Assembly: GCA_028281405.1 (NCBI GenBank)
Contig: JANQKA010000734.1
Span: 1 to 59,028, forward strand
Length of the DNA stretch: 59,028 nucleotides
Direction of reading: 5' to 3'
From: Hasllibacter sp.
GTDB taxonomy: Bacteria > Pseudomonadota > Alphaproteobacteria > Rhodobacterales > Rhodobacteraceae
Made by a program: the position numbers and the translations under genes. The notes beneath the pieces are model-generated. The model made no database searches and was not told where the DNA came from. It saw only the letters and a program-made list of their open reading frames with translations. Below are positions 1-59,028 of this stretch, in pieces (positions within the stretch are counted from its first letter, which is position 1; every line of letters starts with the position of its first letter).

Positions 1-1
1 G

Positions 2-259
2 GATCTGACCGCCGAACGCATGGGGTGGATAATCGACGAGCTCGCCGCGGGCCGCGTGCCGACGCCGGGGCCGCAGAATGGTCGATTCGCTTCGGAACCA
101 TTGGCGGGCCTGACCAGCCTTCCAGACTATGAAAGCGGTCGCACCAAGCACAACGTCTCGGTCCAGATCGCCACCGAAATCGGAGACACCGTGAAACGAA
201 TCGATGGCACGGAAGCCCGTTGGCCGCGGGACGCGGTGGCGCTGGGAAGGGCGGGATAA
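2..259 (+). CDS. nuoE: NADH-quinone oxidoreductase subunit E, C-terminal fragment (5' end outside window)
   Basis: Frame 2 is open from the window edge and reads DLTAERMGWIIDELAAGRVPTPGPQNGRFASEPLAGLTSL... This resembles my recollection of the alphaproteobacterial NuoE/Nqo2 C-terminal signature. TAA stop at 257-259; nuoF-N follow downstream. Confidence 0.6.
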   Translation, partial: DLTAERMGWIIDELAAGRVPTPGPQNGRFASEPLAGLTSLPDYESGRTKHNVSVQIATEIGDTVKRIDGTEARWPRDAVALGRAG

Positions 260-981
260 CGCGGTTTCGCCGGGAGAACGGCGGCCCGCCCGGAACCCTC
301 CGGAACTGTCGGCCCTTGTCCCGCCAAGACAAGGTCGATTCGCCGCCAAGGACGGACGCGGGGCGGTCCGTCATATTGCACGCGGGGGCGTGGCGAAACC
401 GCCCGGTGCGCGGACCGCGGCTACGGATTCGCCGCCGACGTCCATCGACGAAGTCGGTGATCGTCGTCGGCTCCCTGTCGGTGGATATTGGTGGCGCGGG
501 AGATGGTGACGGATGCCGAAACCGCCGATGTGACGCGAGGACGCCCACGGCGGCACCTGTTTCGATGATTCGGGTGGAGTTGATTCGTGAATCGATGGAA
601 GCCATCCTCGGGAAGTGATTCGCGGCTTGCCCGGTTTGGTCGAGCGGGTCATCGGCGACGGCCGATGCTACACGTATTTTCGGGCGTGGGGGCGGGTGGT
701 GCTCCGATGAGGCCGGAACGGTTGCCGCAGTCAAGAGCGGGCGAGCGACCTTGTCTGGGGGAGGCCGTGGGCGCGCCGCCGCTGGATGGATTCTTCGAAG
801 GGGTCAACGTGGCCGCTCCGGCGTTCATCGGGCTAGGGCGAACCGACTCGACAAAGTGTTGCTCAAAATTGTATATATTCAGGGGTTGACGCCCCCCGTA
901 CATCCGTGCGAATCGGGGCGAATCACCAACTCAAACAAGAAGACTGCTACCTAAGGCAGCTAACGCAAGGCAGAGGATGAT

Positions 982-1230
982 ATGAAGAACGATCAAAAAT
1001 TCCGCTTCGTGGTATTCGAGGAGGACGGCATCTTTGTCGCACAGTGCCTCGAGTTCGACGTTTGCACTCAGGCTCCCGACAAGGAGACCCTTCGTGAGCG
1101 CGTGGATTTCCTGATGGAAATCGAGCTCGAAGAGATGGAGCGGACGGGGAAACGGCTTGACCCCGCGCCCGAAGTGTTCCACAACATGTGGGAAAGCGGC
1201 GGCCACACCTACCGCGATGTAGCCGCCTAA
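982..1230 (+). CDS. HicB-like (UPF0150-type) antitoxin-family small protein
   Basis: 82 aa. KFRFVVFEEDGIFVAQCLEFDVCTQAPDKETLRERV follows the HicB N-domain pattern (x-v-le-eeDG-y-a-cpel-gc-tqg-t-eEa). AGAGGA Shine-Dalgarno lies just upstream of the ATG. Sits in a locally lower-G+C patch. Confidence 0.5.
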   Translation: MKNDQKFRFVVFEEDGIFVAQCLEFDVCTQAPDKETLRERVDFLMEIELEEMERTGKRLDPAPEVFHNMWESGGHTYRDVAA

Positions 1231-1294
1231 TACAAAATTGCCGCCCTCCGCGCGCCACAGGCAGCGCGGAGGGCGCGAATACGAGGAAAATCTG

Positions 1295-1546
1295 ATGGCT
1301 TTTCCATTTGACCGCGCTCCCGATGTGAGGGAATACGTCACATGGCTTGTCGAAGAGGGGGGCGGACGCGTTAAGGAAGGTGTCCGCGGAACTTGGTCGG
1401 TGATTCGACTTGAAACGGACGATGGCTACGCGTACATCGCGATGCAGAGGGATGATGAACCTTTGGCGCCGTCAAAGGTTGCGTCCTTGGATCGTCGACT
1501 GAATGTCAATTCTCCGTTCCCGAAGCCACCACTCCCATACAGTTGA
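1295..1546 (+). CDS. hypothetical small protein, possible partner of the HicB-like ORF
   Basis: 83 aa from ATG 1295, with GAGGA 7 nt upstream. Protein-like composition. Loose HicA-like layout (VREYVTWLVEEGG..G.W..IRLE..DG.A.I.M...D.EPLAPSKVASLDRRL), but the GSH catalytic His position reads GTW. The family call is tentative. Confidence 0.35.
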   Translation: MAFPFDRAPDVREYVTWLVEEGGGRVKEGVRGTWSVIRLETDDGYAYIAMQRDDEPLAPSKVASLDRRLNVNSPFPKPPLPYS

Positions 1547-1653
1547 TTCGGCACCGAATGCCGTTTGGAGCATTCGGACGGTCGTGGAATTGCCTCGTTT
1601 CGTTTTTGGTTTGTTCCGATCCGGCCCAGAATCCGAATCACAACTAAATCTCA

Positions 1654-1680
1654 CGCCCGTCTCCGAAGAGGAGACGGGCG
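1654..1680. terminator. GC-rich hairpin (11-bp perfect stem, 5-nt loop), possible bidirectional terminator
   Basis: CGCCCGTCTCC-GAAGA-GGAGACGGGCG, about 100 nt after the 1295-1546 ORF. No clean T-tract on the plus strand; a short ATTT follows on the minus strand. Confidence 0.35.
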
Positions 1681-2253
1681 TCGATAATCGGGATTCGACT
1701 GCTGATTCGTCGCCGAACCAGGGAGGAGGATGCCAGCGGTCCTTCTTGATACCACTATTGGACACGTCTTGGGAGCTCTCAACCGCGGCGGGGCAGGGTA
1801 TCGTGTTAGGACCGACGAACATCAAGATTTTTGGGGCTCGGAGGACCGTCCGCCGTTGCCAAGTGGGAGATTTTCCGCGCTTGGTTGGGATGCTCCACTA
1901 TGGTCAATGTCGAATCGGTAACGGCGTCGGCGTGCGTTCGGTATCTGACGCGAATTTGAGGAGCACCGCTGATTCGAATCGGTCTGCCGGTCGACTCGCG
2001 ACCATACGGGACTCATCCCCGCATCTCCGCGTATCAGAGGTTCTGGAGTTCCGGCTGTGACCCGCCGCTTACCCGTTCCTGCTGGAAAGAGCGGATTCCG
2101 AAGCGTCCCGCGAATCGATTTCCGTCTTGCGAACAGGGAGCTACCGTCCCTATACTCCGGCGGACGGGGCGCGGGGTCGGAGTTTTCCGACGAACGGACG
2201 CCTGGAAAACAAGGGACCGCGCGCTCGCCCCGCGCTCCGACCCGGGAGTTGGA

Positions 2254-2469
2254 ATGGCCATGGACGAAGAGACCCGGCGCGCGCGCGTGGCGGCGGTCGT
2301 GATCATCGCGGTCGCGGTCGTCTGGCTTTCCCTGCAATGGCTGGGGAAAGGCATGGGGTGGACACCGCGGACGATGGCGTTCTTCGACCTCGCGGCGCTG
2401 GCGGGGTTCGCTTGGGCGCTCGTGAACGTGTGCCGGATATGGCTCTCGCGCCGGAATTCGGGAGACTAG
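2254..2469 (+). CDS. small two-TM membrane protein (nuo-cluster URF)
   Basis: 71 aa with two hydrophobic helices (VAAVVIIAVAVVWLSLQWL and FFDLAALAGFAWALVNVC). Stop lies 3 nt before the nuoF ATG, suggesting coupling. Confidence 0.5.
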   Translation: MAMDEETRRARVAAVVIIAVAVVWLSLQWLGKGMGWTPRTMAFFDLAALAGFAWALVNVCRIWLSRRNSGD

Positions 2470-2472
2470 GGC

Positions 2473-3756
2473 ATGCTCTCCGATCAAGACCGGATTTTCA
2501 CCAATCTCTACGGCATGCACGAGCGAAGCCTCGCGGGAGCGAGGACGCGCGGCCACTGGGACGGCACCGCCGGAATCATCGGCAGGGGCCGCGACTGGAT
2601 CGTGGAGGAGATGAAGGCGTCCGGATTGCGCGGCCGCGGCGGCGCGGGCTTTCCAACCGGCCTGAAGTGGTCGTTCATGCCCAAGGAAAGCGACGGGCGG
2701 CCCGCGTATCTGGTCGTGAACGCCGACGAATCGGAGCCGGGCACGTGCAAGGACCGCGAGATCATGCGCCATGATCCGCACACGTTGATCGAGGGATGTC
2801 TCATCGCCTCCTTCGCGATGGGCGCCCACGCCTGCTACATCTACATCCGAGGCGAATACATCCGCGAACGCGAGGCCCTGCAGGCCGCCGTCGACGAATG
2901 CTACGAAGCCGGCCTCCTGGGCCGCGACGCCGCGGGTTCCGGGTGGGATTTCGACCTGTACCTGCACCACGGCGCCGGGGCCTACATCTGCGGGGAGGAG
3001 ACCGCCCTGCTCGAATCGCTCGAGGGACGGAAGGGCATGCCGCGCATGAAGCCTCCGTTTCCGGCGGGCGCGGGGCTCTACGGCTGCCCGACCACGGTGA
3101 ACAACGTCGAATCAATCGCGGTCGTGCCCACGATCCTGCGCCGCGGGGGATCGTGGTTCGCCGGATTCGGCCGCGAGAACAACGCCGGCACCAAAATTTT
3201 CGCCATCTCCGGCCATGTGAACAACCCCTGCGTGGTCGAGGAGGAGATGTCGATTCCGCTCAGGGAACTTCTCGACAGGCACTGCGGCGGGGTCCGCGGC
3301 GGGTGGGACAACCTGAAGGCGGTCATTCCCGGCGGATCATCCGTGCCGTGCCTGCCGAAATCCCTGTGCGACGACGCGCTCATGGACTTCGACTGGCTGC
3401 GGGATCAAAAGTCCGGCCTCGGAACGGCGGCGGTGATCGTGATGGACGGGTCCACCGACATCGTGAAGGCGATCTGGCGGCTGTCGAAATTCTACAAGCA
3501 CGAGAGCTGCGGACAGTGCACGCCCTGCCGCGAGGGCGCGGGCTGGATGATGAGGGTCATGGAGCGCCTGGTCCACGGAACGGCGGACGCGGGCGAGATC
3601 GACATGCTGCTGGACGTCACCAAACAGGTCGAGGGCCACACGATCTGCGCCCTCGGCGACGCCGCGGCCTGGCCGATCCAAGGCCTGATCCGTCATTTCC
3701 GCGGGGAGATCGAGGACCGCCTCAAGGGGCGGGGAGCCGCAATCGCCGCCGAATGA
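2473..3756 (+). CDS. nuoF: NADH-quinone oxidoreductase subunit F (51 kDa, FMN/NADH-binding)
   Basis: 427 aa. [30 protein letters not shown] and the [12 protein letters not shown] 4Fe-4S motif. Confidence 0.97.
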
Positions 3757-3841
3757 GCGAATCATCCGGGAGGATCCCTTGATCGCGCCCCGGGATCGGG
3801 GTAAGTTGGCGCGAAGCATCGGTAGACACCGGATCCGATCC

Positions 3842-4240
3842 ATGAGGATATTCGCCGCCGCGGTGTTCGCCGCACTTCTCGCAGCCCCCGCGGGCGCGGA
3901 GTCGCTCGGGAGCGGGGACGACTACATCGACGACCGCCTGCTCGCGGCGGCCATCAGCGACGAGATCAGGAAGAGGTGCGACAGCATATCGCCGCGAATC
4001 ATCCGCTTCTACTTCGAGGTGAGAAGCCTCAAGCGCTACGCCAACGAGCAGGGGTTCTCCGACGAGGAGATCAGCGAATTCCTGGATTCCGAGGAAAACA
4101 TCGAGTATTTCGAGGGTCTGCGGGACGCTTATTTGGAGAGCAAGGGAGCCGTTCCCGACGACGACGAGAGCTACTGCGCCGTTGGCCGGGGTGAAATCGA
4201 TCAAGGAACCCTGGCCGGAAGCTTGATATGGTCCAGATAA
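3842..4240 (+). CDS. small exported protein (nuo-cluster URF)
   Basis: ATG at 3842 gives [23 protein letters not shown], a signal-peptide-like N-terminus, followed by an acidic 110-aa body. Located between nuoF and nuoG. Confidence 0.5.
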
Positions 4241-4337
4241 CCCGGACGACCGCCGCTCCCCCTTGCGCCCGGCCGGGCGGAAGGGCACAAGGGCGCCGAT
4301 TCGCGGGCATGGGGCCCGCTTGGGATTTTGGTGCCTC

Positions 4338-6365
4338 ATGTCCGACCTTCGCAAGATTCTCATCGACGACGCCGAGATCGAGGTGGACCCGGCGCTGACG
4401 CTGATCCAGGCCTGCGAACTGGCCGGAGTCGAGATTCCCCGCTTCTGCTATCACGAGAGGCTTTCCATCGCCGGAAATTGCCGAATGTGCCTCGTGGAGG
4501 TCGTCGGCGGCCCGCCCAAGCCGGCGGCGTCCTGCGCGATGCAGGTGCGGGATCTGCGCGGCGGGCCCGACGGCGCGCCGCCGAGGGTCAGCACCAAATC
4601 CCCCATGGTGAGGAAGGCGCGGGAGGGGGTGATGGAATTCCTGCTCATCAATCATCCGCTCGATTGCCCCATCTGCGATCAGGGCGGGGAGTGCGACCTG
4701 CAGGATCAGGCGATGGCCTACGGCGTGGACTTTTCGCGCTACCGCGAACCGAAGCGGGCCGCGACGGAGCTCGACCTCGGGCCGTTGGTGGAGACGCACA
4801 TGACCCGCTGCATCTCCTGCACCCGCTGTGTGCGCTTCACCACCGAGGTGGCCGGCATCTCGCAGATGGGCCAGACGGGCCGGGGAGAGGACAGCGAAAT
4901 CACCAGCTACCTCAACCGGACGCTCGATTCGAACCTGCAGGGCAACATCATCGATCTGTGCCCGGTCGGCGCGCTGGTGTCGAAGCCCTACGCCTTCACG
5001 GCGCGGCCTTGGGAACTGACCAAGACGGAATCGATCGACGTCATGGACGCGCTGGGTTCGTCGATCCGCGTCGACGCCAAGGGACGGGAGGTCATGCGGT
5101 TCCTTCCGGTGAACCACGACGGCGTCAACGAGGAATGGATATCGGACAAGACCCGATTCGTTTGGGACGGGTTGCGCCGCCAACGGCTGGACAAGCCCTA
5201 CATCCGGGCTCGGGGCAAACTGGTCCCCGCCGATTGGGAGGCGGCGCTGTCCGAGGCCGCGCGGGCGCTCGTCGGCGCCCGCAAGGTGGCGGGGCTTGTG
5301 GGCGATCTCGCCCCGACCGAGGCGGTTTTCGCCCTGAAGGGCCTCGTGGAGGGCCTCGGAGGATCGGTCGAGTGCAGGTTGGACGGCGCCCGGTTGCCCG
5401 CCGGAAACCGCTCGGCCTACGCCGGCACCGGGAGAATCGAGGATATCGACGAAGCCGCGGCGATCATGCTGATCGGCGCGAACCCGTCGATGGAGGCTCC
5501 GGTTCTGAACGCCCGCATCCGCAAGGCTTGGCTGAGGGGCGCCCGGATTGGATTGGTCGGACCCGCGTCCGACCTCACCTACGACTATTTCCACGCGGGA
5601 TCGGACCCCGCCGCCCTGTCCGGCTTGATCGACCACGACCATTCGGCGGTCGCCGACCTGAACTCCGTCGTAATCGTCGGACAGGGGGCGGTCTCCCGAG
5701 AAGACGGATCCGCGGTGATGGGCGAGGCGATGGCCCTGGCCGAGGCCACCAAATCGAAACTGTTGGTTTTGCACACCGCCGCGAGCCGCGTCGGGGCGCT
5801 CGACGTCAGCGCCGTCGCCGAAGGCGGGCTCGGGGCGGCCCTGGACGGAGCGGACGTGATCCTCAATCTGGGCGCGGACGAAATCGACATGCCGGACGGA
5901 GCCTTCGTGATTTATCAGGGCAGCCACGGCGACAGGGGCGCGAACCGGGCCGACGTGATCCTGCCGGCCGCCGCCTACACCGAGGAGCCCGGCCTGTTCG
6001 TCAATACGGAGGGCCGTCCGCAATTTGCGTTCCGTGCCACATTCCCGCCGGGGGAGGCCAAGGAGAACTGGGCGATCCTCAGAGCCTTGTCGGACAAGGC
6101 CGGCGCGGTCCTTCCCTACGACTCCCTCGACGCGCTGCGCCGCGGGATTGTGGCGGTGGCGCCGCATCTGAAAGCGGTCGGAGAAGTGCCGGAGAACGCG
6201 TTCGAGCCGATCGGCCGGACACCCGGAGGGTTGACGGGAGCGCCGTTCGCCGAGGCGGTTTCGGACTTTTATTTGACGAATCCGATCGCGCGGGCGAGCG
6301 GCGTGATGGCGGAGTTGTCCGCGAACGCCGCCGAGCGCGCCGCGGTTAAATTGGCGGCGGAATAG
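4338..6365 (+). CDS. nuoG: NADH-quinone oxidoreductase subunit G (75 kDa Fe-S subunit)
   Basis: [16 protein letters not shown]... with the [19 protein letters not shown] 2Fe-2S and [18 protein letters not shown] 4Fe-4S motifs. ATG 4338 chosen inside ORF 4263-6365. Confidence 0.95.
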
Positions 6366-6815
6366 GGATGCGCCGCGCCTCGGCCGCGCACCCGCCTTCG
6401 GCGTTCCGCGTCGCGCCCGCCGCCGTTCCCCGCGGCGGCGGCCGTCGAAGCGTCGGAATCGGCGGGTTGCGGAGCGGCCGATGGCCGCGACGGCCTTCCG
6501 GCCCGCCGGCCGCGAGGAATTTCCCGAGGCCGGGGACGATCGGAAACGGGTGTCCGGAGACCAATTTGAACCGTCCGGCGGCAAGCGGCGCGCGCGTGCC
6601 GGCGATGGCGGGACGGACCCTCGGACCGATGTCGCCCGGTGCGGGTTCCGGAGGTTCGCCGGGGCGCGGGGAATTTCCCGGAAGGCGGTGGAAACCGGCG
6701 GAGAAATGTTGTTTACACCGATTCGGCGCCCCCCGCCGCGGACGCCGCCGGACTTCCGCCGCGCCACGCGGTTCGGGGACGCCGGAACCAGGGAGCGCCG
6801 ATCGCGTGGGACGCC

Positions 6816-7850
6816 ATGGCTGAATTCTTGACAACCCCGCTGGGAATCGCGCTCGTCGTCGCGGCGCAGTGCCTCGCCGTCATCGCCTTCGTGATGATTT
6901 CGCTGCTGTTCCTGGTCTACGCCGACCGCAAGATCTGGGCCGCCGTGCAGATGCGCCGGGGGCCCAACGTGGTCGGCGCCTACGGTCTGCTGCAGACGGT
7001 GGCCGACGCCCTGAAATACGTCGTCAAGGAAATCGTCGTTCCCGCCGGAGCCGACAAGGCGGTGTTCATGCTGGCTCCGATGCTGTCCTTCGTCCTCGCG
7101 ATCGCGCTGTGGGCGGTGATCCCGTTCGACGAGGGATGGGTGCTGGCCGACCTGAACGTCGCCGTGCTCTACGTCTTCGCGATCTCGTCGCTGGAGGTCT
7201 ACGGGGTGATCATGGGAGGGTGGGCCTCGAACTCGAAGTACCCCTTCCTCGGTTCGCTCCGCTCGGCGGCGCAGATGATTTCCTACGAGGTGTCGATCGG
7301 CTTCATCATCATCGGCGTGATCATCTCGACCGGTTCCCTCAACTTTTCCGACATCGTGAGGGCGCAGGACGGCGATTACGGCTTTTTCAGCTGGTACTGG
7401 CTGCCGCACCTGCCGATGGTCGCGCTGTTCTTCGTCTCGGCGCTGGCGGAGACCAACCGGCCGCCGTTCGATCTCCCCGAGGCCGAATCCGAACTCGTCG
7501 CGGGATATCAGGTCGAGTACTCGTCGACGCCGTTCCTGCTGTTCATGGCCGGCGAATACATCGCCATCTTCCTCATGTGCGCCTTGACGTCGCTTCTGTT
7601 CTTCGGCGGCTGGCTCAGCCCGGTCCCGTCCCTGCCCGACGGCGCGCACTGGATGATCCTGAAGATGGGGTTCTTCTTCTTTCTATTCGCGATGGTGAAG
7701 GCCGTTGTGCCGCGCTACCGCTACGACCAGTTGATGCGCCTCGGGTGGAAGGTGTTTCTGCCGCTCTCTCTCGCGTGGGTCGCCGCGGTGGCGTTCGCCG
7801 CGCATTTCGATTTGTTCGGCGGCGCCTACGCGCGCTGGCCCGTGGAGTAG
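6816..7850 (+). CDS. nuoH: NADH-quinone oxidoreductase subunit H
   Basis: [18 protein letters not shown]..., [28 protein letters not shown] motifs. ATG 6816 chosen inside the longer ORF 6639-7850. Confidence 0.93.
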
Positions 7851-7854
7851 GAAA

Positions 7855-8346
7855 ATGGCCGTGGATCTCAAAAGGGCGGGCTGGTACCTTCTTCTCGGCG
7901 ATTTCATCGTCGGGATGGGGCTCGGCCTGAAGTATTTCTTCAAGCGGAAGGCGACGCTCAATTATCCCCATGAAAAGGGTCACCTTTCGCCCAGATTCCG
8001 CGGGGAGCACGCCCTGCGGCGCTATCCGAACGGCGAGGAGCGCTGCATCGCCTGCAAGCTTTGCGAGGCGATCTGCCCGGCGCAGGCCATCACCATAGAC
8101 GCCGAACCCCGCGCCGACGGCTCGCGACGGACCACGCGCTACGACATCGACATGACGAAATGCATCTACTGCGGATTCTGTCAGGAAGCCTGCCCGGTGG
8201 ACGCCATCGTCGAGGGACCGAATTTCGAATTTTCCACGGAAACCCGCGAGGAGCTCTTCTACACCAAGGAGAAACTCCTCGAGAACGGCGACCGCTGGGA
8301 GGCCGAGATCGCCCGCAACCTCGAAATGGACGCGCCCTACCGATGA
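7855..8346 (+). CDS. nuoI: NADH-quinone oxidoreductase subunit I (2x[4Fe-4S])
   Basis: 163 aa with [12 protein letters not shown] and [12 protein letters not shown] ferredoxin motifs. Confidence 0.96.
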
Positions 8347-8753
8347 ACGACGCTCCCGGAAACCCCTACGCGGAGATGATCGCGCTCGGCCGGCGTTGGG
8401 CCGAGGCGATGAATCCGTCAACGGAGTCCTTCACGCCGAAAGGCTTCGAGGCGGTTTGGCCGACGATGCCGAAGGATCTCATGGAGATATTCATGGGCCG
8501 GACCTTCAATCCCGAGGGTTTGGACGCCAAGACGCGGCTCCTGCTGACGCTGCACGGGCTGACCATCCTTGGCGCGCGGGGCGAATCCCAGATGCGCCTG
8601 ACCGTCCGCCACGCCATAGAGGCGGGCGCCACCGCACAGGAGGTCGCGGAAACGGTCGCGATGGCGGGCGCCTTCGGCGGAGTGCCCGCGATGACAAGGG
8701 CGATGGACCTCGTCCGGGAGGCGGTGGAACCGCGCGCGGAGGGCGGGGAATGA
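8343..8753 (+). CDS. carboxymuconolactone decarboxylase (AhpD-like fold) family protein, nuo-cluster URF
   Basis: 136 aa. [17 protein letters not shown]...[29 protein letters not shown] is typical of the CMD family. Its ATG overlaps the nuoI stop (ATGA) and its stop overlaps the nuoJ ATG. Confidence 0.7.
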
Positions 8754-9364
8754 CCCCGGCCCTGTTCGCGTTCCACGCTTTCTCGGCCGCCGCGGTCGGC
8801 GGCGGCCTGATGACGGTGCTGGCGCGGCATCCGGTTCATTCGGTGCTGTGGCTGATCCTCGCGTTCCTGTCGTCGGCGGGGCTGTTCGTGCTCGCGGGAG
8901 CAGAATTCGTGGCGATGCTGCTGATCGTCGTCTACGTGGGCGCCGTCGCCGTGCTGTTCCTGTTCGTCGTCATGATGCTCGACGTGGATTTCGCCGAACT
9001 GAAGGCGGAGATGGCGAAATTCCTGCCGCTCGGCCTTCTGATCGGGGTGATCCTTCTGATGGAGCTGGCCTTGGTGTTCGGTGTTTGGAGCGGAGCGGAG
9101 GGGGCGGTCGACTCCCGCGCGGCTCCAACGCCGGACCCCGCCGAGACGGCCAACACCGAGGCGCTCGGCGCGCTGATCTACACGCGCTACATTTATCCAT
9201 TCCAGGCGGCGGGGCTGATCCTGCTGGTGGCGATGATCGGGGCCATCGTCCTGACGCTCCGGCACCGGACGGGCGTCAAGCGCCAGGACGTGATCGCCCA
9301 GATGCACAGGAATCCGGCCGAAGCGGTGGAACTCAAGGATGTCAAACCGGGGCAGGGACTCTGA
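8750..9364 (+). CDS. nuoJ: NADH-quinone oxidoreductase subunit J
   Basis: [78 protein letters not shown]. Position between nuoI and nuoK. Confidence 0.9.
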
Positions 9365-9374
9365 GGACGGCGGC

Positions 9375-9680
9375 ATGATCACTTTGGAACACTACCTGAC
9401 CGTGGCCGCCGCGCTCTTCGTGATCGGCGTCTTCGGCATCTTCCTCAACCGGAAGAACGTCATCGTCATTCTGATGTCGATCGAATTGATGCTGCTCGCG
9501 GTGAACATCAATTTCGTGGCGTTTTCGCATTTCCTGCAGGATCTCGCGGGACAGGTGTTCACCCTCTTCGTGCTGACCGTCGCCGCGGCGGAAGCGGCGA
9601 TCGGTCTCGCCATCCTCGTCTGCTTCTTCCGCAACCGCGGGACGATCGCGGTCGAGGACGCGAACGTGATGAAGGGCTGA
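9375..9680 (+). CDS. nuoK: NADH-quinone oxidoreductase subunit K
   Basis: 101 aa. [51 protein letters not shown]. Confidence 0.93.
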
Positions 9681-9684
9681 GCGG

Positions 9685-11826
9685 ATGGAGACGGTCATTC
9701 TCTTCGCGCCGCTCGTCGGCGCGCTGATCGCCGGCTTCGGCCGAAGGCTGATCGGGGAGGCGGCCTGCCAATGGACGGCCACGGGCCTTCTGTTCCTTTC
9801 GGCGGTTTTGAGTTGGGTCGTGTTCCTGACCCTCGACGCGGAGACCGGGCGGGTCCAGATCCTGCGCTGGATCGAATCGGGAAGCCTCGCGACCGATTGG
9901 GCGATCCGCATGGACAGGCTGACGGCGATCATGCTGATCGTGATCACCACGGTCTCCAGCCTGGTGCATCTGTACAGTTTCGGCTACATGGCGCACGACG
10001 ACAATTTCAGGGAGGGGGACCACTACAAGGCGCGGTTTTTCGCCTATCTGTCGCTCTTCACCTTCGCCATGCTGGCGCTGGTCACGGCGGACAACCTGGT
10101 TCAGATGTTTTTCGGATGGGAGGGCGTGGGCCTGGCCTCCTATCTCCTGATTGGTTTCTATTTCCGCAAGCCCACGGCCAACGCCGCGGCGATCAAGGCG
10201 TTCGTCGTCAACCGGGTGGGAGACTTCGGCTTCGCGCTGGGCATGTTCGCGATCTTCCTTCTCGTCGATTCGATTAACCTGTCCGATGTATTCGCCGCCG
10301 CTCCGGAATTGGCGGAGACGACCGTCGGGTTCGTCGGTTTCGAGGTCAACGCGGCCAACCTCGTCTGCGCGCTTCTGTTCGTCGGAGCGATGGGAAAATC
10401 GGCGCAGCTGCTCCTGCACACTTGGCTTCCGGACGCGATGGAGGGGCCGACGCCGGTCTCGGCGCTGATCCACGCGGCGACTATGGTGACGGCGGGGGTT
10501 TTTCTGGTCTGCCGGATGTCGCCACTCTTCGAATTCGCGCCGAACGTGCTGGTGGCCGTGGCCTACATCGGAGCCTTCACGGCGTTTTTCGCGGCTTCGG
10601 TCGCCCTGGTTCAGAACGACATCAAACGCGTCATCGCATATTCCACCTGTTCGCAGCTCGGCTACATGTTCGCCGCCGCCGGGGTGGGCGCCTATCCGCT
10701 CGCGATGTACCATTTGCTGACCCACGCCTTTTTCAAGGCGTTGCTGTTCCTTTGCGCGGGTTCCGTGATCCACGGGATGCACCACGAGCAGGACATGCGG
10801 AATTACGGCGGCCTCCGCCGCAGGATGCCCTACACGTTCTGGGCGATGATGATCGGCACCCTTGCGATCACGGGCGTCGGCATTCCATTGACCCACATCG
10901 GTTTCGCGGGCTTCCTGTCGAAGGACGCGATCGTCGAGGCTTCCTACATGGCGGGCGCTCCGTGGGGCGTGGGACTTTTCTGGATTCTGACCGCGGCTGC
11001 CGTCATGACCGCGTTTTACAATTGGCGCTCGATGTTCATGACGTTTTTCGGCGAACCGCGCGGCGACAAGGAGACGCATGAACACGCGCACGAGAGTCCT
11101 CCGACCATGCTGATTCCGCTCGGAGCCCTGTCGGTCGGAGCGGTTTTGTCGGGAATGGTATTCTTCGCCCCGTTCTTCGGCGACGACAAGGACATGAAGC
11201 CGTTCTTCGGCATTCCCCACGAAGTTTCCGCGGCCGGTGGCCACGGGGACCACGGAGCGGACGACCACGGGGACCACGGATCGGACGACCACGGGGATCA
11301 CGCGGCGGACGTCCATGACGGCCACGCGGACGACGGACATTCCGACCCCGCGGGTCACGGAGGCCCGGCGCAGAGGCCGGGCGAGGGCGCGGTTTTCTTC
11401 GGCCCCGGCAACGAAATCATGCACGCCGCGCACGATGCTCCGACCTGGGTGGTGGTGGCCCCCTTCGCCGCGATGCTGATCGGCCTCGGGTTCGCGTACC
11501 TCATGTACATCCGCCGTCCCGAGCTTCCCGCCCAACTCGCGCGAAACCAGCGTCACCTGCACCTGTTCCTCCTCAACAAGTGGTATTTCGACGAGATCTA
11601 CGACGCGGTGTTCACGCGTCCCGCGCTGCGCCTTGGCGCCCTTCTGTGGAAGCGGGGAGACGGGGGAACGATCGATGGAGGCATAAACGGATTGGCGATG
11701 GGAGTGGTGCCTTTCCTGACACGGCTCGCGGGCCGGGCGCAGTCGGGTTATCTCTTCCACTACGCCTTCGCCATGGTGATCGGTCTCGGAATACTCGTGA
11801 CCTGGTTCGCGGTCCGGGGAGCGTGA
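9685..11826 (+). CDS. nuoL: NADH-quinone oxidoreductase subunit L (antiporter-like)
   Basis: 713 aa. [53 protein letters not shown]. Confidence 0.95.
11242..11313 (+). repeat. 3 tandem 24-bp units inside nuoL encoding HGDHGADD-type His/Asp repeats
   Basis: cacggggaccacggagcggacgac / cacggggaccacggatcggacgac / cacggggatcacgcggcggacgtc. Part of a longer H/D/G-rich tract, roughly 11239-11362. Confidence 0.9.
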
Positions 11827-11829
11827 GCA

Positions 11830-13377
11830 ATGGACAACACGCTTTCGCTCGTCACATTCCTGCCGCTCATCGGAGCGCTCACGCTCGCTCTTTTCCTCAG
11901 GGGGGACGACGCCTACGCGAGGCGCAACGCCAAGCGGGTCGCCCTGACCACCACCGCGGCCACGTTCGCGGTCTCGCTCTTGATTCTCGTTCGATTCGAC
12001 CCGACGGACACGGGATTCCAATTCGTCGAAGAGGCCGAATGGCTCGGCGGCTTCACCTACAAGATGGGCGTGGACGGTATCTCGATCCTGTTCGTGATGC
12101 TCACGACGTTCCTGATGCCGTTGGTGATCGCCGGCGCCTGGGAAGTGGAACACCGGGTGAAGGACTACATGATCGCCTTCCTCGTGCTGGAGACGCTGAT
12201 GATCGGCGTGTTCTGCGCGCTGGACCTGATCCTGTTCTACCTGTTCTTCGAAGCGGGTCTGATTCCGATGTTCCTGATCATCGGCATCTGGGGCGGAGCG
12301 AACCGGATTTACGCCGCGTTCAAATTTTTTCTCTACACCTTCCTCGGCTCGGTCCTGATGCTCGTCGCCATGATCTTCATGTACGCGGAGGCGGGGACGA
12401 CGGACATTCCGACGCTGATGAACCACCCGTTCGGGACGGAAGACTTCGACATCCTCGGCATCCACGTCTCGGGTGGAGTGCAGACGCTCCTGTGGCTGGC
12501 GTTCTTCGCCTCGTTCGCGGTGAAAATGCCGATGTGGCCCGTGCACACCTGGCTGCCCGACGCCCACGTCCAGGCGCCGACCGCGGGATCGGTGGTGTTG
12601 GCCGCGATCCTTCTGAAGATGGGCGGCTACGGCTTTTTGCGCTTTTCGCTGCCGATGTTCCCGGTCGGGTCCGAGGTGATGGGGCCGTTCGTTCTGTGGC
12701 TTTCGGCGATCGCGGTCGTCTACACCTCGCTTGTCGCGCTGGCGCAGGAGGACATGAAGAAGCTCATCGCCTACTCTTCGGTCGCCCACATGGGCTTCGT
12801 CACCATGGGGATTTTCTCGGTCAACCAGCAGGGCTTGGACGGCGCCATTTTTCAGATGCTTTCCCACGGATTCATTTCGGGCGCGCTCTTCCTTTGCGTC
12901 GGCGTGATCTACGACCGGATGCACACGCGGGAAATCGAAGCCTACGGCGGGTTGGTCAACCGCATGCCCGCCTACGCGGCGGTGTTCATGCTATTCACCA
13001 TGGCCAATGTGGGGCTTCCGGGCACTTCGGGTTTCGTCGGCGAATTCCTCACGCTGATGGGGGTGTTTCAAGTCAACACGCTGATCGCGGTCGTCGCCGC
13101 GACCGGAGTCATTCTTTCGGCGGCCTACGCGCTTTGGCTCTACCGGCGGGTGGTTCTGGGCGACCTGATCAAGGAAAGCCTCAAGTCGATCACGGACATG
13201 ACGCCGCGGGAGCGGGCGGTGTTCGCCCCGCTCGTGGTCATGACGATCCTGCTCGGAGTCTATCCCGCGCTGGTGACGGATATCGTCGGCCCATCGGTTT
13301 CCGCCCTCGTGGAACGGGTGGAGACCGCGCGGGCGGATGTCGATGGCGTCGCCCGGCTGGCCTTGGGAGGGGAGTGA
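11830..13377 (+). CDS. nuoM: NADH-quinone oxidoreductase subunit M
   Basis: 515 aa antiporter-like subunit. [38 protein letters not shown]. Confidence 0.95.
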
Positions 13378-13381
13378 GACG

Positions 13382-14812
13382 ATGATCAACGCCGCCGCCG
13401 CATTGCCCGAGATTCTACTCGTCCTGTTCGCGATGGCCGCGCTTCTCTTCGCGGTGTTCGGGGGCAAGGACGAGGCCGCGCCGTCGGTATTGTGGGCCTC
13501 GGCGGCGGCGCTCGCGGCGGCCGCGCTCTTCGTCGGGGCCGGAGGTCGGGGGACGCGCGAGGCGTTTCACGGGGCTTTCGTGGACGACGGCTACGCGCGC
13601 TTCGCCAAAGTGACGATCCTGCTCTCGGCAGCCGCCATCCTCGTGATTGGCCGGCGTCACATGGAGCGCCTCGGGATTTTGAAATTCGAATATCCCATTC
13701 TGATCACGCTCGCCGCCGTGGGCATGATGATGATGGTCTCGGCGGGGGATCTCATGGCGCTCTACATGGGGCTCGAATTGCAGTCCTTGGCGCTATACGT
13801 CGTGGCGTCGATCGACCGGGATTCCACGCGCTCCACCGAAGCGGGCCTGAAGTATTTCGTTCTGGGCGCGCTGTCGTCGGGCCTGCTGCTTTACGGGGCC
13901 AGCCTCGTCTATGGATACGCGGGCACCACGCTGTTCTCCGGGATCCTGCGGGCCGCCGGCGACGGAGCGTCGATCGGCTTGGTGTTCGGCCTCGTGTTCA
14001 TCTCGGTCGGCCTCGCGTTCAAGGTTTCCGCGGCTCCGTTCCACATGTGGACGCCGGACGTGTACGAAGGGGCGCCGACGCCGGTGACGGCGTTCTTCGC
14101 GACCGCGCCGAAGGTCGCCGCGATGGTTCTGTTCGGCCGGGTTCTTTGGGACGCGTTCGGAGGGGTTTCCGGAGACTGGACCCAGATCGTGGCATTCCTT
14201 TCGGTCGTCTCGATGTTCCTCGGCGCCGTCGCGGCGATCGGTCAGCGCGACATCAAGAGGCTGATGGCGTATTCCTCGATTTCCCACATGGGGTTCGCCC
14301 TCATCGGCCTCGCCGCGGGGACCGAGGAGGGCGCGCGGGCCATGCTCATTTACATGGTCGTGTACGTGGTCATGAACATAGGGGTGTTCGCCTTCATCCT
14401 TTCGATGGAGCGCGAGGGGGAACCGGTGACGGACATCGGCGCGCTGAACAATTATTCGAAGGGGGAACCGCTCAAGGGGCTGGCCCTTCTTGTTCTCATG
14501 TTCAGCCTCGCCGGGGTTCCCCCCTTCGTTGGATTCTTCGCCAAGCTGTACGTCCTCTCCGCGGCCGTCGGCGCGGGAATGGCTTGGCTGGCGCTTGCGG
14601 GCGCCGTCGCCTCGGTGATCGCCGCGTACTACTATCTGCGCATCGTCTACTTCATGTATTTCGGAGAGGAAGGCGCTCCCTTGGACCGGACGATGACTCC
14701 GGCGAATTGGATCGCGTTGTTGGCGTGCGCCGGGGCGATGGCGGCGGGCGTGGTCAACCTATTCGGAATCGAGGCGCTGGCGGCGTCGGCGGCGGCGGCG
14801 CTTGTCGACTGA
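13382..14812 (+). CDS. nuoN: NADH-quinone oxidoreductase subunit N
   Basis: ATG 13382 ([14 protein letters not shown]...). [27 protein letters not shown] motif. Last gene of the operon. Confidence 0.93.
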
Positions 14813-15563
14813 GCGGCCCTCAGGATGGCCCGGGGGCACCGGGCGGGTGATCCTCGACGAAGTCGGCAGCGCCCTCGACGCGGCGGCGGCGCTTCCGGTC
14901 ATGCCGGCGTGGGTCATGGCGCGGCGCCAGACGGCCGGCCGCGGCCGCCGGGGCCGGCCTTGGCTGGCTCCGGAGGGCAATTTCGCCGCCGCTCTCGCGT
15001 TTGAACCGGGAGGGGACGCCGCGGACGCGGCGCTCCGCTCCTTCACAGCCGCCTTGGCGCTTGTGGACGCTTTCGCCGCGGTCGGCGCGCCGTTGGACGC
15101 GTTCTCGCTGAAGTGGCCGAACGACGTGTTGCTGAACGGGGGCAAGGTGGCGGGCATTCTTCTCGAGTCCCGGTCCCGCGGACGCGTGGTTGACCGATTG
15201 TGCGTCGGCGTCGGCGCGAACCTCGCGGACGCTCCCGACGCGGGCGCGGATGGGATCGAGAATGGATCCCGGCGACCAGTTTCGCTTCTGGGAGAGACCG
15301 GTATCCGGGTGGAACCCGAGGAATTCCTGACCCGCGTCGCCGCGGCGCACGACCATTGGGAAGGGCGATTCGCGGCCGAGGGCTTCGCGCCGGCGAGGGA
15401 GGCGTGGCTCGCCCTGGCGGCGCGCCCTTCGGGGGAGATCACCGCGCGGACGGGAAAGGAGTCCGTCACCGGGCGGTTCGAAACGGTGGACAACGCGGGA
15501 AATCTCGTGCTGGAGACGGTCGACGGTCGACTCGCCATTCCCGCCGCGGAAGTTTATTTCTGA
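14802..15563 (+). CDS. birA: biotin--[acetyl-CoA-carboxylase] ligase (short form, no HTH)
   Basis: [23 protein letters not shown] (GRGRxGRxW motif) and [19 protein letters not shown]. The start is uncertain: TTG at 14802 overlaps the nuoN end, and a later GTG is possible. Confidence 0.8.
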
Positions 15564-15574
15564 AAGGCGGGGGC

Positions 15575-16351
15575 ATGCTTCTCACAATCGATTGCGGCAA
15601 CACCAACACCGTGTTCGCGGTTTGGGAGGGAACGTCGCCCGGGGCGGTGTTCCGGACCGCGACGGAACACCAGCGCACCGCGGACCAATACCACGTCTGG
15701 CTGTCGACATTGATGCGGCACCGCGGACTGCCAATGGATATCGACGAGGTCATCATCTCGTCGACGGTGCCGCGGGTGGTGTTCAATCTTCGCGTGTTGT
15801 CGGACCATTACTTCGGCACGCGTCCCCGGGTCGTCGGAAAACCGGGTTGCGCTTTGCCGGTGCCGCCACGGGTGGACGCGGGGGCCGTTCCCGGTCCCGA
15901 CAGGCTGGCGAACGCCGCCGGCGCCTTCGACCGTCACGGCGGCGACTGCGTGGTCGTGGATTTCGGCACCGCCACGAATTTCGACGTGGTGGACCATGAC
16001 GGCGCCTATGTCGGCGGGATCATCGCGCCCGGGGTGAATCTCAGCCTTGAAGCGCTGCACTCGGGCGCGGCGGCCCTGCCGCATGTCGACATTTCGCGCC
16101 CCGAGAGGGTGATCGGCACCAACACGGTCGCGTGCATCCAGTCCGGAGTGTTCTGGGGCTACGTCGGCCTGATTCAGGGCCTGCTCGCCCGCGTCCGGTC
16201 GGAATTCGGACGCCCGCTCAAGGTTCTGGGGACCGGCGGGCTCGCGCCGCTATTCGCCCAGGGCGAGCCCCTGTTTGACGTGGTCGACGAGGATTTGACG
16301 ATTCATGGCCTCGCGGTCATCCACAGGCACAACAAGGAGTTGGAGGGGTGA
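15575..16351 (+). CDS. coaX: type III pantothenate kinase
   Basis: MLLTIDCGNTNTVFAVWEG..., VVDFGTATNFDVV, IAPGVNLSLEAL. Confidence 0.9.
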   Translation: MLLTIDCGNTNTVFAVWEGTSPGAVFRTATEHQRTADQYHVWLSTLMRHRGLPMDIDEVIISSTVPRVVFNLRVLSDHYFGTRPRVVGKPGCALPVPPRVDAGAVPGPDRLANAAGAFDRHGGDCVVVDFGTATNFDVVDHDGAYVGGIIAPGVNLSLEALHSGAAALPHVDISRPERVIGTNTVACIQSGVFWGYVGLIQGLLARVRSEFGRPLKVLGTGGLAPLFAQGEPLFDVVDEDLTIHGLAVIHRHNKELEG

Positions 16352-16440
16352 GCGGCGGGGCGATCCCGCCACCGCTCGGCGGCGCCGGGGAAATCGACGT
16401 GAACCCGCGCATTCGCGCACAGGGTTCGGAAGGCCGCGTG
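16348..16440 (+). pseudogene. decayed duplicate of the rnj 5' end (ghost start abutting coaX)
   Basis: GTG at 16348 overlaps the coaX stop (GTGA). The frame reads ..PPLGGAGEIDVNPRIRAQGSEGR versus real RNase J ..VPLGGAGEIGMNAYVYGQGPKGR. A 22-nt exact match ctcggcggcgccggggaaatcg occurs at 16375-16396 and 16716-16737, an offset of 341 bp. Confidence 0.6.
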
Positions 16441-16688
16441 GGCCGTTCGGAATTGGAGGAATCCCTCCGTATTCGGGGTCCGCGCGTGAAAATTCCGGAG
16501 CGGGGGGAACTCCCTCATCCGAACGGGCGCGCCAAGGTCGCGCGCGGCGGCGGGCGGGTGACCGTTGCCGCCGGAAAAGGGAAGATGGCCGAATTGTCCG
16601 CGGGCGGGGCCCGCGGGCCGGGCCGCGTCAGGACGGGCGGCGTATTCGCGCCGATCGAAAATCCAACGAATTAACGGGAAGAAACGAC

Positions 16689-18353
16689 ATGAAGGACAGG
16701 GTGATCTACGTGCCCCTCGGCGGCGCCGGGGAAATCGGCATGAACGCGTATGTGTACGGACAGGGGCCGAAGGGCCGCGAGCGCTTGGTGGTCGTGGACC
16801 TCGGCGTGACATTTCCGGACATGGAAGGCTCGCCGGGCGTGGATTTGATCTACGCCGATCTCTCCTGGCTCTACGAGAACAGGGACAGGGTCGAGGCGAT
16901 CTTCATCACGCACGGACACGAGGACCATATCGGCGCGCTGGGCATGACCTGGTCCCGGATCGACGCGCCGATCCACTGCCGGCGGTTCACCAGGGATCTC
17001 GCCCTCCGCAAATTGAAGGACAGGGGCGGGTCGGGGGGCGATGTCCGGATCGTCGAACCGTTCGAGCCCGTTTCGGCGGCGGGGATGGAAATCCGTTTCA
17101 TGCCGGTGCCGCATTCGATTCCGGAAGCGTCGGCGTTGATTCTCGACACGGCGGCGGGTAGGATCGTCCACACGGGGGATTTGAAACTCGACCGGGATCC
17201 GGTGATCGGCGAGGGCTACGATCCCGATGATTGGAAGCGGATCGCCGAACCGGGGATCCAGGCTCTGGTGTGCGACTCCACCAACGTGTTCTCGATGCAC
17301 CGGGGCAGATCGGAAAGTTCTCTGTCTCCGGCCATTTCGAGTCTGGTGGCGGATGCGCCGGGGATGGTGGTGGCGACCACGTTCGCGACCAACCTCGCGC
17401 GCGTCAAGACGCTCGCGGAGGCGGGCTTGTCGGCGGGCCGTTCGATTTGCCTTCTCGGCAAAACGATGCGCGACATGGTTGGGATCGGAACCGGGGCGGG
17501 GGTGCTCGAAGGCTTTCCCGAAACGCTGGCGCCGGAGAATGCCGTGAAACTCCGCCGCGAAAAACTGATGCTGATCGTCACGGGAAGTCAAGGCGAACGG
17601 CGGGCGGCCTCGGCCCAATTGAGCACCGGAAAATTCCTCGGCTTCTCAATGAAGGAGGGAGACACGTTTTTGTTTTCGTCATCGGCGATTCCCGGAAACG
17701 AAGTGGATGTCGCGCGCGTCGTCAACGCCTTTTCCGAACTGGGCGTGGAGGTCGTCGACGAAAGCGGCGGGTTGTATCATGTGTCGGGGCACGCGAACCG
17801 TCCGGATTTGGAGGAGATCCAAGGGCTGTTGGATCCGCGGATGGTCATCCCGATGCATGGCGAGCACCGCCACCTGCGCGAGCACGCCAAGCTGGCTCGG
17901 GATTGCGGGCGGGCGTCCATCGTGGCGACGAACGGGGCGGTCATCGATCTGTCCGGAGAGACTCCCGTGGAGGTGGACCGGGTGACGGCCGGACGCGACT
18001 ACCTCGACGGCTCGAAAAGGATCGGCGCCCGCGACGGTGTCGTCCGGGACCGCCTGCGTCTGGCGAGGAACGGTTTGGTCGTGATTTGTCTGGTTATCGA
18101 CGCCGACGCCGAGGCCGACGAGGTCTGGGTCGAGACCATGGGACTCGCGGATGCCGGGAAGGGCCGAGCGGAACTGGGAGAGTTGATCGAGGAGGCCGTG
18201 TCCGGAAGCATCGAGGGAATGGGCCGCGGCGGGAGGTCCGACGACCGCCGGGTGGAAAAGGAGGCGGAGAAAACCGCCCGGAAGGTCGCTTGGGATGAAA
18301 TCGGCAAGAAGCCGGAAGTCATGGTTTTGCTGAGCAGGATGGATGCGGCCTGA
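16689..18353 (+). CDS. rnj: ribonuclease J (metallo-beta-lactamase/beta-CASP family)
   Basis: 554 aa. MKDRVIYVPLGGAGEIGMNAYVY, FITHGHEDHIGAL (HxHxDH), beta-CASP-like middle region, GHANRPDLEE. Confidence 0.9.
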   Translation: MKDRVIYVPLGGAGEIGMNAYVYGQGPKGRERLVVVDLGVTFPDMEGSPGVDLIYADLSWLYENRDRVEAIFITHGHEDHIGALGMTWSRIDAPIHCRRFTRDLALRKLKDRGGSGGDVRIVEPFEPVSAAGMEIRFMPVPHSIPEASALILDTAAGRIVHTGDLKLDRDPVIGEGYDPDDWKRIAEPGIQALVCDSTNVFSMHRGRSESSLSPAISSLVADAPGMVVATTFATNLARVKTLAEAGLSAGRSICLLGKTMRDMVGIGTGAGVLEGFPETLAPENAVKLRREKLMLIVTGSQGERRAASAQLSTGKFLGFSMKEGDTFLFSSSAIPGNEVDVARVVNAFSELGVEVVDESGGLYHVSGHANRPDLEEIQGLLDPRMVIPMHGEHRHLREHAKLARDCGRASIVATNGAVIDLSGETPVEVDRVTAGRDYLDGSKRIGARDGVVRDRLRLARNGLVVICLVIDADAEADEVWVETMGLADAGKGRAELGELIEEAVSGSIEGMGRGGRSDDRRVEKEAEKTARKVAWDEIGKKPEVMVLLSRMDAA

Positions 18354-18786
18354 AACGATCGCCTCCGGCGGCCTAGGCGCCGGGCGCCGCACGGTCCGGC
18401 GCCATCCCGCCGGAATTCGCCGGTGGGAGCGGGAGGTCGTCCGCGACGCGGTCCGGTCAAGCGGATTCAAGTGGAAGTCCTCCACCGAAGGCCCGGGGCG
18501 CGCGCGCCGCGTTCCACGGTGGCGGCGCGCCGGCGGCGCGGTTGGAAGGAATCCGCGAGACCTTCACGGGGAACCGGAATTCGATGCGCTTGGAGACTCC
18601 CCGCGGACGGGATTCCGGAAGAGCGGGGGAAGACCGCGCGCCGCTCCGAGGCCGCCGGCCGCTCCTCGGGACGCGGGGCCGTCCGTTCGGGATGACCTGG
18701 ACGAACCGGTCGCCCCGCTTCGCCGGGACGCGATTCCGGGAACGGAGCGCGCCGCGGCGGTGGGCCGGGAGGGCCCGGGCGGCGGG

Positions 18787-20247
<1,461 letters not shown>

Positions 20248-20604
20248 GTGCGTCCCTTGGGCGGCGTGGCCGCCACTGTTCCGAGGTTGGACGCGGGTCT
20301 TCATGCGTCCCTTCATCCGCGCGGCGTGAACGCCGCGGGTTGCGGTTAGCGCGGGAGCGCGGGGATGTCAACGCGAATTCCACCGCGGCCGATGTGACCG
20401 GGCGGGGCGTCGCCACTCCCGCGGACCGGTCCGGCGTGAGTTGGGACGCGCGCGACGGTCGCCGTTGGCGCGGGCGTTTGGATTTTCCGCAAGCGGGAAC
20501 CCGCCGAAGCGCGGGGTGGTCCGGAGTGTCGGCGTGGGCGATGATGTCCGCGGGCCGTCGTTGACGATTCGCCCGGCCTCCGGCGGCGCCATTCCCGGAA
20601 TCGC

Positions 20605-21540
20605 TCAGTAACCCGCGCCACGGTTCACGAGGTGCAGGAAGGTTTCGCCCGATTCTCCGCGTCGGATGTTCCGGGCGATCGAGTCCGCCGCCGAACCCGA
20701 TCGGGTTTCCGACGCGATGTGTGGCGTCACCGTCACACGGGGATGCGTCCAATAGGGATCGTCCGGTGGCAAGGGTTCGGTGCGGAAGGTGTCGAGCGTC
20801 GCGTGGCCGACCCGGCCCGAATCGAGCGCCTCGAGCAGGGCGCCGTCGTCGATCAGCGGACCGCGTCCGGGATTCAGAACCGTCGCGCCCGGAGCGAGCG
20901 CCCCGAATGCCTCCGCGTCCATGATGTTTTCGGTTTCGGACGTGAGAGGCAGCAGAAGCGCCACGATTTCGGCGCCGGACAAGGCGTCGAGCAGGGCTCC
21001 GTCGCCGGAAAGGCACCTCACGCCATCGACGGTCTTCGGACCGCGGCTCCATCCCGACACTTGGAAATTCAGCGAGGCCAACGTTCGGGCGCAGGCCGAT
21101 CCCAACCGGCCAAGGCCGAGAATCGTCACCTTCCTCTCCCGCGCCAATTTCGGCGCCGACGGCTTCCACGCGCGGTCGGGGTTCACGATATGCGCGTCCA
21201 TGCCCAGGTGATGGCGCAGCGCGTGCCCCGCGACCCACTCCACCATCCCGGCGGTCAAATCCGGATCCACCATGCGCGCCAACGGAGCCGTCAGGGTTTC
21301 GTTGCCGACCACGTCCTCCACCCCCGCCCACAGGCTCAGGACCGCCTTGACGTTTGTGTAGGGAGTGAAGTCCACGACGGGGCCATTCGGCGCGTGCACG
21401 ATGTAATCCACCTTCGCCGGATCGCAGGGAACTCTGAGCACCTCGGCGGCGACCCCGGAGCTTTCAAGCGCGCGAAGCAGTTCCGGAATCATCTCCCCCG
21501 CGCGGTCGTCCGATCCGGCGTACAGGATTCCGACGTTCAC
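20605..21540 (-). CDS. ghrA: D-isomer-specific 2-hydroxyacid dehydrogenase, GhrA (glyoxylate/hydroxypyruvate reductase A)-like
   Basis: 311 aa. ILGLGRLGSACARTL (NAD-binding site), LNPGRGPLIDDGALLEALDSGRVGHATLDTFRTEPLPPDDPYWTHPRVTVTPHIA, C-terminal VNRGAGY resembling E. coli GhrA as I recall it. GTG start overlaps the rodA stop (GTGA). Confidence 0.7.
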   Translation of the reverse strand: MNVGILYAGSDDRAGEMIPELLRALESSGVAAEVLRVPCDPAKVDYIVHAPNGPVVDFTPYTNVKAVLSLWAGVEDVVGNETLTAPLARMVDPDLTAGMVEWVAGHALRHHLGMDAHIVNPDRAWKPSAPKLARERKVTILGLGRLGSACARTLASLNFQVSGWSRGPKTVDGVRCLSGDGALLDALSGAEIVALLLPLTSETENIMDAEAFGALAPGATVLNPGRGPLIDDGALLEALDSGRVGHATLDTFRTEPLPPDDPYWTHPRVTVTPHIASETRSGSAADSIARNIRRGESGETFLHLVNRGAGY

Positions 21541-22685
21541 ATCCCCATCCTCGGCCTGTGGATATGGGCGGACTGGACGAATCCGAAGGCCACGAGAAGC
21601 GACATCATCGCCGAACCTCCATAGCTGACCAAAGGCAGCGGGACGCCAACCACGGGAGCCAGCCCCATGACCATGGCCATGTTCACGGAAAACAGCAGGA
21701 AGAAGGTGGCGGCGATTCCAAGAATCAGAAGGGAGGAAAAACGGTCCCTGGTGGACAAGGCGGAGACCGCGCAGAAGAATATCACCAAACCGTAAAGGGC
21801 CAGCAAGGAAATGCCGCCGACAAAGCCGAACTCCTCGGCGAGCGTGGTGAAGATGAAGTCGGTGTGTTTCTCCGGCAGGAAATTGAGGCGCGTCTGTGTT
21901 CCCTGCATGAAGCCTTTGCCGGACCATCCACCCGAGCCCAGGGCGATTTTCGATTGGGTGATGTGATAGCCGGAGCCCAGTGGATCGCTCGCCGGGGAGA
22001 GGAACGCGTCGATGCGCTTATACTGGTAATTTTCCAGCAGTTGCCACGAGGTGCCCCGGCTCCTCAAAACCGCGAACACCCCGGCCGCGCCGGATGAGAT
22101 GACCGCCGCGAAATACCCCCAGTGCACGCCCGCCATGAACATCACGGCGCCGCCGCCCAGCATCAACAGAACCGCCGTGCCGAGGTCGGGTTGCCTCAGC
22201 ACGAGCGCGGTCGGGACGAGAATCAAGAGCACGGGAGCCAACACCGTGAAGAATCGCGAGGTCTTTTCGATGTCAAGCCAGTCGTAGTAGGCCGCAAGCA
22301 TCATGACCAGCGTGATCTTCATCAATTCGGAGGGTTGGAGCCGCATGAAGCCGATGTCTATCCAACGCTGCGCCCCCATTCCCACGACGCCGAAGACCTC
22401 CACCACGACGAGAAGCGCCAGCGTGCCGAGATAAGCGATCGCGCTCACGTTCCGCCAAAACCATATCGGCACCATGGCGATGACGAACATGAGCGTCATG
22501 CCCAGGGTGAAGCGCTTCAACTGCGGATCCATCCACCGCGCGGGGTCCCCCGAGGACACCGAGTAGAGCATCAGAAACCCCGTCCCCGCGACCGCGGAAA
22601 TCAAAAGCACCAACACCCAGTTGATGTGGAGCACCTTGGAGAGGCCGGTGGGAACCCGTTGGACGGAATACTCGAGATAACTCAT
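21537..22685 (-). CDS. rodA: rod shape-determining SEDS glycosyltransferase RodA
   Basis: 382 aa polytopic membrane protein. QPSELMKI, DPLGSGYHITQSKIALGSGGWSGKG, PEKHTDFIFT, PLPLVSYGGSA. Confidence 0.93.
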   Translation of the reverse strand: MSYLEYSVQRVPTGLSKVLHINWVLVLLISAVAGTGFLMLYSVSSGDPARWMDPQLKRFTLGMTLMFVIAMVPIWFWRNVSAIAYLGTLALLVVVEVFGVVGMGAQRWIDIGFMRLQPSELMKITLVMMLAAYYDWLDIEKTSRFFTVLAPVLLILVPTALVLRQPDLGTAVLLMLGGGAVMFMAGVHWGYFAAVISSGAAGVFAVLRSRGTSWQLLENYQYKRIDAFLSPASDPLGSGYHITQSKIALGSGGWSGKGFMQGTQTRLNFLPEKHTDFIFTTLAEEFGFVGGISLLALYGLVIFFCAVSALSTRDRFSSLLILGIAATFFLLFSVNMAMVMGLAPVVGVPLPLVSYGGSAMMSLLVAFGFVQSAHIHRPRMGM

Positions 22686-24622
22686 GCGCGCGCCTTCCCT
22701 CCGAGCCCGCGCGGAGCGATCTCCCTGAGCTTCAGGGCGTCGAACCGCGCTTGGATTTCCGCACGCTGGCCTTCGGGGTAGGCCTCCAGGGGAGGAAGGG
22801 CGCCGTAAAGCGCGCGCAGCATGATGTCTCTCGCGATCGGCGCGGCCGTGACGGCGCCGCTTCCGCCGTGTTCGACCACCACCGAAACCGCGTATTTGGG
22901 CGCGTCCGCGGGGGCGTAGGATACGAAGAGCGCGTGGTCACGCTGCCTCCAAGGCAGTTCCTCGTTGCTGAGAACGCCCTCCAACCGCTCCTCGGGGGTG
23001 ATTGTCCTCACTTGGCTCGTTCCGGTCTTGCCCGCCATTTCCATGCCTTCCGCCACTATGCGCGAGCGCACGGCGGTTCCGCTCTCCGTGACGGATAGCA
23101 TTGCGGCGCGAACCGCGTCGAGCGATTCTTTCGAGATGTCCAGGGGCTTCGGCGCGGGGAGGTCCACGCCAACGCCGTTCACGGACTTCACCAGCGTCGG
23201 CGACACGTCCGTTCCGGTGGCGATTCTCGCGGTCATGATCGCCAGTTGCAATGGCGAGGCGAGGACGAATCCCTGACCGATGGACGCGTTCAGCGTGTCG
23301 CCCGTCAGCCAGGTTTCGCCGCGGCGCGTGAATTTCCACTCCTTCGTCGGGGTCAATCCCACCGCCACGGCCGACATCGGGAGGTCGGGACGGATGCCCA
23401 GCCCAAGTTTGACCGCCATCGCGGTAATGGCGTCGATACCAACACGCTCGGCCACGTCATAGTAGTAGACGTCGCAGGATTGCTGAAGGCTCTTCTTGAA
23501 CGCCATGTGTCCGTGGCCGCCCCGCCGCCAGCAATGGAACACACGATCGCCTTTCTCGACATGGCCCTCGCACAGAACCGTTTCCCTCGTGTCGATCAAG
23601 CCGGCCTCCAAAGCGGCGAGCGCCGTGACCATCTTGAAGGTTGAACCGGGCGGGTAGGCGCCTTGCACGCTCTTGTTGGTGAGCGGGCGGTGATCGTTGT
23701 CGGTCAGTTTGCGGTAATTGGCCACGGAGATGCCGCGCACGAACAGGTTGGGATCGAAGGATGGGGCGGAACCGACCGCCAACAGTTCACCGGAGCGGAC
23801 GTCCATGACCACCGCCGAAGCGCTTTCCCCTTCAAGCCTGGCCTGTGTGAAATTCTGAAGTCCGGCGTCCACCGTCAGCAGCAAATCGTCTCCCGCGTCG
23901 CCTTCGTTGAGTTCGAGCTCGCGCATCACCCTGCCGGCGGCGTTCACCTCGATCCGCCGGAACCCGGCGGACCCGCGCAATCTTTCCTCCACCTTGTTCT
24001 CGAGGCCGACCTTCCCGATCTGGAACTTCGGGATCCGCAGCAACGGGTCGGGATCCCTGATCTTGCTGAGATCGTAATCCGAGACGGGTCCGACATAGCC
24101 CACGACGTGGGCGAAGTCGTCCCTCAAGGGATAATGCCTGCTCAGACCCGTCTCGGGCGTGACCCCGGGCAACGCCGGGGCGTTCACCGCGACCTCGGCG
24201 ACATCCTCCCACGAGAGGTGGTCGGCGACCGTCACCGGGACGAACGGGGATCGGCGGTTCAGTTCCCTGCGCGCGCGGGCGAGGTCGTCCGCGGACAGGT
24301 CGATGAACTTTCCCAATTTCCGCAACACCTCCTCCACATCCCCGGCGTCCTCCTGGACGACGACGATGCGGTAGTTCTGTTCGTTTTGGGCGATCGGCAC
24401 TCCGTTTCGGTCGAATATGAGGCCGCGCGCGGGCGAGACCAGTCTCACGTTGACCCGGTTCTCCTCGGCCAGCAATTGGTATTGGTCGGATTCGTTGACC
24501 TGCAAATCCCGCATCCGGAGGCCGAGCACGGCGAGGACGCCGGCTTGGATGCCTCCCGCCACCACCGCGCGCCGCGTGATCTGGTGGACGCTTCTCCGCG
24601 TGTATTCTTCGCTGTACTTCAT
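22682..24622 (-). CDS. mrdA: penicillin-binding protein 2 (elongasome transpeptidase)
   Basis: 646 aa from ATG 24622. PPGSTFK (SxxK) and AGKTGTSQ (KTG) motifs plus an N-terminal TM segment. 4-nt overlaps with mreD and rodA. Confidence 0.93.
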   Translation of the reverse strand: MKYSEEYTRRSVHQITRRAVVAGGIQAGVLAVLGLRMRDLQVNESDQYQLLAEENRVNVRLVSPARGLIFDRNGVPIAQNEQNYRIVVVQEDAGDVEEVLRKLGKFIDLSADDLARARRELNRRSPFVPVTVADHLSWEDVAEVAVNAPALPGVTPETGLSRHYPLRDDFAHVVGYVGPVSDYDLSKIRDPDPLLRIPKFQIGKVGLENKVEERLRGSAGFRRIEVNAAGRVMRELELNEGDAGDDLLLTVDAGLQNFTQARLEGESASAVVMDVRSGELLAVGSAPSFDPNLFVRGISVANYRKLTDNDHRPLTNKSVQGAYPPGSTFKMVTALAALEAGLIDTRETVLCEGHVEKGDRVFHCWRRGGHGHMAFKKSLQQSCDVYYYDVAERVGIDAITAMAVKLGLGIRPDLPMSAVAVGLTPTKEWKFTRRGETWLTGDTLNASIGQGFVLASPLQLAIMTARIATGTDVSPTLVKSVNGVGVDLPAPKPLDISKESLDAVRAAMLSVTESGTAVRSRIVAEGMEMAGKTGTSQVRTITPEERLEGVLSNEELPWRQRDHALFVSYAPADAPKYAVSVVVEHGGSGAVTAAPIARDIMLRALYGALPPLEAYPEGQRAEIQARFDALKLREIAPRGLGGKARA

Positions 24623-25149
24623 CGGAAATCCCCCCCGTACGATGTTTCGGCGGCGGTGCGCCTGACGCCGAATACCGCCCAGATTATCGCCACGGCGATC
24701 GGGTAGGCCAAGGACGTGGCGGCCACGAAGCCGGTGAAGTCGCCGATGCCCGGCACGGGCAAACCCGCCGCCAACATCACGAGCCGCTCCAGCGCGGCCG
24801 CGCCCGCCACCGCCGCGGCCGCGAACATCCACTCGACCAGGAACGGCAGTCCCGCCGCGCGGCCGGCGCGTGAGCGCATGAATTCGCAAGCGACGATCAT
24901 GATCGCCGACCACAGGCCGGGGGGCCTCATGAACAGGAAGTCGGTGAACAACGTGACGGCGGCGATCAGTGGAATTGGGACATGATCGGGGCGGCGCGAC
25001 ACCCAAGCGAGGGTGAGGACGAACAAAATGTCGGGAGAGGCGAGGAATTGCGACCCGCCGAGAGGCAGAAGCCGCGCGAAGATCAACGCGAGGGCGGCCA
25101 GCACGTAGAGGCCGCGATAAAACCAGACCCGTTGGCTTCCCCTATCCAT
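24619..25149 (-). CDS. mreD: rod shape-determining protein MreD
   Basis: 176-aa polytopic membrane protein between mreC and mrdA, overlapping both. Confidence 0.8.
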   Translation of the reverse strand: MDRGSQRVWFYRGLYVLAALALIFARLLPLGGSQFLASPDILFVLTLAWVSRRPDHVPIPLIAAVTLFTDFLFMRPPGLWSAIMIVACEFMRSRAGRAAGLPFLVEWMFAAAAVAGAAALERLVMLAAGLPVPGIGDFTGFVAATSLAYPIAVAIIWAVFGVRRTAAETSYGGDFR

Positions 25150-26056
25150 CGTCCACCTCCGCCGTCCGCGGCTCGACCGCGGGCTCCGGCTCCGTACGGG
25201 GCGGAACGAGGAGAAAACTTCCTTCCTCGATCCTCTCTATCTCGTGGCTGCGGAGGACTCGAAGGAATTCCAGGCGCTCGTAGTCCGCCGACAGGAGGGC
25301 CCGCAAACGGCCGTCCGGTGTTTGCGCGACCTGGCCCACGAGAATACCCGAGGGGAACACGCCGCCGTCGCCCGAGGTCGCGACGCGGTCGCCCGGCCGC
25401 GCCAGTTCGGGTCTCTCAATGAAATCCAGCAGGGGGGCGCCCGACGAGTCCCCCGACAGGATCGCTTGTTGGCCGGAGGGCCGGATCGTGACCGGGACGC
25501 GGCTGTTGGGGTCGGTGAGCAGAATGACGCGGCTGGTGCTCCGGCCCACCCCCGCGATTCGCCCGACGAGGCCCAATCCGTCCGTCGCCGCCCACCCCTC
25601 GCGGATGCCGTCGCGCGCGCCCACGTTGAGCAGGACCGATTGTCTGAAGGGCGAGCCGCTGTCCGCCATGACCACGCCCGTGACGTAGGTCAATTGCGGG
25701 TCGAGTTGCACGTTGTTGATATCCAGGAGCTTGGCGTTCTGTTGCTCGAGCTGCAGGGCCGCCTCCTTCCACGCCTTCATCCTCTGCAACTCCCGCCTCA
25801 GTTCCCGGTTCTGTTCGTGGATCCGGGCGTAGGACTGAAAATCGTCAACCAAGCGCCAGGCGCCCGTCACGGGAACCATGATCCAATTCATCGAGGGCAT
25901 CACGGCGTCGAAAAGCCGGGCGCGCAGGTATTCGACCCGTGGATTGTCGATCAGCGACAGCAGGAAAAGTCCGGACAGCGCGACCACGATCATCGCCGCT
26001 CCGACGCGTCGGAGCGGTCGTATGAAACCATCCCTCACCATGTCGTCTCGGGGCAA
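25142..26056 (-). CDS. mreC: rod shape-determining protein MreC
   Basis: 304 aa. N-terminal TM, coiled-coil LRRELQRMKAWKEAALQLEQQNAKL, beta-rich C-terminal domains (GLVGRIAGVG, GVFPSGILVGQV). Confidence 0.88.
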   Translation of the reverse strand: MPRDDMVRDGFIRPLRRVGAAMIVVALSGLFLLSLIDNPRVEYLRARLFDAVMPSMNWIMVPVTGAWRLVDDFQSYARIHEQNRELRRELQRMKAWKEAALQLEQQNAKLLDINNVQLDPQLTYVTGVVMADSGSPFRQSVLLNVGARDGIREGWAATDGLGLVGRIAGVGRSTSRVILLTDPNSRVPVTIRPSGQQAILSGDSSGAPLLDFIERPELARPGDRVATSGDGGVFPSGILVGQVAQTPDGRLRALLSADYERLEFLRVLRSHEIERIEEGSFLLVPPRTEPEPAVEPRTAEVDDG

Positions 26057-26099
26057 CCGGGATTCTCCTGATTCGCGGGGTGGAAGCCTTCCGGCCGAT

Positions 26100-27164
<1,065 letters not shown>

Positions 27165-27450
27165 TCAGCCCCGCGACTCGTTGGACCGGGGCGGCACCCC
27201 TATATGACAACCGCGGAGGGAGATAAAGTAATTTATTGCCTGTTGGTGAAAAACTTGGAAACATCGTTCCCGAACCACCCGCCGCGCGCCGCCGGCGCGG
27301 GACGGTGTGGCTTGGCCGAAAGCGAATCCTATGGACCGGAGGGTGGTGGTTGGCGGCGTGGCGCGAATGACGCCCCGGCGTGAATGCCGGCCGGGAACCA
27401 GGGGCGCGGGGAGGGAAGGGCGCGCGTCGGCGCGGATGGGGCGACGCGCG

Positions 27451-27488
27451 GCCGGGATGGCCCCGTGCGGCCGGGATGGCCCCGTGCG
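27451..27488. repeat. exact 19-bp tandem duplication (x2)
   Basis: gccgggatggccccgtgcg occurs twice back-to-back in the mreB-lepA spacer. Confidence 0.95.
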
Positions 27489-27944
27489 GGACGGCATCCA
27501 AGTTCGCGTTGGTTGAAGCCGGGATGCATCCGGCGGGCGCCTCCGTCCACCGCCGCGGCTCGTCGCGGCGACCCGGTATTGAGGTCCGGCGTGTCGGCCG
27601 CGGCGTCGCCCCCGCCGCTCGCGGCGCGGGAATCCGCGACGGATTCCGTGCGGCCGCGCCAGCGATTCCCGGAGGAGCGGCGGTGCGATTCCGCGCTGGC
27701 CGCCATCGTGCGCCGCGGTTCCGTATATGGCCGGGTGTCGGCGGAACCGATTCGTGGCGCGTCTTTCGGCCTCGAATGCGTTGCCGACCACCATCGACCG
27801 CGCCCGCCCATGCTCGCCGGACCAAACTCCGCGATTCCCGTTGGTGGCCGTCACGTCCGCATGCGGCCCCGCCTCGGTTCCGGGTTTCGGCATCGGGCGG
27901 GGATTCCGGCCGAGATCATGGCCCGCCGCCGTTTCGGGTCGGGG

Positions 27945-27980
27945 TGGGTCTGGGTCTGGGTCTGGGTCTGGGTCTGGGTC
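27945..27980. repeat. hexanucleotide microsatellite (TGGGTC)x6
   Basis: Six perfect tandem TGGGTC units, preceded by degenerate gggtcgggg-tgggtc. Confidence 0.95.
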
Positions 27981-28533
27981 GTGGATCAGATTCTTGTCCC
28001 GCGTCGGCAAACCATGTGCGCCCGCCGTCGTCCCCCATTGGTTCACTCTCCGCCGTAGCGCGCGGACCCGCCGCGACTTCGAATCATGGCATAGGGCGGA
28101 GATTCCGCGTGGGCTGCTTGAAGTCAACGTTTTCCCGGGATTGGCGGGTCCAGTTCCGCATGGGGCGGACTTGTTCGCCGCACCCGCCCCACGCCGCGGC
28201 CCTTTTCAACCGAATCGTGGTATGAATCGCGGCTTCGGGCCCCGAAAGCGGCGCATCGGACGCGTTCCGTCCGTATACGGGCGGCGAACGTCGGTTGGGC
28301 GAAGGAGCGTCGCGACCCGGGTTTCGGAAATTGAGGCGGCCAACCGGAGAGACGCGGTGGATTCTCCCAGCCCGCGTGTGGCGGCGGGGAGTTGCGCCGG
28401 CTTGAGGCCGTCCGCCCCTGTTTTCGCCCCGCCCTCGCGGGGCGGCGGGTTTGGCGGCGCTGGCTGAGCGGTTGGACGCTCCATTCGCCCCGCCCGCGCG
28501 TGGCGGCGGCGGAATTCGGTGCGGTTGAACGTT

Positions 28534-28555
28534 CCCTCCGGGATCCCTCCGGGAT
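28534..28555. repeat. exact 11-bp tandem duplication (x2)
   Basis: ccctccgggat occurs twice back-to-back, about 160 nt upstream of lepA. Confidence 0.9.
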
Positions 28556-28716
28556 TCGATGCGCCTTGCGGGGCACCGCAACTGACCCGCGGTGTCGGTG
28601 ACCGGATTCCACCCGCGGTGCCTAGGGGGAGTCCGTCCCGGCGTCCCTCGTGGTGACGTCCCCTCCGGGGCGCGGAAGGTCTCGACAAATCCGTGGATTT
28701 GTCGCATATCGCGCCC

Positions 28717-30516
28717 ATGGTCGAACTCTCCCGCATACGCAATTTCTCCATCGTCGCTCACATTGATCACGGCAAGTCGACCCTGGCCGACCGCTTGATC
28801 CAGCGCACCAACGCGGTGTCGGAACGGGAGATGAAGGAGCAGCTTCTCGACGCGATGGATATCGAACGGGAGCGCGGCATCACCATCAAGGCCAACACGG
28901 TCCGCCTTGAATACACCGCCGCGGATGGATTGGACTACGTTCTGAACCTGATCGACACACCCGGGCATGTGGACTTCGCCTACGAGGTTTCCCGCTCCAT
29001 GCGCGCGGTGGAGGGATCGCTTCTGGTCGTTGATTCCACCCAGGGGGTCGAGGCCCAGACGCTCGCCAACGTCTATCAGGCGATCGAGGCGGATCATGAG
29101 ATCGTGCCCGTTCTGAACAAGATCGATCTGCCCGCCTCCGACATCGATCGCGTGGCGGAGCAGATCGAGGAGGTCATCGGAATCGACGCTTCCGGCGCCA
29201 TCCCCGTCTCCGCCAAGACGGGGGATGGCATCGCCGAGACACTGGAGGCGATCGTCACGCGGCTTCCCGCGCCGGTCGGCGATCGCGGGGCTCCGCTCAA
29301 GGCGATGCTCGTCGACTCTTGGTACGACGCCTATCTGGGGGTCGTCGTCCTCGTGCGCGTCATCGATGGAGCACTGAGGAAGGGTGACCGGATCAGGATG
29401 ATGTCGAACGGATCCACCCACCACGTCGACCGGCTGGGCGTGTTCCGCCCCGTCATGCGGGATCATTCCGAACTTGGCCCCGGAGAAATCGGCTTCCTCA
29501 CCGCCTCCATCAAACAGGTGCGCGACACCCGCGTGGGCGACACCATCACGCATGAGAAGGGAGGAGCGGAAACCCCGTTGCCGGGCTTCAATCCCTCCCG
29601 CCCGGTGGTGTTCTGCGGCATCTTCCCCGTCGATAACGGCGAATTCGAGAATCTGCGCGAGGCGATCGGGAAGCTCGCGCTCAACGACGCTTCGTTCACC
29701 TTCGAGATGGAGACTTCCGCCGCCTTGGGGTTCGGCTTCCGCTGCGGTTTCCTCGGGCTGCTTCATCTGGAGGTGGTCCGCGACAGGATCGAGCGGGAGT
29801 ACGGCATCGAACTGATCACCACAGCACCCAGCGTGATCTACAATGTGCACATGCGCGGTGGCGGGATCCTGGAACTCCACAACCCCGCGGACATGCCCGA
29901 TCCGACCAACATCGACCATATCGAGGAGCCGCGCATACGGGCGACCATCATGGTGCCCGACGAATACCTCGGAGATGTCCTCAAGCTTTGCCAGGACAGG
30001 CGCGGGATCCAGGAGGACCTGACATACGCCGGTTCCCGCGCCATGGTCGTCTACGACCTGCCGCTGAACGAGGTCGTGTTCGACTTCTACGACCGGCTGA
30101 AATCGGTGACCAAGGGCTACGCCAGCTTCGACTATCAGATGATCGGTCACCGGGAGGACCACCTCGTCAAGATGCAGATCCTCGTGAACGAGGAACCCGT
30201 CGACGCGCTCTCGACCATGGTGCACCGTGACCGGGCCGAGACGCGCGGGCGCGCCATGGTCGAGAAGCTCAAGGACTTGATTCCCCGCCACATGTTCAAG
30301 ATCCCGATTCAGGCGGCGGTCGGCGGTCGGATCGTCGCCAGGGAGACCCTCGCCGCGCTGAGAAAGGACGTGACGGCCAAATGCTACGGAGGCGACGCGA
30401 CGCGGAAGCGCAAGTTGCTGGACAAGCAGAAGGCGGGGAAAAAGAAGATGCGCCAGTTCGGAAAGGTGGACATTCCGCAGGCGGCGTTCATCGACGCCCT
30501 CAAGATGGACGGCTGA
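28717..30516 (+). CDS. lepA: translation elongation factor 4 (LepA)
   Basis: [39 protein letters not shown]. 599 aa from ATG 28717; an in-frame GTG at 28693 is an alternative start. Confidence 0.95.
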
Positions 30517-30775
30517 AGGGAGCGCCCGTAGCTCGTGATGGGGTCTCGGCCCGTTTCGCTTTTCCACCTTGTCGACGCGGGCCACACAAGCCGTCGCCTT
30601 CTCTTCGCTCCGATCATCTCGGATTCCCCCGGATTGATTGGACCGATTCCGTTGGCGAAGGACTTCCTGACCTCAAGCGGCCCCGCCGGGAGCGCGTCAC
30701 TGTCCGGAAAATCCATCGAAGCCGGAGCCGGGCCGGTCCCGACCGCGCGGCGAGTCCTCCGGAGGGAGATGCCCG

Positions 30776-31813
30776 TCACGCCGCTCGGGAGGAAATGTGA
30801 CGCAGAAGATGCCGGACATCTTCGGGTTCCGCGGGTTTCCTGTGGGCGAGGGCGTTCCGTATCCGCGTCATCGCCGCTAGGCGGTTCGCGTCCTTTTCGC
30901 TCAATTTGTCCGAAATTTGACGATTTAGCGCGCCGAATTCCAACTCGTCGACCGATGAGACGCCCAACCCCCTCGTAAAGTTGTTGACATAAAGAAGGTC
31001 TCGAAACCGTTGAACGAAACGTTGCCGTTCCACTTCGAGAAGTGGAAACAACGAGGTCAATTGGGCCCGCCAAATTCTCGCGCGCAACTCATCCGTGGCT
31101 CCATGCCTCATGAGCGCGAGTGGGCAGGAATCCACTTTTCCGACCTCCCCGGCCGGCGTCATGTCGGGATCCCGCGCGCGGCGGTCCAGCCAAGCCAACG
31201 GGTCAGAAAGGTCGTCCACACCCGCCCGCGCGAGATCCCTGGCCAGATCCAATCTCCTTCGGCAAACTTCCGTCGCGAGAGAGACAGCGAGATCCTCCCC
31301 GGCGCCTCCGCGATTTCCGAATAGATGTTCCTGGGCCCAAATGATGCGGTCTCCCCGGGTGAGGGAGTTTCTCCACGAGGGAAAGGTTTCGACTTCGGAA
31401 ACTTTGATATCCCGGGGCAGGTCGGGCACCAAAATATGAAGACCGGACTCCCGGGGCATCCGCTGTTCCGCGAAGCGGGACAGGAAGGTTTCCCATCCCC
31501 GCCATGAATGAGCCGGAAGCGACGAGAACCGCACCAAAACGCATGTGCCGGTAAATATTTCGGCCATAAGCCCCTCGAGTTTGGGTTCCGCCGAAATCCT
31601 GCGGGCGATGATTCTGGTTGGCTTCCCGTCCAAACGGTCGAGGTCGTGGGGGGAGAGCCGGTCGGTCCCGCCGAAAATGGCGTCCTCCATGCGGCCTGGA
31701 GTCGCGGCGTCGGCGGAGACGAGGGCGATACCCTTGTCCATAAGCGCGGACGCGACCCGGTCCACCCAAGCCGAGAGGCCGGGAAGCGACCAGGCGCTAT
31801 GCTCACCCTTCAT
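30776..31813 (-). CDS. 345-aa protein with C-terminal HEPN-like (Rx4H) motif; candidate RNase effector of the two-gene island
   Basis: Protein-like ORF in the lower-G+C island. Its ATG at 31813 overlaps the last 11 nt of the giant upstream ORF. The C-terminal helix is ...LSEKDANRLAAMTRIRNALAHRKPAEPEDV. The N-terminal ~250 aa are unrecognised. Confidence 0.75.
   Translation of the reverse strand: MKGEHSAWSLPGLSAWVDRVASALMDKGIALVSADAATPGRMEDAIFGGTDRLSPHDLDRLDGKPTRIIARRISAEPKLEGLMAEIFTGTCVLVRFSSLPAHSWRGWETFLSRFAEQRMPRESGLHILVPDLPRDIKVSEVETFPSWRNSLTRGDRIIWAQEHLFGNRGGAGEDLAVSLATEVCRRRLDLARDLARAGVDDLSDPLAWLDRRARDPDMTPAGEVGKVDSCPLALMRHGATDELRARIWRAQLTSLFPLLEVERQRFVQRFRDLLYVNNFTRGLGVSSVDELEFGALNRQISDKLSEKDANRLAAMTRIRNALAHRKPAEPEDVRHLLRHISSRAA
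30842..30859 (-). other. R-N-A-L-A-H: candidate HEPN catalytic Rx4H motif
   Basis: Codons read directly on the minus strand: cgg aac gcc ctc gcc cac. Confidence 0.55.
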
Positions 31814-34800
31814 GAATCAACAAATGCCCGAACGGCGTCACCGAGGGCAGATTGTCCGCGGAACCGTGATTCCGGATGAGATTCAATTCCTCGAGTTTGG
31901 AAATCCGGTCGGAGGAGGTTCCAAACTGCACCATCATGTCCTCCCTCGATGAGATCGCTTCCCTCATTTGGGAGAATTCCCGGAGAAACTCGAGATCCCC
32001 GACGTCGACTCCGATCTCTTCCGCCGTCACGGGATTGCTCCGAAGCCATTCGCGGAGACGTTTTTCGATTTGCGCCTCCGAGCGGGTCTCCACCTCCCTG
32101 AGGACCGGGAGAAGCATTCCAAGCCGGGCCGGGGCGCAACCGGAAGCGGTCATCACCGCCCTCCGGATTTTTTCATTGTCGAAAATCGGGGCCAGATTCT
32201 CAGATGCCAACCAATGCCTCAGCATCGCCTCTGACCAAGGCTTCGCGCGATATATTTTGATTCCGTCTGGTAGAATATCCGGCGTTCGTTCGAGACACCA
32301 TACGGGAATGATCCGGCCATCATCGACGGGTTTCATCTTCGACAGGTCTTCGGCGTCTTTGGCGTTCCATTCTCCCTCCACCACGAGAACCGCCTTTTTG
32401 TCGCCGATGGCGTCGATTTCCCGGCGAAGAGAATTCCTATCCGAGGTGGTCAAGGTATTGGACGAATTCCTTATAATGTCCGCCGCGACCTGAATGCGCC
32501 TCCCCAGACCGGAACCGATGATGACCGGGTGGCCAATGACCAATCTTGTACCCGGTTTCGAGGCGTCGAACAGAAGTTTGATATCTCTGTCCGTAAGGGG
32601 AGCCCTTTCGTCCTTCAGGACCGGTCTCAGCAATGAATGAAATTCGCGGGGATTGTACGTCGGTTCCGACTCCCTCTCTCCAAGCAGGAGAAGAGAGGAT
32701 TCGAGTTGTTCCCGCGTGCCGAGCATTTGCGCCACGAGAGCGCTGCGCAATCCGTACCGGTTTTCACCGAATTCGCTCAATACCCCCAAATCGACCATTT
32801 CCTTCAGGAGCTCCTCGATATCCAGCACGCCGGGGTGGTCGAGGGAGTGAGGCCAGAAGGGCCGCGCCAGATCAAGAAGTCGTTCCGGAGACTCGCCCTT
32901 GGAGAATACTTTTTCATCCCCGCTCGAGGCGTCCAGCCGGTGCAGGGCGAGGGATTTGGCGATGCATTCGTACCGGAGGTCAAGGTTCAACGTCAACTGA
33001 AATCTATCGCGGATCTGCTCGGCGGCCTTGCTCGCCGCTTCACCATCGAACATCGCTTTGTGCGACAAGGCCCATCGTGGCCCGTCGGGATCGGCCAATA
33101 CGCGCCTTCCTATCGACTCAACGATTTGGCGGCAGAAAATCTGCACCAGCGAGGGATAATAATTCATCCGGGTGAGCAAGTCCAGCGCCAGCGTAGGATC
33201 GGCGTAGTCAAGTCCAGCCGCGCGCATGGGATCTGTGGCGAGCCGCCGAAGTGCGGATCGGTTTTCCTTGGTCTGGTTCATCGGTCCGATGCAGATTGGT
33301 TCGCCGAGATGGGGAAGGGGAGAATTCGGTGCTTGGGCCATCCGCCGAACGTTGTGAAGGCCCGCGAACACCGCCTTGAACCTCATCCTGGTGCGTCCCA
33401 TGAGATCCTTCAGCAGCTGCAGATTGGGATACCCGTGTTCATGCTCGTTTTTCAGGAAATTGTCGGATTCGTCGAACATCGTCAGCAACCTTCGGGAAGG
33501 ATCCACCCCGAGCCAGTCCTCGATCTCCCGGACGATGCCGTTGGGATCCTCGATTCTCGGTGGAATTTCGATATGTTCCCGGATATGGTGGAGCAAATCG
33601 CTCCATATCCGCTCCGAGGGAGTTCCGGCGCCTCCGACTGGCCGGATGTCGATGTAAATAGCGAGTTCTCCAATCAATGGCCGGTGACGATCGGATCGGA
33701 TTTTGTTCAGCAGAGCGGATTTGCCCAATTGCCGTCCTCCGTAGATCAGGCATCCTCCGCCGTCGGTCGCCGCGATCCGCGCCACTTCGTCCTGACGGCC
33801 GAAGAACATTTCCGGCGGGATTTCACCAGCCCGAGTGACGTACGGCTGCACCCACCCGAACGGCAATGCGCACGCGAAAAGCGCGGGCAGGGGATCCCCC
33901 CCACGTGTGGCGAGATGTAGAAGAAGCGATTCGTCCACCACAAGCACTTTTCTCGCGTCTGAATGAGCTTTTTGCGCCAAGGCCCTGCGTTCCCTGACGC
34001 TCAATCTGCGAAGAATCATGACGATCCAAGGTTGGTCCGGCGCCTCGTTTGCGATTTCGCGTAGGATTCCCTGTGGCGGCAGGTCTCCCCGGACCACGGC
34101 ACAGCGGTAATGTCCATCCGCTTCGCTTCCGAACGCTGGTGGAATGAACCAACCGTCGGGCTGAATCCAGTTGCATTTTATCGAGAACCCCCGCACTTTT
34201 CCTGGCACGAGCACGATATCGCCCGAAATGTTGACTTTAGTGAATCCGAGACCGCCGAGAACATCTCCGAACGCCCGACGGATCGGGTCGGGTCGGTTTT
34301 GCTTCATCGCGTTCTCCAGTCCCCTCCAATCGGAGAGAACTTGACGGGAGCGACCGCGCTCCGTTTTCTCGAGCCCGGAGAAATCGAGCGGCCCCGTCGC
34401 CCCACCCTCCTTCGCCGCCTGCACTATACGTCCATGGGTCAGGCCCTCCCCATTCGATTCCTCGATGCGCGTCACGAAATCAGGGAAAAAATCCGCGAAC
34501 TCGTCGTGGGCGTCTCGTTCGGGCAACGAAACATCGCGCCCGGCCGATAATTCGGCGACGGCGTCTTCCACGGTAACCGGATCGAGCCTGTGCATTTCGT
34601 CGAGTATTCTTTTCGCGGATTCGCCGAGCGGCCCGCCTTTTTGGGTTAGAATTTCAAGCTGCCGCTTTTGCCTCCCCGTGATTTCATCGGTCAATTCGCT
34701 CCGCCTCTTCTCGAATTCCGACAGAACATCGTCGAGTTCGGGAAAATCCGGCGGGATGCCGGGCACTCTCGCCTCCGATGCGGCCGGAAGTGTGACGTCG

Positions 34801-37724
34801 CCGTTTCCGTCGGTCGCGGACAGCGCGACGGAAATCGCCGAAATCTGGGTCAAAATATCGTGGACTTCATCGCGGCTTTCAAAATTGAGGTAGGAAATTG
34901 TCGCGAAGGATTGCCGCAATCCCGCGACCTGATCGCGCGCTTTCTCCCGGGCCGAGTCGAGTGCCTCATCCAGCATTTGCTGATACTCTTCCATCTTTGA
35001 CTCATTCGCGGTGCCATCTCGCTTCAATATTTCCAGAATTTCCCGCGAAGCGAGGATGGCATGTTCCTTTATTCGTTGACCAAACGCCTCGGAATAGTTC
35101 GCCGCGATGCATTCTTTGTTGGACAGCGATCGAAGCATCCGATTGTCCCGACGTGTCCGTTCCTCATCGAATGACTCGTCGGCACTCCCCGTCCAATCCT
35201 GGCATCCTCCGGGAAGGCGCAACAACGGTGTTTCGGACATGTCCTTGACCCTACGGAGAGAATACAACGCACCTTTTCCATCGAGCAAACCACGAATATC
35301 TTCAAGGCTATCGCGCAGCACCGCATTGGCCGCGGAGGCGAGCGTGCTGGTGGACGGCGCGCTCCCGGTGACCGGTTCGCCTGTGCTCACGCTCTCCGCC
35401 CCGTCCGCCGCCGCGTCCAATTCCCTGCGAATCTCGCCGACCGCCCGCAGCAGCGATTTATGATCTTTCGTGGTGGCGGCCCGCTCCTTATGGGCATTCC
35501 GCCAATCCCGGAGCAGGTCGCACGCCTCTTGCAGATTGCGGCAGAACCAACCAAGCGCCATTCCGTCAATGCGACTGTTCTTCGGACGTCCGCCTCTCAG
35601 CGCCGCCTCCTCGACGAACAGTTCCTGCGCGCCCCGGTCGTCGTCCCATTTTCCGATGAACTCTTCGACGATTCCCGCCGCCTCGGGGGTATCGGACATG
35701 GCCGCATTGAACGCCCTGCCGATTACTCCCGATGGCTCCAATTCCTCGTGAAAAATTTTGTAAGTTGGTTGGTGCGCCGTTTTTCGGAGGCGCGCGCGCT
35801 CTATCCAATTTTTCATCGCTTCGCGGACTTCCGTCAGACGTTCGTCGGTTTTCGCCCCGGCGAGGTCCGCCAGAATTTTCTCTGAAAATTCGATCTCGTA
35901 GCCCAGGTCCGAAAGTGTTTCCACCAACCGGGCGGTGTTTTCCGTAGCCGCTTCGCGCGGCAATTTTCGTAATTCGTTCCGCGCTCCGTAGGATGGCGCG
36001 AAGAGCGCGGGACGCAGCAACGCGGCGAGCGCGAGTCGACCGGCCGCGGCCCGATCACCCGCCTTTGAAAGGGAATCCATCATTTCCGCCATCACGGTGC
36101 TTCGCTGCCGCTCGCCCATATCGGCCATAGTACGCACGCCGCGAAGCATGAGCAGACCCCAAAGAACCGCCGCGGGTATCTCGGGCGTTTCTCCCCGGTC
36201 TTCCCGAAGCCGGGCGAGGTGCCAAGCGAATACAATTTCGCCTTCCCGGAGGAAGCGGGAGAGCGCCTTGGACAGGATTTTCGCGCGCGCTCCAGGTTTG
36301 ACGCCCGAATCTTGATCGTTGAGCCCGGTCTTTGGGGTGGCGACTTTTGCGCCGGATTTAATTTCCGTTTGCCCGCGCGTTGGCCGCGCACCTTGGCTTG
36401 GCACCCGAGTTTTCGATGTCGGAACCGAATCCTCTTGCTGTTTCTTGTCGGACGGATCCCGTTTCGTCCCGCGTTGGTTGGCATCGAAGCTTTCTTTTCC
36501 GGAGGAAATTCCGAGCGCTGGCCGCTCCTTGGAATCGGGTGGAGGAGCAACCGCAACTGTTTTGTCATTCGGTGACGGTGGCTCTTCAATTGCGTCCCCC
36601 GCCCCCGTGCGTCCTTGTTTCCGAATTCCGCGCTTGGGCTGGGACGGAGCCTCGTCCGTGGCTCTCACGGCTGGGGAATCCCGCTCTGGAGCGGCTTCGC
36701 TTGTTGGTTCAACTTCGATTTTTTCTTTGTCCGTTTCCGTTTTGATTTCTTCCGGCTTCGAGCGGTGCGCGCTCGCGTCGACGGGAAGCGACCGCTCGAG
36801 TTCTTCCCGGGCGGCCTGGGCACGGACCGAGAGGCTTTCGCGGCGCCCGAAGGCCTCTTTCTGCAATGGCACCAACCGCAGTTGAGTTTCGAAGTCGCCG
36901 CTGTCGACCGCCATTCTCGCCTCGTCCTTCAGCGACTCGACCTCGGAATCCGCCTTATCGGCCGCGGCTCTGGCGGACTCGAGCTCGGACAGTAGGGCAT
37001 CGATATCTTCCAGATGCCCGGTGCCGGGTTCATCGGGAAGGAGGCTTAGCAGACCCGCGTCGATTTCCGAAATGCGTTTCGCGATGTCAGATCTGCGCTT
37101 GGCGAGATTTGCGCGCTCTCGTTGTTCGGCTTTTCCGCACTCGTCGACGAGCCGTTTCGCCAGATCGAGAATTTCTTGCGCCGATTCCGCTTTCGGCGTG
37201 ATTAGGGATCGCGCCTTTTCGGCGATTGAGTGTGAAATGGAGGCCCAATCCTCCAGTCCAGCGCGTTCGTCGTCGACGGCATGGTTGGATACCGTCGTGG
37301 TGTCCTTGGATTCCGATTCATCGTTGAGCATCGTAAGGAAATCCAGTAGAAACGCTTCGAACGAAAAGGGAGAAACCTGTCCAGAGTAATAATCCAGCCG
37401 CTCGAAGAATTTAATCCGGTTTTCGAATGGATCTTCCCCGATATACGAGGCGATATGGTCCAACGCCCGATGGTGGAACGTATTTTTTTGTTTTCTCTCG
37501 GGTATCCGTCGATCGAATTCACGCAGTTCCTCGATTCCGTCTCCGGACATCATTATGGATAGCGCGGAATAGAATTGGCCATCGTCCCGCAGGTTGTCGC
37601 GGTCGATGAACCTTTCAAAGAGATCGGCGTTTTCCCGTCGGTGGCTGGGAACGATGCGAAAGCCCTTCTTGATCTCGCGGACGTAGGCGGCCGCCTTTGG
37701 TGCCGTGATGGTCTCCTGATTCAT
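31803..37724 (-). CDS. giant (~1,973 aa) multidomain protein: coiled coil, low-complexity linker, helical region, REase-like module, ORC/STAND-like P-loop NTPase, wHTH-like and C-terminal domains
   Basis: Stop-free for 1,973 codons in DNA of only about 52-58% G+C by hand count of two 60-nt lines, which cannot be a G+C artefact. FFGRQDEVARI..GGCLIYGGRQLGKSALL (Walker A), RRLLTMFDESDNFL (Walker B), NYYPSLVQIFC (sensor-like). ATG 37724 (MNQETITAPK) is preceded by GAGGAA; ATG 37802 is an alternative start. The reading frame stays open upstream into eamA. Confidence 0.8.
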   Translation of the reverse strand: MNQETITAPKAAAYVREIKKGFRIVPSHRRENADLFERFIDRDNLRDDGQFYSALSIMMSGDGIEELREFDRRIPERKQKNTFHHRALDHIASYIGEDPFENRIKFFERLDYYSGQVSPFSFEAFLLDFLTMLNDESESKDTTTVSNHAVDDERAGLEDWASISHSIAEKARSLITPKAESAQEILDLAKRLVDECGKAEQRERANLAKRRSDIAKRISEIDAGLLSLLPDEPGTGHLEDIDALLSELESARAAADKADSEVESLKDEARMAVDSGDFETQLRLVPLQKEAFGRRESLSVRAQAAREELERSLPVDASAHRSKPEEIKTETDKEKIEVEPTSEAAPERDSPAVRATDEAPSQPKRGIRKQGRTGAGDAIEEPPSPNDKTVAVAPPPDSKERPALGISSGKESFDANQRGTKRDPSDKKQQEDSVPTSKTRVPSQGARPTRGQTEIKSGAKVATPKTGLNDQDSGVKPGARAKILSKALSRFLREGEIVFAWHLARLREDRGETPEIPAAVLWGLLMLRGVRTMADMGERQRSTVMAEMMDSLSKAGDRAAAGRLALAALLRPALFAPSYGARNELRKLPREAATENTARLVETLSDLGYEIEFSEKILADLAGAKTDERLTEVREAMKNWIERARLRKTAHQPTYKIFHEELEPSGVIGRAFNAAMSDTPEAAGIVEEFIGKWDDDRGAQELFVEEAALRGGRPKNSRIDGMALGWFCRNLQEACDLLRDWRNAHKERAATTKDHKSLLRAVGEIRRELDAAADGAESVSTGEPVTGSAPSTSTLASAANAVLRDSLEDIRGLLDGKGALYSLRRVKDMSETPLLRLPGGCQDWTGSADESFDEERTRRDNRMLRSLSNKECIAANYSEAFGQRIKEHAILASREILEILKRDGTANESKMEEYQQMLDEALDSAREKARDQVAGLRQSFATISYLNFESRDEVHDILTQISAISVALSATDGNGDVTLPAASEARVPGIPPDFPELDDVLSEFEKRRSELTDEITGRQKRQLEILTQKGGPLGESAKRILDEMHRLDPVTVEDAVAELSAGRDVSLPERDAHDEFADFFPDFVTRIEESNGEGLTHGRIVQAAKEGGATGPLDFSGLEKTERGRSRQVLSDWRGLENAMKQNRPDPIRRAFGDVLGGLGFTKVNISGDIVLVPGKVRGFSIKCNWIQPDGWFIPPAFGSEADGHYRCAVVRGDLPPQGILREIANEAPDQPWIVMILRRLSVRERRALAQKAHSDARKVLVVDESLLLHLATRGGDPLPALFACALPFGWVQPYVTRAGEIPPEMFFGRQDEVARIAATDGGGCLIYGGRQLGKSALLNKIRSDRHRPLIGELAIYIDIRPVGGAGTPSERIWSDLLHHIREHIEIPPRIEDPNGIVREIEDWLGVDPSRRLLTMFDESDNFLKNEHEHGYPNLQLLKDLMGRTRMRFKAVFAGLHNVRRMAQAPNSPLPHLGEPICIGPMNQTKENRSALRRLATDPMRAAGLDYADPTLALDLLTRMNYYPSLVQIFCRQIVESIGRRVLADPDGPRWALSHKAMFDGEAASKAAEQIRDRFQLTLNLDLRYECIAKSLALHRLDASSGDEKVFSKGESPERLLDLARPFWPHSLDHPGVLDIEELLKEMVDLGVLSEFGENRYGLRSALVAQMLGTREQLESSLLLLGERESEPTYNPREFHSLLRPVLKDERAPLTDRDIKLLFDASKPGTRLVIGHPVIIGSGLGRRIQVAADIIRNSSNTLTTSDRNSLRREIDAIGDKKAVLVVEGEWNAKDAEDLSKMKPVDDGRIIPVWCLERTPDILPDGIKIYRAKPWSEAMLRHWLASENLAPIFDNEKIRRAVMTASGCAPARLGMLLPVLREVETRSEAQIEKRLREWLRSNPVTAEEIGVDVGDLEFLREFSQMREAISSREDMMVQFGTSSDRISKLEELNLIRNHGSADNLPSVTPFGHLLIHEG
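33462..33488 (-). other. Walker B LLTMFDESD of the giant protein
   Basis: A hydrophobic strand followed by D-E, about 80 aa after the P-loop. Confidence 0.7.
33717..33740 (-). other. Walker A P-loop GGRQLGKS of the giant protein
   Basis: Minus-strand codons gga gga cgg caa ttg ggc aaa tcc, approximately aa 1329-1336. Confidence 0.8.
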
Positions 37725-37973
37725 TTCCTCGGTCCTCTTCGTCGTCGTGGCGAGGCCGCGCCTAGTTGCCCGGACAGCCCCTCCGGTGGTGGTGGTCGGC
37801 ATATGCGAGGCTGAGGACGAGCGCAAGCGCCCGAAAAAATTCCCACCTCCGCGGCGCGCGCCGCTGTCGCCCCTTACGACAGGGGCGGTGGGGCGGGCAA
37901 GGAAAAATTTGTCGGCCTCCGAACTCGTCGGCGGGTCTGGGCAAGGTTTGCTAGGGACCGGTCCTCCCGTGGT

Positions 37974-38840
37974 GGATTCTCGGTCGCGGTCCAGTGAGAC
38001 GATGGCGAGTCCGGCGAACACCAGAGCGGCTCCGAGGAGCGTGGCCGGCGTCACGGTCTCGCCCACGACCGCCACTGCGAGGATCCATGCGGTCAGCGGT
38101 TCCGCGAGCGCCAGCGTCACGCCCGTCGCCACGGTCACCCGGCCGAGGCCCCAAGTGTAGAGGGCGTAGGAAACTCCCGTCGCCCCGACGCCCAGAAAGG
38201 CGAGCGCGAGCAGCGCGCCCGGGTCGAAGACCCATCCAAGCGGAACGATCGCCAGCACGGGCAGGGCGAGGATGGCCGCTGCGGAGAATGTTCCCGAGGC
38301 GATGGCGACGGGTTCCGCTCGCCCGACCATGCGTCCCGTTAGGATGGAGTAGGTGGCGTAGGAGGCGCCGGCCAGCGCCGCGAGGGCGATTCCGAGAACG
38401 CCACCCTCCGCCTTCGCGCCGGACAGGGCGAGAAGCGCGGCTCCCGATATGGCCGCGAACTGGGCGGCGGCGCGGGTCGGAGTCGGAGGGCGTCCCCTCG
38501 CGAAGTCGAAAAGACCAACCCAAACGGGCGCGCTGCCGATGGCGATGGCTGTGCCGATGCCCACGCCCGCCAGCGTGACGGCGCTGAAGAAGAGCAGGTT
38601 GTAAGCGGCGATCGCGATCCCGGCGCAAATCATCGGCCGCCACGGCAGGCCGCGGAAGGATGTGCGCCGCAGGCGCGCCAAGGCGAGGAGGGAGAGAGCG
38701 CCGACGCCGAGACGGACCGCGGCGACGACCAAGGGCTCCCGCGCTTCGGGCAGCAGGGCTTGGGTGGTTCCGGTGGACCCCCACAGCGTCGCCGCGGCGA
38801 TCACGGCGAGAACGCCGGCGAATCGTTTCTCCGATGCCAT
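37974..38840 (-). CDS. EamA/DMT-family 10-TM transporter domain (3' boundary undefined: no in-frame stop before 31803)
   Basis: MASEKRFAGVLAVIAAATLWGSTGTTQ... has two EamA-like halves with about 10 hydrophobic helices ending ..VFAGLAIVSLDRDRES. High G+C like the backbone. The same frame continues without a stop into the giant ORF. Confidence 0.75.
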
Positions 38841-38930
38841 GCGGAGGCTTTCGCAGAGAGCGTTGTCCCGCGCAAGTTCCACCTGAGCGAATCGCCCGGG
38901 ATGCTCGCATCGCCGCCGGGTGTGGCTTAG

Positions 38931-40358
38931 ATGGGCTTCATGCCGACCAAAACTCCGGTGATCTGGTGGGTCCGGCGCGACATGCGCTTGGCCGACAATC
39001 CCTGCCTCGCCGCCCTTGTCGAGACGGGACGGCCGGTGATTCCCGTGTTTCTGCTCGACGAAGTTCTGGAAAGCCACGGAGCGGCGCCCAAATGGCGCAT
39101 GGGGTTGGCGGCGGAGTGTTTCGCGGAGCGGCTTGCCGGGAAGGGATCGCGGTTGATCTTCCGGAGGGGCGGGGCGTCCCGCGAACTGGGCCGCCTCGCG
39201 GAGGAAACGGGAGCGGGGGCCGTTTGGTGGACGCGGGCGTACGACGCCGAAGCGCGGTCGAGGGACCGGGCGGTTTACGAGGGACTCAAGGATCGGGTGG
39301 ACGTCCGCGCGGTGGACGGGCACCTCTTGATGGAGCCATGGTCGGTGAGGACCGGGTCGGGTGGTCCCTACAAGGTCTACACGCCTTTCTGGCGCGCCGT
39401 GAAGGACCGCGGTCCGGGGGGCGGGTGGCCGCGCGTGTCGAAAATCCCCGCGCCGGGCCGATGGCCGGAGAGCGAAAATATTGCCGACTGGAACCTCGGA
39501 AGGGAGATGCGCCGCGGGGCGGCCGTGGTGCGGGAGCATGTCCGGGTGGGCGAGGCCGAGGCGCTGAAGCGGCTCCGCGTGTTCGCGCGCGACCGGTTGT
39601 CGCACTACGGGGACGCGCGCGACGATTTGGCGCGGCCCGGCACCTCGGAACTGAGCGAACACCTGACCTATGGAGAAATAGGGCCGCGCACATGCTGGGA
39701 CGTCGGCGAGCGTGGGATGCGGGAGGGCGCCCCGGGGGCGGAGGCCTTTCTGAAGGAGCTTGTCTGGCGCGAGTTCGCCCATCATCTGATGTGGCATTTT
39801 CCGGACATGGCGGAGGCGAACTGGCGATCCGAATGGGACGCCTTTCCTTGGAAAACCGACGAGCGGTCGAGGGAGGTCCGGCGTTGGAAGGAGGGTCGCA
39901 CGGGGGTCGAGATCGTCGATGCGGCGCAGCGCGAGATGTATGTCACGGGGACGATGCACAATCGCGCGCGGATGATCACCGCCTCCTACCTGACGAAGCA
40001 CTGCCTCGTGGATTGGCGGGTGGGACGCGCGTGGTTCGAGGATTGCCTGATCGACTGGGATCCCGCGTCGAACGCCTTGGGCTGGCAATGGGTCGCGGGA
40101 TCCGGACCGGACGCCGCGCCCTACTTCCGCGTGTTCAATCCCGAATCCCAGGCGGAGAAATTCGACGTGGATCGTCGTTACCGCGACCGATGGCTCGCCG
40201 AGGGACGGAGGCGTCCATCCCGTGACGCGCTCAGCTATTTCGACGCGATTCCGGAAAGATGGTCCATGGCCCCGGGCGACGTCTACCCCGACCCGGTGGT
40301 TGGAGTGAAGGAGGGGAGGGAGGCCGCTCTCCGGGCGTACCGGGATTTCAAGTCGTAA
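38931..40358 (+). CDS. phrB: deoxyribodipyrimidine photo-lyase
   Basis: 475 aa. VIWWVRRDMRLADNPCL, TSELSEHLTYGEIGPR, WREFAHHL, GWQWVAGSGPDAAPYFRVFNP. Confidence 0.92.
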   Translation: MGFMPTKTPVIWWVRRDMRLADNPCLAALVETGRPVIPVFLLDEVLESHGAAPKWRMGLAAECFAERLAGKGSRLIFRRGGASRELGRLAEETGAGAVWWTRAYDAEARSRDRAVYEGLKDRVDVRAVDGHLLMEPWSVRTGSGGPYKVYTPFWRAVKDRGPGGGWPRVSKIPAPGRWPESENIADWNLGREMRRGAAVVREHVRVGEAEALKRLRVFARDRLSHYGDARDDLARPGTSELSEHLTYGEIGPRTCWDVGERGMREGAPGAEAFLKELVWREFAHHLMWHFPDMAEANWRSEWDAFPWKTDERSREVRRWKEGRTGVEIVDAAQREMYVTGTMHNRARMITASYLTKHCLVDWRVGRAWFEDCLIDWDPASNALGWQWVAGSGPDAAPYFRVFNPESQAEKFDVDRRYRDRWLAEGRRRPSRDALSYFDAIPERWSMAPGDVYPDPVVGVKEGREAALRAYRDFKS

Positions 40359-40714
40359 GCGGAAATTCCTGTTTGGTGGAGGTGGCCCCGCGGCGCGGCC
40401 GTCCTTCGAAGGAACCGTTGCAACATCCAAGCGACGGCCCGGTCTGGAATTGTTGGCGCGGAAACCATCGGAGAGGTCCGTGAACAGGAGTGTCCCTGGC
40501 CCCGGCCGGGTAAGCTTTCCACGGGATGGAATTTCCGCATCTTGGCCCGGAGGCGGTTTACATCGTGCTTGGCGACGCGGCGGCCGGAACCTCCGCATGG
40601 CGGGACGAAGCGGCGGTCGAAGCGCTCGATTCCCTGACCTCGAATCCCCCTCGGATTGGTTGAATCGAACGTCGACGGGCCCTAGAGCGGGGAGGCACGA
40701 AAGGGAGGCGCCCG

Positions 40715-41743
40715 ATGCGGGTCAGGAAGGATCTCGCCGACGCGGTCGGCAACACCCCTCTCATCCGACTCAACGCGGTCAGCGAAGCAACCGGATGCGA
40801 AATCCTCGGCAAAGCCGAGTTCTTGAATCCCGGTCAGTCGGTGAAGGACCGCGCCGCGCTCTTCATCATCCGCGACGCGGTGGCGCGCGGAACCCTGCGG
40901 CCGGGAGGGGTGATCGTGGAAGGAACGGCCGGGAACACGGGCATCGGGTTGGCGTTGGTCGGAGCCTCGATGGGATTCAGGACGGTGATCGTGATCCCCG
41001 AGACCCAAAGCCGGGAAAAAATGGACATGATCCGCCTGGCGGGCGCGGAACTCGTGCGGGTGCCCGCGGTGCCCTACTCCAACCCAAACAACTACGTGCG
41101 CTATTCGGGGCGGTTGGCCGAACTGCTCGCCCGCACGGAACCCAACGGCGCCATCTGGGCCAATCAGTTCGACAACGTCGCGAATCGCCAAGCGCACATC
41201 GACACGACCGGGCCGGAGATTTGGGAGCAGACCGGGGGCGGGGTGACGGGATTCACCTGCGCGGTCGGGTCCGGCGGGACGCTGGCGGGGGTGGCCGCGG
41301 CGCTCCAGCCCAAGGAGGTGAAGGTGGCGTTGTCGGACCCCGAAGGGTCCGGCCTTTACAAAATCTACACCGGCCGGGAGGCCGGCGGTGATTCGATCAC
41401 CGAGGGAATCGGGCAGGGGCGGATCACCGCCAATCTGGAGGGATTCGCGCCCGACGCCTGCTACAGGATTCCCGACGCCGAGGCGTTGCCGATCGTCTTC
41501 GACCTGCTGGCCGAGGAGGGGCTTTGCCTCGGCGGATCTTCCGGAATCAACGTGGCCGGCGCGGCGCGCATGGCGCGGGAAATGGGTCCCGGGAACACCA
41601 TCGTCACGGTGCTCTGCGACTACGGCACGCGGTATCAGTCCAAACTATTCAACCCGGAGTTCCTGAAGAAGAAACAGCTTCCGGTTCCCGCTTGGCTTGA
41701 GGCCGAACCGGGATCGGCGCCAACGGTGTTCGAGGATGTCTAA
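40715..41743 (+). CDS. cysK: cysteine synthase A-family PLP enzyme
   Basis: VGNTPLIRLN, LNPGQSVKDRAA (PLP lysine), EGTAGNTGIGLA, GSGGTLAG. GGGAGG Shine-Dalgarno lies upstream. Confidence 0.85.
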   Translation: MRVRKDLADAVGNTPLIRLNAVSEATGCEILGKAEFLNPGQSVKDRAALFIIRDAVARGTLRPGGVIVEGTAGNTGIGLALVGASMGFRTVIVIPETQSREKMDMIRLAGAELVRVPAVPYSNPNNYVRYSGRLAELLARTEPNGAIWANQFDNVANRQAHIDTTGPEIWEQTGGGVTGFTCAVGSGGTLAGVAAALQPKEVKVALSDPEGSGLYKIYTGREAGGDSITEGIGQGRITANLEGFAPDACYRIPDAEALPIVFDLLAEEGLCLGGSSGINVAGAARMAREMGPGNTIVTVLCDYGTRYQSKLFNPEFLKKKQLPVPAWLEAEPGSAPTVFEDV

Positions 41744-42157
41744 TTCGATCCGACGGCGTAGTTATCCGATCCACGGGAGCGTATCCGATCGGGCCGGCGT
41801 GGGATTCTTCGCCGGCGTCACATATTGGCGGGCGCGGCGGCTTCGCCTGGACGAAGGGCGCCCCGCGGGCGGAGGGGAAACTTCGAGGTTCCCGACCGTC
41901 CCGATGGCGGGGACGGAGTTCTCCCCCGGTCGGCTGAAAATCCCCGCCCCGCCGGCCGACGGAGCCGCGCGCTTGCAATTCCGCCGCGGGAGCCGGCATA
42001 ACGGAGCGGGGCGCGTTCGTGGAGGCCGCCGTCGCGGGTGGCTGACCTCCTCCTCCGGAGGCTCCGTTCGTTCGCCGGTCCCTTGGCGGATGATGGAGAC
42101 GGGATCCCGGCGCCCCGCGATGGAACATGTCAAGCCCCGGAGCGGAAAGGCCGGAAT

Positions 42158-42895
42158 ATGACCGAGCTTTTATACCAGACGGATTCCTACCTGCGCGAGG
42201 CGCGGGGAACCGTGGCCGCGATTTCGCCGGAAGGCGGCATCGTGCTGGACCGCGTGGTGTTCTACCCGACGGGAGGTGGGCAACCCGGTGATTCGGGTGA
42301 ACTTCGATGGAACGGGAGCGCGGTGTCCGTCGCGACCGCCGCGACCATCGGGGATGGCGCGGTGGCGCTGGTGCCGGCCGAGCCCGGCGTTTTGCCGGAG
42401 ATCGGCGCCGAGGTCGTCCAGCGCGTGGATTGGGAGCGCCGATATCTCCACATGCGCATGCACACCGCCTTGCACCTGCTTTCGGTCGTGATTCCGCTGC
42501 CCGTGACGGGCGGTTCCGTGGGGATGGGAAAGGGGCGGTTGGACTTCGACATGGCGGAACCCCCGCGGGGGGCGGAGGAGATCGAGGCGAGGCTCGTCGA
42601 ACTCGTGGATTCGGATCTGCCGGTTTCCGAAGAGTGGATCACGGACGAGGAACTTCAGGCGAATCCCGGCCTCGTGAAAACGATGAGCGCGCGTCCGCCG
42701 ACCGGAAGGGGCCGCGTGCGGTTGATCCGGATCGGAAAGGACGGCGCGACCGTGGATCTTCAACCCTGCGGAGGAACGCATGTGGCGCGGACCGGTGAAG
42801 TCGGGGGGGTGAGCGTGGCGAAGATCGAGAAAAAGGGTCGCCGCAACCGGAGGGTTGTCCTGCGCCTCGACGCCGGTGAGGCCGCCGGTGGTTGA
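42158..42895 (+). CDS. alaX: alanyl-tRNA editing protein (AlaX-M/AlaXp-like, Ala/Thr-tRNA synthetase second additional domain)
   Basis: 245 aa. YPTGGGQPGDSG, MHTALHLL (HxxxH) and CGGTHV (CxxxH) zinc/editing motifs. Confidence 0.8.
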   Translation: MTELLYQTDSYLREARGTVAAISPEGGIVLDRVVFYPTGGGQPGDSGELRWNGSAVSVATAATIGDGAVALVPAEPGVLPEIGAEVVQRVDWERRYLHMRMHTALHLLSVVIPLPVTGGSVGMGKGRLDFDMAEPPRGAEEIEARLVELVDSDLPVSEEWITDEELQANPGLVKTMSARPPTGRGRVRLIRIGKDGATVDLQPCGGTHVARTGEVGGVSVAKIEKKGRRNRRVVLRLDAGEAAGG

Positions 42896-43870
42896 TTCGC
42901 TTCGGGCGCGCGCTCGGATGCGAAGCCGCTTGATGGAAGTTCCACCGCATCGGGATCAAATCGGATCATCGGACCCGGCGGCGCGCGATTGATCGGTGCG
43001 CGGGCCCTTGGCCCGCGGCGGCGGCGGCGCCTCCACTCCGCGAAAGGCCGCCGCACCGCGATTCCGCTCCGCCGGGAGTTCGAGGCCGGAAGGTCCGAAT
43101 CACGTCCGCCGGAACGCGCGTCGGGCAAAGCGGCCCGGGAGGCGGGGCCGGTGGATTCGGGGCGTGCCGCCGCGGAGGTCGACTCTCGCGGCGGATAAGG
43201 GACGACCGTGACCACAATACAAACGCGCGTCGGGACGTTCCCGTCGCTCGGGGTCCATGAAAGCTGCGGAGTCGTTCGGAGACGGTCTTGGCGGCCCGCC
43301 ATTGCCGACGGCACGGGTTCCGGGGCGGCGCGCCATGGGTTGCCGGGGTCGATCCGGGAAGTCGCGGCTTTCCGCCGCGAATCGCCCGGAGCCGCGTCCC
43401 GTTCAATGTCGCGGGGCGGACATGACCCCGGTCGCCGACCCTTCCCGCTAGGTGGCCGGGGAGGTGGCGACGGCCAAATCCGCTTCGCCCGCCCCGCCCC
43501 GCGAATCGCGGAGGGGGCCCGCTCGGCCGGTTGGGCGCCGCGGGCGGCGCCCAAGCAACAACGCGCGCCGCGGGGTGCGGGCGGGAGACTTCATTCAAAT
43601 CCGCCAAGCCACGACGGCGCCGGGCGCCGCCGCGAATCACCGAGGACCGCCTCGCCCGCCACCCGGAGCGACGCCGGGGCGGGCCCGTCCGCGATTCCCC
43701 CGCCGAACGGGGGCGGCATCCGGGGTCGGGCGCCCGCTCGACCGCAAGCGTCGGGGCGGCGACCCGTCCCGCCCGCCGCGGATGGTCCCCGGATCACCCG
43801 CTTGCCGCGTCGGCCGTGGAACGGGCAACCAGACCGAAATCCGAATCGCGACGAAGTTCTCCGCGCCGGG

Positions 43871-43900
43871 CTTGACCCGTCCGCCGAACTTTCGCTAAAG
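43871..43900 (+). promoter_or_regulatory. candidate sigma70-type promoter of tRNA-Ser
   Basis: CTTGAC-N18-CTAAAG resembles the alphaproteobacterial CTTGAC-N17-CTATAT consensus and ends 8 nt before the mature tRNA 5' end. Confidence 0.4.
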
Positions 43901-43908
43901 TCCACCTC

Positions 43909-43998
43909 GGAGAGGTGGCCGAGTGGTCGAAGGCGCACGCCTGGAAAGTGTGTAGGCGGGCAACCGTCTCGAGGGTTCGAATCCCTTCCTCTCCGCCA
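43909..43998 (+). tRNA. tRNA-Ser (anticodon GGA), class II with long variable arm, CCA encoded
   Basis: Acceptor GGAGAGG/CCTCTCC, anticodon stem CACGC/GTGTG with loop CTGGAAA, variable arm GTAGGCGGGCAACCGTCTC, T-arm GAGGG-TTCGAAT-CCCTT, discriminator G plus CCA. Confidence 0.93.
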
Positions 43999-45120
43999 GC
44001 ACATGGGAACCGCCGCGCCGCGGTGGACGCTCGTTGGAGTGATGCCCAACTCTCCGCACACCTTGTTCCCGGCACGGGTTTCCGGCGTCGGGCGCCAAAG
44101 GTCGGTACCGTGAGCGGTTCCGGGAAGTGGCCGGGCCAGGGCCCGATGACATCCGATTCCGCCGATCCGGTCCCGGAATTCGTGATTTCAGTGATTCCCG
44201 GACTCGCCGACCCCCGACTCAAGTTGCGAAATGGAGTGAACGCGAAGCGGGACGCGAACAGCGACCGCGTCCGGAAGATGACGCGGAAGCGCCCGCCCGC
44301 GAGAATGGCGGCGGCGGTCGGACGGCCGGGACGACCGGCGGTTCCCGGGGGTGCCGAACCGAACGCGAGCCGGCGTCCAGAGGCGGGATCTTCCCGGAAT
44401 TCCGGAAAGCCCCGCGACCTCCCGCGGCCCGCCGTGAATTCCCGGAATCCGCCTCGTCGGCGACCACCGGTCCTTCATGGCCGCGAATATCCCTTGCCGC
44501 TCCCGAATACCACGTCGCGTTCATTGACTTCGGAAATTTCCGACCGCGGCGCTCGATTGGTGTCCTCCGCCGATTCGAAGGCGGCGTTTCGCCGCCGGCG
44601 GAGGCGGAAGCCTGGCCGGCGGCGGCACGCGCGCCGCGCCATCTTCCCGACCGGGGCGGGGATTTCGCCCGTGACATTCGTCTCAATCCCGTGAATCCGG
44701 CAACTCCCGGGGCTTGTCCCTCCGTCGGGCCGATATCCAGACGGGGACGGTGGGGCGGCGCCCATGGCACGGCTTGAATTCCACGTCCGCGCTCTCCCCG
44801 CGCGGCGCATCGTGGCGGCCTGCGCGGGAATTCGCGTGGTCGGCGCGTTCGGGCCGCATGACCAGGGGGCCGGACCGGTCACGGCGATCATCCGCGGCCC
44901 GGGTTCCGCGCCGGGCATCCGGTTCACAACATGACCACCGGCATCCCTTGCGCGCCTGTCCACGCCGACCGGGTCGGGCGGCGGGGCGCCCGCTTCCCGG
45001 CTTTCTCCGCGTCGGCGGTCCAGGACCGCTTCCGGTCGCGACGATCCTCCGGCGCGCGGGCGAATCACTCCCGCGGGAGATTCACGCAATTTTCGCTCGT
45101 CCGCGCCCTCCGCATCGAAA

Positions 45121-45215
45121 TTCGCTGAATTAAAATCGGATGTAAGCGGATTTCTCTTGATTTTAAGGAATATAAAATTTGATTTATGGTTTAAATTTGA
45201 TACCATGTGTGTTCA
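45121..45215 (+). promoter_or_regulatory. strongly A+T-rich block upstream of the RTX gene (promoter/regulator-binding candidate)
   Basis: About 90 bp of ttaaaatcgga..ttgattttaaggaatataaaatttgatttatggtttaaatttgatacc in an otherwise G+C-rich context. AAATTTGAT direct repeat at 45175-45183 and 45193-45201. Possible TTGATT-N16-TACCAT promoter. Confidence 0.4.
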
Positions 45216-45290
45216 GAGTGATTCGCGGGAGGTCCGCCGGTGAGGATGTTCCGGCGCCCCGCGCGACAGCGAGTAACGATGGAGTACGAG

Positions 45291-48200
45291 ATGCGTGACG
45301 ATTTTCTTCCCTTCCCCATCCGGGGTTCCAAGGTTGGCGGCGCCTTCGGGCGCGTTCCCTCCGGCATGATCGCCGGATCCGCGGCGGCCCTCGGGGCGCT
45401 CGCCGGATGCGGCGGCGATGACGTCGGCGGAGGCGCCGTCGGAGTCGGAGTTCTCAACGAAACGGGCGACATGCTCTTGGGAGGCGACGGGAACGACAGG
45501 ATCACCAACCGCGGGGAAGTCGGCGCCATCGAAGCGGGCGGCGGGGACGACACGATCTTCGGCGCCGCGGTCGCCGAAGCGATCAGGGCCGGCGCGGGCA
45601 ACGACGTGATCGACGGGGGCGCGGGCGACGACACGATCGACGGCGGCGTGGGCGACGACATGATCATCGGCGGCGTGGGCGACGACAGGATGAACGGCGG
45701 GGAGGGCGGCGCGGATTCCGGAGGTTTCGACACCGCGGTCTACGAGGACGCGTGGACGGGGTACCGCCTCGGCGGCGAACGGGCCTCCGGAGAGTGGGCG
45801 GTGTTCACGGTCCTGGACATGGACGCCGGAGACGGAATGGTGGACGAGGGCGAGGACGAATTGACCGGTTTCGAGGCGATCCGGTTCGGACGGGTCACCC
45901 TCGAGGTCGTGGAAACCGGCACCGACGCCGGCGATATCCTCATCGGTTCCGAGCGGGCGGCCGACGGGTCGGCGGAAGCCGCCTTCGACGGCGGCGCGGG
46001 CGACGACATGATATTCGGCTTCGGCGGCGGGGACACGATCGCGGGAGGGGAAGGCGGCGACGTCATCGCCGGCGGCGCGGGAGACGACACGCTTTATGGC
46101 CACTCCGCGGAAAGCAACGGCGGGGAGGCGGAGGGCGTCATCGACACGGCGGCCTTCGGAGGCGCCCCGTCCGGCTTTCGGATCACGGCGGAACTGGGCG
46201 ATTTCGGCCACCGGGGGATGATAAGCGACGTAGTCCAACTCACCGTGATGGATATCGACACGGAGGGGGACGCGGTCGACGAGGGCACGGATACCCTGAT
46301 CGGCTTCGAGGCCCTTCGGTTCGACGAAGCGTCGTCGTCGACGACGCTATTGGTTACCCGGACCGCCTCGGACGACGGGGAGGTCCTGCTTGGGACGGAA
46401 GGCCCGGACGGGACACTTGACGGCATGGGGGGCGACGACCTGTTGTTCGGGTTCGAAGGCGACGACACGATCTTGGGCGGCGCGGGAAGCGACATCATCT
46501 CCGGCGGGGCCGGCGCGGACACGGTCACCGGCGGCCCGGGCGACGACAGACTCTTCGGCCACGCGGAGGACGGCGACGGCGACGGAGCGGGCGTCGTGGA
46601 CACGGCCGTTTATGTGGACGCGCGCGCCGGATATCTCATTTCCGCCGTTCCGGCCGGCGCCAACGGGGCGGTTCTCGCCGTCCGGGACGCCGACACCACC
46701 GCCGGGGACGAAGGCGTGGACACCCTGACGGGCTTCGAGGCGCTCCGCTTCGGTGACGGGACATTCCGGGTGGCCGGATCGGGTTCCAACGGCGGAGATA
46801 TCCTCCTGGGCACGGATGGAAACGACTCGGCGGAAACCACCCTCCACGGCATGGACGGCCGCGACACGATTTTCGGATTCGCGGGGGATGACATCATCAG
46901 CGGCGGCGATGGAGACGACATCCTCGACGGTGGGGCGGGCGACGACATCCTCGACGGAGGGGATCACGACACCGCGGACACGGCGGTTTATCATGGACGA
47001 TACAACGGCGGCATAGGATCCGATTACGTTTTCCAGACAATAAGGATCCACGAGAACGGGGTCGCCGTGGACTTGCTGACCGTGACGGACATCGGCGCGG
47101 ACGGCCGCTCCGGGGACGGGGTCGACGAGGGGCGGGACATTCTGCGCGGCGTCGAATTTCTGAATTTCGCCGACCAGAGGGGCGTCGCCACGTCCACCGT
47201 GTCGACGACGCTGGCCGACATCGTCGGGGATGGATTGGACAACACGCTCGAGGGCGACATCGAGGACCAAAGGATTTCGGGAGGAGGAGGCGCCGACCGA
47301 ATCTTCGGCGGAGGCGGAAACGACAGGGTGGACGGCGGCGCGGACGACGACACGTTCGTGTTCGTCGGCGAAAGACAGTTCCACACGGTCACGCTCGCTT
47401 CGGATGGCGCGGGGGCGGATTCGATAGTCGTGAGCGACGGAATCGGAGGCGCGGCGGTCATGAGGAACATCGAATCGGTCGAGTTCGCCGACGCGACGCT
47501 GGAGGTGTCGGGCACGGGAGATGGTTCGGACGCCAACGACATCGTGTTCGGCGCGGTGGAGAACGACACGGTTTCGGGAGGCCTTGGCGGCGACGTGATT
47601 TTCGGCTTTCACGGAGTGGACGCCATCGAAGGCGGGGAGGGCGACGACGTGATCGATGGCGGCGCCGGAAACGACACCGCGGTTTACGCGGGCGCCATCC
47701 GCGACTTCCAAATCACCCGGGAAAACGTTGCGCTCGTGGTGCGGGACGCGAGGGCCGCCGATGGGGTGGACGAGGGACGCGACACCTTGACGAATGTGGA
47801 AATCCTCCGGTTTGGAAACGTGGAAGTGGCGGTGTCGGACATCCACTTCGCGACGGGGAACTCCGGACAGGTGGTCGGCCACGCCACCCGGAGCGGCGTT
47901 TTCCATGGCGAGGGCGGCGGCTATACATTCGTGAGCTTCGGGGCAAGCGACCGATTCCAATTTCTCACCGGGATGGACAGCACGTCTTCGAGCAAAACCA
48001 CGATCCTGGGGTTCGACGGGAGCGGTGGGGACAGAATCGCGTTGGCGGATATCGACGCCCTGCGCGGCCTCGGCGCGGAAATGATGACGGATGACGAGGG
48101 GACGTTCACCCGGCTCGGTCACGACGAGTCGGATTTCGAATTGGATATCCGCGGCCATCACGCCGACATCCTCGATCACATAAACTACATCGGCGGCAAG

Positions 48201-51200
48201 ACCATCGGAGTGACGGGCGCGTTTCAGGACACCTTGCCGCTGACGAACGGTTCCGGACGTGGCCTCCCGGACTTGACGTCGTGGTTCGACCACGCCGAAC
48301 AGGGCGAAACGCTGTCCTTTGGCGCGACGGTGGACGGAACGGACCTGAACGCCGCCGGGATCGGACTGACTTTGTCGGCGGACGGCGTGCTCACGGGTGT
48401 TTATTCGGGTACTTCCAACGCCAAGGTCCGGGTGACCGTCACGCAGGTGAATGGTGAACGCGCGAATGCGGAATTCACCATCGCGGCTCTGACGGGCGAC
48501 CTCGACGGCACCGCGGACGGCGAGACCCTCGTGGACTCCACGACGCTCGGGAGGGTCGTCAACGGGTTGGGTGGCGACGACGTGATCCATGGCGGGGAGG
48601 GTGATGACGCTCTCCATGGCGGAAGCGCCACGGTCGGCGTCGCGATCGGAACGGACAACGACATCGCCGTCTATGACGGCGCGCTCGACGGCTACCGAGT
48701 TTGGGCGGAATGGGTCACCATTGGTGGCGTTGAAACCCCTCGGTTCACCGTGCGCGACATACGTGGCGAGGGCGCGGATGACGAAGGCGAAGACACGGCG
48801 GTCGGCTTCGAGGTGTTCCGGTTCGGCGATGGCGACAGAAGGGTGGTCAACGCCGACAATGCCACCGAGGCCAACGATATCGTCTTCGGCACGGACGCGG
48901 GCGGGACCGTTGACGGAAATGGGGGAGCCGACCTGATCTTCGGTTTCGGAGGCGTGGACATCCTGAACGGTGGCGCCGGCGGGGACATGATGATGGGGGG
49001 CGGAGGAGGCGACACCCTGGACGGAGGCGCCGGCAGGGATATCGCGGTGTACCGCGGTGCGCGGATTGATTACACGGTCACGGAACTCCGGTTGGCCGAC
49101 GGCGGCATCAGGCACGAGGTTCGGGACGACAACCCGGTTGGACGCGAAGGTGACGGCACCGATATTTTGATGAATGTCGAGGCGTTGCGGTTCCTTGGCG
49201 ACGACCCCGCCTCCTCGGGCGGGGACACGGTGGACATTTCCCCGGAATGGGTGATCGAGATCAGGGGATCTTCCGGTCCCGACGTCATTGAAGTCGGCGA
49301 CGGTCCACAGACCATCGCCGGAGGCGGGGGGGCGGACACGATCAGCGGGGGGCCCGGAGCGGACACGATCGCGGGAGGCGAGGGCGACGACGTGATCCAT
49401 GGTCATCGCGCGGATGATCATGTCGAGACGGCAAATGAAATCGACACCGCCGTGTTCGCGGGTTCCGCGGCAAGTTACAGCGTCACCGCCGTGATCGGAA
49501 ACTCCCCTCCCGGGATGAACGGGATCGTGACTTTCACGGTCCGGGATATCGACGCGGATGGCAACGGCGGCGACGACGGAATGGACACCGTGGACGGATT
49601 CGAGGCGTTCCGGTTTGGAAGCGATACGTTCGCGGTGGTGCGGGCGGACAGGGCCGGCGGCAACGGCGTGAATGAGATCGTCATCGGGTCGATGGGGGCG
49701 GACGTGGGGGGAACGGCGATCGACGGCGGCTTGGGTGACGACCTTATCTTCGGGTTCGGCGGGGGAGACGCGATCGACGGCGGCGAAGGCGAAGACACGA
49801 TCATGGGCGGCGATGGAGACGACGTCATCGAGGGAGGAATCGGAGGATTGGACACCGCCGTGTTCCGAGGCGACCGGGACGAATACAAGATCACGGCGGT
49901 TCTGCGGACCAACGGGGAATCCACCCAATACAGGGTTGATGATGAAATGCCAAATGAGCATGAAGACGATGGCGAGGACATTTTGACAGGAATCGAGAAT
50001 CTTCGGTTCATCGGGGACGCCCTCCTGACACCGACCGTAGTGGCCGCGGCGTTGGACTCGGCGAATGTCATTTTGGGGAGTTCCGGACGGGATGACATCA
50101 CAGGCGGCGATGAAGATCAGGAAATCGAGGGCGGTGCGGACAATGACACGATCGCCGGTGGCGGAGGCAACGACACGATCACGGGAGGTGATGGAGACGA
50201 CGTGATCGAGGGCGGACACGGGGCGATGGACACCGCGGTGTTCCGAGGCGAACGGAGGGACTACGAGATCACGGCGAACCTGCGTCCCAATGGCGGCGCC
50301 ACCCAATACACGGTCGATGATGAGATGCCAATTGAGCACGGCGACGATGGCGAGGACACCTTGACCGGCATCGAGATTCTCCGGTTCATTGGGACGTCCC
50401 CCGGACGGCCGGACGATTTGATGGTTGACATTTCCATGGCTGATGTCATCAATGGATCATCTGATGGGGAAACCATCAACGGCGGCAATGGTTCTCAGGA
50501 GATCACCGGCGGCGGAGGGAGGGATATCATCGACGGTGGCCTCGGGGCGGATGTCGCGGTGTTCGCCGGACCTTTGTCCGGTTATAAAGTCTACACTTCT
50601 GAAATCTTTTCGGATTACTCTGGAATAACAGTGGAAGACACGTCTCCGAGCAGTTATGGATCCGATGGGATCGATATTCTGAACGGCATTGAGAAAATCC
50701 GATTCGGATCGGAAACGAACGCGCCGAAAACATTCACGGTTGGAAAAAATTCCGCGTCGATGAATGAACATGAATTACTCTTGGGCATCGATGGAAATCA
50801 GACCATGCAAGGCTTGGGAGGTGACGACATCATATTCGGATTCGGTGGTCGGGACGAGATTTTCGGTGGCACGGGAAACGATTTATTGTATGGTGGAGCG
50901 GGGAACGATAAAATCTATGGGAACGCCGGAAACGATATAATTCATGGCGGGACGGGAACGGACACCATTTATCCGGGTGGCGGAACAGACCTCATCACGG
51001 TTGATACCACATCGGGGAGTCTCGATAATATTATATTTGTAAATTCCATTGAGAGATTCTCCTTTTACAGGGATGGCAGGGATAAAATCGGAATTGAAGA
51101 CCTAGCGTCCTCTGGATCCGTGAATCATGAGGGGCGAAACACGATTGAGGCCAAATTTTTTCCCGCGACATCGAAATCGGCCTTGGCATTTTTGAACTTT

Positions 51201-51899
51201 GGCGGGTCCCCGAGTTATTCGACCAAAAATATTCACCATGAAACGACCCTCTCCGGGAATCGAACATATTCAAATCAAAGCGATATCATCAGAATCGATT
51301 CTTACAGTGGTAGTCTCAGCATCAATACGGGCTTGGGCCTCGATACAATTTTGCTCGCGTCCAAGGCACAGAGTGGAACGCAGCAATTCGGCCGTCCTGG
51401 GACACTCAGTCTTCCCGACTTTGAGCGGGGTGATGATAAAATAGCGTTTGACCCCGATTGGGGGACGGTGTCTTCCAGCTCCGGCGGTTCCGGTGTGAAT
51501 TATTCACGGCTGAATGGAGGTGTGTACTTCACCAAACAGAACGAATTTACGATATTTATTCCGGGTGTTCCGGATCAATACCCCATTGGGGACTTGTACT
51601 ATGTGATCGGGGAAACCTCCGCGCCATCGGGTTTCCTTCGCCCGGATAGAAAAAAGGAAGTCGTGGCGTCGGGTATCGATGAGGATGGAATTGGAGGGAA
51701 TGTGGGTGACGGCTCCTTTGTGGAATCAAAAGTTGTGAATTTTCATGCGGACGGCGACTGGGATGACATGTCCGGAAATTTTGATATTGGTTCATCTCCG
51801 GCGATGGACGATTTCGCCCCGAAGGAATTCGAAGCGCGGATTGACGGTGGAGGTGTTTTCTCTGTTTGCGAGGATTATCTTTGTATCACGATGATTTGA
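45291..51899 (+). CDS. giant RTX-type calcium-binding repeat protein (~2,200 aa) with N-terminal lipobox
   Basis: Many GGxGxD nonapeptide runs, e.g. GGAGDDTIDGGVGDDMIIGGVGDDRMNGG. They alternate with about 12 copies of a DTAV[YF]..Y.[IV]...V.D....DEG.D.L.G.E.LRF module. ATG 45291 has GGAG 6 nt upstream; GTG 45240 and ATG 45279 are alternatives. A..LGALAGC lipobox, with the Cys codon at 45408-45410. Confidence 0.85.
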   Translation: MRDDFLPFPIRGSKVGGAFGRVPSGMIAGSAAALGALAGCGGDDVGGGAVGVGVLNETGDMLLGGDGNDRITNRGEVGAIEAGGGDDTIFGAAVAEAIRAGAGNDVIDGGAGDDTIDGGVGDDMIIGGVGDDRMNGGEGGADSGGFDTAVYEDAWTGYRLGGERASGEWAVFTVLDMDAGDGMVDEGEDELTGFEAIRFGRVTLEVVETGTDAGDILIGSERAADGSAEAAFDGGAGDDMIFGFGGGDTIAGGEGGDVIAGGAGDDTLYGHSAESNGGEAEGVIDTAAFGGAPSGFRITAELGDFGHRGMISDVVQLTVMDIDTEGDAVDEGTDTLIGFEALRFDEASSSTTLLVTRTASDDGEVLLGTEGPDGTLDGMGGDDLLFGFEGDDTILGGAGSDIISGGAGADTVTGGPGDDRLFGHAEDGDGDGAGVVDTAVYVDARAGYLISAVPAGANGAVLAVRDADTTAGDEGVDTLTGFEALRFGDGTFRVAGSGSNGGDILLGTDGNDSAETTLHGMDGRDTIFGFAGDDIISGGDGDDILDGGAGDDILDGGDHDTADTAVYHGRYNGGIGSDYVFQTIRIHENGVAVDLLTVTDIGADGRSGDGVDEGRDILRGVEFLNFADQRGVATSTVSTTLADIVGDGLDNTLEGDIEDQRISGGGGADRIFGGGGNDRVDGGADDDTFVFVGERQFHTVTLASDGAGADSIVVSDGIGGAAVMRNIESVEFADATLEVSGTGDGSDANDIVFGAVENDTVSGGLGGDVIFGFHGVDAIEGGEGDDVIDGGAGNDTAVYAGAIRDFQITRENVALVVRDARAADGVDEGRDTLTNVEILRFGNVEVAVSDIHFATGNSGQVVGHATRSGVFHGEGGGYTFVSFGASDRFQFLTGMDSTSSSKTTILGFDGSGGDRIALADIDALRGLGAEMMTDDEGTFTRLGHDESDFELDIRGHHADILDHINYIGGKTIGVTGAFQDTLPLTNGSGRGLPDLTSWFDHAEQGETLSFGATVDGTDLNAAGIGLTLSADGVLTGVYSGTSNAKVRVTVTQVNGERANAEFTIAALTGDLDGTADGETLVDSTTLGRVVNGLGGDDVIHGGEGDDALHGGSATVGVAIGTDNDIAVYDGALDGYRVWAEWVTIGGVETPRFTVRDIRGEGADDEGEDTAVGFEVFRFGDGDRRVVNADNATEANDIVFGTDAGGTVDGNGGADLIFGFGGVDILNGGAGGDMMMGGGGGDTLDGGAGRDIAVYRGARIDYTVTELRLADGGIRHEVRDDNPVGREGDGTDILMNVEALRFLGDDPASSGGDTVDISPEWVIEIRGSSGPDVIEVGDGPQTIAGGGGADTISGGPGADTIAGGEGDDVIHGHRADDHVETANEIDTAVFAGSAASYSVTAVIGNSPPGMNGIVTFTVRDIDADGNGGDDGMDTVDGFEAFRFGSDTFAVVRADRAGGNGVNEIVIGSMGADVGGTAIDGGLGDDLIFGFGGGDAIDGGEGEDTIMGGDGDDVIEGGIGGLDTAVFRGDRDEYKITAVLRTNGESTQYRVDDEMPNEHEDDGEDILTGIENLRFIGDALLTPTVVAAALDSANVILGSSGRDDITGGDEDQEIEGGADNDTIAGGGGNDTITGGDGDDVIEGGHGAMDTAVFRGERRDYEITANLRPNGGATQYTVDDEMPIEHGDDGEDTLTGIEILRFIGTSPGRPDDLMVDISMADVINGSSDGETINGGNGSQEITGGGGRDIIDGGLGADVAVFAGPLSGYKVYTSEIFSDYSGITVEDTSPSSYGSDGIDILNGIEKIRFGSETNAPKTFTVGKNSASMNEHELLLGIDGNQTMQGLGGDDIIFGFGGRDEIFGGTGNDLLYGGAGNDKIYGNAGNDIIHGGTGTDTIYPGGGTDLITVDTTSGSLDNIIFVNSIERFSFYRDGRDKIGIEDLASSGSVNHEGRNTIEAKFFPATSKSALAFLNFGGSPSYSTKNIHHETTLSGNRTYSNQSDIIRIDSYSGSLSINTGLGLDTILLASKAQSGTQQFGRPGTLSLPDFERGDDKIAFDPDWGTVSSSSGGSGVNYSRLNGGVYFTKQNEFTIFIPGVPDQYPIGDLYYVIGETSAPSGFLRPDRKKEVVASGIDEDGIGGNVGDGSFVESKVVNFHADGDWDDMSGNFDIGSSPAMDDFAPKEFEARIDGGGVFSVCEDYLCITMI
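49821..50398 (+). repeat. 378-bp-period tandem duplication inside the RTX gene
   Basis: DVIEGG.G..DTAVFRG.R.[ED]Y.ITA.LR.NG..TQY.VDDEMP.EH.DDGED.LTGIE.LRFIG occurs twice. The DNA copies start at 49821 and 50199 and look largely identical by eye (not counted). Confidence 0.85.
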
Positions 51900-52786
51900 T
51901 TGCGGCAAACGCGTGTGCCCGATTCGCTCATTTCTCCGCACCGGAATTTCCATTTCCGGTCTCGCCACAACCGGCTTCATCCGGCATGCATGTTCCGCCG
52001 ATGTCACATTCCTCGCCGGGAAGCCGGAGATCCAACTTCGCCGGTGTCGGTGGGTGATCATGTCACGGGTTGCGTTCATTCGGACCTCAGAATTTGCTGG
52101 TTGAATTGGATGTCGGCGCGTCCGTTATTCATCAGAATCACGATTTCCGGGCCCGGACCCGCGATTGGAATGTCAAAGAGCCAAGGTTCAGTTGGGAACA
52201 GGGTGAGCCACATGACCCGGCGAGATTTGCTCTTCGGTCGCCACTTATTCCGCGGAGGTTGATGGCCCGGTGTCTCCCGGGCTTTTCGCATCCCCCGCGC
52301 CTTTGTCGGTGGGATGAAATCCGTTGGTGAATGTCTCCCGCGTCCATTTGGCCGCGAACTGCTGATTCGGCTCGGTCGAATCGCGCTTCGCGCGATGCCC
52401 ATCGTCCACCTGGCCGAGGGGCGGGGACCGGGAGATTGTGGGGCGGCGAACCTCTCGGACGGAAGCAACGGATATCCCGGTCTATCTCGGCGAGGCGAAG
52501 GCGGATTGGCCGGTTGGACTGGAAACCAAGATTTTCAGCGGGCACGGGGGCCGATCGCCGACTCCACGCTCCCAACCCGCCCTGACGGCGAATTCCCGCG
52601 GGAGTGGGGCTGTTTTGACGCCGCGCCCGGCGGACCGGACGGCGATTTCCCATGGACGCGGGTGCGGGGCCTGTCGCGGCGGCGCGCTCCCCTTCCTCCC
52701 TGGCCGCCGCCAAACCCGGCGAAAGCGGTCGTTGAACATCCGACCCCGCCGTGCCATAGGAACACCGAAACCGCCAAGGAACGTCC

Positions 52787-54163
52787 ATGAGGGTTATCAT
52801 CTGCGGAGCGGGGCAGGTCGGCTGGCAAATCGCCTGGCATCTGTCCGGCGAGAGCAACGACGTCACCATTATCGACAACGACCCCGATTTGGTGCGCCGG
52901 GCGGGCGACACGCTCGACGTGAGGGGCCTGCACGGCTTCGCCTCCTATCCCGATGTGCTGGAAAACGCCGGAGCACCCGACGCGGACATGATCATCGCCG
53001 CGACGCAGTCCGACGAGGTGAACATGGTGGTGTGCCAGGTCGCGCACTCGGTGTTCTCGATCCCCAAGAAGATCGCCCGCCTCCGAGCCGAATCCTACCT
53101 CAGGGCGATCGATTCGAACCTATACCAGCGCGACCACATGCCGATCGATGTCGTGATCTCTCCGGAGCGCGAGGTCGCGGAGGCCGCGCTGAGTCGGTTC
53201 AGGGCGCCGTCGGCCTTCGATATCGAGAGCTTCCTCGACGGGGAGGCGGAACTCCTGGGCATATCCCTCGGCGAGGACTGCCCCGTGGTCAACACCCCCC
53301 TCAAGCAGCTCTCCGAACTCTTCTCGACCCTCAGGGCCGTAGTCGTCGGCGTGCGCCGCGACAAAACCATCTTCGCCCCGAAATCCGCGGATCAGCTTTT
53401 GCCGCACGACGACATCTACCTGATGAGCCATTCCGAGGACGTGGTGCGGGCGCTGGAGATCTTCGGAAAATCCCACAGCAGCACCGAGCGCGCCGTGATC
53501 ATCGGAGGCGGAAGCGTGGGACTGGCCGTGGCCAAGGCGTTGGAAAATTCGCCGGACCGCGCCCGCGTCAAGGTGATCGAACGAAACCGCCAGTGCGCCG
53601 AACTGGCCGCCGACGCGCTCGAGAGGACGATTGTGATCAACGGGGACGGTCTGGACCGCGAGATTCTGGCGGAGGCGGGCATTGAAAAGGCCGACGCGGT
53701 GCTCTGCGTCACGGACGACGACAAGGCGAATCTGCTGGCCGCGGTCAGGGCCAAGGAAGCCGGCTGCTCCGCGGCGATCTGCCTCGTCAACGACCACACG
53801 CTGCTTCCTCTTCTGCGGCCGATGCGGATCGACGCGCACATCAACCCGCGGGCCACCACCGTGTCCTCCATCCTCAAACATGTCCGGCAAGGCAGCGTTC
53901 GGGCGATCTACTCGATCGGCGACGCCGAGGCGGAGGTGATCGAGGCGGAAGTGTTGTCGCCGTCCCCCATCGCCGGCAAGACCATGAGGGAAGCGGGATT
54001 CCCGGATGGAGCCTTGGTCGGGGCGCTTCGAAAGGGGGGCGACCTGATCCGCCCTTCGGGCGGGACTCGGATCGACGAAGGCGACATCATCGTGATATTC
54101 GCGCTGAAGAAGGTCGTGCCGGAGGTCGACAGGCTCCTTCAGGTCAGTCTGGACTACTTTTGA
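52787..54163 (+). CDS. trkA: Trk potassium uptake system NAD-binding protein TrkA
   Basis: 458 aa. MRVIICGAGQVGWQIAWHL plus a second Rossmann site VIIGGGSVGLAVAKAL, and two RCK_C-like segments. Confidence 0.93.
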   Translation: MRVIICGAGQVGWQIAWHLSGESNDVTIIDNDPDLVRRAGDTLDVRGLHGFASYPDVLENAGAPDADMIIAATQSDEVNMVVCQVAHSVFSIPKKIARLRAESYLRAIDSNLYQRDHMPIDVVISPEREVAEAALSRFRAPSAFDIESFLDGEAELLGISLGEDCPVVNTPLKQLSELFSTLRAVVVGVRRDKTIFAPKSADQLLPHDDIYLMSHSEDVVRALEIFGKSHSSTERAVIIGGGSVGLAVAKALENSPDRARVKVIERNRQCAELAADALERTIVINGDGLDREILAEAGIEKADAVLCVTDDDKANLLAAVRAKEAGCSAAICLVNDHTLLPLLRPMRIDAHINPRATTVSSILKHVRQGSVRAIYSIGDAEAEVIEAEVLSPSPIAGKTMREAGFPDGALVGALRKGGDLIRPSGGTRIDEGDIIVIFALKKVVPEVDRLLQVSLDYF

Positions 54164-54180
54164 TGCGGCGTCGGTGAGAC

Positions 54181-55665
54181 ATGTCCGCGTTCGTCATTCT
54201 GATCGGCGGCGCCGGGCTGGCGATGTATTTGCCCGCGGCGCATGGATACGTCTTGTCCGATGTCGCGACCGCGACGACCTTCTTCCTTCACGGCACTCTG
54301 TGCCTGTTCGCCGCGGGCCTGTTGGCGCTCGCGACCATGAGCGGGAAACACGCGCTTGGTCCGCGCGGACAGCTTCTGGTTCTCATCGGAGCATTCGCGG
54401 CGCTTCCGCTTCCGCTGGCGCTTCCGGTCAACGACATCATGGACGACACGGGATTCTTCGACGCGTGGTTCGAAATGGTTTCGGCGTTCACGACGACGGG
54501 GGCCACGGTGTTCGAACAGTCGGATTCGGTGCCCCGACCGGTTCATCTTTGGCGCGGGCTGGTGGCTTGGCTCGGCGGCTTTTTCGTGTGGCTGACGGCC
54601 GTGGCGATTCTCGCACCCATGAACCTCGGGGGCTTCGAAGTCACGTCTTTCCGGGAGGTCGGCGAAGGCTCCGGTCGGATCAGCGAGGTGGCCGACGCCG
54701 GGCGGCGCCTCGCCCGGTTCGCCCGACCGCTCTTCCCCGTCTACCTCTTACTGACGTCGGCGCTGTGGCTTGGTCTGCTCGCCGCGGGCGAGGATCCGTT
54801 CGGAGCGGCGATGCTCGCGATGGCGACCCTGTCCACATCGGGCATCGTGCCGGCGGGCTTCGGGGATAACCCGTCGGTCGCGGTCGAAATGCTGGTGTTC
54901 GTGTTCCTTGTATTCGCGTTGTCGCGCCGCGCGTTCTCGGCGGATGTGCTGCGGCTGCGACGGGCCGAGCTATGGGGGGACGAGGAATTGCGCTTGGGAT
55001 TGCTTCTCGTCGTCGCCGTTCCGGCGGCGCTTTTCCTCCGTCACTTCGTGGGAGCCATCGAGGTGGACGACACCACCGACCCCGCGCCCGCGCTCGCGGC
55101 GCTTTGGGGCGGAATGTTCACGGTCGCCGCGTTCCTGACCACGGCGGGCTTCGAAAGCGGCTTCTGGGACGCGGCGCAGAATTGGTCGGGCCTGCGCACC
55201 CCGGGGATGATCCTCATGGGACTCGCCGTGTTCGGCGGGGGCGTGGCCACGACCGCGGGAGGCGTGAAACTCATGCGGGTTGTCGCGCTCTACAGGCACG
55301 GGCTGAGGGAGATGGAGAAACTGGTTCATCCGAACTCCGTCGGCGGAGCCGGCGCGGACGCGCGCCTAATCCGGCGGCGGGGAGCTGGCATCGCTTGGAT
55401 ATTCTTCATGCTGTTCGCCTTGTCAATCGCGCTGGTGATGGCCGCGCTGGCGCTGTCGGACCTCACCTTCGACGCCGCCCTCGTCCTGTCACTCGCGGCC
55501 CTCACGACCACCGGTCCCATGGCGACGGCCGCCGCCGACCCGGCGATTTCGTACGCCGCGCTTCCCGATGGCGCCAAGGCGGTGCTCATGGCGGCGATGG
55601 TGCTGGGGCGCATGGAGACCCTGGCGCTCATCGCGCTGCTCAACCCCGAATTCTGGCGCTCCTGA
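54181..55665 (+). CDS. trkH: TrkH-family potassium uptake membrane protein
   Basis: 494-aa polytopic protein immediately after trkA. Selectivity-filter-like SAFTTTGATV, LSTSGIVP, TTAGFESG, LTTTGP. Confidence 0.88.
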   Translation: MSAFVILIGGAGLAMYLPAAHGYVLSDVATATTFFLHGTLCLFAAGLLALATMSGKHALGPRGQLLVLIGAFAALPLPLALPVNDIMDDTGFFDAWFEMVSAFTTTGATVFEQSDSVPRPVHLWRGLVAWLGGFFVWLTAVAILAPMNLGGFEVTSFREVGEGSGRISEVADAGRRLARFARPLFPVYLLLTSALWLGLLAAGEDPFGAAMLAMATLSTSGIVPAGFGDNPSVAVEMLVFVFLVFALSRRAFSADVLRLRRAELWGDEELRLGLLLVVAVPAALFLRHFVGAIEVDDTTDPAPALAALWGGMFTVAAFLTTAGFESGFWDAAQNWSGLRTPGMILMGLAVFGGGVATTAGGVKLMRVVALYRHGLREMEKLVHPNSVGGAGADARLIRRRGAGIAWIFFMLFALSIALVMAALALSDLTFDAALVLSLAALTTTGPMATAAADPAISYAALPDGAKAVLMAAMVLGRMETLALIALLNPEFWRS

Positions 55666-56379
55666 ACTTCCCCTCCACGGGTGGACGAAGGCGGAGGAAG
55701 CCGCTGGGCGGAACCCCGCGCGGGCCGGGACCGGCGGCCGGGACGCCCCCGGATGCGCCAAGTTGACCACGGCTCCCGTTTCGCGCGGGATCCGCCATGG
55801 TTTCACGTTGGCGGAATGGACCGAATGTAAGGAACCGGGCGCGGATTCCGGACTCCCGCAAGCGTCGCGCCCGGAAGTCCCCGCCGGTCCGCCCGCGGGT
55901 CGGTTTGGTTGTGACGGTCGCGGTGGAGCGAAGCGTCTTGAAACCGGGAATACCTCATGGTGCCGACGCGTCGGCGCGCTTGGCGCGTGGCCGCGATTGA
56001 GGTGGAGCGCGGCCGGGGGGATGCGGGTGCCCGAGCGCCGGCTTGGGGCGCATTGCTTCGGGCGCGGACGGCTTCCCATGGTGGTGGCTTCCGCGCCCCG
56101 CGCGGTTGCTGCGAGTTTGGTCTCGCGCGGATTCCGGCGCCGGGAACCTCGGAGCGTCAAGCACGCGCTTCCATTCGCCCGCCATGGTTGTTATCATCGC
56201 GGTTTGGTGCCGTGGATCGGATTTCGTCGGCGGGACGAAGGCACGGGCGGCGCGCGCGCAAAACGGTGGCGCGCCGGGAAACATCGCCCCTCCGCGATGG
56301 ACGCGGAGGGGGCGGCGAATGCGCGGCCCCCGCGCTCCGGTGGGCATGGGCGTCCAGCCCCAAAAAGAAGGCTAGTCGA

Positions 56380-56616
56380 ATGGCTTCCGAAAAGCAACCG
56401 AATCTTCAGGACACTTTCCTGAACCACGTTCGAAAGGCGAGGGTCGCCGTCACGGTGTTCCTGATCAACGGCGTCAAACTGCAGGGTGTGATAACTTGGT
56501 TCGACAATTTCTGCGTGCTGCTCCGCCGCGACGGCCAGTCTCAACTCGTCTACAAGCATGCGATTTCGACGATCATGCCGTCGGAGCCGATCAACCTGCG
56601 GGACGAGGTGGATTGA
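56380..56616 (+). CDS. hfq: RNA chaperone Hfq
   Basis: 78 aa. [58 protein letters not shown]. Confidence 0.97.
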
Positions 56617-57893
56617 GCGGATTCGAAACGGCCGAGCGACCCACCCGGGCCTGGGTGATCCATCCGGCGCCGACCGGGCCGCGCCGACGACGGGAGGCCG
56701 GGCAGGCGCTGGAGGAGGCCGTCGCGCTCGCGGCCGCGCTGCCGGGGCTGGAGGTCGTGGGCGCGGACGTGGTGCCGCTGCCGCGCGCCCGCCCGGGCAC
56801 CCTGTTCGGAAGCGGCAAGGTCGCCGAACTCGGTGATATTTTCTCCGCCGGCGATGTCGGGCTCGTGCTGCTCGACGGCGCCTTGTCGCCGGTGCAGCAA
56901 CGCAATCTTGAACGGGACTGGAAGCTCAAGATTCTCGATCGGACCGGGCTGATTCTGGAAATATTCTCGGATCGCGCCCGGACCCGGGAAGGCGTTCTTC
57001 AGGTGGAGATGGCCGCGCTCGCCTACCAGCGCACCCGGCTCGTCCGCGCATGGACGCACCTCGAGCGGCAGCGTGGCGGGCTCGGATTCGTGGGCGGGCC
57101 GGGCGAGACGCAGATCGAGGCGGACCGCCGCGCGATCGACGAACAGCTTGGACGCCTGCGCCGACAACTCGAAAAGGTGATCAAAACCCGGACCCTGCAG
57201 CGCGCGGCCCGTGGAAAGGTGCCTTTTCCGGTGGTCGCCCTCGTGGGCTACACGAACGCCGGCAAATCCACCCTCTTCAACAGGCTCACGGGGTCCAAGG
57301 TCGTGGCGAAGGACATGCTGTTCGCCACGCTCGACCCGACGATGCGCGCGGTTGAACTGAGCGGCGGTCGGCGCGTCGTCATGTCGGACACGGTGGGGTT
57401 CATCTCCGACCTTCCGACGGAACTGGTCGCCGCCTTCCGGGCCACCCTGGAGGAGGTCACGGAGGCGGACTTGATCCTGCATGTGAGGGACGCGGCGCAT
57501 CCGGCGATGCGGGAGCAGGCCAAAGACGTCGAGACGATCATGTCGTCGATTGGCGTGGACAAGCGCACGCCGGTCGTCGAGGTCTGGAACAAGGTCGATC
57601 TCCTTTCCCCCGAGGCCCTGAGGGAGGTCGAGATTCGCGGGGAGCGGTGCGGGAACTTCGTCGCAACCTCCGCCCGGACCGGGCGGGGGACGGAGACGCT
57701 TCTGGAATTGGTCGGGAGCCTGCTCGACGCGCCGCGCGAAAGCGCCGAATTGCGTCTGGAACCTTCGGATGGACGAAGGAGGGCGTGGCTTCACGAACAG
57801 GGCGTCGTACGGGAAGAGCGGTTCGTCGACGGGGTGACGGTGCTGGACGTGTCGTGGACCGATGTGCAGAAAGCGCGATTCGGAAGGTTGTGA
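56613..57893 (+). CDS. hflX: GTPase HflX
   Basis: [68 protein letters not shown]. The TTG start at 56613, overlapping the hfq stop, is an inference. Confidence 0.88.
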
Positions 57894-58355
57894 CGACCCG
57901 GGCCGATGGAATCTTCCGATGTCGGGCCGCGGCGGATGATGCCCGGGTCCACGTTCGCGGTCGCGGACGGGACGGTCCCCGCCGCGGGCGGGAGGAGTCG
58001 TGGCGCGGTCCGGGGAATGTCCGGTGTCCCGGGAGCGCGTGACATCGATTTGGTGATTCGCGGGGGCATCGGCGAACCGGAGTTGGCCGGGGGAAGGGCG
58101 CGCCGTCGCCGGCCGTCTGATCGAAGGCCCTGTTGGCGGGGTGAAATTGCCCGGAAATGGGAATACTCTCCTCCCGCGCGGATCAAGGAGGTGGCGTCGG
58201 GCGGCTGTATCCACGAATCGGGGGGCGTTCCCCGCGGCGGGATGGCGGGAAAGTCCGGAGCGGCGGATGGCGCCGGGGCCCGGAGGCGGGCGGATCCTTG
58301 GAATTTTCCGGGTTTCCTCATTCCCCACGCGTGGCCCGGATTGGTTTCCAATGCT

Positions 58356-59021
58356 TTATTTCCGCAGGCATTCAAACAGGAATTGCTCCGCGACACCGTC
58401 GGGATCGTCGAGAAGGCCGTATCTTCCTTCGATTGAATTTACGACTATCGCGTAAAGCGATTCCCTGTGTCGGCTTTCGGCGTTCCATCCCCACGTGGAC
58501 CACCCCGCGGCTTCTCCATGGAGGGGATGTTCCTCGACCGCGTCGAGCATGGCCGCCGGTCCACGGGACGACAGCGCCGCGATGTCGCGCGCGAATTCTT
58601 GACGACGCAGACACTCGGAGCGCTGCTCGGAGAACGTGTCGACTTCCGGAATGATCAAAAACGGCGCCCACATTTCCCGATCGGCGCAAATGACAAACGT
58701 GTCCTCCGCGACTTTTTCGGGCGTGGCCGGGGGAGGGACCCCGTCCCGTTTCCACCCACGCCATTGGCGTGGTGAATCATCGATCATGCCGAAATATATT
58801 TCCTTCTTGAATTCCTCCGGATGGTGCGACTGGATGAATTCATGGGAATCGATGTCCCGGAAAAGATCGGAAACGATGACCTCCACCGTTTCGCCGGCGA
58901 TCGCGCGCTCGCGGGCGGCCCCCGCCATCGCGGACTGGATCCGGCAGATTTCCAGCCGCGTGTCCCAGTCCCCAATCCTGTTTTCGGGTTGGAGCGACAC
59001 GCCCCAGATGAGATGGAGCAT
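58356..59021 (-). CDS. hypothetical protein (221 aa) in a lower-G+C patch at the window edge
   Basis: Protein-like composition (acidic and aromatic-rich, e.g. EEFKKEIYFGMIDDSPRQWRGW). No family recognised. The ATG lies 7 nt from the window end, so the true start may be outside. Confidence 0.5.
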   Translation of the reverse strand: MLHLIWGVSLQPENRIGDWDTRLEICRIQSAMAGAARERAIAGETVEVIVSDLFRDIDSHEFIQSHHPEEFKKEIYFGMIDDSPRQWRGWKRDGVPPPATPEKVAEDTFVICADREMWAPFLIIPEVDTFSEQRSECLRRQEFARDIAALSSRGPAAMLDAVEEHPLHGEAAGWSTWGWNAESRHRESLYAIVVNSIEGRYGLLDDPDGVAEQFLFECLRK

Positions 59022-59028
59022 GGCGAAG

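Follow-up and report, generated by a model that had tools for sequence, protein, structure and literature searches.

The locus described here raises the question of what a protein of 1,973 residues, encoded in overlap with a smaller putative HEPN protein in a Hasllibacter sp. genome, may be doing, and whether the two genes correspond to any described system. The first-pass annotation, which relied on the sequence and its open reading frames, had proposed them as the candidate core of an undescribed defence or conflict system. Three genes of the window (the whole stretch of 59,028 nt that was analysed) are relevant to this question:

31803..37724, minus strand: giant gene, 1,973 aa plus stop codon, with an ATG start and an SD-like GAGGA
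30776..31813, minus strand: partner gene, 345 aa, with an N-terminal domain and a putative C-terminal HEPN domain
37725..38732, minus strand: flanking EamA transporter gene (Pfam EamA, 9e-22), with no in-frame stop

Two overlapping genes in a low-GC island

The stop of the giant gene and the start of the partner gene share 11 nt in the window. The coordinates and length initially given for the giant ORF (31803-37724, 1,973 stop-free codons) are correct, but the frame does not close there: it remains open beyond 37724, upstream to 40598, running through the EamA gene. Since the latter has no stop codon, public gene calls merge it with the giant gene (P0001, of 2,345 aa, and another call of 2,359 aa), while alignment with the homologues L013 and L014 places the true N-terminus of the giant at around 37724.

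The GC3 of the giant gene is 0.66, compared with around 0.82-0.85 in the flanking genes, and this difference marks the low-GC island of about 7 kb in which it lies as an acquired segment. The island has lepA on one side and eamA and a photolyase gene on the other, and its upstream edge is located at about 37.95 kb, at the EamA gene, where both GC and GC3 shift. At the island boundaries neither direct repeats nor att sites could be identified convincingly, the search for promoter or terminator signals gave nothing notable, and the flanking genes (lepA, eamA, photolyase) include no helicase. The surroundings of the window copy consist of housekeeping genes (lepA, mreB, photolyase) and do not constitute a defence island. 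Both genes are intact and contain all the motifs; those quoted in the first-pass annotation were all recovered in the ORF translation where it had placed them. Given its low GC3, and its full-length alignment with hundreds of homologues, the giant ORF is not a chance product of GC-rich sequence.

The giant protein contains a conserved ORC/Cdc6-STAND-type ATPase

The most recognizable part of the giant lies towards its C-terminal end:

32655..33839, minus strand: aa 1296-1690, ORC/Cdc6-STAND-type AAA+ NTPase with helical lid and winged helix
33717..33740, minus strand: Walker A, GGRQLGKS, aa 1329-1336, with Lys1335
33462..33488, minus strand: Walker B, LLTMFDESD, aa 1413-1421, with D1418 and E1419
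31806..32654, minus strand: aa 1691-1973, conserved C-terminal domain, the "second P-loop" of the first-pass annotation

Motifs in this part of the protein start at residues 1307 (FFGRQDEVARI), 1329 (GGRQLGKSALL), 1413 (LLTMFDESD) and 1521 (NYYPSLVQIFC), followed by a wHTH-like segment from residue 1645. In alignment A1, the G, G, R, L, G and K residues of Walker A are invariant and the Q is nearly so, and the DExD residues of Walker B are also invariant; Walker A is likewise nearly invariant in the 43-sequence alignment A4. The FFGRQDE sequence that precedes Walker A corresponds to an FxGRxxE motif, again invariant or nearly so. The conservation of these three elements implies that the giant would be a working NTPase.

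The proposal of an ORC/archaeal-ATPase/STAND-type NTPase with a winged helix was supported in several ways. When the family profile was compared with the PDB, matches were obtained with 2fna (6e-6), the STAND protein PH0952 (9e-5) and Cdc6 (0.05). Foldseek, using the AlphaFold model, gave Orc1 as the best match (Orc1/Cdc6, 3e-7), followed by TnsC, ORC, Avs3, Apaf-1 and CED-4. In addition, AAA_22 is above the Pfam cut-off in homologue L019, where AAA_16 and ATPase_2 are matched too. The giant combines the AAA+ core, Walker A and B motifs, helical lid and winged helix of ORC/Cdc6-type proteins, and it also shows the hhGRExE motif, P-loop NTPase and helical plus winged-helix, ARC-like module of STAND proteins; the C-terminal repeat sensor (TPR, WD40 or LRR) that would complete a STAND architecture is absent, no repeat family being found with Pfam.

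The last ~280 residues form a compact domain, and a C-terminal domain of about 300 aa is kept in nearly all homologues, whether the partner is present or not. Its matches in the PDB are all below significance. The motifs at residues 1731 and 1778 that had been read as a second, degenerate P-loop do not sustain that interpretation, as the family consensus lacks the Walker A lysine and has no GK[ST].

A large helical body and an alpha/beta domain precede the ATPase

The region upstream of the ATPase can be divided as follows:

36735..37724, minus strand: aa 1-330, helix-rich and poorly conserved, candidate variable input region
36285..36734, minus strand: aa 331-480, low-complexity linker rich in Pro, Ser, Thr, Lys and Glu
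34368..36284, minus strand: aa 481-1119, all-alpha, with long helices and conserved length
33840..34367, minus strand: aa 1120-1295, conserved alpha/beta domain, initially described as "REase-like"

The first ~1,150 residues had been noted as having no recognizable relative, and searches in Pfam, NCBIfam, PADLOC and the PDB sequences gave the same outcome. Residues 1-330 show the lowest conservation and occupancy in a 77-sequence alignment, with no match in Pfam or the PDB; in cyanobacterial homologues the equivalent region contains a complete set of sigma-70 domains. Blocks within residues 331-480 are composed of 70-75% P/G/S/T/Q/N/E/K/D and 17-22% hydrophobic residues, so that this linker is probably disordered, and acidic or Pro-rich stretches comparable to it are also present in the sequences of homologues. 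The all-alpha segment has a length of 680-780 aa in 70 of 73 aligned homologues, and of only 265 aa in the cyanobacterial L052, L059 and L078, whose ORFs were called automatically. In the AlphaFold model (m69d40a1f4dc0; pLDDT 83) everything is helical until residue ~1160. Foldseek against the PDB, with this whole model as query, returned nothing under E=0.2, and a profile search with the alignment of residues 545-1305 returned two proteins and was dominated by low-complexity words.

In the alpha/beta domain, the order of elements in the AlphaFold model is H-E-E-E-H-E-H-E-H, and the strand order is compatible with an alpha-beta-beta-beta-alpha-beta core. Conserved positions among 155 representatives include W1133, G1160, PxFGS, G1204, Y1206 and R1207; the polar ones are S1200, Y1206, R1207 and the D1264-[E/D]1265 pair after strand 5 (D1264 in 100% and E/D1265 in 96% of the sequences). 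A conserved D...(D/E)xK was absent over the same 155 representatives, with no (D/E)xK on strand 3, and no nuclease Pfam family was found in 54 homologues. The earlier nuclease reading of this module thus fits the strand order, but it has no counterpart in Foldseek or Pfam matches or in a D...(D/E)xK motif, and the domain is probably not a nuclease.

The partner gene encodes a putative HEPN protein

30842..30859, minus strand: HEPN motif RNALAH, partner R319-H324

The idea of a translationally coupled HEPN partner was reinforced by the comparison with other loci. The giant and partner genes overlap by 4-11 nt in the window and elsewhere, and R319 and H324 are invariant in the 43 partners compared, the RNxLAH sequence near the C-terminus conforming to the Rx4-6H pattern. 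HEPN-family matches are weak and recurrent: HEPN_Swt1 appears in 11 of the 43 partners (best E 0.004, all below the Pfam cut-off), and DUF4145 and Ribonuc_2-5A matches also occur among them. No match was obtained with PDB sequences. The motif and the sub-threshold Pfam matches weakly suggest an HEPN RNase-like C-terminus. With respect to the N-terminal domain of the partner, homology to the C-terminal domain of the giant was ruled out (hhalign probability 0.3%), so that a heterodimer of like domains is unsupported, and profile comparison was also negative for an inactive, iSTAND-like copy of the giant ATPase.

A large family associated with defence genes

The family could have been taken as rare from a word-indexed search that gave 10 relatives, an idea overturned by an exhaustive HMM search and a genome scan. 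It comprises around 2,500 clusters at 50% identity, and the scan yielded, as a lower bound, at least 568 matching stretches among 185,579 species-representative genomes, with a patchy distribution over many phyla that extends to plasmids. No model for the giant family exists in Pfam, NCBIfam or PADLOC, which agrees with the initial statement that it could not be assigned to any named system, here extended to the domain and defence databases searched. No description of it was found in the literature either; most subscription journals fell outside the coverage, so that absence is unproven.

The HEPN gene is directly downstream of the giant gene in 42 of 80 loci, and immediately downstream in six of ten metagenomic contexts, while about half of the family keeps the giant without it. 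Giant and HEPN genes stand alone in 33 of the 80 loci. A DruE-family helicase adjoins the giant, with no DruH, in 23 loci, and a HKD-Snf2 helicase flanks it in 16; overall, approximately half of the loci have a helicase gene overlapping or adjoining that of the giant, the types being full-length DruE3 (PADLOC E=0), compact DruE, HKD-Snf2, SF1 and RNaseH-SF1. The closest relatives of the window giant (L014, L019-L022, of which L019 and L022 are from Tabrizicola) are found in DruE-giant-HEPN operons, and the closest homologues of its partner in two-gene modules bordered by IS elements. Fusions of pPIWI-RE to the giant were identified in P0008 and in plasmids of Azospirillum, Bradyrhizobium and Microvirga; the whole giant body is then at the C-terminal side, inside the pPIWI-RE operon. 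DruE (Druantia) helicases, HKD-Snf2 helicases and pPIWI-RE are the strongest recurrent links of the family, and they had been missed, together with its large size, by the first-pass annotation.

Other neighbours of the homologues include BrxR/WYL, canonical DruH/DruE, BrxC, DrmMI/II, QatD, mad2, PsyrTA, DruF and RM methylases, representing among others BREX, DISARM, Qat, MADS and RM genes, as well as mobile elements (integrase, IS66/IS21). Methyltransferase and PglZ genes are absent from every recurrent operon type. This tally of neighbours, which is a raw one, supports the view that homologues are located in islands of anti-phage defence, frequently with a Druantia-type helicase as immediate neighbour. 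The defence-island setting proposed at the outset is that of the homologues, with defence genes, integrases and IS elements nearby, and the window copy itself is among housekeeping genes.

Similarities and differences with described systems

The domains, conserved motifs, coupled genes and genomic associations observed here allow a comparison with several known systems. BrxC/PglY and DUF499 (HmaC) are AAA+ proteins of large size and of the ORC/Cdc6-STAND type, in which a winged helix is accompanied by additional alpha+beta domains and by helical extensions; BrxC/PglY and DUF499 ATPases have been proposed to be scaffolds and scanners, the genes of BrxC/DUF499 ATPases occur together with those of Snf2 helicase-nuclease effectors (HKD-Snf2 in type-2 BR), and an HEPN endoRNase is often the back-up effector in BREX/BR systems (PMC12839542). 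The threefold scheme of ATPase, helicase-nuclease and HEPN known from BREX, BR and Hma recurs with the giant. However, the ATPase is N-terminal in BrxC/DUF499 and follows ~1,300 residues in the giant, which has no Pfam DUF499 and no PADLOC BrxC/HmaC match; its recurrent operons also differ from BREX/BR/Hma in lacking methyltransferase or PglZ, and its HEPN is a separate, unfused protein. When the window copy and three divergent homologues were compared with PADLOC models (E<=1), identity with BrxC/DUF499/HmaC, Avs, CoCoNuT CnuB or any other PADLOC protein was discarded, no match being obtained.

The relation with Druantia III is of a different kind. The giant occupies the place expected of the non-helicase partner beside DruE (23/80 loci), and canonical Druantia III copies also adjoin giant plus HEPN two-gene modules. 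DruH is a ssDNA binder of ~1,100 aa, rich in Ig-like domains and with no ATPase activity (10.64898/2026.05.12.722862, 10.64898/2026.05.13.724758). An identification of the giant as DruH was rejected, given this nature of DruH and the lack of a match to its HMM; the giant has neither a YjiT/DruH domain nor a PADLOC DruH match, and in the window there is no adjacent DruE. The systems formed by pPIWI-RE, REase and a DinG-type helicase resemble the family through the fusions in P0008 and alphaproteobacterial plasmids, but no PIWI, REase or DinG gene accompanies the window copy. The paper of 2013 that described pPIWI-RE (PMC3702460) makes no mention of the giant fusion.

Proposed mechanism and alternative interpretations

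We see an even chance that the pair is a compact conflict module directed at phages or plasmids, with the giant as sensor-switch and the HEPN protein as RNase effector, the former being a swappable hub in other lineages. As sensor and switch of the module, the giant would receive a signal through two of its parts, the conserved alpha/beta domain and the large N-terminal body of helices, which differs from lineage to lineage. The AAA+ module with its winged helix would bind ATP and, in response to the trigger, change state or oligomerize, a step that would probably take place on nucleic acid, as it does for ORC, Cdc6 and TnsC. The active assembly would then license the effector, which in the window would be the 345-aa partner: its HEPN domain (RNxLAH) would dimerize into an active form and cut RNA, bringing the infected cell to a halt by abortive infection. 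Elsewhere in the family the giant would be wired to DruE, HKD-Snf2 or SF1 helicases, or to a pPIWI-RE/DinG set; it is this replacement of HEPN by helicase, helicase-nuclease or pPIWI-RE/DinG partners that suggests a swappable hub. What we infer in this scheme is the trigger, the oligomerization, the cleavage of RNA by the partner and the defence phenotype. The likeliest function of the giant is that of a sensor and scaffold, driven by ATP, which licenses interchangeable effectors (here an abortive-infection RNase), and giant plus HEPN is predicted to be a variant of NTPase-based defence not previously described in the databases searched.

AAA+ proteins of the ORC/Cdc6 type are helicase loaders, and the giant could instead act chiefly as such a loader or platform on foreign DNA, in the place of DruH, with HEPN as a back-up suicide effector. 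We consider this rather unlikely. It would agree with the helicase genes that overlap or adjoin the giant in about half of the loci, with the DruE-giant-HEPN operons of the closest relatives of the window giant, and with the proposal that BrxD loads BrxHI (PMC12839542). It would also make of the window locus a pared-down form, deprived of the helicase it once had, whose function might be poor or depend on a helicase gene at another site; yet the window genes are intact with all their motifs, no helicase being found among those flanking the island, giant plus HEPN are the only components in 33 of 80 loci, and the closest partner homologues are also in IS-flanked two-gene modules.

Somewhat less probable still is recognition of the Avs type, in which the helical body would bind a conserved phage protein and cause an oligomer to form that activates the partner RNase, DNA being uninvolved. 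As in Avs, a NTPase belonging to the STAND/ORC radiation would serve as the switch for an effector of nuclease type, and similarity to Avs3, Apaf-1 and CED-4 was detected with Foldseek; the FxGRxxE and TNYYPSLIQ (GxP-like) motifs are typical of STAND and archaeal ATPases, there is a weak nSTAND1 match in P0007, and the variable N-terminal region is what would be expected of an arms-race sensor. Nevertheless, ORC/Cdc6 and TnsC in their DNA-bound form give the best fold matches, and the family is persistently tied to DNA helicases and pPIWI-RE. Neither Avs nor any other STAND-defence model of PADLOC (E<=1) is matched, there is no TPR, WD40 or LRR array, and the sensor-sized region is N-terminal instead of C-terminal. 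The effector is moreover on its own polypeptide, and the domain ahead of the ATPase has no nuclease residues.

HEPN proteins are common toxins, as in HEPN/MNT toxin-antitoxin pairs, and the presence of the module on plasmids, near integrases and between IS elements could be seen as that of an addiction or selfish module, where the giant would restrain a HEPN toxin and thereby stabilize islands, plasmids and IS-flanked segments. This seems very improbable to us, a conserved ATPase of 2,000 aa being an implausible antitoxin, approximately half of the family keeping the giant without HEPN, and the association being specifically with defence helicases. A housekeeping role in chromosome organization or replication as an ORC-like DNA organizer, with coincidental defence-like neighbours, can practically be dismissed despite the ORC/Cdc6-type fold with winged helix and the core genes around the window copy, considering the patchiness of the family (at least 568 stretches among 185,579 species genomes), the low-GC island, the plasmids, the IS/integrase neighbours and the varying partner genes.

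Implications

Returning to the giant as a sensor and scaffold, a broader and tentative possibility is that it represents a new class of ORC-like immune hub, a single ATP-driven platform serving unrelated effectors and, in operons of the Druantia kind, replacing DruH as helicase loader or licensing factor on foreign DNA. The effectors plugged into it would be, equally tentatively, the HEPN RNase, DruE, HKD-Snf2 helicase-nucleases, pPIWI-RE and a built-in sigma-70 module. If this were true, helicase loading, a principle of replication initiation, would be a mechanism of bacterial immunity. The two genes offer a tractable system for the control of a HEPN RNase by an ORC/STAND-type ATPase, and the repeated swapping of partners is a natural experiment on the recombination of immune sensors and effectors. 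Should the module protect against phages, the "orphan" DruE helicases without DruH would be accounted for, pPIWI-RE systems would have a new partner, and bacterial defence would gain a widespread component that is missed entirely by current annotation tools.

Reading frame and genomic setting

The reading frame of the giant protein, an ORC/STAND-type ATPase, is real, and all the motifs quoted in the first-pass annotation lie where it had placed them. Genes relevant to its delimitation are the following.

30776-31813, minus strand: partner gene, 345-aa protein with a predicted C-terminal HEPN domain; starts 11 nt before the stop codon of the giant gene
31803-37724, minus strand: giant gene, 1,973 aa; ATG start, GAGGA-type ribosome-binding site upstream
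37725-38732, minus strand: EamA transporter gene (Pfam EamA, 9e-22), with no stop codon

Beyond 37724 the stop-free frame of the giant continues to 40598; it passes in phase from the EamA gene into the giant ORF across about 85 codons that look non-coding. Because the EamA gene lacks a stop codon and shares this frame, automatic gene calls join the two, and public calls give an EamA-giant fusion of 2,345 or 2,359 aa; judged from an alignment with the nearest homologues, the giant itself begins at or near 37724. GC content (around 0.59) and GC3 (0.66-0.69) of the two genes at 30776-37724 are below those of their neighbours (0.65-0.67 and 0.82-0.85), which places the pair on an acquired island, about 7 kb in length, between lepA and eamA/photolyase. 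Its insertion probably cost the EamA gene its original 3' end. A search for repeats flanking the island found none.

Long antisense ORFs (833 aa and more) at 28084-30585 and 38660-40598, both on the minus strand and opposite lepA and the photolyase gene, were rejected as GC-rich shadow ORFs, since the GC3 pattern favours the plus-strand genes. Elsewhere in the window, 45240-51899 (plus strand) encodes a 2,219-aa RTX-type protein with 16 calcium-binding nonapeptide stretches, and a drop in GC to around 0.53 at 50-52 kb suggests a second acquired segment.

Domain architecture of the giant protein

aa 1-330: helical, poorly conserved
aa 331-480: low-complexity linker rich in Pro, Ser, Lys and Glu
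aa 481 to about 1119: all-alpha, long helices (AlphaFold model)
aa 1120-1295: alpha/beta domain
aa 1296-1690: ATPase (profile, AlphaFold/Foldseek, and Pfam in a homologue)
aa 1691-1973: conserved domain of about 300 aa, kept in nearly all relatives

The ATPase assignment was borne out by several lines of evidence. A 10-sequence profile matched the archaeal ATPase 2fna (6e-6), the STAND protein PH0952 (9e-5) and Cdc6 (0.05); the AlphaFold model (pLDDT 75) was closest to Orc1/Cdc6 (3e-7), followed by TnsC, ORC subunits, Avs3, Apaf-1 and CED-4; and one homologue exceeded the Pfam AAA_22 threshold, with matches to AAA_16 and ATPase_2 as well. Conservation in the family is complete or almost complete for FxGRxxE, GGRQLGK, DExD, AGLHNV and TNYYPSLIQ, which argues for an active NTPase. 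The second P-loop proposed for aa 1691-1973 did not hold up, as the consensus of this domain has no Walker lysine; its matches in the PDB were all sub-significant.

Nor could the "REase-like" nuclease reading of aa 1120-1295 be upheld. In the AlphaFold model this domain is built of a helix, three strands and then helix-strand-helix-strand, an order that is compatible with a restriction-endonuclease core. Among 155 representatives W1133, G1160, PxFGS (1196-1200), G1204, Y1206 and R1207 are conserved, and D1264-[E/D]1265, after the last strand, is invariant. Since nothing in the PDB or Pfam matched it and the D...(D/E)xK motif is absent across the 155 representatives, we regard it as a conserved alpha/beta domain rather than a nuclease.

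The all-alpha region was modelled with AlphaFold (pLDDT 83 for aa 545-1305) and gave no PDB match below E=0.2 in Foldseek, no PDB sequence relative, and no Pfam family among 54 homologues. Its length is nevertheless conserved: of 73 homologues aligned, 70 have 680-780 aa here, and the remaining three are cyanobacterial ORF calls in which it spans only 265 aa.

The predicted HEPN partner

Homologous partners follow the giant in six of ten metagenomic contexts and in 42 of 80 genome loci (L-numbers below), immediately downstream except in L018, L021 and L062, where the giant reading frame is interrupted. R319 and H324 of the RNxLAH motif do not vary across an alignment of 43 partners; the same holds for W107, W248, P257 and R263. 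HEPN_Swt1 matched 11 of the 43 weakly, with single matches to other HEPN-superfamily models, and the N-terminal 230 or so residues matched nothing. The two closest partner homologues (52-54% identity) both belong to two-gene modules, one flanked by IS elements, the other next to a canonical Druantia III system.

Family size and distribution

A word-indexed search returned 10 relatives, but the rarity this implied was a method artefact: an exhaustive search with a profile against 1.84 billion representatives yielded 2,545 proteins at E<=1e-30. Among the best 150 of these the core was matched essentially end to end (one is N-terminally truncated), and most are 1,700-2,100 aa long. Scanning 185,579 species-representative genomes with a pattern gave at least 568 confirmed matching stretches, those listed coming from Alpha-, Beta- and Gammaproteobacteria, Cyanobacteria, Acidobacteriota, Myxococcota, Chloroflexota, Bacillota, Verrucomicrobiota, Planctomycetota, Spirochaetota, Bacteroidota and Thermotogota. 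The family occurs on 28 plasmids and was found in no phage record. Where sources name the homologues, they are "ATP-binding protein", "AAA family ATPase" or "hypothetical protein".

Gene contexts and partner exchange

The arrangement seen in the window, giant plus HEPN partner only, recurs in 33 of the 80 loci. In seven others a helicase of the DruE (Druantia) family is also present: L014 and L019-L022, among the closest relatives of the window giant, have DruE-giant-HEPN operons whose DruE is a full-length match to PADLOC DruE3 (E=0), and in L061 and L090 DruE lies on the opposite strand, 1-4 kb downstream. Sixteen loci combine a protein of about 500 aa, a compact 1,646-aa DruE and the giant, with neither HEPN partner nor DruH, the non-helicase Druantia protein. 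In 16 cyanobacterial loci an HKD-Snf2 helicase-nuclease (PADLOC C3a139) adjoins a giant of greater length, in most cases about 2,450 aa, and further contexts include SF1 helicases, or a DrmE_C/HEC-07-like protein with a helicase.

Recurrent operons and fusions:
L023-L038 and L083, about 1-6400 in each: 430-560-aa protein, compact 1,646-aa DruE, giant; mostly Rhodobacteraceae
L045 5177-12532; L047, L053, L054, L056, L063-L066: sigma-70-bearing giants; Microcoleus and relatives
P0008 (homologous protein)/L008 4709-13501; L093 7258-14469 (Azospirillum ramasamyi plasmid); Bradyrhizobium elkanii and Microvirga plasmids: pPIWI-RE::giant fusions

The 430-560-aa protein has no Pfam or PADLOC match, and the same is true of an unannotated 741-aa protein in a Thermoleophilia MAG (L003 5779-8004), whose gene lies between those for a 2,015-aa DruE-like helicase and for the giant.

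In the cyanobacterial giants of about 2,450 aa, residues 234-496 contain a full set of sigma-70 domains (regions 1.2, 2, 3 and 4), and their genes lie immediately downstream of the one for the HKD-Snf2 helicase. It is unusual for a defence-type ATPase to contain a sigma factor. In the fusions pPIWI-RE precedes the whole giant body, within operons that also encode pPIWI_RE_REase and a helicase; next to its fusion gene, L093 also carries a pPIWI-RE gene that is not fused. The 2013 account of pPIWI-RE (PMC3702460) says nothing of a giant fusion.

Genes near the homologues include BrxR/WYL regulators, a P4-type integrase, IS66 and IS21 elements, canonical DruH/DruE, AddAB-like genes, cytosine methylases and Fic. 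Strong PADLOC matches among 111 neighbours of two-gene loci were QatD, mad2, BrxC, PsyrT/A, DruF, DrmMI/II, PprDinG and RM methylases; as this tally had no matched control, it counts as qualitative support for a defence-island setting.

Relation to known systems and proposed mechanism

The common body of the window giant and of three divergent homologues matched no PADLOC model, the sole exception being the sigma-70 insert of the cyanobacterial giant, matched as the MzaA C-terminus, and the window giant matched no NCBIfam model at E<=1. Together with the qualitative defence-island setting, this is in line with the initial proposal of an undescribed defence candidate. Of that overall interpretation, the ATPase, the HEPN partner and the candidate status stand, and the nuclease and second P-loop do not.

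The closest analogue in logic is the BrxC/DUF499 group, whose scaffold ATPases of the ORC/Cdc6 type are combined with helicase-nucleases of the Snf2 kind and with HEPN RNases as back-up (PMC12839542). The likeness lies in this combination of ATPase, helicase-nuclease and HEPN; however, the giant matches none of the group's HMMs, its ATPase is near the C-terminus, and its recurrent operon types have no methyltransferase or PglZ.

From the observed domain identity, motif conservation and gene linkage we infer a mechanism, to which we give about an even chance, in which the giant would act as an ATP-dependent sensor and scaffold and, once activated, license the effector that happens to be encoded next door. 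In the window this would be the HEPN partner, which may cleave RNA and so abort infection. The main rival holds that the giant is primarily a helicase loader or a DruH substitute and the window copy a reduced form, which we consider unlikely. A survey of YprA helicases mentions a "Druantia type III-like" branch and does not describe the giant as a partner. Identity with DruH itself was rejected, because recent preprints describe DruH as an ssDNA binder of about 1,100 aa with many Ig-like domains and no ATPase activity (10.64898/2026.05.12.722862; 10.64898/2026.05.13.724758). An Avs-like protein sensor, for all the Avs3 match of the ATPase model, seems somewhat less probable again; an addiction module formed by giant and partner is quite improbable, and a housekeeping DNA organiser hardly credible. 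The giant module is a candidate NTPase-based defence in which partner swapping is unusually broad.

Follow-up and report, generated by a model that had tools for sequence, protein, structure and literature searches.

The stretch of DNA analysed here, 59,028 nucleotides of contig JANQKA010000734.1 from Hasllibacter sp. (assembly GCA_028281405.1; hereafter the window), carries an intact two-gene module, probably acquired horizontally, in which the gene for a large ATPase overlaps the start of a gene for a 345-aa partner whose C-terminal domain is probably of the HEPN type. The explanation that we favour, with somewhat better than even confidence, is that the ATPase and its HEPN-type partner form an uncharacterised two-gene defence module in which the partner would serve as an RNase effector under the control of the ATPase.

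The small gene occupies positions 30776 to 31813 on the minus strand, where the 345-aa, ATG-started frame expected from the original prediction was found, followed by a stop codon. The 11-nt overlap with the upstream stop codon was likewise read as predicted: ATGAAGGGTGA at 31803 to 31813 (minus strand) spans the large-gene stop and the small-gene start. There is no obvious Shine–Dalgarno sequence upstream of the small-gene start, so translation of the small gene is presumably coupled to that of the large gene. Co-translation had also been proposed originally, and the tight spacing is kept in relatives, where the two genes overlap by 1 to 14 nt or are separated by a gap of 3 to 5 nt. In all loci whose upstream sequence can be seen, the large ATPase gene lies immediately 5′ of the small one. 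An 833-aa open reading frame downstream of the pair (28084 to 30585, minus strand) was rejected as a gene, being an antisense shadow of lepA (28693 to 30516, plus strand).

The upstream gene itself proved to be shorter than the ‘giant gene’ of 2931 aa that had been described. The true large gene spans 31803 to 37724 on the minus strand and encodes 1973 aa plus a stop codon, with its start, mapped by homologues, at 37724 (MNQETITAPK). This start is supported by homologues of 1889 to 1978 aa that align from residues 8 to 17 onward, and homology extends over the full length of proteins of 1976 and 1978 aa. The mechanical open reading frame from 31803 to 40598 was rejected as a single gene because it joins three things in one frame, namely about 586 codons antisense to a photolyase gene (38931 to 40358, plus strand), an EamA transporter starting at 38840, and the true large gene.

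The large protein is a P-loop ATPase of the STAND/ORC type in which both Walker motifs, A and B, are intact. Walker A (GGRQLGKS, residues 1329 to 1336; 33717 to 33740, minus strand) lies in a YGGRxLGKSALL block that is conserved and largely invariant in 11 diverse large homologues and is preceded by FFGRxxE. The DE pair of Walker B (LLTMFDESD, residues 1413 to 1421; 33462 to 33488, minus strand) is invariant in the same 11 homologues. The assignment is based on these motifs and on relatives that pass profile cut-offs (AAA_22 with 33.8 bits and, at locus L025, nSTAND1 with 29.7 bits); the protein of the window itself matches AAA_16 with an E value of 0.0083. A search of PDB sequences with the ATPase half of the protein gave no meaningful match. 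Conservation across the 11 diverse proteins defines a core of residues 1066 to 1850 (32175 to 34529, minus strand), and this core shares 27% identity with residues 2167 to 2976 of a 3113-aa pPIWI-RE fusion protein (E = 7e-74). About 1300 aa precede the ATPase domain. The variable N-terminal region comprises about 1060 aa, to which domain searches assigned no function, and this front end is swapped between lineages, pPIWI-RE fusions being among the variants.

The module is located between the EamA gene and lepA and has a GC content of 57 to 62%, versus 65 to 70% in its flanks. No flanking direct or inverted repeats and no tRNA were found as signs of an island boundary at the module, and no promoter or terminator signals around it rose above background. 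No helicase partner, integrase or other defence gene adjoins the pair in the window. When DruE and DruH of locus L003 were used as tblastn queries against the 59 kb, neither was found, the sole match being an 81-aa generic helicase match at 19123 to 19356. Scans of the small protein, the large protein and the 833-aa downstream translation against Pfam, NCBIfam and PADLOC gave nothing above cut-off; in PADLOC-DB v2.0.0 neither the large nor the small protein had a match at E ≤ 0.1, and none of the models of validated defence systems in the three collections matches either protein. Because the window holds no defence neighbours of the pair, the role proposed for it here rests on its relatives.

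The family of the small protein is large and uncharacterised, comprising about 1600 clusters at 50% identity. An exhaustive profile search returned 1600 representatives with E ≤ 1e-3, of which 815 had E ≤ 1e-10, and two sets of homologues were used for conservation analysis, one of 24 close members and one of 60 diverse members at 20 to 52% identity. The stretch TRIRNALAHRKP, on which the original prediction of a HEPN ribonuclease was founded, is present; within it RNALAH, the proposed catalytic Rx4H motif, corresponds to residues 319 to 324 (30842 to 30859, minus strand, reading CGGAACGCCCTCGCCCAC). By itself this motif is weak evidence for HEPN, as the protein is rich in arginine and its Rx4-6H count is no more than expected by chance (6 observed versus 3.2 expected in shuffled sequences, P = 0.08); RNxxxH occurs once (shuffle P = 0.02). 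Conservation of the motif is the part that exceeds chance and, at the level of sequence, is real evidence. R319 and H324 are the only invariant columns among the 60 diverse homologues, so that the check on R/H conservation proposed with the original prediction came out in its favour, and both residues are also invariant in all 24 close homologues. Within the motif, R is found in 60/60 diverse members, N in 50/60, L in 51/60, A in 56/60 and H in 60/60; besides N320, L322 and A323, P327 is also highly conserved. In an earlier helix (residues 240 to 269), E260 is nearly invariant (at least 90% conserved) and is a candidate for the conserved acidic residue that HEPN domains have in an N-terminal core helix near the motif; P257 beside it is conserved in at least 90% of the 60 diverse members.

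The C-terminal domain (residues 231 to 345; 30779 to 31123, minus strand) is all-helical in an AlphaFold model of residues 226 to 345 (pLDDT 92.7) and is probably of the HEPN type, with metal-independent RNase activity as its predicted function. All recurrent weak database matches of the family are to HEPN families. HEPN_Swt1 is the commonest, matching 13 of the 24 close members (best E 6.6e-5) and 12 of the 60 diverse ones (best E 2.9e-5), in each case below the curated threshold; other weak HEPN matches among members are to DUF4145, pEK499_p136, RiboL-PSP-HEPN and CARF_HEPN/Csx1. The family consensus searched against Pfam matched HEPN_Swt1 (E = 1.1e-4), DUF4145 (1.5e-3) and pEK499_p136 (0.025), all below cut-off, and the small protein of the window matched HEPN_Swt1 and DUF4145 with E values of 0.083 and 0.011. 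No match reached a curated HEPN cut-off, the best consensus score being 22.9 bits where 27.5 are needed. PADLOC searches with the 60 family members gave only scattered matches at E ≥ 0.0045, and 6 of the 11 weak rows were CARF_HEPN or Csx1 models. Neither the small protein nor whole-family profiles gave a meaningful match when searched against PDB sequences. In a profile search against the PDB, Cas13a ranked first, at a non-significant E value of 0.29, with sub-alignments on two RNxxxH stretches of Cas13a, its catalytic HEPN motifs. Thus, of the HEPN RNase reading in the original prediction, the conserved R and H, the recurrence of HEPN families alone among the weak matches and the position of the motif stand, whereas no curated threshold is reached.

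In both AlphaFold models, DSSP places R319 and N320 in the helix of residues 306 to 323 and H324 as the first loop residue, ahead of a final helix of residues 330 to 344. The HEPN motif is defined as lying at the end of the second-to-last helix (PMC3710099), and the position of RNALAH in the model agrees with this definition. Foldseek searches of the PDB with the isolated C-terminal model returned no match below E = 1. The four best single-protein matches were chains of HepS, with E values of 3.5 to 5.5 and probabilities of 0.14 to 0.21; the structural comparison proposed originally therefore yielded no significant match, although the top one was a HEPN protein.

The N-terminal part of the small protein, residues 1 to about 215 (31169 to 31813, minus strand), is modelled as an alpha/beta domain with a helical lid and an AAA+-like fold (pLDDT 91.6). 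Its conserved motif consists of WxLPGP, a beta strand and PxxxPxG. The likeness to AAA+ proteins is weak: Foldseek gave only weak matches to clamp-loader, ORC and p97 proteins, with best E values of 7.8e-3 (PDB) and 2.8e-3 (BFVD) and a TM-score of about 0.3, and the family consensus had no Pfam match in this domain. None of the 60 members has a Walker A motif (GxxxxGK[ST]) in this domain, PxxxPxG standing in its place. The domain is best described as a pseudo-ATPase. The original suggestion of a docking domain for this part looks sound, given an AAA+-like fold that lacks Walker A, and the small protein would then dock on the large ATPase. The idea that the domain is a paralogue of the ATPase domain of the large protein was not supported, as a profile-profile comparison showed no similarity between the two (hhalign probability 0.2%).

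The relatives of the pair are recurrently found beside genes of Druantia type III, a system recognised by DruH and by DruE, a YprA-family helicase with an MZB domain. DruE-like helicase genes adjoin the pair in about 17 distinct loci, together with DruH where it is visible, and three arrangements occur: DruH-DruE-large-small, large-small-DruH-DruE, and convergent. A co-directional four-gene cluster of the first kind was found on an IMG/VR contig; IMGVR_UViG_3300048575_000222 carries a four-gene locus of this kind. The link recurs across lineages of the small protein that are only 20 to 25% identical to one another. Other relatives lie beside SF1 helicases, AddAB-like genes, an integrase or IS elements (IS66 and IS21), or are fused to pPIWI-RE, and some are on large plasmids. 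The pair has no helicase or nuclease neighbour in the window, at loci L001/L006 or at locus L035, and therefore must be able to function alone. Literature searches for HEPN genes linked to DruE or DruH, together with papers on YprA, Druantia III-A, component modularity and pPIWI-RE, yielded no account of the pair. ARMADA II, which is found together with Druantia III in E. coli, was weighed as a possible identity for the pair and rejected, since it is made up of a Snf2 helicase, a methyltransferase, a YprA helicase and UvrD. The recurrent DruH-DruE linkage is the strongest contextual feature of the family and was missed in the original prediction.

Among known systems, the Swt1/Abi2 clade of HEPN domains, which includes bacterial Ava_2192-type proteins with HEPN fused to an AAA+ ATPase, shows that HEPN and AAA+-type modules can occur together in defence contexts (Anantharaman et al., 2013, PMC3710099). 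HEPN_Swt1 is the best-scoring HEPN family for the C-terminal domain, and R-N-x-x-x-H lies at the end of the second-to-last helix in both. However, the matches stay below the Pfam cut-off, the order of the domains is reversed here (AAA+-like N-terminal, HEPN C-terminal), the AAA+-like domain lacks Walker A, and the active ATPase is encoded separately, as a protein of about 2000 aa. HepS, an abortive-infection HEPN protein of the Gifsy-1 prophage (PDB 9oij), is the top structural neighbour, with a TM-score of 0.38 to 0.44 over 80 to 86 columns and 19 to 20% identity, values that are not significant; unlike the small protein, it is a stand-alone protein of about 190 to 220 aa without an ATPase partner.

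The anticodon nucleases PrrC and RloC consist of an N-terminal NTPase domain and a C-terminal HEPN-type tRNA nuclease, and PrrC is kept latent by a linked type I restriction system. The small protein resembles them in having a P-loop-type N-terminal domain followed by a C-terminal Rx4H domain, and in the linkage of its gene to a DNA-targeting defence system. This likeness suggests, by analogy, that the pair could have an RNA-targeting back-up role. It differs from PrrC/RloC in that no sequence similarity was detected, the P-loop is degenerate and the partner is a giant STAND-type ATPase; the linked system is Druantia III, which is absent from the window, rather than type I restriction-modification. 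No PrrC or RloC model in Pfam, NCBIfam or PADLOC matched, and the small protein, having no Walker A, lacks the active ABC-type NTPase of these nucleases.

The large protein shares FFGRxxE, Walker A and Walker B of the AAA_16/AAA_22/STAND type with the STAND-NTPase defence proteins (Avs/AVAST and nSTAND), and both would follow the scheme of a nuclease governed by a large sensor ATPase. In contrast to Avs/AVAST, the putative effector is not fused to the ATPase as an N-terminal domain but is a polypeptide of its own, some 1300 aa stand before the ATPase domain, and none of the Avs models in PADLOC matches the large protein. As for Druantia type III, some 17 distinct relatives of the pair have its DruE-like genes as direct neighbours, but the large and small proteins are not homologues of DruH or DruE, and the window has neither of the latter. 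Papers of 2025 and 2026 describe Druantia types III-A and III-B as DruH and DruE only, one of them without mention of HEPN, and one 2026 preprint gives the killing step of Druantia III as unknown. CoCoNuT systems with HEPN effectors (CnuE) are predicted RNA-targeting modules that often occur in Druantia type III superoperons, for which an ‘echeloned’ order of DNA restriction first and RNA degradation last was proposed (Bell et al., 2024, PMC11090510). They differ from the pair in their McrBC-type GTPases, coiled-coil proteins and UPF1-like helicases, none of which is present here. The small-protein family, with its roughly 1600 clusters, has no matching Pfam, NCBIfam or PADLOC model and was not found in the literature searched, and the pair is probably an undescribed defence module.

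In the favoured mechanism, the small protein would dock on the large ATPase via its pseudo-ATPase domain and be held inactive. The variable part of the large protein would sense a phage-derived cue, or the cue might be passed on by an adjacent helicase system, Druantia III for example. An ATP-dependent rearrangement or oligomerisation would then bring two HEPN domains together into a composite RNase site, and cleavage of cellular or phage RNA (tRNA, rRNA or mRNA) would arrest translation and abort the infection. A more specific idea, which we consider unlikely at present, is that the giant ATPase and its pseudo-ATPase/HEPN partner are a dedicated RNA-targeting second defence line of Druantia type III, with the orphan pair of the window as a stand-alone derivative. 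Where the four genes occur together as DruH-DruE-large-small, the large ATPase would keep watch over DruHE, over DNA intermediates made by DruHE or over phage inhibitors of DruHE, and the HEPN RNase would be unleashed only when clearance at the DNA level fails.

Other explanations of the pair concern either the activity of the small protein or the role of the module as a whole. The small protein might be a non-catalytic adaptor or sensor whose HEPN-like domain binds RNA or a nucleotide signal, or holds the complex together, while killing is done elsewhere, either by the variable N-terminal part of the large protein or by the nuclease domains of an adjacent helicase, DruE for example. HEPN domains that are inactive or that bind ligands are well known (tabulated in PMC3710099). 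Most relatives of the pair do adjoin helicase or nuclease genes (DruE, AddAB-like genes, SF1 helicases, pPIWI-RE), and the N-terminal 1060 aa or so of the large protein have no assigned function. However, inactive HEPN domains usually lack the R or the H, whereas both are invariant in 60/60 members here, with Asn in 50/60, and the pairs in the window and at loci L001/L006 and L035 have no such neighbour, so that we regard a purely non-catalytic small protein as a doubtful alternative. It is very unlikely that the C-terminal domain is not HEPN at all and that R319 and H324 act in trans in the ATPase cycle, for example as an arginine finger or a sensor, with the small protein as an inactive AAA+ subunit by which a ring of the large ATPase is completed or regulated, in the manner of clamp-loader delta and delta-prime. 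Foldseek with the whole protein does match clamp-loader, RFC and ORC subunits along most of its length, and no HEPN match is significant; against this, the RNxLAHxxP block fits the HEPN motif in both sequence pattern and helix-end position, no AAA+ lid or collar family matches the C-terminal domain whereas HEPN families are its sole recurrent weak matches, and the small protein has no sequence similarity to the ATPase domain of the large one.

A different objection is that the pair is not anti-phage but an addiction or maintenance module of mobile elements, or part of host RNA metabolism, its proximity to Druantia III reflecting shared variable islands. The occurrence of relatives on plasmids or flanked by IS66, IS21 or an integrase is in line with this, as is the fact that no defence model matches. 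Chance sharing of islands nevertheless fits poorly with a Druantia III link that spans lineages of 20 to 25% identity and three gene arrangements, and the alternative partners, SF1 helicases and pPIWI-RE, are typical defence components too; we consider a role outside defence quite improbable.

Defence in which an NTPase sensor works with a HEPN RNase is a known theme. What sets the pair apart is that the putative effector is a separate subunit with a docking domain resembling a dead AAA+ module, that its partner is an ATPase of about 2000 aa with a lineage-swapped front end, pPIWI-RE fusions included, and that the pair recurrently adjoins Druantia III. If the reading of the four-gene form is true, it would add an undescribed type to Druantia and provide a physical example of ‘echeloned’ immunity. 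If the favoured explanation is confirmed, the pair would be an added, widespread defence module and a tractable case of DNA-level and RNA-level immunity encoded together.

The small gene (30776-31813, minus strand) starts with ATG and encodes 345 aa; its translation ends in AAMTRIRNALAHRKPAEPEDVRHLLRHISSRAA and carries RNALAH at residues 319-324 (30842-30859, minus strand). The ATG lies inside the end of the large ATPase gene directly upstream (31803-37724, minus strand), the two genes sharing 11 nt at 31803-31813 (ATGAAGGGTGA). Both this overlap and the motif, on which the original prediction of a HEPN-type RNase effector had been built, were found in the ORF list and its translation, but the size of the giant gene had to be revised. 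The mechanical ORF at 31803-40598 (2931 aa) is an over-read, its first ~586 codons being antisense to a DNA photolyase gene (38931-40358, plus strand) and the following part passing through an EamA transporter gene, whose start is at 38840 (Pfam match to EamA, E 4e-25). The large gene starts at MNQETITAPK (37724), preceded by a GAGGA-type ribosome-binding site. Alignments with homologues of 1976 and 1978 aa (50% and 31% identity) begin at residues 8-17 and reach the end, and therefore the large protein has 1973 aa. The 833-aa ORF downstream (28084-30585, minus strand) was rejected as a gene, as it lacks homology and is an antisense shadow of lepA (28693-30516, plus strand; GTP_EFTU and LepA_C, E 1e-48 to 1e-53). 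Thus, the module consists of two genes. Spurious long ORFs are frequent in the window (~65% GC).

The module has a GC content of 57-62%, compared to 65-70% in its flanks, and is positioned between the EamA gene and the convergent lepA; the window copy is most likely an orphan pair within a low-GC insertion. The housekeeping flanks hold a cell-shape cluster of mreB, mreC, a PBP2 transpeptidase gene and rodA (21537-27137, minus strand) and the photolyase gene. The EamA ORF shows no in-frame stop ahead of the large gene (37725-38840, minus strand), so that its translation would pass ~80 seemingly intergenic codons and enter the 1973-aa gene, and the public gene call there (P0025) is a 2345-aa EamA-ATPase fusion. 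The stop may have been lost at island insertion, or its absence may be an assembly error. The window has a single tRNA gene, tRNA-Ser (GGA) (43909-43998, plus strand), and encodes a 2219-aa protein (45240-51899, plus strand) that matches the RTX calcium-binding nonapeptide repeat 13 times (HemolysinCabind, E 7e-67); at 50-52 kb GC drops to 0.50-0.56, suggesting that a second segment was acquired there.

The small protein is rich in Arg (12%); it has six Rx4-6H matches where 3.2 are expected (P = 0.08), and one RNxxxH (P = 0.02). Taken alone, the motif is not beyond chance; it is conservation that carries the signal. R319, N320 and H324 are invariant in 24/24 close homologues. An exhaustive profile search brought up 1600 representatives with E<=1e-3, of which 815 reach E<=1e-10; almost all of them are 330-390 aa in length and match from end to end. 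When 60 members sharing 20-52% identity with the window protein are aligned, R319 and H324 are the sole invariant columns, and the local pattern reads R (60/60), N (50/60), x, L (51/60), A (56/60), H (60/60), x, x, P (46/60).

Pfam matches at residues 299-340 of the window protein were sub-threshold (DUF4145, E 0.011; HEPN_Swt1, E 0.083). HEPN_Swt1 was by far the commonest match of the family: of 24 close homologues 13 match it, with a best E of 6.6e-5, and of 60 diverse ones 12 do so, with a best E of 2.9e-5. DUF4145, pEK499_p136 and RiboL-PSP-HEPN came next, and PADLOC gave 11 weak rows, six of them CARF_HEPN or Csx1 models. A consensus sequence derived from the C-terminal domain HMM matched HEPN_Swt1 at E 1.1e-4 (22.9 bits, below the cut-off of 27.5), DUF4145 at 1.5e-3 and pEK499_p136 at 0.025. 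Against PDB sequences, a C-terminal profile ranked Cas13a top without significance (E 0.29); the sub-alignments landed on two RNxxxH stretches, the catalytic HEPN motifs of Cas13a. The AlphaFold models, which are confident (pLDDT 91.6 for the full-length protein, 92.7 for residues 226-345), are all-helical over residues 231-344, with a final helix at 330-344; R319 and N320 lie within helix 306-323 and H324 is the first residue of a loop, a modelled placement that fits the published HEPN description (Anantharaman et al., 2013; PMC3710099). In HEPN domains an acidic residue of a preceding helix is also conserved, and inserts between helices 2 and 3 are common (Anantharaman et al., 2013); E260, which is nearly invariant, and additional short helices at 278-303 are in keeping with this. 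Speaking against the assignment, Foldseek gave no significant match for the isolated domain; its first hits were four chains of HepS, a prophage HEPN abortive-infection protein (E 3.5-5.5, TM 0.38-0.44). The C-terminal domain is probably a HEPN domain, and the core of the original prediction fared better in these tests than its initial evidence warranted.

With the whole model as query, every Foldseek match was to an AAA+ protein (subunits of clamp loaders/RFC, ORC, p97 and the proteasomal Rpt subunits). These matches are weak: the best E value is 7.8e-3 in PDB and 2.8e-3 in BFVD, with probabilities reaching 0.99 and TM near 0.3. The N-terminal part has a conserved order of WxLPGP, a beta strand and PxxxPxG at the expected Walker A site, and GxxxxGK[ST] was present in this part of 0/60 members. 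Kinship with the large protein's ATPase domain was considered and dropped, as profile comparison detected no similarity. The N-terminal two-thirds appear to be a pseudo-ATPase domain, plausibly the interface through which the small protein docks to the large one. In four longer members an additional AAA_33 kinase-like domain is attached at the C-terminus.

In the large protein, Pfam detected AAA_16 alone (E 0.0083), and relatives score above the AAA_22 and nSTAND1 thresholds. Among 11 aligned homologues from diverse lineages, largely invariant blocks stand out: FFGRxxE, Walker A YGGRxLGKSALL (residues 1328-1340), Walker B LLxxDExDxF (1413-1421) and RFKxVFAGLHNVxR, so that the ATPase, judged by its motifs, looks active. 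The conserved core spans residues 1066-1850, and the first ~1060 aa differ between lineages and carry no assigned domain. The core is also fused behind a complete pPIWI-RE module in a 3113-aa soil-metagenome protein (27% identity, E 7e-74). Such fusions (pPIWI_RE_X, MID and RNaseH; proteins of 2403-3113 aa) were seen at the relatives' loci L027 (663-11629) and L029 (6766-15647), and the partner small proteins in these lineages additionally have an AAA_33 kinase-like domain, whose GPSGAGKS loop is intact. The context differs from the published three-gene pPIWI-RE operon (REase, DinG, pPIWI-RE).

The large gene lies directly 5′ of the small gene in every locus with visible upstream sequence, the two overlapping by 1-14 nt or lying 3-5 nt apart. 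Unexpectedly, a helicase resembling DruE of Druantia type III (Pfam DEAD, YjiV_N, Helicase_C, MZB) adjoins the pair in about 17 distinct loci (L002/13, L003/4, L005, L008, L009, L011, L012, L015, L020, L021, L030, L031/52, L032, L033, L036, L039/40, L054/55), and the second component, DruH, is present wherever the sequence extends far enough. The order is DruH-DruE-large-small, co-directional, on an IMG/VR contig and in Rubellimicrobium thermophilum (pair degraded); large-small-DruH-DruE on Methylocystis parvus plasmid pMpar-1, where DruH is named 'STY4851/ECs_5259 family protein'; or large-small convergent with DruE-DruH, as in L054, whose small protein is only about 20% identical to that of the window. 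Druantia III is the most informative context, and it is invisible from the window sequence alone. Distant relatives of the large protein, besides those fused to pPIWI-RE, lie behind SF1 helicases, beside an integrase, or behind an SF2 helicase and a 741-aa protein; small proteins of SF1-linked loci retain the motif (LRNRLAH, ARNDLAH). The pair stands alone in the window, L001/L006 (IS66 and IS21 flanks), L017 (degraded) and L035. Hosts are mostly Alphaproteobacteria, with single cases in an Acidobacteriota bin, a Planctomycetota bin and a bin labelled Exiguobacterium.

The co-directional IMG/VR locus (L052, 446-16891; UViG_3300048575_000222) is on a contig classed as viral, and its DruE frame is interrupted by a stop near 7731-7933, reflecting either a pseudogene or a sequencing error. 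On pMpar-1 (L030, 13713-14765), the small gene is annotated as 197 aa, yet tblastn similarity spans residues 8-327, so it is probably frameshifted or mis-called; the large gene is preceded there by an AddB-like PD-(D/E)XK nuclease and a UvrD helicase, and DruH-DruE lie downstream. The small gene persists only as fragments in Halovulum marinum, R. thermophilum and Methylobrevis albus (L017, L021, L022), as does the large gene in the first two, and therefore the module decays in some genomes.

PADLOC-DB v2, Pfam (2025) and NCBIfam (2026) hold no model for either protein, and RefSeq names them 'AAA family ATPase' or 'hypothetical protein'. Papers of 2025-2026 describe Druantia III-A and III-B as DruH and DruE only and call the clearance step unresolved; the word HEPN is absent from the YprA-family survey. 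ARMADA II is a known co-localising partner in E. coli, but its components differ from the pair. The nearest concept is CoCoNuT, predicted RNA-targeting HEPN systems that form superoperons with Druantia III and are proposed as a later echelon (Bell et al., 2024; PMC11090510).

Three other explanations were weighed. The small protein could be a non-catalytic HEPN-like adaptor; set beside an Arg and a His invariant in all 60 members, this is unlikely. That the pair is an addiction or other non-defence module is rather less likely again beside the recurrent Druantia linkage. Least probable is that the Arg and His serve the ATPase cycle in a clamp-loader-like subunit: the AAA+ structural matches point that way, and the two residues lie in the helical domain with the HEPN matches.

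The analysis shows the gene structure, the retained Arg and His, ATPase motifs that are intact, the obligate pairing of the two genes and their repeated linkage to Druantia. On balance, we lean towards a two-gene defence module, in which a large STAND-type ATPase would control an effector that has its own gene and joins a pseudo-ATPase domain to a HEPN domain with putative RNase activity. Activation may proceed by ATP-driven assembly and lead to abortive infection. The module would act in many genomes beside Druantia III or other helicase systems, and as an orphan here.
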